A DNA stretch of 64,000 nucleotides from Hypanus sabinus. Lineage: Eukaryota. Position 1 is the stretch's first letter. Each line of letters opens with the position of its first letter. The stretch spans positions 16,616,001 through 16,680,000 of the forward strand of contig NC_082729.1 of NCBI RefSeq assembly GCF_030144855.1, read 5' to 3'. Below are positions 1-64,000 of this stretch, piece after piece. Under the pieces are notes generated by a model, which had not been told where the DNA came from, made no database searches, and saw only the letters and a list, made by a program, of their open reading frames with translations. The position numbers were made by a program, and so were the translations under genes.

Positions 1-96
1 CCTCGGTGACAACGTTATCTCATCCCAGCTGGTATTGTTCTTTGTATCTGAAATGAAGTTTTCAGTTGTAATTCAGTGGCATTGACTGGAATCAGG

Positions 97-325
97 GTAC
101 TGAGAACCCACCAGCATTTGTTCACAAGAGATCGGTCCTTCAACTGCATTGACTGTGCGAGGGATTCACCCACTCATCCCAACTGGAGACACACCAGCGA
201 GTTCACACTGAGGAGAGGCTGGTCACCTGCTCAGACTGTGGGAAGGGATTCTGTCAATCATTTGACCGACAGAGAGACCACGAGTTCACACTGGAGAGAG
301 TCTGTTCACCTGCTCAGATTTTGGG
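97..325 (+). pseudogene. Decayed zinc-finger repeats upstream of the ZNF ORF
   Basis: Finger-like units ([18 protein letters not shown]) with frameshifts and a lost Cys. Confidence 0.7.
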
Positions 326-1582
326 ATGGGATTCATCCAGTCATTTAAAGCACAGCGACACCAACGAGTTCACCCAGGGGAAAGGCCGTTCATCTGTTCT
401 GAATGTGGGAAGGGATTCACTCGGTCATTTCTGTTGAAGGTACATCAGCGACTTCACACTGGGGAGAGGCCATTCAGCTGCTCAGACTGTGGGAAGGGAT
501 TTACTCAGTCATCTCAACTACTGGCACACCAATCAGTTCACACTGGGGAGAGGCCGTTCACCTGTTCAGAATGTGGGAAGGGATTCACTCGGTCATTTCT
601 ACTAAAGGTACATCAGCGAGTTCACACTGGGGAGAAACCATTCACTTGCTCAGACTGTGGGAAGGGATTCACTCAGGCATCCCAACTACAGAGACACCAG
701 TCAGTTCACACTGGGAAGAGACCATTCACCTGCTCAGACTGTAAGAAGACATTCACTCAGACATCTGACCTCCTGGCACACCAGCGAATCCACACTGGAG
801 AGAGGCCATTCATTTGTTCTGAATGTGGGAAAGGATTCACTCACTCATCCACTTTACTGAAACACCAGCGAGTTCACACTGGGGAGAGGCCATTTATCTG
901 TTCTGTGTGTGGGAAGGGGTTCTCTCAGTCATCCGGCCTACAGACACACCAGCAAGTTCACACTGGGGAGAGGCCGTTCACCTGTTCAGACTGTGGGAAG
1001 GGATTCACTCGGTCATCTCAATTGAAGGTACATCAGCGAATTCACTCTGGGGAGAAGCCATTCACCTGCTCTGACTGTGGGAAGGGTTTTACTCATTCAT
1101 CTGACCTACTGGCACACCAGCGAGTTCACACTGGGGAGAGACCATTCTCCTGCTCAGAATGTGGGAAGGGATTCACTCAGTCATCCAATCTCCAGAGACA
1201 TCAGCGAGTTCACACCGGGGAGAGGCCGTTCACCTGCTCAGACTGTGGGAAGGGATTTATTCAGTCATCTCAACTGCTGGCACACCGATCAGTTCACAAC
1301 GGTGAAAGGCCATTCACCTGTTCAGAATGTGGGAAGGGATTCACTCAGTCGTCTCAACTGAAGGTGCATCATCGAATTCACACTGGAGAGAAACCTTTCA
1401 CCTGCTCAGACTGTGGGAAGGAATTCACACAATTATCCACCATACAGAGACACCAGCGAGTTCACACTGGGGAGAGACCATTCACCTGTTCTACGTGTGG
1501 GAAGGGATTCACTCGGTCATCCAGTCTACAGAGACACCAGTCAGTTCACACTAGGGAGTATTCATTCAACTGCTCTGACTGA
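326..1582 (+). CDS. Tandem C2H2 zinc-finger protein (14 complete fingers); probably the terminal coding exon, true start uncertain
   Basis: 418-aa ORF made of 28-aa CxxC-x12-HxxxH units with TGE[RK]PF linkers. No KRAB, SCAN or BTB domain is visible. AATAAA at 2101-2106. Confidence 0.85.
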
Positions 1583-1900
1583 GGAAAAGGATTTAGCCAG
1601 TCATCTCAATGACTGGCACACCAGTCAGTTCACACTGGGAAAAGGCGGTTCACCTTTTCTGAATAGGAAGAGATTCACTCAGTCATCTGATTTACAGAGT
1701 CACCAGTCAGTTCACACTGGGGAGAGGCCATTCACCTCCTATGACTGAGGGAAGGGATACACTTGGTCATCTGACCTACAGAGATACCAGTGAGTTCACA
1801 CTGGGGAGAAACCATTCAGCTGTTCTGAATATGGGAAGGGATTCGCTCACTCATCCCTTTTTGTGACACACTGATAGACTATTGAGTTCACACTGAGGGA
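1583..1900 (+). pseudogene. About 4 decayed zinc-finger repeats downstream of the ZNF stop codon
   Basis: The 84-bp finger periodicity continues (cagttcacactgggga...ccattcacc) with in-frame TGA/TAG codons and indels. Confidence 0.8.
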
Positions 1901-2739
1901 AAAGTTTAAATCGGCTGCATGCTTGATATTTAGCCATTATATTGTAGCTGTTGAATCGAGAGCCAAGTCCAAAAGTGACCTTTGGTGTTGAACTCTAAAA
2001 TCATGGCTGCATTCACATCTGCACCCTGGTCACTGGGCATGGGAGGAATTTCTTCTGTTAATTTTTAATGGAACTACATTTTCTTATTCTGGATCTGACT
2101 AATAAATCAGTTCGATTATAAACCCTGTCTTGGGTGTTTAGTGAATTTACAACGCACCCAGTGTACAGGAGAGACTCAACTCAGCCCAGCTGTGTCCCTG
2201 CCAGTGTTTCTGTTTTCCAACAGTCCTTTTTAAACCATTCCCGCTCTCTCTCTCCCTGTGTTGATGGGTTCCTAACAGAGGTGTCCTTTGTATTTCTTGC
2301 ATGACTTTATGCAGACTGAAGGTGACAACAAGCAGACTGCATTTATGTCCCATATGTTCTTCATCCCTCAAATTTTTGGCTGAGGAAGACTGACATTGGT
2401 AGCTACCCTACTCCTTCCCAGCTCTTTTCAATGTTATAGAACAGTTTCACTGCTTCTAAAGTGCAGAGTCTCACACAGCTGGGTTGATAGATAACACCAC
2501 GATCCACAGAAGTCTGAAAGCAGAATGGGGTCTAATAGTTGTTCAGTGGAACATGGTCAGAAACAAGCAGAGGGTAGAATTTGGGATCTGGGCAGTGGTA
2601 GGGGTAAGAACATATGATGATATGTCGGGGGCAGTGGCAACAAATGACAGAGTAGCACCATTTGGGAGCTGATTGACAAGAGGAAATAAAACTTGGTTGA
2701 CTGACCGCTGACACACAAAGTGCCACTGAGTATATGGCT

Positions 2740-4070
2740 TGTGAGAGTTTGTGTTACATTGTTAAGGATAATAGGATGATTTGGTAGGTGAATATGTGGC
2801 TGAGGAACTAGTGCAGGGATTCCGATTTAACAATCATTGGAGTCTCTTTGGGGAAGGTACGACCTGTACAAAAGGGATGGGTTACAGTTGAACCCAAGGG
2901 GTACCAATATCCCTGTGGGCAGGCTTGTTACAGTTCTTCAGGAGGGTTTAGACTGATCTGGCGGGGGATAGGAACTGGAGTGATAGTGCTGAGGATGAGG
3001 TAGTTGGTTTACAAATAGAAGCTGTGTTTAGTGAGACTGGTAACAAGCAGAGGTTGATAATGGGGCACAGTTGCAGTCAAAGGTAAGTTGCAATGTAAAA
3101 GGTGGACAAAATCGAAAAGGATGAATACAAGGCCAAAGGTGTTTTATTTGAATGCATGCAGAATACCGAATAAGGCAAATGAATCTGTAGCGCAGTGACA
3201 CAATGGCATGTATGATGCTGAAATCACCAAATTATGGCTGAGCGAAGATCGTAGCTGGTAGCTTAATGTCTAAGGATACACATTGTATCAAAGGAGGGGC
3301 AGGTAGGCAGAGGGGGTGGTGTGGCTCTGATGGTTAAAAAATGTAATCAAATCATTAGAAAGATGTGACATAGGGCCGGAAGAAGTTGAGACATTGTGGG
3401 TAGAGTTCACAAAGTACAAGGGTATAACTCCCTGAAAGCCAACGTAAGAGTCAAAGGGAAAGCATTTAATTGAGATAAAATTAATGGGAAGTTATAGAGA
3501 ATTGGGAAGTTGTTAAAATCCAACAGAAGGCAACTAAAAAAGTCAAAGTAGGGAAAGGTGAAATACGCTAGTCAGTAATATTAAAGAGGATATCAAAAGT
3601 TTCTTTAGATTGATAAGGTGGAGAAGAGAAGTGAGAATGGTTATCAGACTGCTGTAAAATCATGTTGGAGAGGTAGTAATGGGGTACAAGGAAATGTTGG
3701 ATGAAATGTGTAAGTAGTTTGCTTGTGTCTTCATCGTGGAAGGCACATGTCGGAAGTTTGAAGTGTCGTGGGCAAAAGTGTGTGAAGTTGCCATTATTAT
3801 TGAGAAGATTCTTGGGAAACTGAAAGGTCTGAAGGTAGGTAAGTCACTGCACCAGATGGTAAACACCCCAGGGTGCAGAAAGAAGTTACTGAAGGGATTG
3901 TGGAGGCATTATCTGTACAAGGATGTTGATGGGATATGGACACGGTGTAGGTAGGAGGAATTAGTCTTTGACTGTTTTTGATTTGCTTTTCAGCTGCTTT
4001 GGAACAATATGGGTTGAAAGGCCTGTTCCTGTGCTGTATTCTTCTATGTTCTATGTTTTATGTCCTATAT
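2740..4070 (+). mobile_element. Degenerate CR1 LINE fragments (ORF1 esterase end, endonuclease, 3' tail)
   Basis: Translates to DLYKRDGLQLNPRGTNI, VFYLNA and GRGGGVAL; ends in a CR1-type tail (ggcctgttcctgtgctgta..ctatgttctatg). Confidence 0.75.
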
Positions 4071-4084
4071 TTCATATGCTATGG

Positions 4085-4720
4085 ACTTCTATAGATGTGG
4101 AAAGTATATTGACTGAATGAATTACAGCTGGTATGGAAAGACCCCATTGTCCTTCAATTAGGAATGCCCTACAGAAGGCTGTAGATATGACTTCGTCCAT
4201 CATGGGCAAAGTCCTCCCTGCCATGAGCACATTGTTTCAGGTAGCCATCATCAGAGATCCCCACAGCCCAGGACATGCTCTGTTCTCACTGCTGCTATCA
4301 GGACAAAGGTAAAAGCCTCAGGACTTAACGCCATCAATTTTAGGAATGGTTATTATCCCACAGCAATTGGCTCCTGAATCGAGGGGATAAATTCACCAAG
4401 CAAACACGAGGAAATCTGCAGATGGTGGAAATTCAAACAACACATACAAAATGCTGGTGGAACACAGCAGGCCAGGCAGCATCTATAGGGAGAATTCACT
4501 TCATCGTTGAAACGTTTCCAGAACCTGGTCTCACACTCAAGGGCTCTTCATCTCATGTTCTCAATACATATTGCTTACTCATGATTAATATTATTTATTT
4601 TTGTATTTCCACAGTTTGTATCTTTTGCACACTGGTTGAATGTCCAAGTTAATACTGTCTCCCATTTATTCTATTATAGTTATGGATTTATTGAGTACGC
4701 CCATAAGAAACTGAATCACG
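4085..4720 (+). mobile_element. Rex1/Babar-like LINE 3' end, host of the ERV; its tail resumes at 11468-11515
   Basis: IIRDPHSPGHALFSLLLSG motif. The tail ...cccataagaaactgaatc | ggtgacatatatgtactttgataataaatttactttgaac resembles uninterrupted tails at about 42230-42295 and 48613-48670. Confidence 0.7.
4401..4490 (-). mobile_element. Penelope-like element terminal fragment
   Basis: aaacacgaggaaatctgcagatg...caaaatgctggtggaacacagcaggccaggcagcatctat matches the terminus next to the GIY-YIG remnant at about 35090-35165. Confidence 0.6.
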
Positions 4721-5356
4721 CGTGGTTTCTCGTGCCACACAAATGATTAGGAGATGCAGAAGATTCTTCAAGAAGGGTTAAACTTTAATTTTCAAATCAA
4801 AGCTGAGACAGTCATTGAGCTAGTCGCTGATTGCCCACCAATCTTTGGACACAGTGTAGCGGTGTGCTACACGCAGCACTAAAATAACGACACGGAGTCG
4901 GTAAACTGCAATCAAAGATGATTTTATTCGAACTTCACAGCCTTGCTTTAAAGCCTCCCTCATTCCGCCCTCCCCGGGTGTGGATGCTGTAAGGGACACG
5001 TACTCACAAACCCCCCAGGCTTTTTCCCTTTGTTGGTGAAGCAGAACTGGCGCCCTTTTGGGACTGGTCTTTGTGCCGACGCGCTGGCTATTTGTGAGCC
5101 GGTTCGAGTGCGCTAGAAAGTGGGTCACCACAATAGCATGTTTTATAGCAATCTCCTGGTTTAGTTGTATTAGCAGATGCAATCGGTCTATAGTTGCGTA
5201 CCACATGCACATCTGCCACTATTGTTTCTACCCATTGACTTAATCATGTTCTAATCTACATCTCTTAGCTACCTCTCATTAACACAACATTGTCTTCTAC
5301 ATTCTTAGGATTTCATTCTCTAGCAAATAGCAAGTTTCAACTTTTATACTCCAATA
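4721..5356 (-). repeat. ERV 3' LTR, interrupted by a 278-bp solo LTR
   Basis: Direct repeat of 11106-11467, about 94-95% identical by eye once 4855-5132 is removed. Confidence 0.95.
4855..5132 (-). mobile_element. Solo LTR (probably Gypsy-type) nested in the ERV 3' LTR
   Basis: TGT...ACA termini and 4-bp TSD acag/atag; the empty site in the 5' LTR reads tggac-atag-catg. AATAAA on the minus strand at about 4923-4928. Confidence 0.85.
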
Positions 5357-5370
5357 TATCCCCCCTTTGA
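5357..5370 (-). other. ERV polypurine tract
   Basis: Minus strand TCAAAGGGGGGATA directly before the 3' LTR. Confidence 0.85.
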
Positions 5371-5562
5371 GACCCATAGGGTCCCATACAGAGAAAGACT
5401 AAGAGTCCACGCACAAAGGCCCCAATAAACTCAAGCACTTATTCCCAAATCTCGGGTTAAACTATAATTTTCTGCGCCAAGACCTCAAAGTATTCTCTCC
5501 CTGTTACCCTGGGCCGCTGAGCCAAAAACCTGTCCCTTTGTACCTGAGACAGGGAAAAAGAC

Positions 5563-6190
5563 TCAGAAACCCTTACAATCTACTCCCACAATGTCGTTTT
5601 GCTCTTGTTCATCCTGCAGGTGTCGTAGGCTGTAATGATACATTTTCGGTGTTTCTTTCTCCACTAAGCTTGCTTCAGTAATTGCCACGAGCATCAGAAA
5701 TTGTTTGGTTGCAGCACGCACTACAAGAGATTTGAGACAAGGAAGAGAACAGCACAGCACAAGCGCACAGCTCAACAATACAATACTGGCAGTTATTGCT
5801 ATTTTAGTCAGCCATGCTCCCCATCCTCCGAGTCTACTTTCCAACCAATCAAAGAACTGATGTTCAAATCCTGCATTCTGTTTAACCTCCGTCAGCAGAT
5901 TCTTTAATTTATTCATTGCTCTGGTGAAAGACCCTTCTGGGTTAGTATTGTTCGGTATGAAAGTGCAGCATTGTTCTCCAAACATTACACACACACACCC
6001 TCTTTTTCTGCTAATAGCCAATCCAGTACCTGCCTGTTTTGCCACGCCATCCTGCTAGTTGCATCCAGCTGTTGCCCTAAGGCCTCTAGTGCATCATCGG
6101 TGTAGTTGATGAATCTCTGTTGATTGTAGTATATATAGTTTATCCATTCAACATTTTTGCTTACCCCTATCACAGGTATGATAGCTTCCC
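5563..6190 (-). pseudogene. env: env remnant, TM subunit only, frameshifted
   Basis: KNVEWINYIYYNQQRFINYT heptad, ISD-like QNRQVLDWLLAEKEGVC, CX6CC (CVMFGEQCC) and a hydrophobic anchor. A +2 slip in a (TG)n run at about 5987-5998; SU absent. Confidence 0.9.
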
Positions 6191-8255
6191 AGTGAGCATC
6201 TCATGCGGTGTCAGGCATGTCATTCGATTAGTTTGCATGCGGTAACTCATCAATGCTAACGGTAAAGCATCGACCCAATTAAGTTTAGTGTCTGCACAAA
6301 TTTTGCTTAGTTTGGCTTTCAGGGTTCCATTAATTCTCTCTACCATGCCCTGCGACTGAGGGTGGTATACACATCCAAATCTTTGCTTTATCCTCAGCGC
6401 CTGTAGTACCAGTTTGACCACTTTCTGGATAAAAGCTGAACCATTGTCTGAGCTAACTTCTGTAGGTATTCCAAACCTTGGGATCACTTCGTTTGTCAGA
6501 AATTTTACCACTGTCTTTGCCCCTTGATCTTTTGAAGGTACCGCCTCCACCCATCTGCTAAATCGATCAATTACTACCAGCATGTATCTTTTCCCTCTCA
6601 CTGTCTTTATCATGTCTACGTAATCGATCACTAGATGTTTAAATGGTCCTTCAGGTGCAGGAATGTAACCTATTGGGGTTGTAATTCCCTTCTGAACATT
6701 ATTCTGTGTGCATACCTCGCACTGTGACAAGACAAAGTCCACTGAAGCCTGTAAATAAGGTGACCAAAAACCATCCTCCTTTATTTTCTTTATCACTTCC
6801 CCCCTTGCACAATGCTCCATCCCATGCGCTTCTGAAATCAGAAACGTCAGTAGAGGGGTGGGCGCTGCCAACAAACCATCTTCTGTGCTCCACAAGCCTT
6901 CCGGGTTCTGCTTGGCCCCCCCTTTTCTCCACGTTGTCTGTACTGCCAAAGTTGCCTTACCTTGTATTTCAATTAGGTCCTCTACCTCAGGTTCTGGAGT
7001 TAGGCTTACCTGGGGGGCAATGAAAGCTGATGTACACCCAGACGCTTTTCTGGCTGCCTCGTCTGCAGCTTGATTTCCCTTTTTATGTGCCTGGCATTTT
7101 ACTATAGCCAATACTTCAGGTTTCATTATGGCTTTTATTAAGTCTAGAATTTGCTGACAATGTTGTATGGGATCTCCAATACTCTTTTTAAAATGTCTCT
7201 GTTTCCACACTGCCCCAAACAAATGGCATACTCCATGAGCATATGGCGAATCGGTATAGATGTCTACTTTCTCACCTAATGCTGGTGCTGACTGCAATTC
7301 CTGCTTAATAGTATTGAAAGCTATCTCCGCCTCTCCATTCCACTGTAAGCCGTTCTTCAAATTTGTATGTCCTGCTTCTTTCATTATATTTCTCAAAGGT
7401 GCCACAATCTCAGCATATTCTCCTATCCAATCTGAGCTGTACCCTGCCATTCCCAAAAACGTCATCATCTGTCTGGGGTTTGTGGGCCTTAGTTATTGCC
7501 TCAATCTGATCTGGTGCTATCGCCTTCACTCCCTTGGATATTAGCCTGCCTAAGTATTCCACTTGCTGCTTGCAAAATTGCAGTTTCTTTTTGGATACTT
7601 TATGTCCTCTGCGCACCAGCTTCTCTAACAGAGTTATAGTGTCCTGCTCACACTGTTCCTTGCTGTGGGAGCAAATCAACAGGTCATCCACATACTGTAA
7701 TAATGTACTTTCCAATGGCATGCCCTCTAGGTCTGCCTTCAACACCTGATTAAAAACGTGTGGTGAATATTTAAATCCTTGTGGCATTCTGGTATAGGTA
7801 CACTGAGCACCTCTGTAAGTAAATGCAAACAGATACTGACACTGATCGGCTAGAGGAATGCTGAAGAAAGCCGAACACAAATCAATCACTGAAAAGTAAC
7901 TTGCTTCTGGTGGAACATTAGTCAAAAACATATGTGGGTTGGGGACTACCGCTGGCCAGTCCTCTACCACATCATTTACCGCTCGCAAATCATGCACCAA
8001 TCTCCACTTAGATTTATCTGCTTTTAAGACCGGCAGCAGCGGGGTATTACATGGACTGTTTGTTCTTTTAAGCACCCCTATTTCAAGCAACCCCTGCACT
8101 GTCGATGTTATTCCCTCTTCTGCTTCTTGTCTTAGAGGGTATTGTGGTCTCCTAGGTGGAATTGCTCCCCTTTTCAGCCTTATTTCCACTGGACTAGCTG
8201 TTTTTATTTTCCCTACGTCCGTGTCATGCTGTGACATGGAGTTCTTGGGGCACCC
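6170..8255 (-). pseudogene. pol: pol remnant: RT, partial RNase H, integrase core; protease absent
   Basis: ORF 7410-8237 has SPCNTPLLPV, DLCSAFFSIPL, MPQGF and YVDD. ORF 6170-7468 has FLGMAGY, IYTDS, HxxxH..CxxC, IDY, SDNG and GMVER. Confidence 0.92.
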
Positions 8256-10436
8256 CTAATACCTCGCTTAGGGGTTCACAGGTCCGCTTGGGCCTGTGGG
8301 GGCTGGTCCTTGGCTAAACTTTAGTTCCCTTCTTATCAGTTCCTGCTGGTGTGTGACAGGCCATGGTGTAAACGGACAATCGCTTCTCATATGACCTGGC
8401 TGATTACATCCCCAGCACAATCTCTCTACTTCTCTTTCCCCATTTCCTCACTGATCCCCTCTGCCCATAGCTCCTCTGTCCCCCTCCTTGGGACTTCCAG
8501 TCCTGTCTGGGCTGTTTGAATTTAGTCTGTTCCTGAAGGGCATTTGTGGGAATGCTCCTCCAAAGACGATTATTGGCATGGGGTTTTCCAGCCCTTGTCT
8601 CACAGTATGATCGGTTCCTCCATATAGCGGTGCTTCATCCAGTTCGATGGCTGTACTCGGACCGGTGGTTGCTGGCAGCATCTTTTTGTTTTTCTCTTTT
8701 TCCTTCTTTTTGAGTTCTTCAAGCTGCATTTGTATTAACTTTCTTTGCACCTCTTCCTGCTGCTCAGCCAACCTTTGTTTGTCTTTCCGGTATTTCTCAA
8801 CCGCATGGACTACATGGTCTCTAAATTCTTGTGGGGTCTTTGACATTAGCCCAACCACTTCCTCCAGTTTGGATTTTATTTGTGGAGGCATTGCATCCAA
8901 AATGCTATGTCGGAACAGTGAGGTCATAAATAAGCTATTCTCCACCTCTTGCTCAGTCTCCAGTCTCCAGTCTCCACCTTTTCAACTCGTTTTCTACGTA
9001 AGCTGCTGGGTTTTCAATGTCTCCCAGTGGATCCCCTGTTAAGGCTTTGGGGTCCACTTTGGGTGGATAAAGCTTCCTGAGGGCCTGCCATACCCTCTGC
9101 CTCACTCTGTCAAACCCGTCTCCATCAGTTCTCGGGTCGTTCGAGTTTACTATGCCAGCCATTTCCATTAGTTCGTTAAATTTGGTTCCCATAAACCTTA
9201 TCAATAGTGCCTTCAAATCTCCCATAGCCAATAATCGTCCCACCATTTCTTCTTCAAAGGCTCTAATCCATTTCCCTGCTCCTTCATGTAGATTGGGCAG
9301 AGTGTTTTTCAGCCCTTCTAGGTCCTGGGATCCCCAAGGTATATACTGCACTTGTCCTGATCCTTTTACTAACAACGGCATCATTCTTCCTCCTTCTTCC
9401 CACCAGCCCTGGCTCTCCTCCTCACCTGACTCCCCATCTGTCTCAGGGTATGTCTTTACTGCCTCCCACACAAATGTCTCCGGGGTCCTCTTCTTCCCTC
9501 GGTCTCCTTGTGGAGTCCTTCCTTTCTGTCTTGATTCAATACTTGGTTGGCCCCTGGAGTATTTTTCGCATCTCCTCTGGCAATCCCCTCTCAGTAACTT
9601 ATCTGGCTCTCTCTCTCTACTTCCGCAATTCGCTCCCCTACCACCTCCTTCTGTTCTTCTAGGCTTCTGCCTCCTACCTCTTCCCCACAAATTCTCACAT
9701 CCTCTCTCTCTCTCCACTTAACTCTTGCTCCTCCAATGAGTCACCTTCTTTTCTAGTCTGTTTATTTCTATAGTATAACCGTTACTCCTCATATTCCTTT
9801 TCCTCTCTCAAGTATTTCATCCGTTCAATCCCTTCTTCCATTTCTCTCTGTGCCTGTTCCACCTTTATCCTTTCTGCCTGTATCTCCTTCCATATCGCCG
9901 CTTTTTCCTTCTCGTATTGTTTTTTTTCCTCCTCATTATCCCAAACTTGTACTTCTCCCTGCACGTTTACTGTTCCCGTCAGCAGGGGGCACTGCTTAGT
10001 GGTTCCTTCTTCATTATAGGGAGGGGGCTTTTCTGTTTCTTTCACATCCGGGTACGGAGCTGAAGCCAGTTTCTCACTGTACCTTCCTCTCTCTCTAACA
10101 GGCTGTTTCTCCAGCACCTTAGTGTCTTCCTCGCTTGTAATCAATATTCTACCTGTCCTCCTCAGCCTTTCTCCCTCCGTTCTGAAGAGTTTTAGCACTT
10201 CCATTTCTCGTTCTCTTTTTTGCCCTCTTTTCTTAGATTTATCTTTTGGTTTGTAATTTTTAATTAGTGCCTCCCATTTCTTCGCACAAGCTTACATCAA
10301 ACGTTCCTTCTCTCGGCCATTTTGTGACCAGGTTTTTGCTTCTTTTTTCCCATTTTTCTGAAGTTTTTGTGATCTCATATTTATTTATCGGGAATTTTTT
10401 GCTCAGAATCTCTACTGCCGTTCCTTTACCGATCAT
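8256..10436 (-). pseudogene. gag: gag, broken by frameshifts and stops
   Basis: ATG at 10436; matrix motif WPREGTFD; PPPY late domain; capsid-like ORF pieces; CCHC knuckle CWGCNQPGHMRSDC at about 8376-8417; ends TAG-GGG, a read-through type junction. Confidence 0.85.
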
Positions 10437-10582
10437 GTTATTCTCTCTTTTTAGGGTATTTCAGAGATTCACAGTTTGCTTACCGGATAATATTATTTAC
10501 TCTAATTCTATGCCTAGTCTATTGTCTATCTACCAGCGCTTTAAACTATATATTGGACTGTCCTTGTTTCCTATACTGTTTT

Positions 10583-10750
10583 GCCTGTACAGACCTTTAT
10601 TCAGAGCGGTATCCACAGAACTTGCTCTTTGCACCTCGTCTATTCAGACCCTTATCTCTTAAGGCGGTATCCACGAGGATTTTCTCTATTTTCCCTTTCC
10701 CTGCCCGTTCAGACCTTCATTTCATACGAAGCGGTGTTCACGGGGATTTA
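10583..10750. repeat. Three imperfect 55-65 bp repeats in the ERV 5' leader
   Basis: cagacc..gcggt[ag]t[ct]cac starts at 10590, 10645 and 10710. Confidence 0.6.
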
Positions 10751-11080
10751 CCAACACCACGTGGAATTTTTCTTAACTTAACTTCTTATTAACTTATTTG
10801 TACTTACCCTCACTGCAGTGTTCTTGATCAATCCTCTGAGCCTCCTGTTAACCACGAATTCTGCCAGATTCTTTGGACCGAAGAGACACTTCGGCAGTGG
10901 TTCTACACTTCTGAGACTCCAAGACCTCCCCAAAACCAACAGAATTCTTAGTCCAAATTGTCGCAAAAAGCGCTTACCTTTTGTTTGGGTGCACCCTTTA
11001 TTCTGTTAGCCTTGTGGGGGTCCCTAGAGGACCGGGAAGCGTCCCCAATCTGCCATTTCCTTTCCGCGGGTCTCTTTCCG

Positions 11081-11098
11081 GTCCTGCCGCGGTCGCCA
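11081..11098 (-). other. Primer-binding site complementary to tRNA-Arg(UCG)
   Basis: Minus strand TGGCGACCGCGGCAGGAC, 4 nt after the 5' LTR. It complements the vertebrate tRNA-Arg-TCG 3' end GTCCTGCCGCGGTCG-CCA (recalled sequence). Confidence 0.88.
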
Positions 11099-11102
11099 AT
11101 TT

Positions 11103-11467
11103 TGTCGTGGTTTCTCGTGCCCCAGAAATGATTAGGAGACGCAGAAGATTCTTCAAGAAGGGTTAAACTTTAATTTGCAAATCAAAGCTCAGACAGTCAT
11201 TGAGCTAGTCGCTGATTGCCCACCGATCGTTGGACATAGCATGTTTTATAGCAATCTCCTGGTTTAGTTGCATTAGCATATGCAATCGGTCTATAGTTGC
11301 GTTTCACACGTATATCCTCCACTATTGTTTCTACCCATTGACTTAATCATGTTCTAATCTACATTGCTTAGAGAGATCTACATCTCTCATTAACACAACA
11401 TTGTCTTCTACATTCTTAGGATTTCATTCTCTAGCAAATAGCAAGTTTCAACTTTTATACTCCAATA
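11103..11467 (-). repeat. ERV 5' LTR (365 bp)
   Basis: Ends in CA next to the PBS. Minus-strand TATAAAA at about 11244-11250 and ATTAAA at about 11169-11174. Confidence 0.95.
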
Positions 11468-11629
11468 GTTGGTGGTGACATATATGTACTTTGATAATAA
11501 ATTTACTTTGAACTTCTTATCTGAATGTGTTGTTACTTCCATTCCATCTATATTTTACATTTTCCTTTTCAGCCCCAATTCTCCAGGTTCCTAGTCCGCA
11601 GTGTTACCCGAAGCGCAGTGTGAGTAGCT

Positions 11630-11780
11630 TCTGATTGGTGAATTTGTTTCCCACTGATATCCAATTAAAGCATTTCTCAAAACAAACTCGAGGGGCGATT
11701 CGTCCTTTCAAGCCGCCAATGAAAATGCTCGGATTCCCTATTCCTTATTAGCATACCGCTGTGAGCACTGCCTATTTAAT
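11630..11780 (+). promoter_or_regulatory. H2B promoter: CCAAT boxes, octamer-like element, TATA
   Basis: ATTGG at about 11634, CCAAT at about 11659 and 11716, CTTATTAGCAT at 11744-11754 (compare the H2B octamer ATTTGCAT), TATTTAA at about 11773. Confidence 0.7.
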
Positions 11781-11830
11781 CAGCGCTCCGGAGGCTATTT
11801 TGCTATTACGGTGTCAACTCGACAGAAGAA

Positions 11831-12202
11831 ATGCCCGATCAGAAGACTGCTCCCAAGAAGGGCGCTAAGAAAGCGCTGCCGAAGCCATCAGGCAAGTCCG
11901 GCAAGAAGCGCAGGAGGGTGAGGAAGGAGAGTTACGGCATCTACATCTACAAAGTGATGAAGCAGGTTCATCCCGACACCGGCATCTCCTCCAAGGCCAT
12001 GAGCATCATGAACTCGTTCGTGAGCGATATTTTCGAGCGGATCGCTGGCGAGGCTTCCCGCCTAGCCCATTACAACAAACGATCGACTATCAGCTCTCGG
12101 GAGATCCAGACCGCCGTGCGCCTGCTGCTTCCCGGTGAGTTGGCCAAGCACGCCGTGTCGGAAGGGACAAAGGCCGTGACCAAGTACACTAGCTCCAAGT
12201 GA
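11831..12202 (+). CDS. H2B: Histone H2B, replication-dependent
   Basis: 123 aa, canonical [30 protein letters not shown]; intronless; stem-loop downstream. Confidence 0.98.
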
Positions 12203-12234
12203 AGAGTGCCGCCAAAACAAACCGAAGACCCAAA

Positions 12235-12250
12235 GGCTCTTTTAAGAGCC
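12235..12250 (+). terminator. Histone 3' stem-loop (H2B)
   Basis: GGCTCTTTTAAGAGCC followed by an HDE-like AACAGAGCTG. Confidence 0.95.
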
Positions 12251-12890
12251 ACTCAATCTTTCATTAACAGAGCTGCAGCTCTTCATAATCTAGTTCGTAT
12301 TTTATCTATGTTAATCAGAATATGCTGTCCATTGCTCGATATAATAGTAATGTCTCTTCCACAAGGATATTTTGCCCCTCCTCATCACTTCGTCTTGGTT
12401 ATCACAAATAGTATCAGTGAAGTAGGCACTTGCTGTTCCTTCTCGTTTAATTGTTTTGGGGATGAGCTTTATTAATTTTTGTCCCATTTTGATGACTTCT
12501 CCGAATCCCATTTCAATGCCAGACGGTTCTTGAACCAATAACTTGATAAAACTGCAGTCCTGGTTCGTTCATAACTTCACGCAATTCACACAGTCGCTGA
12601 CCGGGAACTGAAACTGGGAATCGATTTTTGTTCTAACCCAGTAAATCGTTGTATTAAATCCTCAGAAACATTTGTAACATTAGCTACACTTAAAAGATTA
12701 GACGTAGCGGACTTCAGTAATGGGTGAATGCGGTAAGCAACACACTCACAAAATGCTGGAGGAATTCAGAAGGCATCTATGGGGGAAAAATACAGGTTTG
12801 AACAAGTTTTTTGGCGGGCTGTTACAACAGTTCATTTTTTTGGCGAGTAAACGGTTATTTTACGCGCTTTTGCTTTTGATTGGTAAATAG

Positions 12891-13424
<534 letters not shown>

Positions 13425-13453
13425 AGAGACAGAATCTGACCCAGTGACCTAAA

Positions 13454-13469
13454 TGCTCTTTTCAGAGCC
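13454..13469 (+). terminator. Histone 3' stem-loop (H2A) with a mutated basal pair
   Basis: TGCTCTTTTCAGAGCC versus consensus GGCTCTTTTCAGAGCC; HDE GAAAGGGCTG. Confidence 0.85.
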
Positions 13470-13719
13470 ACTCACAGTGTCTGTGAAAGGGCTGCTCTGC
13501 GGATACGCTGAGCGCGGGGGAAAGGACTCTCGTTTCGCTGTTACTGCGAAGCGTTTCCGAGTAAGTTATATGTTAATCATCTTTTGCTGAACGAGTCGAT
13601 AGGGGATGTGCGGGATAGTCTACTGAATTACCTCCGGAGCTGAGGGAGTTTCCTACTTGAGTCTGCAAAAAGTGTTCCGCAGAGAGGTGGTTGGAATCAG
13701 TTTTATTTTTACTGCTGGT

Positions 13720-15570
13720 TCCATATTGAAGGTTAGTCGGTAGGCCATTTGGCCCATCAGATCTGTCCGCCATTCAATCGTGGGCGACTATTTTTTCCGG
13801 TCCTCAGCGCCGCTCCCAACATCTCTCCCCCTCTGGTGCCGTGTCCAATCAATAAATTATCGAGATCTGCCTTAAATATACCCAATAATCCGGCCTCCAC
13901 TGCTGCCTGTGGTAATAACTTCTACAAATTCACCACCATCTGGATAAAGGAATTTCTCCACATCTGGTACCCCCAATCCTTTTATAACTCATCATTCTAA
14001 ATTCCAGTGAATACAGACCCAGAGCCATCAAACGTTTAACCCTTTCATTTCCAGATTCATCCTAGTAATCCTCCTCTCCAACGCCAGGACAACTTTTCTG
14101 AGATGAGGGGACCAAAACTGTTCACAATACTCAAGGTGGGGCCTCACCAATCCAATACCTTATAAAGCCTCAGCATTACATCCCTGCTGTTGTATTCTAG
14201 ATCTCATAGGATGAATGCAAACATTGCATTTGCCGTTCTCGCCACTGACTACCTGCAAGTTAACATTTAGGGTGTTCTGTACAAAGTCCCATTGTATGTC
14301 AGATTTTTGGATTTTCTATCCGTTTTGAAAATAGTCTGCACATTTATTTCTACAACCAAATTTGATGACCATACATTTTCCAACATTGTGTTTCATTTGC
14401 CAACATTGCCCATTATTCTAGTCTTAGTCCATCTGAAGCCTACCTGCCCCTCCAGCAATCTTCATATCAGCTGAAAACTCGACAACAAAGCCATCCCATC
14501 TATTCCATCTAAATCATTGATATAAAAAGAAGAGGTCCCAACACCAACCAGCCAACCAGAAGAGGATCTTTTTATTCCCATTCACTGCCTTCTACCAATC
14601 CAGTAAGCAGCCTCATGTGTGGCACCTTGTCAAAGGCCTTCTGAAAGTCCAAATATAGAACATCCACTGCACCCCCTTTATCTATCTTATGTGTAATCTA
14701 CTCAAAAGAATTCCAACAGGTTTGTCATTCAGGAATTTCCCTTAAGGAAGCCAAGTACTCCAGTACTTCATTCTTAAAAATTTACTCCAACATCTTCCCA
14801 ACCACTGACGTAAGGTCTAGAATTTCCTTTCTGCTGCCTTTCTCAGAGTGGAGTGACATTTGCAATTTTCCAGGCCTTTGGAACCTTGCCAGAGTCCAAT
14901 GATTTTTGAAGATCATTACTAATGCCCCCACAGTCTCCACCGCTACCCCTTTCAGAATCCGAGGGTGCATCTCATCTGGTTCAGTTGACATGCATCCTTA
15001 GGTCTTTCAGCTTTTTGAGCATCTTCACCCTAGTAATAGTAACTGCACCCACCTCTCTTCCCTCACACCCTTTAACATCTCGCAGACTGCTACTGTTTTC
15101 CACAGTAAAGACTAATGCAAAATACTCATTTACCTCATCTGCCATCTCCTTGGCCCCTGTTATTAATTTCTCCAGCCTCATTTTTTAGCAGTTCTATGTC
15201 CACTCTCATCTCTCTTTCTTTTTTAATACACTTGAAAAAGCTTTTAGTATGCACTTTGATATTGGCTGTAGCATTACTATCATATATCCTGGATAACTGA
15301 TGCAAAACCTTTTCAGATGTGTTTTCAATTTTTGGAAAATTAAACGATGGTATTATCGGAAAAGAACAAACGCAAAGAGAGGAGTACTGAAATTTAAGTA
15401 AAATGCAGCTCAATAGACAATAGGAGTAGGAGTAGGCCCTTCAGCCTTTCGTGGCAGCACCACTATTCAATGTGATCATGGCTGATCATCCACTATCAGT
15501 ATCCCATTCCTGCGTTCTCCCCATATCCCTTGACTCTGCTATCTTTAAGAGCTCTATCTAACTCTTTCTA
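13720..15570 (-). mobile_element. CR1 LINE fragments
   Basis: PDEMHPRILK, LTSVVGKMLE and SFFKCIK..NEAGEI remnants plus CR1 3' tails. Confidence 0.8.
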
Positions 15571-16272
15571 GCTCAAGCAGTAAACGTGGACGGAGAAACA
15601 GAGTTAAGATTTCAAGCGGCTTCTTCATCAGATAACATTCTGCTAACATGCTTTATTGCACTTTTTTCCCCTGCAAAGATGTCCAATCTCACTTTCTCCC
15701 ATAATTTCCCCTCCGTACCCCATCTTCCCTACTTAAGTTCCCTTCTCTCTTTATGTCACCAGTAAGTTCAGAAATCACCATGAGCTTTCACTTTCTTGAA
15801 TACCCTGTGAAAGAGCAGCTTCTCAAATGGACATCTCAGTTCAGCACAACCACTCTTCTCTTTATCCACAGCTTATGTCAAGAATTTCAATATATTTCTT
15901 AAAAACTTCTCAAAACCCTGTTCACTTTGTTGGATTGTTTGACGTTTTGGAGATGTCCATTTATTCCCTCTGTGGTTACAGCTTCAAATGCTTCTGGAAC
16001 AGATGGTTATCTGTAAATAGGTGACCAAAACAGCACTCAACACTCCAAATTAGGCCTCGTCAACTTCATCATAACATCCCAACTCCTGTACTTAAGTGTT
16101 TTGATTTTTGAAGGACAACGTGTCTACGGTCATTGCTACCTGTGAGACCACTTTCAAGGAATGATTGGTCTGTATTCCAAGATAGCTGTCTCCACCTCCC
16201 TCTTTGCCTTTCTCGGGCAGGTCGGGGCGCTGCGTATAAAAGGAGGCAGCAGCAGTCGGTTTGTCGGAGTAG

Positions 16273-16593
<321 letters not shown>

Positions 16594-16624
16594 GGAACAC
16601 TTTTGGTTCTGAACACAACACAAA

Positions 16625-16640
16625 GGCTCTTCTAAGAGCC
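16625..16640 (+). terminator. Histone 3' stem-loop (H4)
   Basis: GGCTCTTCTAAGAGCC-ACCCA. Confidence 0.95.
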
Positions 16641-17168
16641 ACCCACCACCTCAGAGAGAGAGCAGTGATCCTGAGCAGAAATAGGAGACAGGCGGGCTTG
16701 TTAATTGGAGAGCAGACCCTTTGTGTGTTTCCGTACTTAGATTATTACAGTAGGTGACTGTTAAGAAAAAAACAATATAAGAAATGCAATTAAAGTTACG
16801 TGTTATTTGTAAAGAAAATCAGCAGCTATTCACTTCGGACCGCCAGTCAAACATCGGTATCGGGGCAAAGATGATTTTCAGCCCAAACGGGCGGCTGCTT
16901 GAATTCGATGCCGGATATGAAGCCGATCGCACTGCTAGGGCCTTGACACGATCGGGGCGGACATTCAACTCCCAACAGTCGGCGGATAACTCAGCTCCGA
17001 CATTTCGGACTGTGCACCCACGGTTAAGCCTGTGAGTTGCGTTTCGCACCAATAAGGAATTTCAATTCACCCTGCCTGCTGATTAGTACAACAATCTAAT
17101 CCGATCAAGATCCCCTTCCCCCACGCTCAGCGTATCCGCAGAGCAGCCCTTTCACAGACATTGTGAGT

Positions 17169-17184
17169 GGCTCTGAAAAGAGCC
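17169..17184 (-). terminator. Histone 3' stem-loop (H2A)
   Basis: Minus strand GGCTCTTTTCAGAGCC. Confidence 0.95.
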
Positions 17185-17213
17185 TTTGGGTCACTGGGTC
17201 AGATTCTGTCTTT

Positions 17214-17858
<645 letters not shown>

Positions 17859-18710
17859 CTAATCTAAAAGGAAATCATTGCATGTCTGTTTGTCAGACAT
17901 GCAATGCTCTATTTATGAAGGCCAACGTGTCGACAGCTCTATTTACGGTCCTTGCTACCAGCGAGACCTCTTTCAAAGAATAGATGAGTCTGTATTCCCA
18001 GATCACACTGCAAGTTTCAACTATCTTCGTCGTTGTCCGCTACATTCCCATTCTTTGTTGATCCATTTTACAATATAATCACTCAGTTTGTGATATAGAT
18101 GAGAAAAAAAAACGGACCCAGCTCTGATCCCTGCTTAAGAGGGGAGATGATTTAAATATAGAAAATGGTGATGAGTGGAGATAGTGTAGGTTACAGAGAT
18201 CCCCCCACCCCCCCCCCCATATTAGGTGCAGATAAAACTGCAGGATATGGGGTTTGGTTGAAGGATTTGTTCACCCAGACGGTTGTGAGTTGCTGGAACA
18301 CTGTACCAGAGAGAGTTGTGGAAGTAGTGTCGCTGATGATATTTTCAAAATGTCACTTGAATTCCCAGGCTAAGGACCAAGTGCTGGAAGAATGAATTAA
18401 TATGGATGGATTCCCATTGGTTGGTATTGATGTGATGGGCCAAATGGTCTGTAACAATGCTGAAACATTCTGTAAAAATCGGAATCAATGACTCTCTGCT
18501 ACTAGAAACATGGAAACTTGATAAATATGATAGCCGTATTCACCATCTCTCTCTGCCCTCATTAACCAGTTTCACCTGGCCCTGGTTTATACCAGCAGTT
18601 TATCCTGTTCCGTTGTGGCTAAACCATTGGAAATTGACGGTTGTCAATTGAGAGTCTGTCCGTCCGCCTGCCTTTGTCTCTACCCCTCCCCGTCTCTTAA
18701 TCTCCGCACA

Positions 18711-21700
18711 GTTCAGTTTACACCTGAACTGGAATGGTACAAACATTCTTGCAGGGAAGTTTGCTAGTGCTTCTTGGGGGGGTTTAAACTAAATTTGCAG
18801 GGGTTGGGGATCCAGAATGAGAGAGAGGATAGCGAGATGAAGAATAAAGGATAGGTGGGGACTACAAGGTTCCGGAATATTATGTAGTAGAGAAAGGAGA
18901 GGCGGAACAAGTGATAAGGAGGACACATGTACAGGGGGATGGTCTGACGGAACATGGAGTTAAATGTGCAGAAAGAATAGGTAAATTTAGGAAGGACAAC
19001 AAAATTCTAGGGGTGTATAGCCTGATGGGAGTTCGGGGAGCTGGGTTAAGCACAATAGGCAGAAATTCAAACAGAGAGAGGAGAAATGGGCAAAAAATTC
19101 TATATCTGAATGCATGAAGTGTCAGAAATAAGGCCGATGAGCTTGAAGCTCAGGTGCGAATGGGAAACTATGATGTTGTTGAGATAACAGAGACATGGCT
19201 GCAGGGGGATCAGACCTGGGAAATGAATGTACAAGGGTATATGTGCTATCATAGGGACAGAAATGTGGGCAGAGGGGGTGGGGTGGCCCTGTTGGTGAGG
19301 AATGAGATTCAGTCCTTTGCAAGGGGGGACATAGGATCAGGAGAAGTTGAGTCTGTGTGGATAGAATTGAGGAAAAGTAAGGGGCAAAAGGACCCAAATG
19401 GGTGTTGTCTATAGGCCACCAAACAGTAGCATGGATATTGGGTGCAAGTTGAATAGAGAGTTAACATTGGCATGTGGCAAAGGTAATGTCGCAGTAGTTA
19501 TGGGGGATTTCAACATGCAAGTGAACTGGGAGAATCAGGTTGGTGCTGGACCCCAGGACAGGGAGTTTGTAGAGTGCCTAAAGGATACATTCTTGGAACA
19601 GCTTGTATGAGAGCAGACCAGGGACAAGGCTATTCTGGATTTAGTATTATGTAATAAACAGGATTTGATAAGCGATCTTGAAGTAAAGGAGCCATTAGGA
19701 GGTAGTGATCATAATATGCTAAGTTTTTATCTGCAACTTGAGAAGGATAAGGGCAGCTCAGAGGTGTCAGTGTTGCAGTTGAACAAAGGAGACTATGAAG
19801 CCATGAGGGAGGAGCTGGGCAAAGTTAACTGGCCGGATATCCTAGCAGAAAAGACAGTGGAACAACAATGGCAGGTATTCTTGGGAATAATGCACAAGGT
19901 GCAAAATCAGTTCATCCCCCGGAGAAGGAAGGATTCAAAGGGGGGAAAGGGGTCACTGTGGTTGACAAACTAAGTCAGAGATTGCATAGCATTAAAAAAA
20001 GGAAGTATGACAGAGCTAAGGTGAGAGGGAGGACAGATGGTTGGGAATTTTTTAAGGAACAACAGAACTTAACTAAAAAGGCAATACGGGGAGAAAAAAT
20101 GAGGTACGAACGCAAGCTAGCCAGAAATATAAAGGAGAATAGCAAAAGCTTTTTTAGGTATGTGAAGAGAAAGAAGATAGTTAGGAACAATGTTGGGCTC
20201 TTGAAGAATGAATTGGGTGAAATTGTTATGGGAAACAGAGAAATGGCAGAAGAATGTAATAAGTACTTTAGATCTGTCTTCACTAAGGAAGACACAAGCA
20301 ATCTCCCAGATGTATGGATGGGCCAAGGACATAGGGTAACAGAGGAAATGAAACAGATTGACATTAGGAAGGAAACGGTGATGAGTAGACTGATGGGACT
20401 GAAGGCTGAGAAATCCTCAGGTCCAGATGGTCTGCATCCTAGGGTAATAAAGGAGGTGGCCCTGGAAATTGCGGATGCATTGGTAATCATTTTCCAATGT
20501 TCCTTAGATTCAGGATCAGTTCCTGAGGATTGGAGAATGGCTGATGTTATCCCTCTTTTTAAGAAAGGAGGGAGGGAGAAAACAGAGAACTATCAACCTG
20601 TCAGCCTAACATCAGTAGTGGGGAAGATGCTAGAGTCCATTATAACCATATAACAATCACAGCACGGAAACAGGCCATCTCGGCCCTCCTAGTCCGTGCC
20701 GAACTCTTAATCTCACCAAGTCCCACCTACCTGTACTCAGCTCATAACACTCCACTCCTTTCCTGTCCATATACCTATCCAATTTTACCTTAAATGACAC
20801 AACTGAACTGGCCTCTACTACTTCTACAGGAAGCTCATTCCACACAGCTATCACTCTCTGAGTAAAGAAATACCCCCTCGTGTTTCCCTTAAACTTCTGC
20901 CCCCTAACTCTCAAATCATGTCCTCTCGTTTGAATCTCCCCTACTCTCAATGGAAACAGCCTATTCACGTCAACTCTATCTATACCTCTCAAAATTGTAA
21001 ATACCTCGATCAAATCCCCCCTCAACCTTCTATGCTCCAATGAATAGAGACCTAACTTGTTCAACCTTTCTCTGTAACTTAAGTGCTGAAACCCAGCTAA
21101 CATCCTAGTAAATCGTCTCTGCACTCTCTCTAATTTATTGATATCTTTCCTATAATTCAGTGACCAGAACTGTACACAATATTCCAAAATTGGCCTTACC
21201 AATGCCTTGTACAATTTTAATTTTAATTAAAGATGAAATAGTGGCATATCTAGATAGCAGTGATAGGATTGGGCCGAGACAGCATGGATTTACCAAAGGT
21301 AAATCATGATTGACTAATCTATTGGAGTTTTTTGAGGATGTAACCAGGAAGCTCGACAAGGGAGATCCAGTGGATGTAGTGTACCTTGATTTTCAGAAGG
21401 CATTTGATAAGATCCCACATAGGAGATTGGTGGGTAAAATGAAAGCTCATGGCATTGGGGGGAAGGCATTGACATGAATAGAAAACTGGTTGGCAGATTG
21501 AAAGCAAAGGGTAGCGGTGAATGGGTGTTTCTTGGAATGGCAGGTGGTGACTAGTGGGGTGCCACAGGGCTCGGTATTGGGACCACAGCTGATTACGATT
21601 TACGTCAACGATTTAGATGAAGACATTGAGAATAACATCAGCAAGTTTGCTGATGATACTAAGCTGGGTGGCAGTGTGACATGTGATGAGGATGTTAGGA

Positions 21701-22067
21701 GAATCCAGGGTGACTTGGATAGGCTGGGTGAGTGGGCAGATACTTGGCAGATGACGTTTAATGTGAATAAGTGTGAGGTTATCCACTTTGGGAGTAAGAA
21801 CAGGAAGACAGATTATTATCTGAACCGTGTAAAGTTAGGTAAGGGAGAAATACAAAGAGATCTCGGAGTCCTTGTTCATCAGTCACTGAAGGTGAATGAG
21901 TAAGTGCATCAGGCAGTAGAGAAGGCTAATGAAATGTTGGCCTTTATTACAACGGGAATTGAGTACAAGAGCAAGGAAATCCTCTTGCTTTTGTACATGG
22001 CGTTGCAGGCTCGAAGGGCCGAATGGTCTACTTCTGCACCTATTATCTGTTGTTTATTGTCTATTGT
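18711..22067 (+). mobile_element. CR1 LINE, 5'-truncated (ORF1 end, EN, RT, tail), inserted in an H4 promoter
   Basis: ILYLNA, ITETWL, VMGDFN, GVPQGSVLGP, KFADDTK and a (ctattgt)-type tail. The empty site ctccgcacatccttcg survives in the paralogous spacer at 24568-24583. Confidence 0.93.
20643..21220 (-). mobile_element. CR1 3' fragment nested in inverse orientation
   Basis: Open LYKALVRPILEYCVQFW..RGDLIEVF..FFTQRV frame; splits the host motif LESII|KDEIV. Same family as 61620-62115. Confidence 0.9.
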
Positions 22068-22184
22068 CATCCTTCGTCACTGTCTCCACCCCTTAACGCA
22101 TCTCTGTCTCTCTCTGCCTTTCTCGGGCAGGTCGGGGCGCTGCGTATAAAAGGAGGTAGCAGCAGCCGGTTGGTCACTGAGTAG

Positions 22185-22505
<321 letters not shown>

Positions 22506-22536
22506 GGAACGCTTTTGGTTCTGAACACAACACAAA

Positions 22537-22552
22537 GGCTCTTCTGAGAGCC
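22537..22552 (+). terminator. Histone 3' stem-loop (H4)
   Basis: GGCTCTTCTGAGAGCC-ACCCA. Confidence 0.9.
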
Positions 22553-23044
22553 ACCCACCACCTCACAGAGAGAGAGCAGTGATCCTGAGCAGAAATAGGA
22601 GACAGGCGGGCTTGTTAATTGGAGAGCAGACCCTTTGTGTGTTTCCGTACTTAGATTATTACAGTAGGTGACTGTTTAGAAAATGGTAATACAACACAAG
22701 TGCACACTTCGGACCGCCTGTTACAAATCGGTATCCGGGCGCAAACGATTTTCGCCCGACCCTTAATTACAAAGAGTTGGTACTTGAATTCGATGTCAGA
22801 AAAAAAGCCGATCGCACTTCTGGGGCCGTAGACGCGATCGGACTAGACATTCACCTCCCAATGCTCGGCCAGCTTCGATATTTCAGACTGTGCACCCACC
22901 GTTAAGCTTGAGTTGCATTTCGCACCAGTAAGGAATTTCAACGCACCCTGCCTGTTGATTAGTACATCAATCTAATCCGATCTAAAGTCCTTTCCCCCGC
23001 GCTCAGCGTATCCGCAGAGCAGCCCTTTCACAGACACTGTGAGT

Positions 23045-23060
23045 GGCTCTGAAAAGAGCC
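23045..23060 (-). terminator. Histone 3' stem-loop (H2A)
   Basis: Minus strand GGCTCTTTTCAGAGCC. Confidence 0.95.
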
Positions 23061-23089
23061 TTTGGTTCACTGGGTCAGATTCTGTCTTT

Positions 23090-23734
<645 letters not shown>

Positions 23735-24691
23735 CTAATCTAAAAGGAAATCATTGCATGTCTGTTTGTCAGACATGCAATGCTCTATTTATGAAGGCCA
23801 ACGTGTCGACAGCTCTATTTACGGTCCTTGCTACCAGCGAGACCTCTTTCAAAGAATAGATGAGTCTGTATTCCCAGATCACACTGCAAGTTTCGACAAT
23901 CTTCGTCGTTGTCCGCTACATCCCCATTCTTTGTTGATCCATTTTACAATATAATCACTCAGTTTGTGATATAGATGAGAAAAAAAACGGACCCAGCTCT
24001 GATCCCTGCTTAAGAGGGGAGATGATTTAAATATAGAAAATGGTGATGAGTGGAGATAGTGTAGGTTACAGAGATCCCCCCCACCCCCATATCAGGTGCA
24101 GATAAAACTGCAGGATATGGGGTTTGGTTGAAGGATTTGTTCACCCAGACGGTTGTGAGTTGCTGGAACACTGTACCAGAGAGAGTTGTGGAAGTAGTGT
24201 CGCTGATGATATTTTCAAAATGTCACTTGAATTCCCAGGCTAAGGACCAAGTGCTGGAAGAATGAATTAATATGGATGGATTCCCATTGGTTGGTATTGA
24301 TGTGATGGGCCAAATGGCCTGTAACAATGCTGAAACATTCTGTAAAAATCGGAATCAATGACTCTCTGCTACTAGAAACATGGAAACCTGATAAATATGA
24401 TAGCCGTATTCACCATCTCTCTCTGCCCCCATTAACCAGTTTCACCTGGCCCTGGTTTATACCAGCAGTTTATCCTGTTCCGTTGTGGCTAAACCATTGG
24501 AAATTGACGGTTGTCAATTGAGAGTCTGTCCGTCCGCCTGCCTTTGTCTCCACCCCACCCCGTCTCTCTCCGCACATCCTTCGTCACTGTCTCCACCCCT
24601 TAACACATCTCTGACTCTCTCTGCCTTTCTCGGGCAGGTCGGGGCGCTGCGTATAAAAGGAGGTAGCAGCAGCCGGTTGGTCACTGAGTAG

Positions 24692-25012
<321 letters not shown>

Positions 25013-25043
25013 GGAACGCTTTTGGTTCTGAACACAACACAAA

Positions 25044-25059
25044 GGCTCTTCTAAGAGCC
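25044..25059 (+). terminator. Histone 3' stem-loop (H4)
   Basis: GGCTCTTCTAAGAGCC-ACCCA. Confidence 0.95.
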
Positions 25060-25099
25060 ACCCACCACCTCACAGAGAGAGCAGTGACCCGGAGCAGAT

Positions 25100-25320
25100 A
25101 TAGATAGATAGATAGTTAGATATTTTATTCATCCCCAAGGGGAAATTCAACATTTTTCCAGTGTCCCATACACTTATTGTAGCAAAACTAATTACATACA
25201 GTATTTAACTCAGTATAAATATGATATGCATCTAAAATCACCCTCCCAAAAAGCATGAATATAGCTTTTAAAACGTTCTTAAATAGTTTACTATTTAAAC
25301 TACAGTTTACCTACTACTTA
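25100..25320 (-). mobile_element. Short LINE 3'-tail insertion with a (TATC)n end
   Basis: Absent from cassettes 1 and 2. About 100 nt are identical to 50987-51087 in the opposite orientation. Confidence 0.8.
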
Positions 25321-25782
25321 AATAGGTGACAAACTGGATTGTTTATCGGAGAACGGACCCTTAGTGTGTTTATCCGGACTTTCATTATGACAGTAGGAGA
25401 CTGTATTAAAGTTACGTGTTATTTGTAAAGAAAACTAGCAGCTAATCACTTCGGACCGCCTGTCACACATCGGTAACGGTGCACAGATGATTTTCAGTCC
25501 GACTGTTCATAAAATGGGCGGCTGCTTGAGTTCGATGTCGGATATGAAGCGGATCGCACCGCTGGGCCCTTGACGCGATCGTGGCGGATATTCAACTCCC
25601 AACAGTAGGCGGAGGACTCAGCTCCGACTTTTCAGACTGTGTACCCACGGTTAAGCCTCGCACCAATAAGGAATTTCAATTCACCCTGCCTGCTGATTAG
25701 TTTAACAATCTAATCCGAACAAGATCCCCTTCCCTCACGCTCAGCGTATCCGCAGAGCAGCCCTTTCACAGACACTGTGAGT

Positions 25783-25798
25783 GGCTCTGAAAAGAGCC
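25783..25798 (-). terminator. Histone 3' stem-loop (H2A)
   Basis: Minus strand GGCTCTTTTCAGAGCC. Confidence 0.95.
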
Positions 25799-25827
25799 TT
25801 TGGGTCACTGGGTCAGATTCTGTCTCT

Positions 25828-26277
<450 letters not shown>

Positions 26278-27177
26278 TTAGGGGGAATGCAGCAGAATGT
26301 GTATGATTGGTCCTGCAACGCTCAGTGTCATTGGAGAGAGAGCAAATAATCCAATCAGAATACTGCCCTGTTCACCAATCAAGAAACAGCAGCAGGGTCG
26401 CGGAAAATAACCGCTCACTCTGCTAAAATAAACTGAAAATTGAAACAGCCCGCCAAAAATCCTTTGTTTAAAGCTAATCTAAAACGAAGTCATTGCACGT
26501 CTGTTTGTCGGCTTGATCTCCACATACACTAATTACTGGAGTCAGACGCATTTAATATAAGCGCAGCTACTATTGCAACACTGATTCACTGATAAATTCA
26601 CTGATTTGTTTAATCTAAGTTGTTTAATTCAGAGTAAACCCGCTTCTCAGCTGCTGTTCGCCATCGGTCATTGTTTGCGCATCAGGTTATGGACGAGTTG
26701 GTCTTCTCAAACAGCCTGAAAAATTTGTAATGTAAAGGGGGACAAGGGAGGTAGATATCGGAACACTTGAAAATGACTGGAAAAGTAGAAGGAAATGGTG
26801 GACGATCTGAATAAAGATTTTTCAATTGTCTCCGTTGTGGAATATACTAGCAATATGCTAATGTTCGAGAGTATCAGGGGCAGAAGTGAGTGAAATTGTC
26901 ATTGCTAGTGAGAAAGTGCTTGGGAAACTGAAAGGTCTGAAGGTAGATAAATCACCTGGTATATACTCTAGGGTTCTGAAAGAGATGGCTGAACAGGCTG
27001 TAGACACTTTAGGAATGATCTTTCAAGAATCACTGGAATAGTTCCACAGGACTATAAATTGCAACAATCAAGAAGGGAGAGAGGCAGAAGTAAGGAAACG
27101 TGGCCAGTTAGTCTGACTTTAGTGGTTGGGAAGAGTTTGGAGTAGATTGTTAAGATGTGTTTTTGGATACCTGGAGC

Positions 27178-28547
27178 ACATAGAACCATAGAAAATTTAC
27201 AGCGTAGAAACAGGCCTTTTGGCCCTTCTTGGCTGTGCCAAACCATTTTTCTGCCTAGTCCCACTGACCTGCACCTGGACCATATCCCTCCATACAGCTC
27301 TTATCCATGTACCTGTCCAAGTTTTTCTTAAATGTTAAAAGTGAACCCGCATTTACCACTTGATCTGGCAGTTTATTCCACACTCCCACCACTCTCTGTG
27401 TGAAGAAGCCCCCCACAATGTTTCCTTTAACCTTATCCCCCTTTACCCTTAACCCATGTCCTCTGTTTTTTTTTCTCCCCTAGCCTCAGCGGAAAAAGCC
27501 TGCTTGCATTCACTCTATCTATACCCATTATAATTTTATATACCTCTATCAAATCTCCCCTCATTCTTCTACACTCCAGGGAATAAAGTTCTAACCGATT
27601 TAACCTTTCTCTGTAACTCAGTTTCTCAAGTCCCGGCAACATCCTTGTAAACCTCTGCACTATTTCAACCTCCTTTCTGTAATTCGGTGACCAAAACTGC
27701 ACACAATACTCCAAATTCAGCCTCACCAATGTCTTATACAACCTCACCATTACATTCCAACTCTTATACGCAATACTTACATTTATAAAGGCCAATGTAC
27801 CAAAAGTTCTCTTCACTACCCTATCTACCTGTGACACCACTTTTAGAGAATCTTGTATCTGTATTCCCAGATCCCTCTATTCTACTGTACTCTTCAGTGC
27901 CCTATCATTTACCTTGTAGTGGGTGGAACTGGACTGTCTGAGGGTGGTGTCTGAAAAGAGGATGCTGTCCAAGTTGCATGCAATCTTGGACAATGTCTCC
28001 CACCCACTCCATAATGTACTGGTTAGGCACAGGAGTACATTCAGCCAGAGACTCATTCCACCGAGATGCAACATTGAGCGTCATAGGAAGTCATTCCTAC
28101 CTGTGGTCATCAAACTTTACAACTCCTCCCTCGGAGTGTCAGACTCTCTGAGCTAATAGGCGGTCCTGGATTTATTTCCACTTGGCATAATTTACTTATT
28201 ATTATTTAATTATTTCTGGTTTTATGTTGCTATACTTCTACTCGATTCGTGGTTGGTGCAACTGCAACAAAACCCAGTTTCCCTCGGGATCAACAAAGTA
28301 CGTCTGTTCTTCTGTATGTTCTACCTTGGTTTTTCCTTCCAAAGTGCCTTACACTTGTCTGTATTAAACTCCACCTGCCATTTTTCAGCCCATTTTTCCA
28401 ACTGGTCCAAATCCCTCTGCAAGCTTTGAAAACCTTCCTCACTGTCCACTACACCTCCAATCTTTGTATCATCAGCAAATTTGCAGATCAAATTTACATT
28501 ATCATCCAGATCACTGATATAGATGACAAATAACAGGTGGACCCAGC
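27178..28547 (-). mobile_element. CR1 RT and 3' end nested in the plus-strand CR1
   Basis: KFADDTKIGG and LEYCVQFWSP ORFs; catagaaccataga tail. Confidence 0.85.
27919..28312 (+). mobile_element. Rex1/Babar-like LINE 3' end nested in the nested CR1
   Basis: ILDNVSHPLH..RKSFLPVVIKLYN; tail cccagtttccctcgggatcaacaaagta; flanked by tgta/tgta. Confidence 0.75.
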
Positions 28548-29857
28548 GCATGATAAAATACTGTAGGCTGAAGTCAGGATGGTATCCTTAAGGGAAAAGG
28601 TAGCCTGACAAATCTGTTGGAATTATTTGAAGAAATAACAAACAGGATAGATAAAGGAGAATTGATGGCTGTTACGTACTTAAATTTTCAGAAGCTCTTA
28701 ACAAGGTTCCGCACATAAGGCAGCTTAACAAGATAAGAGCCAATGGTATTACAAATGGTATGGATACAGCATTGGCTGATTGGCAGAAGGCAAAGAGTGG
28801 GAATAAAGGGAGCCTTTCCTGGAGTACTACCTGTGTCTAATGGTGTTCCATAGATGTCTGTGTTGGGACCCCTCTTTTTTTTACATAATATGTCAACGAT
28901 TCAGATAATGGAATTGATGGATTTTTGACAAGCTTGTAGATGATACAAAGATAGGTGGGGGAGCAAGTAGTGCTATGGAAGCAGGTAGGCCGCACAAGGA
29001 CTGAAAAAAAAGATAGAAGAATGGGTAAAGAAGTGCCAGATGGAACACTGAGTTGGGAATTGTATGGCTATGCACTTTGAAGAAATAAAAGTGTCCACTA
29101 ATTCTAATTGGAGAGAAAATTCAAAAAATTCGAGGTGCACAGGATACATTAAAGGTTAATTTGCTTGTTGAGTCAGTGGGGAGGAAGCCAGATGTAATGT
29201 TATCATTTATTTCAGGAGGACTAGAATTTAAAAGCAAGGATGTAATGTGGAGGCACTGGTGAGGCCTCATTTGGAGTAGTGAGCATTTTGGGCCTCTTAT
29301 CTAAGAAAGGATGTGCTGACATTGTGGAGTTATCAAAGAAGTTCAGGAAATCAAGACTGGAACAGAAAGGATTGTCATATGAAGTGTATTGGATTGCTCT
29401 GGGCAAATATGAAAGGCTTCAATAGAGTGGATGTATAGAGAATATTTCCTGTGGTCTGGGAGTCCGACACCAAAGGTCACAACCTCAAAATAGAGGGATA
29501 TCCATTTAAAACAGAGATGAAAAGGAATTTCCTTAGCTAGAGACTGGAGAATCTGTGGAATTCATTGCCATAGATGGTCATGTGATGGGGTATACTGAAG
29601 GTAGAGCTTGATAGTTACTTGATTGGTTAGGGCCTGATGTTTATGGGGAGAAGACAGGAGAGGGAAATGGATCAGCCATAATGAAATGGTGGAACAGACT
29701 CGATGATCTTTATCTGCTCCTATGTCTTATAATTGCAATTTCCCCCCTTCTAAGCCCTCATCTCCTCCAAAGTGACAATAGACAATATGTGCAGAAGTAG
29801 ACCATTTGGCCCCTCGAGACTGCACAACTGAGTCTGCACAAGTGAAGTTATCTTTTT

Positions 29858-30650
29858 CTAAATTTCATTCAATTCAGTCTCCCCTTCCCACAGTCCCTGC
29901 CAGATCGAGAGACCATGGTCCTTAATTAAAACCTTTGCCTCTCTCTTACTTAGTGGGATAACAGTATCACAGCACTGCCATCCTATCGACTCCTTCACTT
30001 CCACCATGAGCTGTGACCCAGAAAAGCAGAAATACACTCCCCAATACAGCAGCTGTAATGTTTGCCTAACTTCCAACAAAACACCGGGACAACGATTGGA
30101 CCCACCCATCTTAAGACGACACAATACAGAGGAATCAGAACAGACAACACAGTAAGGCTGTGCATCCTCTTTCCACTGCAATGCAAGAAGGATTGCCACC
30201 ATTTCGATAGTATAAGCTGGGAGTTCATTAGATAAATGTTTTATAATTGACACCTGAAATGATGGGACATAGACTGCTATAGTGGTGTTATAAGACACGG
30301 CGTCTTTAGAATCATCTGTAAACAATGGAACCATTCCTTCATATTGATGAAGCACATGGAGAAACCATTACCTCTTCAGTTACACACCCAGCACATACTG
30401 CCAGCCTCTCCCAAAGTCAAATCTACCCCAGTTAAAGTAAATAGACAGGGAGGAATAACGGATAAATTTTAGCCACATTAGAGCAGATTTCATATTAGAT
30501 AGGGGCCTGATCGTTTCCTTCCCACCCAAAAACAATTCTTACGAGCTTGGTGTTCCAGACTATTAATAAACTGAGTTGGATGATCACCCATATACAATTG
30601 AAGCGTACCCAGATCCCCCCGCAGAGCAGCAACTGAAGACGCAACGGCAC
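29858..30650 (-). mobile_element. Nimb/I-clade LINE fragment (RNase H domain)
   Basis: FTDDSK..HLSNELPAYTIEMVAILLALQW..VVCSDS; homologous to 49680-50100. Confidence 0.7.
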
Positions 30651-30758
30651 CGAACTGCTGATGCTCCGTGTCGATGAGGTATATCGGGGCGAGGGAATGG
30701 CATATTTAACACAAAAGCTTAGTGAGCAGAAACAGCCCTTTCCACTGCCTTTGTTGGC

Positions 30759-30774
30759 GGCTCTTAAAAGAGCC
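30759..30774 (-). terminator. Histone 3' stem-loop (H3)
   Basis: Minus strand GGCTCTTTTAAGAGCC; HDE GAAAGGGCTG. Confidence 0.95.
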
Positions 30775-30803
30775 TTTTGTTGAGCTTGGTGCCGAGGTCG
30801 GAT

Positions 30804-31220
<417 letters not shown>

Positions 31221-32033
31221 TCAGCAGTCAGAGGGAACCTTCAGATACCGAGAATTTTTGGAATATTGGAGCAGACGCGAGAACCACTTTTTAAAGAGTC
31301 GATGAAGGGCCGCCCCACTCTCTCATTGGTTGTAAGGGAGATGTCCATTGCAGACACCAGCGTTGCGATTGGCTCCTTTTCCATCACCAGTTTGAAGCTG
31401 GCCGGTGGTATGGGTGGGGGAGATGGGGAATATTACCCATGACCAAATATGGAAGCTGGTGACTCGGGGTCAGAATTTAGCTAGTCTGACTGCAGTGATT
31501 GGATGGCGCTTCAATTTCAAATCGCCCGCCAATTCCACGAGCAAACAAAAGAAAATATTGTTTCAACAGCAACCGATTTCTTACAATTAAAATAATCACG
31601 AATTATCAAATTTCACCTTGATTGAAATCATCGATCTTATTCAATTAGCTGAATCTGAATGTTAGCATTTTTATTGAGGAGAGTGAATTCAGTCTTGCCG
31701 GAAAAGGGAGGGCAGGGAGAGAGGATCGAGAACGATTTTAATACTGCTTTTACTAAATGGTTTTGTGGGAATTGCCACAAGATGTTTTCAAAAGGACAAC
31801 CAACACTGAAATGAAATGCTGCTCAACATATCTTCAAGACATTCACTACAACTAAATAATTAAATCTCTTCCTTCTCCAAATTGCTGTTCAAAGGCAACC
31901 CGACGGCGCTGTCTCCTTTTATAACATCGCCCCGAACTGCCCGAGAGAGACGGAGAGGGAAGTAGATACAGCGTTAGGGTAGTAGAGCAGAGAGAGACCT
32001 GTATTTTCCAGCTCTTTCCTGGGAGATGTGAGT

Positions 32034-32049
32034 GGCTCTTAGAAGAGCC
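32034..32049 (-). terminator. Histone 3' stem-loop (H1)
   Basis: Minus strand GGCTCTTCTAAGAGCC; HDE GAAAGAGCTG. Confidence 0.95.
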
Positions 32050-32083
32050 TTTGGTCTCAGGTGTTTAAAGCTGCGGTTTTTAT

Positions 32084-32722
32084 TTACTTTTTGGTCGCCG
32101 TCTTCTTGGCTTTCACGGATTTCGCCTTCGGCTTAGGTTTTGCCGATTTCTTGGGCGCCTTCGCCTTCGGAGCTGAAATCTTCTTGGGGCTCTTGGGCTT
32201 CTGCGCAGCCTTTTTCGCCGCTGGTTTCTTAGCTGCCGTCTTTTTAGCGGCCGGTTTCTTAACACTTTGTTTCTTGGCGGGAGATTTCTTTGCTGCTTTC
32301 TTGGCCGCAGTTTTCTTGATCGCTGGCTTCTTGGCCTGAGAAGTCTTGGCCGCTGGTTTCTTCGTTTTTTTCACGACATTGGCGGTACTGCCTTTTTTAG
32401 CGGCTTTGAAGGAGCCGGAGGCACCTGCGCCCTTGGTGTGAACCAGGGAGCCGCTTTCCAATTTCCTTTTAATGACCATCTTTATCTGACTTTTGAGCTT
32501 TTCCACATCGACGCCGTTAGCGGCCAACTCCTTCTTTATCGCGACTATGGACACCCCTCGGTGACTGCGGCAATCCGCCACAATCTTGTCGATCTGTTCG
32601 CCCAATTTGGGACCGGCTGGCTTGGTCCGGGCGGTCGTCTTCTTCTTCTTCTTCTTGGGAGCCTTGGTTGCTGCTGCGGGCGCCGCTGGAGGAGCGACTT
32701 CAGCAGTTGCGGTCTCGGTCAT
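32084..32722 (-). CDS. H1: Linker histone H1, replication-dependent, divergent globular domain (212 aa)
   Basis: MTETA start, winged-helix end TKGAGASGSFK, and a Lys/Ala/Pro tail with SPKK-like motifs. Confidence 0.95.
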   Translation of the reverse strand: MTETATAEVAPPAAPAAATKAPKKKKKKTTARTKPAGPKLGEQIDKIVADCRSHRGVSIVAIKKELAANGVDVEKLKSQIKMVIKRKLESGSLVHTKGAGASGSFKAAKKGSTANVVKKTKKPAAKTSQAKKPAIKKTAAKKAAKKSPAKKQSVKKPAAKKTAAKKPAAKKAAQKPKSPKKISAPKAKAPKKSAKPKPKAKSVKAKKTATKK

Positions 32723-32784
32723 GTCGGCGACTCTGTACAAACTCTCTCAAAACTCAGAACTGAGTGAGAAATGAAGCGAGAAGC

Positions 32785-32865
32785 GCAATTTAAAGGCAGC
32801 GAGCGGACGGGGCGGGGACATCCTGCTGTCAGCTCCCGACCGCTCCGTTTCTCTGTGTTTCTTTC
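32785..32865 (-). promoter_or_regulatory. H1 promoter: H1/AC box, GC box, TATA-like element
   Basis: Minus strand AAGAAACACA at 32854-32863; GGGGCGGG at about 32809-32816; TTTAAA at about 32789-32794. Confidence 0.8.
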
Positions 32866-33559
32866 TCCTCAAAAACTCCCCTATTCCAATTAAAATCAGG
32901 CACCCCCATCACCCAGACCGCTCTATGTTTGTGTCCGAGGTCGGATTCTTTGCCGTAAAACAAGTTTGGTCCGAATTAAAGAAAACAGTTTTCATATTAA
33001 CCAGTTTAACTGCTACACTAACGTCGTTAGCTCCCGCGATCACCGGCATGTTCGCCGTTTTCCGACTGAAATATTGAAACCAAAAAAAAAAAATTGCGTG
33101 AATTCCTACTTCAGGACTGAGCTGGGGAGCTGGGCCATCTTGTGATAAGGAAATATTTGTATTTTCCACAGGAGGGACGGCGAAATGCGGCGATGTGATC
33201 GGACTCACAAACACAGCCGCATCGCATTCAAAGAGTCGCTGGTTTATCTTTTCTGTATTTTGCAATATTTAATTTACGCACTTTAGTTTGTTTATTTATG
33301 TGTAATCGATCTGTAAATTTCATCCTCCACACTCTTGTTCGGAGAGACTTCTCGTTTGACGGTGTACATGCATATTGTTAAATAACAATAAACTTGATTT
33401 GCTTGACAGTGATACCAGTTTGTGGCATCAGGTCCTTTAATACTCTCTCTGACACACCGTTCATATCTGCACAAACTGTGGACCCGGTGTACAGTTCCCA
33501 GCACAAGTTTTCCTCTCCTCTTCCGTGTTACCGCGCGTTACTTGTAGATTCCCAGCTCA

Positions 33560-34160
33560 GTAACATCTCCACTTCTTTTTCTTATCTCTTGAGCCATACT
33601 TTTCTCCTTAGTAAATATTCATCATAAAACTCACCCACCTCCTGCGGCTCAAGATCTCGGTAGCTCTGCTGATCTCTAAGGGGACCAAATATCTCCCTAA
33701 CTACCCTTTTACTCTTAAGACAACGGGAGAACCTCTTCGGAGATTCCTGAACCTTACCTGCCAGATCCATCTCATACTCTCTCTCTTTGCCCTCCTCGTT
33801 TCCTTCCTCAGAGGAATCTTTTTGCAGCTAGAAAGGGATTGGTTTGATGCCAACCTCTTGAAAGAAATGTATGTTTTCTTTTTTCTTTTAAACCTGAACC
33901 TCATTATCTCTCATTCGCCAAGATTCCCCAAACCTGCCAGATTACCCCTCATCCCAACGGGAACATTATGTTCCATACACTTGCTGTCCCACTTATAAAC
34001 AAGGGCCATTCATTCATTTTCTTTCTTACAGGGTCTCCAAATCAACCTTGGCTAGTAACTAATTCCCCCAATATTACCCTGCCCTAGTTTACAGCACTAA
34101 CCTGTGGAGAAGACCGACTGTATCCTTCCCATCACTCTCTTAAACTAACAGAAAGAATGA
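33560..34160 (-). mobile_element. CR1 linker-region fragment
   Basis: LAGKVQESPKRF..KSKRVVREIFGPL remnant. Confidence 0.65.
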
Positions 34161-34349
34161 AAAAGTATCAAGTATCAAAAGTATCAAGCTGACAAGGGAA
34201 TCTTGGTCAGCTGTGTACGTCAGCTGAGGAATGGCTGCCTTACTGAACATCCACACTCAGAAAGGACTGTAGAAAGAAGGCCAGTTCTCAAAGGTTTGGT
34301 TCAGCTTGTGACTGTACATTGTCTGCACTCTGTTCTATTAGGACACAAT

Positions 34350-34570
34350 GTTTGGATTTATTGAGATACAGCACGGAAAAGATCCCTACAGCCGCTTGAG
34401 CCATTTTGGCCAGAAATCCACCAACTTGATCCAAGCCTAATCATGGGACAATTTATAATGACTGATTAACCTCCCAACCAGTAGGTCTTTGGACTGTGGG
34501 AGGAAACCAGAGCACCCAGAGAATGTACAAACTCCTCACAGGCAGCAGCAGGAATTGAACCCTGGTCACC
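34350..34570 (-). mobile_element. V-SINE (HE1-like) fragment
   Basis: gtgggaggaaaccagagcaccc..gtacaaactcc V-domain and B-box-like ggaattgaaccc. Confidence 0.7.
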
Positions 34571-35084
34571 TTCAATTTTAAACCTTTTCTTTCTAAAACT
34601 TCCACAAAACTGGCATCACAGATGGACAGGATGGGGAAGAATGTACTTGGTACACTGGCTTCCATCAACAAAGATGATTAGCACAGGAGCTGGAATGTGA
34701 TGTACTTTTTGTGTAAGACATTGATGAAACCACGCCCAGAAGATTGCGTTCAGCTTTAGTCACGCTCATTACAGCCATAGTGTAATTAATTTTAAAAGAG
34801 TGCAGAAATATTTAGAAGAGTAATGGTAGGAATTGAAGGCCTGAGTTATGTGATGGTATTGAGTGTGCTGTCCACGAACTTCAAGTAAAGACATTAAGAC
34901 AAATATAAATAGCCATGAATACGCACACTAAGGGGAGATAATACTATAATGACCCAATCTTCAAAGATTGGTTTATTCTCCATGGTGTTTCACTGCCAAT
35001 ACACCCACTATTCGAATGGTGGGGCCCCCTCCCTACCAAGGAGAAGTTACTTCCAGCTAACAAAGTAGTTTAAAGTAATAACCC

Positions 35085-35960
35085 CAAGAAGTTCTGCAGA
35101 TGCTGGAAATCCAAAACAACATACACAAGATGCTGGAAGAACTTAACAAATCGGGTAGTATCCATGGAAAAGAACAAACAATCAGTGTTTTGGGCAGAGA
35201 CATTCTTCAGAACTGGAAAGGGGGATGATGTCAGAATAAAAAGGTGCGGGAATAAGAACGTGATATTAAGTCACGTGGGTAGGAAAAGTCAGAGACAGGA
35301 GATGAAGCAATTTAACAGGAGAGGACAGGGGACCATAGGAAAAAGGGAAGGAGGAGGGGCTCCAGGGAGAAGTGATTGGTAGGTGAGAAGAGGCAAGAGG
35401 CCAGAGGGAAGAACAGAAGGGGAGGTGGTGGGTATTTTTTTTTGACCAGAAGGGGAAATTGATATTTACGCCATCATTTTACAGGCTACTCAGGTGGAAT
35501 ATAAGGTGTTGCTCCTGCACCCTGAGGGTGGCCTCATTGTGCCACAAGAGGAGGCCAGGGACCCAACATGTCAGAATGGGAATGGGAATAAGAAATGAAA
35601 TTTTGGGTCATCAGTTTGTTCCACTCTTGGTGGATGGTGCAGAGGTGCTCAACAAAGCAGTACCCCGATTTATAACAGGGTGTCGCCAATGTAGAGGAGG
35701 CTACATCGAGAGCATTGGATACAATAGAGAAAGTAGATTCACAGGTGAAGTGTTCCCTCACCTGCAAGGACTCTTTGAGGTTGTGAGTGGAGGTGACCGA
35801 GGAGGTGGGTAGACAGGTATAGCACTTTGGCCACTTGATACATAACAGAAGGGAGATTAGTTGGGGTGGATGAATGGACAAGGAAATTACCGGGAGGGGT
35901 GGAGAGGGGTAGGAAAGTAAAGTTACGTTTAGTGGTAGGATCCCTTTGGAGGTGTAGTTG
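35085..35960 (-). mobile_element. Penelope-like element 3' part (GIY-YIG remnant and terminus)
   Basis: KESLQVREHFTCES..FVEHL..SHSHSDM, a decayed hammerhead-like motif and the characteristic terminus. Confidence 0.8.
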
Positions 35961-36259
35961 AAAACACATTTATTTTTAAATGTAATCACTTAAATCCAAA
36001 CAGCACTTTCAAAACACATTAAAAAAAGACAATTTCTATCTGAAACACTTCCAAATTCTCACAGAGCATTTCTATCTTGTTTTGAATCTTGAAACATTAT
36101 ACACTAAAACATTTCCCAGCCTCAGGTTTCCCATTTTCATTCTCGTGCTCACATACTCCTTGGACCTCAACACGCCACCCCCTCTGTAACCTCTCCCATG
36201 CTGGTGTACTCCCACATCTCCTCCCTCCTATCCCTCTGGCCCCTTTCATGGCCTGTGCC

Positions 36260-38658
36260 CTGTGGTGTATTGCAGGGATCTGTGCTGGGTCTTCTGTTGG
36301 TTGTCATATCCAGTATACTGATGATCTGGAAGAGATTATAGGTGCGTGATTTGGAAGTTTCCAGATGACACCAACATTGATGGTATGATGGACAATGACA
36401 AAGGTGGTGTAAACTACAAGAGGATGGACATTAGTTGTGTAAATAGACAAGGAAATGACAGCTGGAATTTTCTTCAGACAAATCCAAAGTGTAGACTTTT
36501 GGTCAGTTAAACCAGGGCAGAAGATTACACAGAGAGAGGCAGTGCCCTGGAAGGCACTGCAGAACAGAAAGACTGTTTGGTATAATTCCTAAAAGTGCAG
36601 ATGTAGGCGGACAAGGCGGCAAAGAAAGCAATTGGCACACTTGCCATCATTGGTTAGGACAATGAGTAAGAGAGTTGGGATGCTGTGTTACAACTGTACA
36701 AGGTGTTGTGGTGAGATTGCACTTGGGTACTGTGTGCAGTTCTGGTCACCTAGCTACAAGAACGATGTAATTCAGCTGCAGTTGACGCAGAAAACCCTCA
36801 CAGGGTTGTTACTGGAGGGCTGGAGTTACAAGAGGAGACTAGGACAGGGTGGGACTGTTTGTTCTGGAGCACAGGAAGATAAGGGTGAATTTAAGGAGGT
36901 ACATTAAGGCTCTCTGTAGCCTCACACTGTGTATGTTTCTTCCGTCCCTATGCCCTTCTGAAATGTCTGCTCTCCCACATCAGTGGGCCATTTGCATTGT
37001 TACTTCCCTCAGTCAGATTGAGGACCTGTGACCAGAGGTGGGCTGCGGGGATCTGTGCTCTGTTGTTTGTCACATGCATTCATGATTTGTGTGAGAATGT
37101 AAACAGCATGAGTAATAAATTTGAAAATGACACCATCAGACAAAGGAACAGAATTAGGCCATTCAGCCCATCAATTCTGTTCTGTCATTCCATCATGGCT
37201 GTTTTATTATCCTTGAAGCCCTGACAAATCAAGACCTATCAACCTCCGCTTTAAATATCCTCAATGAATTGGACTCCACAGCAGTCTGTAGCAATGAATT
37301 CCACAGATTCACCATCCTCGCTGAAGAAATTCCTCCTCACCAGTTCTAAATGGGCAAACTTGTACTGTGAACCTATCCTCTCTAGTCCAAGATTCACCCA
37401 CTACGTCCTCTCCATATCCACTCCATCTAGGCCTTTCAATGAGATCCCTCCTCAGTCCTCGAATCTCCAAGTACAGGCCCAGAATCATCAAATGCTGCTT
37501 AACTCTTTCATTCCCAGAATCATTGTTGTGAACCTTCTCTGGACCATCTCTAATGCCAGCACATGTTGCTCAAAATACTCAAAGTGCAATCTGAGCATTA
37601 CCTTATAAAGCCTCAGCATCAGATCCTTACTCTTATATTCCAGTCCTCTGAAATGAATGCTTAACATTGCATTTGTGTTCCTTAGCACCAACTCAACTTG
37701 CAAATTAACCTTTAGGGAACTTTGCACAAGCACAAGGACTCCTAAAATCCCTTTGCACCTCTGATTTAAAAAAAAAATTTTCTCCCCACTTAGAAGATTG
37801 TCTACACCTTTGTTTCTTCTACCAAAGTGCATGATCATACACTTCTGGACACAATATTCCATCTGCTACTTCTTTGCCTAATCTAACAAATGTTTCTAAG
37901 TCCTCTGCACACTCCCTGCTTCTATAGCTGTCCATCCACCCATCTTTGTATCATTTGCAGTCTTGATCACAAAGACATCAACTCCAATATGCAAATCATT
38001 GACATATAATGTGAAAAGAAGTGGTCCCAAGCCAACCCCTGGGGAACACCACTAGTCACCATCAGTCAATCAGAAAATTCCAATTTTGGTGGTGAGACAG
38101 ACTAATTAGGAGTGTGGGATAGGAAATGGACTGTGGGATTTAACTGAGCCAAGTGCAAAGTGAGGAATTTTGAAAATTTATTTCAGAGCAGGGCTTACAT
38201 AGTAAATGACATGTCTCTGAGAGTTGGAAAACAGAGACAAAGTGTTGAAACAGGTAGACAGAGTGTTGAAGAAGCATCTGGTACATTTGCCTTCATCAGT
38301 TAGAGTATTGAGTACAGTGCCTTGCATGTCATGTCACAAAGTAGCAGAAAGCACAAGGTTGTTACAGCTCAGGTCACCCTGGAGTTTGGTGGTCCATTTC
38401 AGTGCCATCTATAAGGAGAGTACATTTTCCCTGTGAACACATGGGTTTCCTCAGAGTGCTCCAGTTTCTCCCACACTGAAGACATATCAGTTAGGAGGTT
38501 AGTTGGTAACTGTAAATTGTCCTGTGATTAGGCCAGAGTTAGATAGGTGGGTCTCTGGGTGGTGTGACTCATTGGTCCAGAGGGGCCTGCATTGTGAGAG
38601 GATGAAGATATAACAAGTCCTGAGGGACAATTTTTTCACACAGAGGATGGTGAGTAAG
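36260..38658. mobile_element. Nested CR1 fragments (plus-strand 36260-36910; minus-strand insert about 37135-38085) and a V-SINE (about 38365-38590)
   Basis: DDTNI, YCVQFWSP and LEMVQRRFTTMI remnants; V-domain gggtttcctc..gtgctccagtttctcccaca. Confidence 0.7.
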
Positions 38659-39110
38659 TGTCAGGGTCCGGTCTGGAACCGCGTTCCGGGTTTTGATCCG
38701 GTCCGAGGGCTCCGGACTCCGGGTCCTACAGTTGTCCCTCCCGTCACCCGTGATCTAGTTAGGACCCTCCTGGTTCAAGGAGGCACACCTGTAACTCATT
38801 GAGCTGCAGGTGTTTATAAGGGGCCTTGGGACTGGGACCAAGCGGGTGGTCATTTTGTTCTGTTTCCCGTTTCTCTGCTGGCTCTGAACTCTGCTTTGCA
38901 TTCTGTGATTCCACCTGGGCTCAGATTTTCTCTTCATCATGCTTCTTTGCCCCGTGCCAGTACTACCAGGTTGGTCCGCTCCCCCACCTTTCTTCCCATG
39001 TGCTAGTCCTGCTTCTTCGCTCGTTTGTATTGTTAGTGTGGTCGCGCTGTCTGCCGGCCGTTTCCGATTTTCCCGTTATCATTACTGTGGTGTTGGTCAC
39101 CCTGGACCTA

Positions 39111-39305
39111 TGCCCGTTCCTACCCCTTGCCTCCATCTGGCAGGTCCGGCCGACCTGCTGCTGCCCAACAGCGGTTCTGCCTGTTCCTATCCCTTGCCTC
39201 CATCGAGCAGGTCCAGCCGACCTGCCGGTGGTTCTGCCTGTTCCTATCCCTTGCCTCCGTCGAGCAGGTCTGGCTGACCTGCCACTGCCTGACAGTGGTT
39301 CTGCC
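39111..39305. repeat. Three 57-67 bp tandem repeats inside the solo LTR
   Basis: gttccta.cccttgcctcc...gcaggtc..gc.gacctgc occurs three times. Confidence 0.85.
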
Positions 39306-39459
39306 CCATCCTCCTCTTCCGGCTGAACTCTGGGATTGTGCCCCGTACCTGCCTAGGGATCCGTGTCATGCCTAGGCCGCCGGTGTTTCCACCTGGGGGG
39401 TGTCCTTACCCGGAATATATGTGGCCTGCCCAGGGAGGGCTCTCCACCAACTTATCTAG

Positions 39460-40775
39460 CCTACCTGCCTGAACTTTGAGGACCTGTCTGCCTGCCTGTC
39501 CCCCGAGGACCTGCCTGAACCCCGGGGACCTCTGCCTGCCTGATCCTGGGGACCTGTCTACCTGCCTGCCTGAATCCTAAATCCCGGGGACAGTCTGCCT
39601 GAACCCTAAGGACTTGCCTGCCTGAACCTGGGGACCTGTCTACCTGCCTGCCTGTCCCCCAAGAACCTGCCTGAACCCCGGGGACCTCTGCCTGCCTGAA
39701 CTTCGAGGACCTGTCTGCCTGCCTGAACTTCGAGGACCTGTCTGCCTGCCTGAACCCCGAGGACCTGTCTGCCTGCCTGAACCCCGAGGACCTGTCTGCC
39801 TGCCTGAACCCCGAGGACCTGTCTGCCTGCCTGAACCCCAAGGACCTGTCTGCCTGCCTGAACCCCGAGGACCTGTCTGCCTGCCTGAAACCCGAGGACC
39901 TGTCTGCCTGCCTGAACTTCGAGGACCTGTCTGCCTGCCTGAACTTCGAGGACCTGTCTGCCTGCCTGAACTTCGAGGACCTGTCTGCCTGCCTGAACTT
40001 CGAGGACCTGTCTACCTGCCTGCTTGCCTGAACCCCGGGGACCTGTCTACCTGCCTGAACCCCGAGGACCTGTCTGCCTGCCTGAACTTCGAGGACCTGT
40101 CTGCCTGCCTGAACTTCGAGGACCTGTCTGCCTGCCTGAACCCCGAGGACCTGTCTGCCTGCCTGAACCCCGAGGACCTGTCTGCCTGCCTGAACCCCGA
40201 GGACCTGTCTGCCTGCCTGAACCCCGAGGACCTGTCTGCCTGCCTGAACCCCGAGGACCTGTCTGCCTGCCTGAACTTTGAGGACCTGTCTGCCTGCCTG
40301 AACTTTGAGGACCTGTCTGCCTGCCTGAACTTCGAGGACTTGTCTGCCTGCCTGTCCCCCGAGGACCTGCCTGAACCCCGAGGACCTGCCTGCCTGAACC
40401 CGGGGACCTGTCTACCTGCCTGCCTGAATCCTGAATCCCGGGGACCGTCTGCCTGAACCCTGAATCCCGGGGACCGTCTGCCTGAACCCCAAGGACCTGC
40501 CTGCCTGAACCTGGGGACCTGTCTACCTACCTGCCTGTCCCCCGAGGACCTGCCTGAACTTCGAGGACCTGTCTGCCTGCCTGAACTTCGAGTGCCTGTC
40601 TGCCTGCCTGAACCCCGAGGACCTGCCTGCCTGAACCCGGGGACCTGTCTACCTGACTGCCTGAACCCGGGGACCTGTCTACCTGCCTGCCTGAACCCGG
40701 GGACCTGTCTACCTGAACTTGAACTTTGGGAGACCGCTCCGCTCTGCCTGCCTGAACTCTACCTACCTGAACCCC
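39460..40775. repeat. 27-bp minisatellite (gaggacctgtctgcctgcctgaac[ccc/ttc]); about 23-24 regular units at about 39704-40345 plus variant flanks
   Basis: Directly visible head-to-tail array with no spacers. Confidence 0.97.
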
Positions 40776-40878
40776 AGCTCTACCCTTTAGTGCCATGACA
40801 ACCCCATCCCATCCTTCCCCTAGTACTTCAGTGTCTGCGTCCTGCGTTTGGGTCCATCCGGCCCCTCCTGACAGTAAG

Positions 40879-43800
40879 GTGTTGTCGAGGTGGGTATACT
40901 TACTATATTTAAAAGTCATTTTGCCAGGTACATTTATAAGAAAGTTTTAAAATGATATGGACTAAACCGAGGCTGAGTTTAGCTCGGGTCAGCAACCTGA
41001 TTGGCAGGGATGAGTTGGGCCACAGGGCCTCTTTCCATGTTGCAGAAATCAATGACTATATTTTGGGGTTAAACTAAGGCAGGATGGACACAGTGAATGG
41101 CAGGGTCCTGTGAAATGTTGCTGAACAGATAACTTGTGGATCCCTACCTCAACCACTGCCATCATTGTTTGTGAGAGAAATTTACCTCTCAGGACCCCTT
41201 GAACCTCCGTACTGTCACTTTAAACATTTGTTCTCTAACTTTCAACACCCATACCATGGATGTCTTTCTATTTATCCAATCTATTCCTTGAATTGATTGG
41301 ATATTCCCTAACTCTCATGTCACCTCTCATCCCTTTCACTACAGCAAAGTCAAACCAAGCTTCATCACATCATGTCTGTAGAGTGGTGACAAGAACTGTA
41401 CACAATATTCCAAATGCAGCCGAACCAACTTGTACATCTAAAACATGACACCAGAACACTTATACTCAACTCTATGGCTGATGAAATAGGCAGACCACAC
41501 ACCTTCTTCACAACACTGTCAGCCTGTGATGCCACTTTTAGGAACTGTGTAACAACACCTGGGGCATCTGCAAAACTACTTAAATTAACAAGGCATAGAG
41601 GGATATGCAATTAATGCAGGCAAGTGGGATTAGTATAGGTGAGCAGATGTGATGGGCCAAAGGGCCTGTCTCTGTGCTGTACAACTCTATGATTTCATAA
41701 CACTCTACCACTGCCTGCAGTGACTTTGGCTGCCTTGGACCTCAGCTCTGGGTTTGTCTCACTGAACCTCATGTCCTCTGAGATAATACAGGGAGCATCA
41801 CACTGTAATTGACCTGTCAGTTCTCTCTCTTAATATTATCCATTTCCACCTGAACCTTTCCTATTGATGTACCTATCTAAATGCCTTTTGAATATTGTAA
41901 TTATACCCACTTCTACCACTTCCCGTTGCAGCTTGTTTCATCTACCCACCACTCTTTGTGTGAAAGAGTTGTCCCTCATGTCCCCTCTCTACTTAAATCT
42001 TTGCCCAAGAGTTTTAGACTCCCCACATGTGAAAAAAAGACTATAATCATTCACCTCAACGATACCCCACATGATTTTATACACCTACAGACTCACTTTG
42101 AAAGTCTCTACAAATCATGTTACCAGATTGATTGATTGATTTGCGGAGTTTCTTTTACACATTGGTTCTTTGTCAATCTTTGTGTGTAGTTCTTCACTGA
42201 CTCAATTGTATTTTTTTGTTCTGTTGTGAATGCCTGCAAGAAAATCTCGGTGTAGTATATGGTGACTTCGATAATAAATTTTACTTTGAACTTTTCACCT
42301 TCGAAGATTGGTAGAATATGGATGGAATAAAGGAGTATCAATGAACACTGGAATATGGATCAGGTAGGTGTGGCAGGAGACAGTTCTGTGGAGTCTTCCA
42401 TTGACATATGAATATAAAGGGACTGGAGTGATATAGATGATAAACAGGAGGGCATGTAGTATAATCTGGCATCAGAGTTAGCAAAATATTAGGGGCTGAA
42501 TAGCCTGTGTTATTTTATATTCCTAGAACTCAAAAAGGGAACATGAAATGTCATGAGGAAGATTAAGGAAAATCCAATGGTATTTTACACACATGTTTAA
42601 AACAGGATGATTTCTGAGGTGAACATGGGATCTCTCAAGGATGAATGAGGAAATTTCTGTCTGAAGCAAGAAGTTGTGGGTGAGATTATAAATGAGTACT
42701 TTGCATCTTTGTAACGGCAGATGACACTGAATGCAGACAAGTGTGAAGTGTTACACTTTGGGATGACAAACCAGCGTAGGACTTACACAGTGAACGGTAT
42801 AGCACTGAGGAGTGTGGTGGAACAGAATGATCTGGCAATACAGATGCATAATTCTTTTACCACACATAAAGATAGTTGTAAACATAGCTTTTGGTAGATT
42901 GGTTTTTATAAATTAATATGCAGTACAGCATTTGGGATGTTACGTTAATGTTTGTAAGACATTAGTGAGGCCAAGTTAGCCGTTGGGATCACCTACTTAC
43001 GGGGAAGATATCAGTAAGATTGAAAGATCTCAGAGAAAATTTGCAAGGATGTTGCCGAGATGTTAGGACCTGAGTTATAAGAAAAGGTTGAATTGGTTAG
43101 GATTTTATTCCATGCAGCGTAGGAGAATAAGGGGAGATTTGACAGAATATACAAAATTATGAGCGGTATCGATAGGGTGAGTGAGTGCAGGCATTGTATT
43201 GTATTGTGACAAATGTATTTGAACTTACAGCTATTGCAGGAACATGGTGACAGGCTGTCTGGGTCTGAGAACTCAGTACTCCAGCATATTCAGTGTTTTA
43301 CAACTCTGTCATGGACAGTTCCAAGCCCAGTTGCGAAAGGAGGAGAGTTGGACATGGGGCGAGTAACCCCATCTTTTAAAGCTACAGAAGCTCCAAGGCC
43401 TCATCCTTGGCAGGGGATGGATCCACCAAGAAGATGGACTACCCATCGGGACAGTTTGAAAGATTGGCCCTAGACAGAGGATTCTTGTGAGCTATTGACA
43501 ATGGTCTCTGTCTCAGTAGGGGTGCTGGCCTTAACTAACTAACAATGTTACACATAGATTGGGACAAGGGAAAGGAGGAGGGTGGGCTTGTTCATCATGT
43601 AGTTCATCATGAAGATGGTTGCTTCTTCATGGGAGAAAGCATAAAAGTGGAAATTATCAAAGGGAGCTGAGAAGAGAACTGTGATTATCATAGGTGAATT
43701 TAATCTCTACATTGATAAAACTAATCAAACTGGCAAGGTAGAATGGAAGAGGAATTTCTGGACTGGTCAGGGATTCTTTCTTACAGCAGTCTGTTACAGA

Positions 43801-44700
43801 ATCTATCCAGGAAAAGGCCATTTTAGATGTAAACTGTATAACGAGATTAATAAGAGATTTTCTGTGAAGGATCCATGAGGGAGAATTCTTCCCAACATGA
43901 CACAGTGTAGACTGCAAGATATAGGAACAGAATTAGGCCATTTGGCCCATCAAGTGTGCTCCACTAGTTCAGCCTGGCTGGACCAACTTCCTTCTCAACC
44001 CCAATCTCCTGCCTTCTCCCTGTATCCCTTCATGACCTGAACAATCAAGAATCTATCTACCTCTGCTTTAAATTTACATTAAGACTTGGCACACACAGCT
44101 ACCTCTGGCAAAGAATTCCACAGATTTACCACACTCTGGCTAAAGAAATTCCTCCTCATCTGTTCTAAAAGGATGCCCCTCTATTCTGAGGCTGTGACCT
44201 CTGATCTTAGACTCTCCCACCACAGGAAACATCCTCTCCACGTCCATTCTATCAAGGCCTTTCACCATTTGATAGATTTCAATGAGGTCGCCCCTCATTC
44301 TTCTGAATTCTAGTGAATACTGTACAGGACCGGAATCATCAAAAACTCTTCATATGACAAGCCATTCAAACCTGGAATCAACACAAGTCCAGAACCAATA
44401 TTCTCAACCTAAATAAAGGCAGTTAAGCGGGTGTAACGTTGGAGTTGTCTAGAGCGGTCGGGTAAGCAGGCTCAAGGACAGATTAGTAGATGACCAGTGA
44501 CAGGTGTTTAAACAGCTGCTTCATAACTTTAAGTAGATATTGACTCCAGTTATACAGAGGGATCCAGGAGAAAGATGAACTATCTGTGGTCAACAAACGA
44601 GGTGAAGGGGAAATATTAAATCAAAGACCAGAGCACAGAAAGAGCGAAAGGTAGACCAGCAGACTGAAAATGCGCCAGGAAGCAGTGCTGGAGACACTCA
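40879..44700. mobile_element. Mixed decayed CR1 and other LINE fragments
   Basis: Several CR1 RT, EN and 3'-tail remnants on both strands (for example IIGEFN, and a minus-strand 3' end at 43915-44380). Confidence 0.65.
43215..43545 (+). mobile_element. Short bipartite RTE-derived non-autonomous element
   Basis: RTE 5'UTR-like aaaggaggagagttggacatggggcgagtaacccc joined to an RTE-like 3' end with a (taac)n tail. Confidence 0.5.
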
Positions 44701-44919
44701 AAATCTAGTAAAACTAGTAGGGAAATTGTCATGAGTTAAACTCAAACCATGAAAAGTGTTCACATTGGGGAAATAGCAAATCTCCCAAATATAATACTTG
44801 TTTGACATTGCAATTCTGCAATAGTTTACAAGAATCACCATCATGAGAGAAAAAACTAATGGGAATAAAAGCAAAACGTCACCAGGTCCCAACGTCCTGC
44901 ACTTGATGGTTTTACAGGA

Positions 44920-44993
44920 ACACGTACAACAAGCTGGAGGAGCTTCTTGTACGTGTTGCTTGGACCACAGCATCTGCAGTGTACTTCGTGTTT
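44920..44993. mobile_element. Miniature Penelope-like insertion with inverted terminus
   Basis: 14-15 bp TSD atggttttacagga(a) at 44906 and 44994; 17-bp inverted repeat; matches the Penelope terminus seen elsewhere in the window. Confidence 0.75.
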
Positions 44994-45124
44994 ATGGTTT
45001 TACAGGAAGTGCCTGGAGAGAAAGTGGAGAGAGAAGTTGAATTTTGTCAAAACTCACTGTGTTCCAGGAAGGCCCAGGAGTTTCATATACGTCTCCATTG
45101 TTCGAGAAAAACTTCAGCCCCGCT

Positions 45125-45349
45125 CCGGACCGTTGCCGGGGAAACGACGTCGGTGAAGGACCATCTGTGACGTCAGCGCGTCCTGGATCGGCAAATCCGC
45201 AGGGTGTCACGTGACCGTGAGACAGCGGCCCGGGAGGTGGGAAAGAGGGAGCTGCCAATCAGAGGAGCTGTTGGGAACCTTGTGAACGTTGTAACTAAAT
45301 CACTGAACCCCTCATTAAAACAAAGAGCGTCGCTGAAGAACATTTGTCA
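45125..45349 (-). promoter_or_regulatory. CpG-rich promoter-like module, copy A
   Basis: X-box GTTGCCGGGGAAAC at 45132 overlapping CCGTTG; CRE TGACGTCA at 45168; GTCACGTGAC at 45206; CCAAT at 45255. Inverted homolog at 48675-48898. Strand is inferred. Confidence 0.65.
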
Positions 45350-45417
45350 AAGTCAAAGTAAATTTACCATCAAACCACGTATATGTCACCCTACCTTGAG
45401 ATTCTTTCCTTACAGGC

Positions 45418-46135
45418 TGAGAAAAGTCCATCTCTCACCACCCCCAATCCTCACCACATTCTACAAAGGATGTATCGAGAGCATCCTGAGCAGCTGCATC
45501 ACTGCCTGGTTCGGAAATTGCACCATCTCGGATCGCAAGATCCTGCAGCGGATAGTAAGGTCAGCTGAAGGGATCATCGGGGTCTCTCTTCCCGCTATTA
45601 CAGACATTTAAACCACACGCTACATCCGCAAAGTAAACAGCATTATGAAGGACCCCACGCACCCCTCGTAGAAACTCTTCTCCCTTCTGCTACCTGGCAA
45701 AAGGTACCGAAGCATTCGGGCTCTCACGACCAGACTGTGTAACAGTGTCTTTCCCCCAAGCCATTAGACTCCTCAATTCCCAGAGTCTAGTCTGAAACCA
45801 ATTTACACACACACACACACCTGAACACCACTCCACTCCCTTTGCAATTTTTGCTTATTTCTTTCTCGATTCCTGCTAAAACATTGTTTACATTTACATC
45901 ATTTATTATTATATTGTAATATGCCCTTTACTGTGCCTATTGTCTTGTTTATTAATTATTGTACTGTCTTGCACTGTTTTATGCACTTTATGTAGTCCCG
46001 TGTAGGTCTGAAGTCTAATGTAGTTTTGTGTTGTTTCATGCAGCACCAGGGTCCTGGAGGAACATTGTTTCGTTTTTACTGTGTACTGTACCAGCAGTTA
46101 TGGTTGAAATGACAATAAAAGCAACTTGACTTGAT
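45418..46135 (+). mobile_element. Rex1/Babar-like LINE 3' end
   Basis: [30 protein letters not shown]; tail gacaataaaagcaacttgacttga. Confidence 0.85.
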
Positions 46136-47129
46136 AAATGCAAAGGGATTCATGACAATTATAAATGGCACAGATTGACAAAAAAATTGAAACTTGAAAG
46201 TTTGCATATTGTGGAATTATTTCAGTGAAGGTTATCCATGCTGTCTCAAGAGTATGACTTGTGGTGATGTGGGACCAAAGACTCCTGTATTTCCTCGCCA
46301 ATGGCAGCAGCCAGAAGAGAACATGGCATCGATGAGGGATGTCCTTGATGACAGATGTTGCTTACTCATGGCAGAACTCCTTGTAACTGAGCTCAATGAT
46401 GGGGACATCTTTGCCTGTGATGAACCGGGCACTTTTTGTAGCTTTACCGTTCCTGGGCATTGGTGTCTCCATTCCAGGCTGTCATACTTTGACAAGTTAC
46501 ACTCCTCTGTGCATGCCAAATTATCTCAAAGTTTTAAATGACATACCGATTATACACAAACTTCTAAGTAAAGCCGCTGTCGGACGTGCCTTTTTGTAAT
46601 GGCACTTACATGCTCGTCACAGGACAGATCCTCTGAAACGATAATGTCAAAGAATTTGAAGTTTGCATTCACCATCTCTGTAACACTCATGAAGTTAGCA
46701 TTCATTTTGAGATGACTAGAATATAAAAGCAAGGAAGTAATGCTGAGACTTTGGAAGGCATTGCTGAGAACACCCTTGAGATATTGTGAGCAGGTTAGGG
46801 ACCCTTATTAAAAAAAGGATGTTGTGGAGGGTCCAGAGAATTTCATGAGAATGACCCCAGGAAAGAAAAGGCTAAGATTTCAGCAGCATTTGATAAATCT
46901 GAGCTGTTTTCACAAGATTAGAAGAACGAGGAGGGAGGGAACTCATTGAAGCCCATTGAATATTGAAAAGCATGGATAGAATAGCTGTGATGAGGATGCT
47001 TCCTATAGCGGGGTAGTCTAGGACTGGAGGACCCCGCCTCAGAATAGAAGAACATACATTTAGAACAGAGATGAGGAAAAATTTCTTTCACCAGAGGGTG
47101 CAGAATCTGTGGAATTCATTGACAAATTG

Positions 47130-47990
47130 GGAGGAGGCCACACAGGGATCAGTGGATACAGTCATTCCCCAGTGGGCATGCAGTGTTTCCTCTCCTGGAG
47201 GGATCTTCTTGTATACTGAATGGAGGTAAGGGAGGAGGTGAAGGGGCAGGTGTGGCGTATGTTGTGCTTGCAGGGTTAAGTACCCAGAGGGAGATCACGG
47301 GGAAGAGTTGAATGAACAAGGGAGTCACGGAGAGCACAACCCCAGCAGCAAGCAGGGTGTGGGGTGGAGGGAAAGATGTGTTTAGCTGTGGGATATCTTT
47401 GAAGATGGCAGAATTGATGGAAAATGAAGTGCTGGATATGAATGGGGTGGTAAGTAAGGACAAGGGGAACTCTATCCCTGTTACGGCTGCAGGCAGACGA
47501 GTGAGGCCGGATGTCTGGGAAATGGACGAGATATGGCAGATGAATGCATCAACAAGAGAGGAAGGCAAACTCCATTCTTTGAAGTAGGAGAACATCTCTA
47601 ATGTTTTGGGAAGGATAGCCTCATCCTGGTAACAGATACAATGGAGATGAAGAAACTGAGAAAAAGGAATGACATTTTGACATGTAACAGGGTGTAAAGG
47701 AATTTAATCGAGATAGCTGTGAGACTCAGAATTTTTATGAAAGATATCAACAGACAGTCAGACTCCTGAGTGGATACAGAGAGATTGAGAAATAAGGGAG
47801 AGGTGACAGAGATGGACGAAGTGAATATAAGGGCAGGGTGGAAGTTGGAGGCAAAGGTGATGAAGTTGACAAGCTCAGCACAGGTGCAAAATGCAGCGCT
47901 GATGCGATCGTCAAAAAAGCACAGAAAAATTTGGGGTGCGTTACCAATGAAGGCTTGGAACATGAAATGAACCGTGTAACCCACTTTCTT
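47130..47990 (-). mobile_element. Penelope-like element RT fragment
   Basis: FFDDRISAAFCTCAELVNFITFASNFHPALIFTSSIS..FLNLSVS is the Penelope YIDD..F..HP.L.FT..FLD region. Confidence 0.8.
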
Positions 47991-48089
47991 CACCAGTATC
48001 TCATCTCAGTGATGTGTATTAGTGCATATCTTCAGACTAGTCCCACATTCCAAGCTGACACCATCTTGTCTTACAAAACTTTCATTTTC

Positions 48090-48371
48090 TGTTACACAGT
48101 TTAGCAGATACCAAGCAGGAGTCAAATGTAACTCTTTCCTTACACACTATCCATTGGTTCCTCATCGGGACCTTATGCAGGAACAAAACACTAGACTAAA
48201 TACAAGTTGCAAGATAACTACAGGAATTATATATATCTTATAACTTAAGCAGAGGAATTATCGCAACATGAATTGCATATGGGTAACAAATCACTGAATA
48301 CAGGAGAGGCCTGAAGCTGCAGCTGCCCAATCTCTTGTTTAAAGCAGTAAGATCAAATAAACTGTGCTACA
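48090..48371 (+). mobile_element. Possible solo LTR
   Basis: TGT...ACA termini with a 14-bp imperfect inverted repeat (tgttacacagttta / taaactgtgctaca) and AATAAA just before the 3' end. No TSD found. Confidence 0.35.
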
Positions 48372-48674
48372 AAACTAATGTAGGACTTTGACAAGATTGA
48401 AAAGGATCCAAGCTGCAACATGCCTGATCCATGTAGACAACAATAAGGTGGACCTATCTTTTCTAAAAATTCAAAAAGCTTTCAGTTCTACACAACTCAT
48501 GTTACAGTATTGTTTATTAATTTGCACGATTTGTCTTTTTTTGCACATGGTTGTTTGTCAACCTGTGCCGTTTATAGGTTTCATAAATTCTGTTGCATTT
48601 ATTTTCTTGTAAGAGCCCACAAGAAAATTAATCTCAACGTAGCAGATGGTTTGATAATAAATTTACTTAGATCA

Positions 48675-48898
48675 TGACAAATATTCATTAGTGACGCTCT
48701 TTGTTTTCATGAAGGGTTCGGTGATTTATTTATAATGTTCACAAGGTTCCCAACGGCTCCTCTGATTGACAGCTGTTCCTTTCCCCTGGCCGGGCTGTTA
48801 CCTCACCGTCACGTGACAGCCTGCGATTTGCCGACCCTGGCGCGTTGACGTCATAGAGAAGGCTCTTTACTGACGTCGTTTCCTCGGCAACGGCCCGG
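48675..48898 (+). promoter_or_regulatory. CpG-rich promoter-like module, copy B
   Basis: GTCACGTGAC at 48808; TGACGTCA at 48846; X-box GTTTCCTCGGCAAC at 48878 overlapping CAACGG. About 80% identical by eye to copy A, inverted. Confidence 0.65.
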
Positions 48899-49059
48899 TC
48901 AGCCCTGGGCGGCAAGGACAAAATCAGTGGGCAGACAGATGGGGATTTAAGCTTTCAATAGCTAAAACTCAAAACATGTTTCACAAGAAGGACTTGCACT
49001 TGAATGGAAATTATATAGTAGGTTACTTGAAGAAGTGTCATCGGTAAGATTTCTAGGCA

Positions 49060-50650
49060 TGTGGATGGGTAGTAATCTGATGTAGAAGCACCGTATCAGT
49101 AAAATAATTGATAAATATTAAATATTTAATATTCTCAGGTGTTAATGTGGATACTACTGAGGTGCTACTCGAAACTCTTTGTTGACCATTTTTATTTGTT
49201 TAATTAGATCTCGTTGATTATGGCTGTGAGGCTTATGGTCAGCTTCATCTTCAATTTTAAAAATGTTTGGATGTGATGCAAGCAAAGGATTTAAGATTGT
49301 GTTGTGGTGGCAAAAAGCGTTCCCTGTTTCGGCTTTACTGGTTGAAATGGAACAATTACCCTTATAATTGCGGAGGTTGAACACGCAGGATTAATCTGAG
49401 GGGCAGAGGAATGATCACCCTGTTAAAGGTGTGGTGAGAATTGTTAGGAATATCAGAAGAAATGTTTTTAGTTTTGGGTAGCTGGGTTCTTATCACACCA
49501 GGAATTAGATGTTTGTTGGATTATGCAATATGTCCTGTAGCTTTCTTGGTAACCCCAATTTGCTTTTTCCATTGACTTTAGTTGATTTTAGGTTACATGA
49601 TTTAATAAAGTCTGAGGATTCTATTATGCCCGAGAGTCTGTTGGTTCATCAATATATTATGGAAAATTATTATGGTATGTTAAACATTTTTACAGAAGGA
49701 TCAGAAGATAATTTATCTGAGAATGTCACTGTGGATGTATTGTGCCTGAATTCCAGGTAATGATAAAAAAACAATGTGCCAATCATTTATCAATATATAC
49801 AACACAGAACTGGTTGCATCATTTGAGGCTTATAGTGGGTGGAGAAAATTTGTCCATGTAAGGTTGTAATTCGTTCAGATTCCTCTTCAGTTTTGATGAG
49901 TCTTAAAACAGTTTATTCTAGTAGAAGGCCAGATTTACTGTTGGAAGCTCATCAAACATTATTTTGTACACAAAGTATCGGTTTATATGTTGGCTTCTTA
50001 AGCGTCCCTGCACAAAAGGGTTTTGAATGAACTGGCTAGGGTGATTGTTTTGCTGAGAAAGCTATTAAAAGTTCAGCAGTGGATATAAACCTCCCATTTA
50101 GCAAATCAGAAGGGGTTGGTAGGATTAAGAAATAGGGAGTAATGGCAAGACTTGTGAGATAATGGGCACAAGGGGAGACTCCTTTACAGAATACATAAAA
50201 ATATAGGGGAAGAGGGTAAAACAAGAAGGGAAGGGTTTATTTTGACTTAACTGAGAATTGGGATATGACGCTTAATTATTCCTTAAGTCTTGTTGGAAAA
50301 CATCACTCTGGGGTGTGTGGGTTTTGTCAGCATTATGAAACAGTTGAACATTCTGTTCCAGTGTGAAGCATATAAGGTTGAAAGAAATCAAATGCAGACT
50401 TCATTACAATCTTTGAGGGTTGATAGTTTTCATTTAAAAGTTGTTAAATTATGAGAGTGACTTTAATTTAATTGTCAACATCGTCTTCCTCTATTTACAA
50501 TCTATTGGGTTTTTGGGGGTAATTTAGCTTTCATTTGAAAGAGAAGTTGTAGGAGTTTTTTTTCACAACTTTCTACACCACACTTCAGTCCAGTGATGGT
50601 AATGCACCTTTAAGTTGGACTGCCAACTGACATAAAAAGTCAGAAGATGA
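49060..50650 (+). mobile_element. Nimb/I-clade LINE 3' part
   Basis: RNase H remnant VVIRSDS..FLSVPAQKG; C-terminal CGFC..ETVEH..C; Nimb-type tail cagtccagt..ggtaatgcacc..gaagatgaag. Confidence 0.75.
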
Positions 50651-50990
50651 AGTGGGGTCATTCTGTACTTGCTGCGTTTTGACGCCACTGTGAGCATCAG
50701 CGTCTTCTCTTCCTGCCTGCTGCCCCAGGGAGTGTAAGCGTCTGTCAGTTCCTTACTGCCCTGGCTCCCTACCTGATGCTTTCCATTCCAATCTTCGGGC
50801 CCACCTGCCTCCTTGGTACTCACCCCTCAATCTCTCTGTAACCTCCTCCCATCGTGATAAACTCTCACAGATCTGCTCTCATCCCTCAGTGGCTCTTTTG
50901 CATCAACTCATCTGCTCCCTTTTCAGATTAGAGACCTGTGACCAGTGGTGTGCTACAGGGATCCGTGCCTGCTGCCCTGTTGTTTGTCAT

Positions 50991-51107
50991 ATTTATACTG
51001 AGTTAAATACTGTATGTAATTAGTTTTGCTACAATAAGTGTATGGGACACTGGAAAAATGTTGAATTTCCCCTTGGGGATGAATAAAGTATCTATCTATC
51101 TATCTAT
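50991..51107 (+). mobile_element. Short LINE 3'-tail insertion with (TATC)n, inside a CR1 fragment
   Basis: Splits the host motif LLFV|YIN; identical to part of 25100-25320. Confidence 0.8.
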
Positions 51108-53259
51108 GTACATTAATGGTTTGGATGTGAATGTTGATAAATAAGTTCACTGATGGTTGCAAAGCTGGTAGTAAGGTCACAACAGGATGTGGATAAACTA
51201 GATGGAATTTAACTCACAGAAGTTCAAAATGATGCACTTTTGCAAGTTAAACGAGGACAAGACTTAGACAATAAGGGGCAGAACCCAGAGAGTGTTGTAG
51301 AACAGAAAGACCTCGGAGAACATGGTTCATTGAAAGTGATAACAGTGTAGACTTGGTGGTGAAGAAGTCCTGTGTCATAAGTCCTTCATTAGGGATCTGA
51401 GTACAAGAGTTATAGTGCATTATTACAAGTGTCCAATATGTTGATGAGACTGGAGTTGAATTGTTGCTGAACAAAGAAAGGAAGTGTTTCAGCAGGAGTT
51501 CCAAGGAGAGACTGGAAATACTGGGTCTGTTTTCCCCCAGAATGTGGAAAGTTGAGCGTTGAGCTTATGTAGAGAATGTTTTCTCTCAGTCCCAGTTAAA
51601 ACCTTTCCCCACTCTCCTTAAATCTGTGCCCTCGAGTTTTAGATTCCTCTGTGCTTGGAAAAGTCTGAGTCCATTCACACTGTCTGTGCCCCTCAGGACT
51701 TTATGTCCTCTAAGTTCACCCCTCATCCTTGTAAGCTCCAGGGGAGAAACACCAACTTATGCTGTGTCTACGTATAACTCAATCCCTCCGTTCCCATAAT
51801 ATCATGGTGAATCACCTCTCCAGTGCAATCTCACCCTTCCTATTGTGTGACACCAGACTGTGCACAATGCTACAGCTGTGGGCCGATTCATGTTTTAAAA
51901 GTCCTTCCAACACTTCTGTTCTGTTCCACAGCTAGTGAAGACTGGCATTCTTCATTCTATCTGCTTCTGCCACCTTTAGGATCTGTGTATCTGTACATTA
52001 AGATCCCTCTATTTCTCAGTTCTCCCTCAGATCCCACCAATCATGGAATGTTGTACCCTTATTTAACGTAAGATAAATGTCTCACAGTTATCAAGATTAA
52101 ATTCTGTGTGGCCATAACAATTTAAATATTTCAGTGCCGCAACAGTCTCTACTGTTGTCACCTACAGTAGCCTGAAGTACATCTAATGAGGCACTGGGGA
52201 TTTATCCACCTTTAGCCCTGCTAAGACATTGTATATCCCCTCCTGTGTTAATCTTCATCTGCTCTGCAATTTCACTGCACCAACTGAAATCTCCAAACAC
52301 AATGCCTTTCTCTTGGTGAATACAGCTGAGAGCTATTTATTTCACCTGTCCACCTCCTCTGGTCCTGTACACAGGGTGTCACTTTGCTCCACAAAAGGCC
52401 CCACTTATTATATTTTGTGACATGTCTTTGCCCTTCTATTTTCTCCTTTCAAACTCTCCACATGTTCACTCCATGATGAGTCTTTCCCTTTTGCATTAGG
52501 AGAGTTTTAGACTCCCCTAAACTTCTTGCCCCTTTCGAGCTTAATGACATTCTTCCTATAAATGGGTGAGTAGAACCACACATAATATATTGTGGTCTCA
52601 CCACTGGCTTGTACAATGACAACATGAAGTCCCAACTCATGTATTCCAAGCCACAATTGATAAAGGCAATGTAGCAAATGTCTTCCTCACCACCCTGTCT
52701 ACGCTTTCAGAGAACTATGTACTTGTGCTCCTTGATCTATTTGTTCTCCAACTCTCTGGAGGTCCCTACTTGTTGCCACAGATACACCTGTGTGTGCCCC
52801 TGTCTAAGAGTTTTCTGTTACTGTTGCTCACCAAAAGCACAGAACAGTACAACTTAGGAACAGGTCCTACTTCCCACGATGACTCTACTGAACACAATGC
52901 CAAATGCAACTGGTATTTATCAAGGATAAAGGGGAAGCATTTGCTTAGATTTGGAGAATTCGTGTGAAGTATTTAATGAGTACGTTGCTTCCGAATTTAC
53001 CACGTGAAAACTTATGGAAAACTAGGAGATCAGTGCCAAGTGTATAAATATGTTAGGGGATTTAGAGGTCAAGGAGGAGGAAGCATTGAGTCGCCTCATG
53101 AGTATTAAGGTGGATAAGTCCCCAGGGCCTGATGAGATTTACCCCGGTATGCTGTACATTTGCAGCAGAATCTCCCTGCTCTTCAATTGAAAACCTCTCG
53201 CAATGAAGGCAGACATTCCTTTTGACTTTTTAATAACCCACTGAGCCTGCAAACCAACC

Positions 53260-55770
53260 TTTTGCATGAGCTGATTGTGGACTACAGGAATGGTAAGATG
53301 AGGGAATGCAAACCAATTTTCAGAGAGGAACCTGAAGTGGAGAGAGTGAACTATTCTAAGTTCCTGGGTGTCAATACCTCTGAGGACCTAACCTGGACAC
53401 AGTATATCAACGCAGCTATAAAGAAGGCAAGACAGAGGCTATATATCATTAAGAGTTTAAGAAGATTTGGTTTGTCAACTAAAACTCTCTAAAATATCTA
53501 CATATGAACTATGGAGAGCATTCTGGCTGGCTGCATCACTGTCTGGTATGGGGGAGGCTACTGCACATTTTATAAAACTGCAGCACTAGTAGTGAGGACC
53601 AAGAAGGCAGGGAGAATGGAGGCACATGAACACTTAAAGGACTGCTTTGAATCAGTGGACTGGACTGTATTCAGGGATTCACCTTCGACCCTGAATGGGT
53701 ACACAACAGCTGTCACTAATTTCATTAAAACCTTTGGGGATGAGTGTGGACCCATGAGACCTTACCAGTATGTTCCCAAACCAAAAACCTGTGGATTAAC
53801 CAGGAGGTTCATAGTCTGCTGAGGGCTAGATGAGTGGCACTCAAGTCTGGCGACCCAGATCTGTACAAGAAAACCAGGTACATCTTGTGGAAACCTATTT
53901 CACGAGCAGAGGAACAATTCCAAGTGGGTTTGGAAGCAGCATTGGATGCACATCAACCCTGGCAGAAAGTGCAGGCCATTACTTCCTACAAACTCAACAT
54001 TATGAATGACAATGATGCTGCACTCCCAGATGAGCTCAACAGCTTTTATGCTCTTTTTTGAAAAGGAGAATAAAACTACAGTTATGAGGATCCCTACAGC
54101 ACCCTGTGACCCTGTGATCTCTATCTTGGAAGCTGACATCAAGCTGTATTTCAAGAGGGTGAACCCTTGCAGAGGTATCAGGCCCTGATACAGTATGTGG
54201 TATACCTCTGAACACCTGTGACAACCATCTGGCAGGGGTGTTAAAGGACATTTTCAATCTCTAGTTGCTACAGCTGGAAGTTCAACAACTACCAGTGCCT
54301 AAGAAGAGCAGGGTCAGCTACTTTGGCAAATATCGTCCAGTAGCACTCACATCTTTGAGAGGTTGGTTATGGCTAGCAAGGACCTGGACCCGTTGCCTAT
54401 TGCCACAATACGGTGGATAATAACTCAATCGCTCTCCACCTGGCCTTATATCACCAGGTCAATACAAATACCTATGTCAGGATGTTGTTTATTGACTAGC
54501 GCAGCATTTAATGCCATTAGTCCTGCAGTTCTGATTGAAAACTACAGAACCTGGGTCTCTGCACTTCCCTCTGCAACTGGCTCTGTGACTTCCTACTGGG
54601 AAGATCACAATTTGTGCAGATTGGTAATAACATAGAAAGCCTACAGCCCAAAACAGGCCCTTCAGCCCACGAAGCTGTGCCGAACATGACCTTACTTTAG
54701 AAATTACCTAGGGTTACCCATAGCTCTCTATTTTTCTAAGTTCCATGTACCTATCCAGGGGTCTCTTAAAAGACCCTATCATATCTGCCTCTACCAACGT
54801 TGCCAGCAGCCCATTCCATGCGCTCACCACTCTCTGTGTAAAAACTTATCCCTGACATTTTCTCTGTACCTACTTCCAAGCACCTTAAGACTATGCCATT
54901 TCAGCCATTTCAGCTCTGGAAAAACATGATCAACACCTTTCATAATCTTATACACCTTTATCAAGTTACCTCTCATCCTCCGTCGCTCCAAGGAGAAAAG
55001 ACCGAGTTCATTCAACCTAGTCTCATAAGGCATGCTCCTCAATCCAGGTAAATCTCCTCTGCACCCTTTCTATGGTTTCCACGTCCTTCTTGTAGTGAGG
55101 CGACCAGAACTGAGCACAGTACTCCAAGTGGGGTCTGACCAGGGTCCTCTATAGCTGCAACATTACCTCTCAACTCCTAAGCTCAATCCCACAATTGATG
55201 AAGGCCAATGCATAGTTTGCCTTCTTAACCGCAGAGTCGACCTGCATAGCAGCTTTGAGTGCCCTATGGATTCGGACCCCAAGATCTCTCTGATCCTCCA
55301 CACTGCCATGAGTCTTACCATTAATATTATATTCTGCCATCATACTTGACCTACCAAAATGAACCACCTCACACTTATCTGAGTTGAACACCATCTGCCA
55401 CTTCTTAGCCCAGTTTGGCATCCTATCGATGTGCCGCTGTCCACTTTATCGATCTCCACTTCGCTGACAATCAACTTTGATACACCTCAGGGATGTGTGC
55501 TTAGCCTACTGTTCACTTTCTCCACACTTATGACCATGTGGCAAGACACAGCTCAAGTGCCATACATAAATTTGCTGATGATACAACTATTGTTGGCAGA
55601 ATCTCTAATGGTGATGAGAGGGCGTACAGGAGCGACATATACTAACTAGTTGAGTGGCATTGCTGCAACAACCTTGTACTCAACACCAGTAAGACCAAAA
55701 ACCTGATTGTGGAGTTCAGAAAGGGTAAGGCAAGGGAACACACACACCAGCCCTCAGAGAAGGGTCAAAT
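53260..55770 (+). mobile_element. Rex1/Babar-like LINE fragments, with a minus-strand CR1 nested at about 54630-55445
   Basis: LKDCFESVDW, LPDELNSFY and PQGCVL motifs; the host motif IGNN|ISTSLTIN is split by the CR1. Confidence 0.8.
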
Positions 55771-56279
55771 GTGATTTTCTCAAGGACTAAAGCCAATGGA
55801 AGGATTTTGTTCTGTTTTATTTTCCCATGCAGTACTTATTCACATTTTCATTGACTCAAAGGTCGACTCTTCACTTGAGATTAACTCGGAACTATGTTAA
55901 TCGTTCCGAGTTCTAGCTTTTGGATTTAGATAGCTGAAGCTCAGTGGTGTTTGGGTCATCTATCCACTCCTATTCCATCCACCTACTCATCCAAACACGC
56001 GTGACTGAATTGCTGGCAGTGTAACTCATGGCTGCCTCGATACCCAGAAACCCCGTGAGTGAGAAACCCATATATCTGGTCACGGTGCCAACGATGAGCA
56101 TGCACCGTAGAAATGGCGCCAGCACCTTCGCTTATCAGCAGAAACCTTGGGGCCTGAGTACAGACCATGGTACTGAAAAAGATGGGTCACCGACGGCAGA
56201 TTCTAAACGCGGAAGCTTCTGAGTATGGAAGGTGCCCGATGTCTGCATGGTCCCGAAACCAATATACTCAATAGAGCCT

Positions 56280-57230
56280 AGAGTCCTGATGGAAACGCTA
56301 CAGAACCCAGGCCTCTGCAACTGGATCCCCGACTTCCAAACCGGAAGACTATGATTGGTGTGGATTGGAAATAACATCTCCACCTCACTGACTAATACTG
56401 GTGTGCCACAGGGATGTGTGCTTAACCCACTGCTCTACTTCTCTACACCAATGACTTTGGGGCTAGGCAAAGCTCAAATGTCATCTATAAACTTGCTGCT
56501 GATACAACCACTGTTGGCAGAATTTCAGTTGGTGATGAAAGGGCGTACAGGAGCGAGATACCTGTAGTTGAGTGCAGTTGCAACAACAACCTTGCACTCA
56601 ACGTCAGCAAGACCGAAGAGCTGATTGTGGACTTCATAAAGGGTAAGACAAAGGAACACATACCAACGCTCATGGTGGGATTGGAACTGGACAGAGTGAG
56701 CAATTTCAAGTTCCTGGGTGTGAATATCTCCGAGGACCTAACCCAGACGCTGCAGCACTGCCTGGAAGGAGAAATCTGGGAATATTCTGGCTCATGATAA
56801 CTTGATCAATTACTCTTGTTTTAAACCCCTGTAGAAATGTATCAAAGTGAGGAACCACCTCAATCCCTCACATCAGTGCGAAGAGATAGCATTGTCTCAA
56901 TATCTACATGCTACTTATCAATCCCTCATCTCCCAGAAGTTATGTCGAGTCCTGAGTAACTAACCTATTTGGGTTAGTTTGAGCCAAGTTGCGGACAGAA
57001 CTCTGTCCATCATGAAAACCACCCTCTCCTCCATGAATATTGTTCACCCTTCCTGCTGCCTCCATAATGCAGCCAGCAAAATCAAAGTCTCCCTACCACC
57101 CTGGACTTCCTATCTTCTCCCTGTGACATTGGGCGGCAGATACAAAAGCTTGTAAGCACGAACAACTCGGCTCAATGGCAGCTTTTGCAATGTTAAACGA
57201 ATTCTTATAAACAGTCGCACTAGATCCTGT
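56280..57230 (+). mobile_element. Rex1/Babar-like RT and 3' fragments
   Basis: IGNNISTSLTNTGVPQGCVLNPLLY, ADDT-like motif and KFLGV. Confidence 0.75.
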
Positions 57231-58356
57231 ATTCTGTTTTTTTTTCTCTCTTGTATTACTTTAAAGTACTTCTCTCTTAGAATGATTGATACTTGACTTG
57301 CTGCACTCAAGGGTTAATCATATTAATAGAATGAAGCCTCAGGAAATGTTTTAACATTTCTCCCCGGGCAACTAAATCCATCGAACTGGGCTATGTTCTT
57401 CTGCTACTGACTGCCAAAGAAGTTAGGTTTTGAAACAATTCTCTTACTCTCTACAGATACTGCCTGATCTACTAAGTATTCCCCGTGGTGTTTATTTTCC
57501 CTTGCACGTTGCTTGCGCAGACTCCGAGCTTAGATAACTGCCTTGGTCTAATTCTCCACGGGACTGAGAGGGTGATTCGTAAACTGGCACGAGCTTATCA
57601 GTTATATAAATGAAACAGAACATTATAGATGGAAATTTCATGTGGAGATTGTACAATTCAGTATCTTTTGATAGCAGGTCCTAGTGGATACAATGTGAGT
57701 GAATCCCAGAATCAGACGGTTTAAGTCTCCATACAGGCATCAGGACCTAAGCCAGTTGTTGCCATGCATGTGCGCAAGGTACCTTTGACAAATTCAAAAA
57801 TTTTGCTCTGACACTCGGTAATATCACCGAAAGAAGTGATTCGATATATCTGACCCGAGATGTCTTGCCATTCAATTTCTCACCTATTGAGTAATGCTAC
57901 TCGTTTCCCAGTACAATGTATCCACCTGCTGGGCAATGTATTTCCCTCAAGCAGTGTATTGCCACCCTCCCTGCACACATTAACATCAAATCCAGTGTCA
58001 ACAGCAATTTTATTCCTTCATCCTTTTGACAAAAAGACTCAACAACAATCCTCAGAATGGCCGACTTGACCAACCTCCCTGTACAGTCAACACCCATTTA
58101 CTGCTTTTCTCTCTGTTTAAGGCAAGCAAAAACTTTATTCAATCTTCATTACAAACATTTATGGGCATATTAACCAGGGTGTTCCTGAAATCTGAAGTTG
58201 CTCGACCCAATCATTCGGCCTTATCTATTCTGTTGGAAAACAACCGTGTAGATATGTCAGAGATCTTCTTTTCAACTCCTTTCTAAAATTTGGTTATTCC
58301 GACTGTTTCTTACGTCTTTGCTCTCTGATGTTTAAATGACTTCAGTTCTAACTCTT

Positions 58357-59486
58357 TTTTTTGAGCTCAAAAATATCATTTTTATAAACGAAAGATACAA
58401 TGTATCATATGATGCACCATTTCACCGTTGAATTTAACAAGTGCAAAATTCACACATAGATCTGATGACACAGAAGTAAACCAGGTTGTCTTGACTGTTC
58501 CACTGAGGTTGTTTCACTTCATGCAAACTCAGATCCCCTCTCTGGAGTGCAGCTTTTGCCATGCTCAAATCATAAAGGGCATAAAAAGGAATGCCTCAAG
58601 TGACCATTAGCAGAAACCTTATTCAATGTCACCACAGCCTGTGTTGATGCAAATTCCGACTGAGGACGGACCGGACATCTGACGTGAACCTTAATGCATC
58701 AAGCATAGGTAAAAGGTTTAATAAAGCTGTATCTCCAGGATCACTGAACCAGGATTTGATAGGAATAGCATTATCTGGATGCCCCCTGTATGCACTTGGT
58801 GAATTATCTAATATTACAATGCTGGAGAGGTCGTTGTGAATGGCTGCAAGATCTTTCCCGTAGCTGCCCAATTCAAGTGTGCAATGCTGTCTGTAGTAGC
58901 GTCGGTTTAATATTTTCTTGTTGTTGTCTAGTTTGTCTGCTACAGCCGCACCATAAATCTCCATACTAGCAGTGAAAATCACCAACTCATACCATTGGCT
59001 GGCCACTTCTAGAAAGAAGTACACATGAGACCTTTTATGTACAAAAAATCTGATTGGTTGTCTATCAACAAGAACCTTCAGCATGAAGTCTGGCGGTGTA
59101 CCTGGCCTCACTGTTGGCTTCAAGACTCCATCATGATGTGAATGTATTAATGTTTCATCTAAATCCAAAACCAGAATCTTCCTTTTCATTTGATTTATTC
59201 TGATGCGGGAAAGAGGAGATAGAGGCAAAATGTCATAGCGCACTGTCTGGTATTGGATTATCGAGCGGAGTTGCCTCCGCGCCGCCTCCACACACACGCT
59301 CCACACCTTCACGGCGAACCACACGAAGTTGTGGAGGCCCATCAGGAAATACTTGCTGAACATGGTACGGATGCGAGGAGCGAGATCAGCCCCAAGAGCC
59401 GACGGCCACTCCACACCGGCTCGGGTCCGGAGCCTGCTCGCCCATCACCGCGACACCGCCACTATCGCCATCTTCACCTACGCTCC
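58357..59486 (-). other. CTDNEP1: Retroposed full-length CTDNEP1 mRNA (5'UTR, CDS, 3'UTR, poly(A))
   Basis: Perfect 14-bp TSD cagttctaactctt (58343-58356 and 59487-59500); A-tract at the 3' junction; TATAAA-type signal about 20 nt upstream; no introns. Confidence 0.92.
58629..59363 (-). CDS. CTDNEP1: CTD nuclear envelope phosphatase 1 (Dullard) retrocopy, intact 244-aa ORF
   Basis: [14 protein letters not shown], catalytic [20 protein letters not shown] and C-terminal [10 protein letters not shown]; ATG at 59363 in ACCATG context. Expression unknown. Confidence 0.9.
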
Positions 59487-59954
59487 CAGTTCTAACTCTT
59501 GAATGGTTCTTCCCGAGATTCAAAGACGTGATTCATAGCACAGATATTGTTTTTACCCTTCTTTAAAGAGCCATGACGATCACAGCATTACATGAAACCA
59601 CCTGCCACTTTGATTGAAGAAGTGTTTAAACTCATCAATTACCACGTGACGAAGAGGGGCCAATCCTTCCGAACTTCCTATGAGGCTTCAGGACTGGTGG
59701 ACTGACCACTGCCTCCCGGCTGCGTGTCTGTGAATTGAAGCAATGATCTGAAAATTGTGAAATGTGGTAAGAATAGGAACCTATATTATGGATTCTGGAT
59801 GAATCTCAATACGGTGTACTTGGTTTTATCTTATCTTGACAGTCTGAATCTGAATAATTTCTCTCGCTAGCAGACGAAGAAGAGTTAATGCAAGTGAACT
59901 ATCATTAAGTGATCTATCATGAACTATCATTATACAGCCGCTGGATAGCGCAAG

Positions 59955-60028
59955 GGTTCCGTGGCTTAACTGGTCAAAGCGCCTGTCTAGTAAACAGGAG
60001 ATCCTGGGTTCAACTCCCAGCGGAGCCT
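59955..60028 (+). tRNA. tRNA-Thr(AGT)
   Basis: 74-nt cloverleaf; acceptor GGTTCCG/CGGAGCC; anticodon arm CCTGT-CTAGTAA-ACAGG; G15A variant; only T3 after the gene. Confidence 0.88.
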
Positions 60029-60259
60029 TTAAGTTATGGAGTGAATTGTCATGTAATGAAGGTGGCTTTCACTCCAAATCACAAATTACCCTCTCACAGA
60101 GCACAATGCCTCAAAAAGGAGCAGAACAATAACACAGTGTATAAAATTCCTCAAACGTTACAGGTCTGATTCTCTATCTGCCCAAGAAACATGCTGGTTC
60201 AAATAGATGACACTAGCTTGTTATATAGCATTTTTGTAGTGTAAGTTTGTTTTACGGTG

Positions 60260-60640
60260 ACAATGGTTTACAACGTGCGGCCGTGATCTGCTTTATGAAC
60301 TTATTGGGGGGCGGGGAGAGAGGGGTATGTCGAATACAGGATGAAACGCGAAGTCTTTGGGGTAACTGCACATCTGTGTCTTTGCTGTTGCTTTGCTCAT
60401 GCTTGAGGACTTGGTGGTGGGTGCCGATGATTTTTTTTTTGCCGGTGGTGAAGGGGGTTTGTTGCTTGTTGCCGCTTAAGTGACAGAGGGGAGCTGGGGG
60501 GAACTTTCGGGTTCTATCATTTAACTGTCGTTCATTCTTTGCGGCACTTCTCTGTTTTCGTGGATGTTTGCGAAGAAAAAGCATTTCAGGGTGGTCATTG
60601 TATGCATTTCTCTGACATTAAATGTACCTTTAAAACCTTT
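60260..60640 (+). mobile_element. LINE/SINE 3'-tail fragment
   Basis: Ends atttctctgacattaaatgtacctttaaaacctttg, resembling other LINE tails in the window. Confidence 0.5.
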
Positions 60641-61008
60641 GCAATGTCCTGCTCTTACTGAAACACTGCATTTCAAAAGCCTTTTCAATTGAACTCCGAC
60701 TAGTTCGCTTCATTTTTTTTCAAGAAACCGGTCAGATGGCATTACAGATATGAGCTAGAATACATATTGATGTTAATTACTTTATCACCCACTACTTTCG
60801 ATAATAGAGGCCATGAATCCTACCCATCCACAGGATCATCCGCCCAGTCTGGAGAGTTCGGTAGACCCACAGTAATACACTTGGCCATGACACCGATACT
60901 GGATTGTAGTCATGATCATGATCATTTAGCTCTGTGAAATGTTTTGGGTTTCACTTTAATACCGCAACCGAAACCCTGGCGGAAAAGAACAAATATGTGT
61001 ACTCGTGA

Positions 61009-61090
61009 TGGCAGTGGTGGGATTCGAACCCACGCCTCCTTGGAGACTGGAACCTGAATCCAGCGCCTTAGACCGCTCGGCCACACTACC
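61009..61090 (-). tRNA. tRNA-Leu(CAG) on a Leu-TAG/AAG-type body
   Basis: GGTAGTGTGGCCGAGCGGTCTAAGGCGCTGGATTCAGGTTCCAGTCTCCAAGGAGGCGTGGGTTCGAATCCCACCACTGCCA; 82 nt; A and B boxes intact; long variable arm. Confidence 0.92.
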
Positions 61091-61619
61091 ACATCTTTTT
61101 CAATCATTACACAGTAGCGTGGATTTATTCACCATGGTAACCTTTATATGTCATCGGTGGAAGCGTTGAAACATTATCCCAAACACTGTGCTTGAGGCCT
61201 CATGCATTTTCTATTTTTCCAACCTGAAGCAGACCAGAGGGAACACTGGTACAGAGTTGCCTCCTCAAATTGCCGGAGGCAGCCAGATTTCACTGCGAGT
61301 AATCTCAGCAAACACGTGTGATATTAGGACTAAATATTCACATTTCCAGCGGATACAAAGAGTAAAATCACTCCCTATCGACTTATCTTGTCACATTCAA
61401 CGAGCTTTGCATGTGTACTCCAAAATATTGCAAGCTTTGCATTCACATGAACCAGCCCCAGCTTCTGCACCCTAACATCTCAAATTAAAACACTCACATT
61501 GACAACGGTTCTCGAATATCTACACTTAGCCCTTTCTGGGATATTTAAAGCCATTCTGAAAATCACCACTACGAACCTGCAATATGACTGAAACAGATTT
61601 TATGAACTTGTTTTATGAT

Positions 61620-62115
61620 TACCATATATCAACGACAGCACGGAAACAGGCCATCTTGGCCCTTCCAGTCCGTGCTGAACGCTTACTCTCACCTAGTCCC
61701 ACCTACCTGCACTCAGCCCATAACCCTACATTCCTTTCCTGTCCATATACCTATCCAATTTTTTTTCAAATGACAAAATTGAACCTGCGTCGACCTCTTC
61801 TACTGGAAGCTCATTCCGCACAGCTACCACTCTCTGAGTAAAGAAGTTCCTCCTCGTGTTACCCCTAAAAGTTGCCCCTTAACTCTCAACTCATGTCCTC
61901 CTGTTTGAATCTTCCCTATTCTCATTGGAAAAAGCCTATCCACATCAACTCTATCTATCTCCCTCATAATTTTATATACCTCTATCAAGTCCCTCCTCGA
62001 CTTTTTCTATGCTCCAAAGAATAAAGACCTAACTTGTTCAACCTTTCTCTGTAATTTAGGTGCTGAAACCCAGGTAACATTCTAGTAAATCTCCTCTGTA
62101 CTCTCTCTTGATACC
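61620..62115 (-). mobile_element. CR1 3' end
   Basis: Same family as 20643-21220 (acagcacggaaacaggccatct...). Confidence 0.85.
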
Positions 62116-62129
62116 TTCTTGAACTTCCT

Positions 62130-62960
62130 GAGGGTCTTCAACCAGGCCAGTTGAGGAAGACAGTCGGTAATAGCCGTGGTATATTTATTCACATCCTAAT
62201 ATCAATACCTAAATAGGGTCCAGTCCATCGATGACAGCAATGCTGTAAATGTACATCCACACCGCTTGTTGCTAAATTCACGGTCCTCATCAATGTTGCT
62301 CTCGTCCTCAGTCTGTGCTATTCTGTTGGAAGTAGAAGTACAACTTGGTGTTTGGATGTGCCAAAATCTAGGTGCAGCATGGCACGGTAAGCATTGTTGA
62401 TGATGGTGTAACAGTAATCGAGCGCTCAGCTCGTGATATGCTGCTGATTATTAGTCAGAGACTTCCTCAAGTGACCCGGTTGAAGACCCTCGGGATGATC
62501 AAGAAGGTATCATAGTACACTGGCTAGTGTTGTTGAACGTGATGCTCTGCTCCCCCAGTGCTTGCCCGACGATTGTCTGGGCTGGAATGTACATCTCTAC
62601 TAGGATGATGACTAAGAAGTTCCTTGGTAGGTAGAATGGACGACATTTGATCACTGGCTGTTCTAGGTTTGAGGAACAGGTTTGAAACAGAGGTGCCACA
62701 TCTGAGCATCATAATGAACAAATTATGCAACAAACGCCGTTAGCTCTATCATTACCTGATGCCTACGTCCTGTCCGTTGAATGGATGTTGTAGCCCTCGG
62801 GCTGGAGCGCTGTTTCCAGAGTGTTGGACTGAGCCATGTTGCTGTAAAGCAGAATACACAACAGTCGCTGATGTCCCACTGGCACTGCAATCTAGCTTTG
62901 AGGTCTTCAGTTTTATATTCCAGAAACGCTACTTTCGCCGGGATGGCAGGGAACACCTAC
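62130..62960 (-). mobile_element. Rex1/Babar-like endonuclease fragment
   Basis: CCVFCFTATWL and IKCRPFYLPRNF. Confidence 0.7.
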
Positions 62961-63009
62961 CTCTTGCCGCATCTCCTGAGCCACGTATTAAGCTGTATTA
63001 TCTTTCTAT

Positions 63010-63310
63010 TACTGCCTCGCTAGCACGTTGTGCAGGCATCAGTTGGGAGATCTCCACCCTGGAGAAGCTGTCCTTTAATTTAGCACCTTACTCCTTGAAT
63101 TCACTTTGTAGGACTTCGTCGCCCTTCCAACCCACGCTACTGCTACCAACGTGGACCACGATTTCTGGCTGCTCACTTTCCCGCGGAAGAATGTTATGGA
63201 CTCCATTATGATGTCCCTGACCCTTGAACCTGGAGGCAACATGATGCCATCCGAAAACCTTGTTCTCGTCCACAGAACTTTCTGTCGGCTCTCCAAACAC
63301 AAATAAATCA
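63010..63310 (-). mobile_element. CR1 ORF1 (SGNH esterase) fragment
   Basis: LPPGSRVRDI and ESEQPEIVVHVG. Confidence 0.7.
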
Positions 63311-63329
63311 TCTTTCACTGAAGGGTGAA

Positions 63330-63620
63330 GTGTGAATAATATCCAGACTACAAAGACGTGTTGTTAGTGGTCAGAGAAGGGTGAATTTTTTTCTTTTTTT
63401 CCTTTTATATTCCTTTTCTTAACCTTACAAAGGAATGCTAAAAAGTTAGTTTGCTTATAGGGGATTTTAATGCTCATCGTGCTAAGTGGGGTTATAGAGA
63501 CACAAATGTGAACGGGACAGTGGTGGAAAACTTTCTGGAAGAAAAGTATTTGATGTGTGTGTATGATACTGTAAGTGTCGGTACTACACCTCACGTTGGT
63601 CAGCCAACCGCCAATAAATA
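63330..63620 (+). mobile_element. Internally deleted Nimb/I-clade remnant
   Basis: GDFNAH..WG..NG..VENFLEE endonuclease motif joined to a Nimb-like tail (acacct..gttggtcagccaaccgccaataaa). Confidence 0.55.
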
Positions 63621-63629
63621 TTACTAAAT

Positions 63630-64000
63630 GACGGAGAACCGCAAGCAACGGTTCGTGCGATCTCAAGCCGCAGAACTGTTGCGGCTGGATTCCTGGTGCA
63701 TGGAGCTATTTGAGAACGTCAATCCAATCAGATGAATTAATTGGGGTTTCATGAGAAAAATGAAAATCTCAGAACCATAAACAGTGACACATTGGTTCTT
63801 CTACGAATTCTATTTTAATCACTGCGGAATTTGCAAGGACTCCCGCGTTCTGCAGTCGACGTGCAGGAAGTGACACCGTGCTTCCGAGGTTGTTAGGCAC
63901 ATAGGATCTTTCCCGGAACAGCGCGGGTGATACAGAAGATCGGCGTCGCGCCGCCCTCTGTACGAGGGGAAGGCCACGCGACATATTCTGATCAGACCGA
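63630..64000. promoter_or_regulatory. CpG-rich, promoter-like segment cut by the window end
   Basis: High CpG density; CCAAT at 63724; ETS-like CAGGAAGTG at 63864. Confidence 0.35.

Follow-up and report, generated by a model that had tools for sequence, protein, structure and literature searches.

Non-methylated islands mark promoters across vertebrates (PMC3583005), and in the genomes of cartilaginous fish methylation is global, sparing regulatory elements such as start sites (PMC5437953). Several described systems come close to the arrangement reported here. Orphan CpG islands, or orphan non-methylated islands, are short, CpG-rich stretches, dense in factor sites, that have no annotated gene near them and keep their CpGs in a CpG-depleted, globally methylated genome (PMC3583005), usually over at least 200 to 500 bp. 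In mouse spermatocyte promoters, RFX2 and A-MYB are linked, and X-boxes occur in proximal promoters such as those of H1t and Alf (PMC2797782); in placental mammals, A-MYB and TCFL5 drive the pachytene piRNA genes (PMC9808571), A-MYB piRNA promoters, as documented in mammals, usually being single and bidirectional. In maize, the terminal inverted repeats (TIRs) of MuDR, of roughly 200 bp, act as promoters of its two genes (PMC8224964).

In the histone-cluster region of Hypanus sabinus, we analyzed a window of 64 kb (the whole stretch of DNA under study) that holds two copies, A and B, of a module in inverted orientation, with n = 2 copies in the 64 kb. By blastn, A 45125-45377 and B 48898-48647 are 81.6% identical over 255 columns (E = 5e-64), and the longer pair of A 45125-45418 and B 48898-48614 is 78% identical over 297 columns; the same inverted homology was recovered by a repeat search and in a MAFFT alignment. 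Copy A is interrupted by a LINE insertion, after which the homology picks up again (A 46134-46185 against B 48602-48551, 81%), and pairwise comparison found no homology past 46185 and 48551. The arms thus delimited are about 350 to 400 bp long, with an identity of 78 to 82% and sharp outer ends, the homology stopping at most about 10 nt beyond the X-box in both copies; outside these ends, pairwise alignments of the outward flanks of A and B found no shared homology. A preliminary description of this DNA had put the inverted homologs at about 80% by eye, limited them to just past the X-box and noted a weaker homology into a LINE tail, and the alignments agree on each point, the last of these extending further than had been noted, to A 46185 and B 48551.

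Table 1. Features of the inverted pair and its immediate surroundings (window coordinates)
Feature	Position	Strand	Content or basis
Copy A core	45125..45231	+	X-box-like site, GACGTC, full CRE, E-box palindrome; GC 0.65, CpG o/e 1.23
Copy A proximal part	45232..45345	+	CCAAT 45255-45259; degenerate TATA position ~45290-45299; CpG-poor
Copy A LINE 3' tail (L2-like), ends at module, within duplicated unit	45346..45418	-	22-mer match, alignment
Later 5'-truncated LINE insertion, splits copy A	~45419..46133	+	ORF tail, AATAAA, CTTGA-repeat end; absent from B
Copy A LINE continuation	46134..46505	-	46134-46185 homologous to B 48602-48551
Copy B LINE 3' tail, ends at module	48495..48680	+	aligns to LINE copy 4577-4717
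Copy B proximal part	48681..48793	-	TCAAT 48765-48769; TATA box TATAAATA 48727-48734
Copy B core	48794..48898	-	X-box-like site, GACGTC, CRE, E-box; GC 0.60, CpG o/e 1.28
Candidate outward first exon, A only	45052..45099	-	ATG 45097-45099 in good Kozak context, 41-nt open frame, GTGAGT donor 45052-45057
TSD-like 9-mer TCAGCCCCG	45114..45122	.	just outside copy A
TSD-like 9-mer partner TCAGCCCTG	48899..48907	.	just outside copy B

The shared unit of about 400 bp is a module of 220 bp fused to the 3' tail of an L2-like LINE, which points at the module and joins it at the same junction in both copies. A 22-mer from this tail occurs at 45353-45374, 48650-48671 and 11490-11511, where 0 matches are expected by chance. 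In copy B, positions 48495-48633 align to a LINE copy at 4577-4717 (score 40, null maximum 20), and the LINE similarity stops at about 48495; in copy A, positions 46301-46505 align to the ORF end of the LINE copy at 4099-4298 (score 31.5, null maximum 17.5). A stretch of LINE 3' untranslated region kept in B is missing from A. The pair originated from one LINE insertion followed by partial inverted copying, copy B having the look of a truncated copy. The second LINE entered copy A later; its 5' junction can be placed anywhere from 45419 to 45427, and its target-site duplication (TSD) is not significant. Three other origins were considered and set aside: (i) LINE 3' transduction, for which B has the layout (LINE 48495-48680 followed by the module), but the TSD is not significant (P = 0.38-0.49; for A alone, P = 0.11); (ii) a SINE origin, rejected because the module lies beyond the 3' terminus of the LINE and not upstream of it; and (iii) the long terminal repeat of an endogenous retrovirus, rejected because the arms are inverted, not direct, and do not resemble the window's ERV-like element (4.8-10.2 kb).

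Both cores carry the same series of motifs. An X-box-like site of the form GTTGCC-NN-GGAAAC (A 45132-45145, B 48878-48891) is immediately followed by GACGTC, then by a full CRE, TGACGTCA (A 45168-45175, B 48846-48853), and by a 10-bp E-box palindrome, GTCACGTGAC (A 45206-45215, B 48808-48817); the full CRE and the 10-bp E-box are absent from the rest of the 64 kb by motif count. Further in, conservation does not embrace the proximal elements as a set: the CCAAT of copy A has become TCAAT in copy B, and copy A in turn has a degenerate TATA position. This motif set is as the preliminary description gave it. Its further claim, that the motifs are conserved while the spacers drift, is weakly supported: mismatches between A and B fall in 2 of 47 motif columns as against 39 of 176 other columns (Fisher p = 0.002), but the motifs were picked post hoc, and 18 nt, the longest stretch of identity, is an unremarkable length (P = 0.68).

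Two known promoter layouts resemble parts of this series. In the SXY module of MHC class II and class I genes (RFX at X1, CREB at X2, NF-Y at Y), as here, a CRE-like half-site comes right after an RFX site and a CCAAT lies further on; the X2-to-Y distance in that layout is about 17-20 bp. Here X1 adjoins X2, but about 100 bp separate X2 from the Y box, which is inverted, and an S box is absent; this layout rules the module out. The proximal promoter of testis histone H1t type (PMC2797782) likewise has an X-box, CCAAT and TATA, and the neighborhood is a histone cluster, but no histone ORF follows here and neither an H1 box nor a GC box is present. An H1 or H1t promoter was ruled out on layout, and no similarity was found to any histone promoter in the window, including the window's own H1 promoter.

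The cores differ from everything around them in their CpG content. Within the 105-bp cores the CpG observed/expected ratio is 1.23 in A and 1.28 in B, compared with 0.2-0.45 in the flanks, and the CpG retention amid CpG-depleted surroundings that had been described for both copies is real. CpGs common to A and B make up 12 of 16 in the cores and 1 of 8 in the rest of the co-duplicated unit (Fisher p = 0.006), a small comparison of 24 scored CpG positions; outside the core, 5 of the 7 CpG differences are changes of CG to TG or CA. Non-CpG K2P distances come to 0.23 for the core, 0.17 for the proximal part and 0.24 for the LINE tail (about 0.2 overall), and because this divergence is about equal across the three, there is no general constraint on the core. 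Since motif and CpG positions overlap, selection on the motifs is inseparable from hypomethylation. As the CpGs have been kept in both copies, the cores are probably unmethylated in germ cells, and this pattern indirectly supports their resemblance to promoter or other regulatory DNA that is kept unmethylated in the germ line. With a GC content of 0.60-0.65 and a CpG ratio above 0.6, both copies have the composition of a CpG island; in length they fall short of the approximately 200 bp of such an island, the cores being about 105 bp and the next 114 bp CpG-poor. Like orphan islands, the cores are short, CpG-rich and dense in factor sites; they differ in being smaller, in forming an inverted pair fused to a LINE tail, and in that their unmethylated state is read from substitutions.

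No protein-coding gene was called in 32.7-42.7 kb or in 48.6-58.6 kb, about 10 kb on either side, in line with the lack of a nearby protein-coding exon remarked on earlier, and a Pfam search of the local ORFs gave no domain. A protein-level search with the 60-aa ORF across module B and exact-ORF look-ups gave no match. Pattern scans for further copies in metagenome and viral contigs, where ray DNA is hardly to be expected, returned 0 hits. Across 44-50 kb, Rfam returned no RNA family except a sub-threshold mir-310 match inside the inserted LINE, and a hairpin at 44897-44979 was ruled out as a pre-miRNA, its stem being only about 16 bp. The minus-strand ORF at 47149-47993 has the look of a Penelope-like element protein, an identity for which Pfam, Atlas and a homologue search gave no support.

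The reading that we prefer, tentatively and at a little under an even chance, is a single inverted duplication of about 400 bp whose cores are small orphan non-methylated islands with an inward promoter order. According to it, a segment of about 400 bp, comprising the module and the 3' end of the L2-like LINE, would have given rise, in a single event, to an inverted copy about 3.3 kb away, B (48495-48898) being the truncated copy, and A, having retained more of the LINE, would afterwards have lost part of the 3' untranslated region and gained the second LINE insertion. Each 105-bp core is packed with predicted CpG-containing sites for widely expressed families, namely CREB/ATF, USF/MYC/TFE-type bHLH-ZIP, RFX and NF-Y; from these sites we infer factor binding in germ cells, which would leave the CpGs unmethylated and shield them from deamination while the surroundings decayed. 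The order of elements, X-box, CRE, E-box, CCAAT and TATA, runs inward, and in B the CCAAT position lies 35 nt from the TATA. Judged from this spacing, inward starts may lie near 45320 in copy A and 48705 in copy B, relative to which the elements would sit at about -185 (X-box), about -170 (CRE half-site), about -150 (full CRE), -110 (E-box), -65 (CCAAT) and -30 (TATA). Any transcription from the two copies would converge, running through antisense LINE sequence and further TE debris, and would yield short-lived or non-coding products. The preliminary description had these promoters facing outward, a view that conflicts with the element order, with a homology that extends inward and not outward, and with the position of the outward donors in unrelated flanks.

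Alternatively, the arms may be the TIRs of a non-autonomous DNA transposon or of another multi-copy inverted-repeat element, with inward promoters as in maize MuDR, a reading in favor of which the inward layout and the sharp outer ends count; motif conservation between the arms would then reflect family-level constraint on transposase or promoter sites, and CpG retention either that constraint or a young insertion. Mutator-type TSDs are 9 bp long (9-11 bp), and directly outside the pair there is a direct repeat of two 9-mers with one mismatch (shuffle P = 0.024, uncorrected for several tests), which, if a true TSD, would speak more for something mobile or multi-copy than for a single local duplication. 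On the other hand, this repeat is one of several tests, lies 2 nt from the homology edge of A and falls in a partly palindromic, GC-rich stretch. The comparison with MuDR and Mutator (PMC8224964) holds for the two inverted arms of about 200 bp, the inward promoters and the possible outer 9-bp repeat, but in this animal genome a domain search of the internal ORFs found no transposase remnant, nor is there a mudrB-like gene, between the arms, and the inner 175 bp of each arm is ordinary LINE tail, running on in A into the LINE ORF, so that such a TIR would have formed after the LINE insertion. We consider this origin unlikely, though worth keeping in view. A more specific version, to which we give a very slight chance, makes the pair one of a dispersed inverted-repeat family whose arms would be autonomous, germline-unmethylated promoters, convergent over a few kb of TE fragments and yielding double-stranded RNA for endo-siRNA or dual-strand piRNA.

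The remaining explanations turn on what, if anything, the copies transcribe. The preliminary description proposed outward germline promoters of the A-MYB/RFX/CREM kind, from which long non-coding RNAs, possibly precursors of piRNAs, would extend through the TE debris on either side. The CpG retention points to germ-cell activity or occupancy, a GTGAGT donor does lie on the minus strand about 70 nt outside A, where it had been noted, and the published links between RFX2, A-MYB and spermatocyte promoters, and between A-MYB/TCFL5 and pachytene piRNA genes, count in its favor. RFX, NF-Y and CRE sites, common in spermatogenic promoters, are present here, and a germline-active promoter without a protein product in TE-rich DNA would look similar (PMC9808571, PMC10754281). 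Against this stand a published TCFL5 motif other than CACGTG (PMC10754281), an A-MYB/TCFL5 piRNA circuit whose documentation comes from placental mammals, and a spacing of CCAAT and TATA that suits the opposite direction, the direction here being probably inward. The MYB argument itself is not supported: CAACGG amounts to an X-box half-site with two further bases, has 19 occurrences in the window and is found once per copy overlapping the X-box half-site (a second one is in B only), a single weak hexamer. Nor do the copies have in common a downstream region from which a piRNA precursor would be transcribed, the flanks beyond the X-box being unrelated in A and B. We judge the proposal improbable and a piRNA role speculative. 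That the module might instead be the promoter of a ZNF family, as was also suggested, finds no echo in the window's ZNF gene, to which blastn detected no similarity. Alternatively, copy A could be the working promoter of an unannotated spliced gene or lncRNA that runs outward on the minus strand, with a first exon that would hold the ATG at 45099 and end at the donor at 45057; B would then be a dead copy, and a partial one, confined to the upstream region. The strong Kozak ATG, the 41-nt open frame and the consensus donor speak for such a gene, as do the end of B's copy almost exactly at the expected TATA-less start site and the upstream LINE in the same orientation, a common arrangement; yet a GTRAGT within 150 nt has a chance of about 7%, the candidate exon has no counterpart in B and no homology to its flank, no gene was called in 32.7-42.7 kb, 33-45 kb showed neither coding potential nor a domain, and CpG retention is as good in B as in A, although a dead copy would not be expected to keep its CpGs. 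We hold this, too, to be doubtful. Finally, the pair may lack a function and be the relic of an old duplication, its CpG retention stemming from small numbers or GC bias; at most, it would act as an inverted repeat that forms hairpin RNA on read-through. The few CpG positions scored, the loss of CCAAT in B and of TATA in A, the insignificant longest conserved run and the absence of a nearby gene all suit a relic, but within one unit of equal age the core stands apart from the remainder, and both copies have independently kept CpG ratios near 1.25 at a K2P of 0.2, which leaves this explanation a slim chance.

The meaning of the pair is incremental under either of two outcomes, and as yet has no bearing on piRNA biology. 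If it belongs to a repeat family whose inverted ends carry promoters, TE annotation in ray genomes would gain a useful entry, and, were the double-stranded RNA version true, the pair would be a vertebrate counterpart of promoter-bearing TIRs or of Mu killer-like silencing triggers. If instead both cores are truly unmethylated and transcribed, they would indicate that, in a cartilaginous fish, about 100 bp of CRE, E-box and X-box sites suffice against methylation long after duplication (K2P about 0.2), and would add a case of convergent non-coding transcription over TE debris next to a histone cluster.

Two inverted modules of about 220 bp, each continuing inward into a LINE tail, make up copy A (45125-45418) and copy B (48898-48614). 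Positions 45125-45377 of A align with 48898-48647 of B at 81.6% identity (E 5e-64), and a looser alignment extends the homology to 45418 and 48614 at 78%, bearing out the inverted pair reported in the preliminary description; no third copy of the module was found within the 64-kb window. The MYB, RFX, CRE, E-box and CCAAT motifs named there were all found in place. The X-box-like site, GTTGCC-NN-GGAAAC, has one mismatch relative to the ideal inverted repeat of GTTGCC, which has a 0- to 3-nt spacer (PMC2797782), and the full CRE and 10-bp E-box palindrome are, in the 64 kb, confined to the two modules. The claim that motifs are conserved while spacers drift is weakly supported: mismatches affect 2 of 47 motif columns versus 39 of 176 spacer columns (p=0.002), but the motifs were chosen post hoc and the longest identical run does not stand out.

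The retention of CpGs within CpG-depleted surroundings is evident from the observed/expected ratios, which are 1.23 and 1.28 in the two cores (the CpG-rich part bearing the X-box-like site, CRE half-site, full CRE and E-box) versus 0.2-0.45 around them. The duplicated unit is of one age throughout and so serves as an internal control for CpG decay. In the core (45126-45231, 106 bp), 12 of 16 CpG positions are CpG in both copies, compared with 1 of 8 in the remaining approximately 240 bp, comprising the CpG-poor proximal part and the LINE tail (Fisher p=0.006, counts small), where five of the seven CpG differences are CG versus TG or CA. Outside CpGs, the two copies have diverged equally throughout the unit (K2P: core 0.23, proximal part 0.17, LINE tail 0.24), which indicates that the core is not under general constraint and that the CpGs alone have been spared. 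Of the 10 core CpGs that lie away from the named motifs, 6 are common to both copies, a pattern more in keeping with hypomethylation than with selection on the motifs alone. In cartilaginous fish, methylation is pervasive across the genome but spares regulatory elements (PMC5437953), and vertebrate promoters in general are marked by non-methylated islands (PMC3583005). The preferred interpretation is that the two cores have probably been unmethylated in the germline ever since the duplication.

The inner portion of both arms is an L2-like LINE 3' tail directed toward the module, on the minus strand in A and on the plus strand in B. Its 22-nt end, made up of a poly(A) signal and a short tail repeat, is found again at 11490-11511 (0 matches expected by chance), and 48495-48633 in B aligns with the 3' UTR of another LINE copy at 4577-4717, with a score of 40 (null maximum 20). 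The LINE/module junction is identical in both copies (45345/45346 in A, 48681/48680 in B), so that one LINE insertion predates the copying of tail and module together. A second, 5'-truncated LINE occupies about 45419-46133 in A, B being uninterrupted there; past it the homology picks up again (46134-46185 versus 48602-48551), and on this alignment it was inserted later than the copying event. The first LINE of A runs on into ORF sequence (46301-46505) and lacks at least about 56 nt of 3' UTR still present in B, where LINE similarity ends at about 48495. In the simplest history, A would be the original locus, with deletion and insertion afterwards, and B an incomplete copy, about 400 bp long and inverted. 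An extremely 5'-truncated, 40-bp copy of the same LINE tail (11474-11515) lies some 120 bp ahead of a CCAAT box and immediately upstream of a histone gene promoter. The ORF tail of the inserted LINE (45420-45608) matches Pfam ALKBH8_N (PF09004; E=2.9e-4, just under the cut-off), probably through the model catching LINE-derived sequence with no real relation to ALKBH8.

The outward orientation proposed earlier was not upheld. Reading inward, the elements run X-box, CRE half-site, CRE, E-box and CCAAT, B has a perfect TATAAATA 35 nt beyond the CCAAT position, and the spacing is that of a standard promoter, with CCAAT near -65 and TATA near -30. Homology reaches inward and ends no more than about 10 nt beyond the X-box on the outer side; none was found between the outward flanks, and the outward donors (GTGAGT at 45052-45057 in A, GTAAGA about 140 nt past B) are non-homologous and each moderately likely by chance. 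Together, these features favour predicted promoters that face inward, i.e., convergently; starts would fall near 45320 (+) and 48705 (-), with the LINE tail beginning some 25 nt further on. Neither copy has both elements, however: the CCAAT box is broken in B, and in A the TATA position is degenerate. CpG-type promoters are also frequently divergent. Outward of copy A only, an ATG in good Kozak context opens a frame of 41 nt that is followed by a consensus donor, a candidate first exon; against this, there are no gene calls in 32.7-42.7 kb, and coding sequence was not found in 33-45 kb.

A serious rival explanation is that the pair belongs to a multi-copy repeat family or is a TIR element. A direct 9-mer flanks the whole pair (TCAGCCCCG at 45114-45122, TCAGCCCTG at 48899-48907; P=0.024, uncorrected), and inverted arms of about 200 bp with inward promoters, here predicted ones, are the arrangement in the maize Mutator element MuDR (PMC8224964). 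On the other hand, no transposase remnant was found between the arms, and an ordinary LINE tail forms part of each arm, leading on in A into the LINE body. A SINE is ruled out by the position of the module past the LINE terminus, the layout differs from that of the MHC SXY module, and the modules share no similarity with the ERV or the histone promoters in the window. Rfam yielded no matching family, and protein-level proxy searches for module relatives gave no matches.

The suggested ZNF-type promoter is unsupported, the modules showing no similarity to the window's ZNF gene. The MYB argument is weak, involving a single CAACGG that overlaps an X-box half-site, a hexamer occurring 19 times in the window. 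The A-MYB/TCFL5 piRNA circuit is documented in placental mammals, and the motif published for TCFL5 differs from an E-box (PMC9808571, PMC10754281). Outward direction, MYB control and a piRNA role are unsupported.

The histone cluster and the CTDNEP1-like copy bound the gene-poor interval in which the pair sits. The window, from the stingray assembly GCA_030144855.1, also has two tRNA genes.

Annotated features of the window
Feature	Position	Strand	Remarks
C2H2 zinc-finger array	151-1855		
ERV-like pol gene	6.2-8.2 kb	minus	
Replication-dependent histone cluster	about 10-33 kb		six histone 3' stem-loops
H1 gene	32087-32722		
Minisatellites	39-41 kb		
CTDNEP1-like intronless gene	58.6-59.4 kb		

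Within the histone cluster, a public gene call at about 22.7-26.2 kb (locus coordinates 16515-19633; span 3.1 kb) has a product of 260 aa carrying two Histone domains and two H2A C-terminal domains; either two H2A genes were merged in one model or the double H2A is genuine and spliced. The GC-rich minisatellite at 39666-40715 (27-bp unit, about 39 copies) has a CpG observed/expected ratio of about 0.4 although its GC content is 60%, and both strands carry open ORFs in which no domain was found. A 127-bp stretch at 50987-51113, 2 kb past copy B, is 97% identical, inverted, to 25098-25224 in the histone cluster, far above any TE pair nearby, and could be a recent transfer or young repeat.

Outside copy A by 150-230 nt, a short near-perfect palindrome (44897-44979; stem about 16 bp, loop 5 nt) folds in its 108-nt context at -39 kcal/mol (z = -3.7) but falls short of pre-miRNA length; direct copies of ATGGTTTTACAGGAA lie at about 44907 and 44993. 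Between the arms, 47149-47993 (minus strand) holds about 280 codons open save one in-frame stop, in two adjacent ORFs of 131 and 148 aa; the sequence appears to resemble what Penelope-like retroelements, which are common in sharks and rays, encode, but Pfam, Atlas and a homologue search gave no match. A dispersed repeat unrelated to the modules (46694-47124) has copies at 44106-44320, 29199-29570, 14093-14222 and 37292-37661 (66-82% identity).

To summarize, the observation in the preliminary description is confirmed and its interpretation partly supported, in that the sequence points to promoter-like, orphan and probably germline-unmethylated DNA. Most likely, a small orphan promoter-like island, fused to a LINE tail, was partially duplicated in inverted orientation to give the pair.
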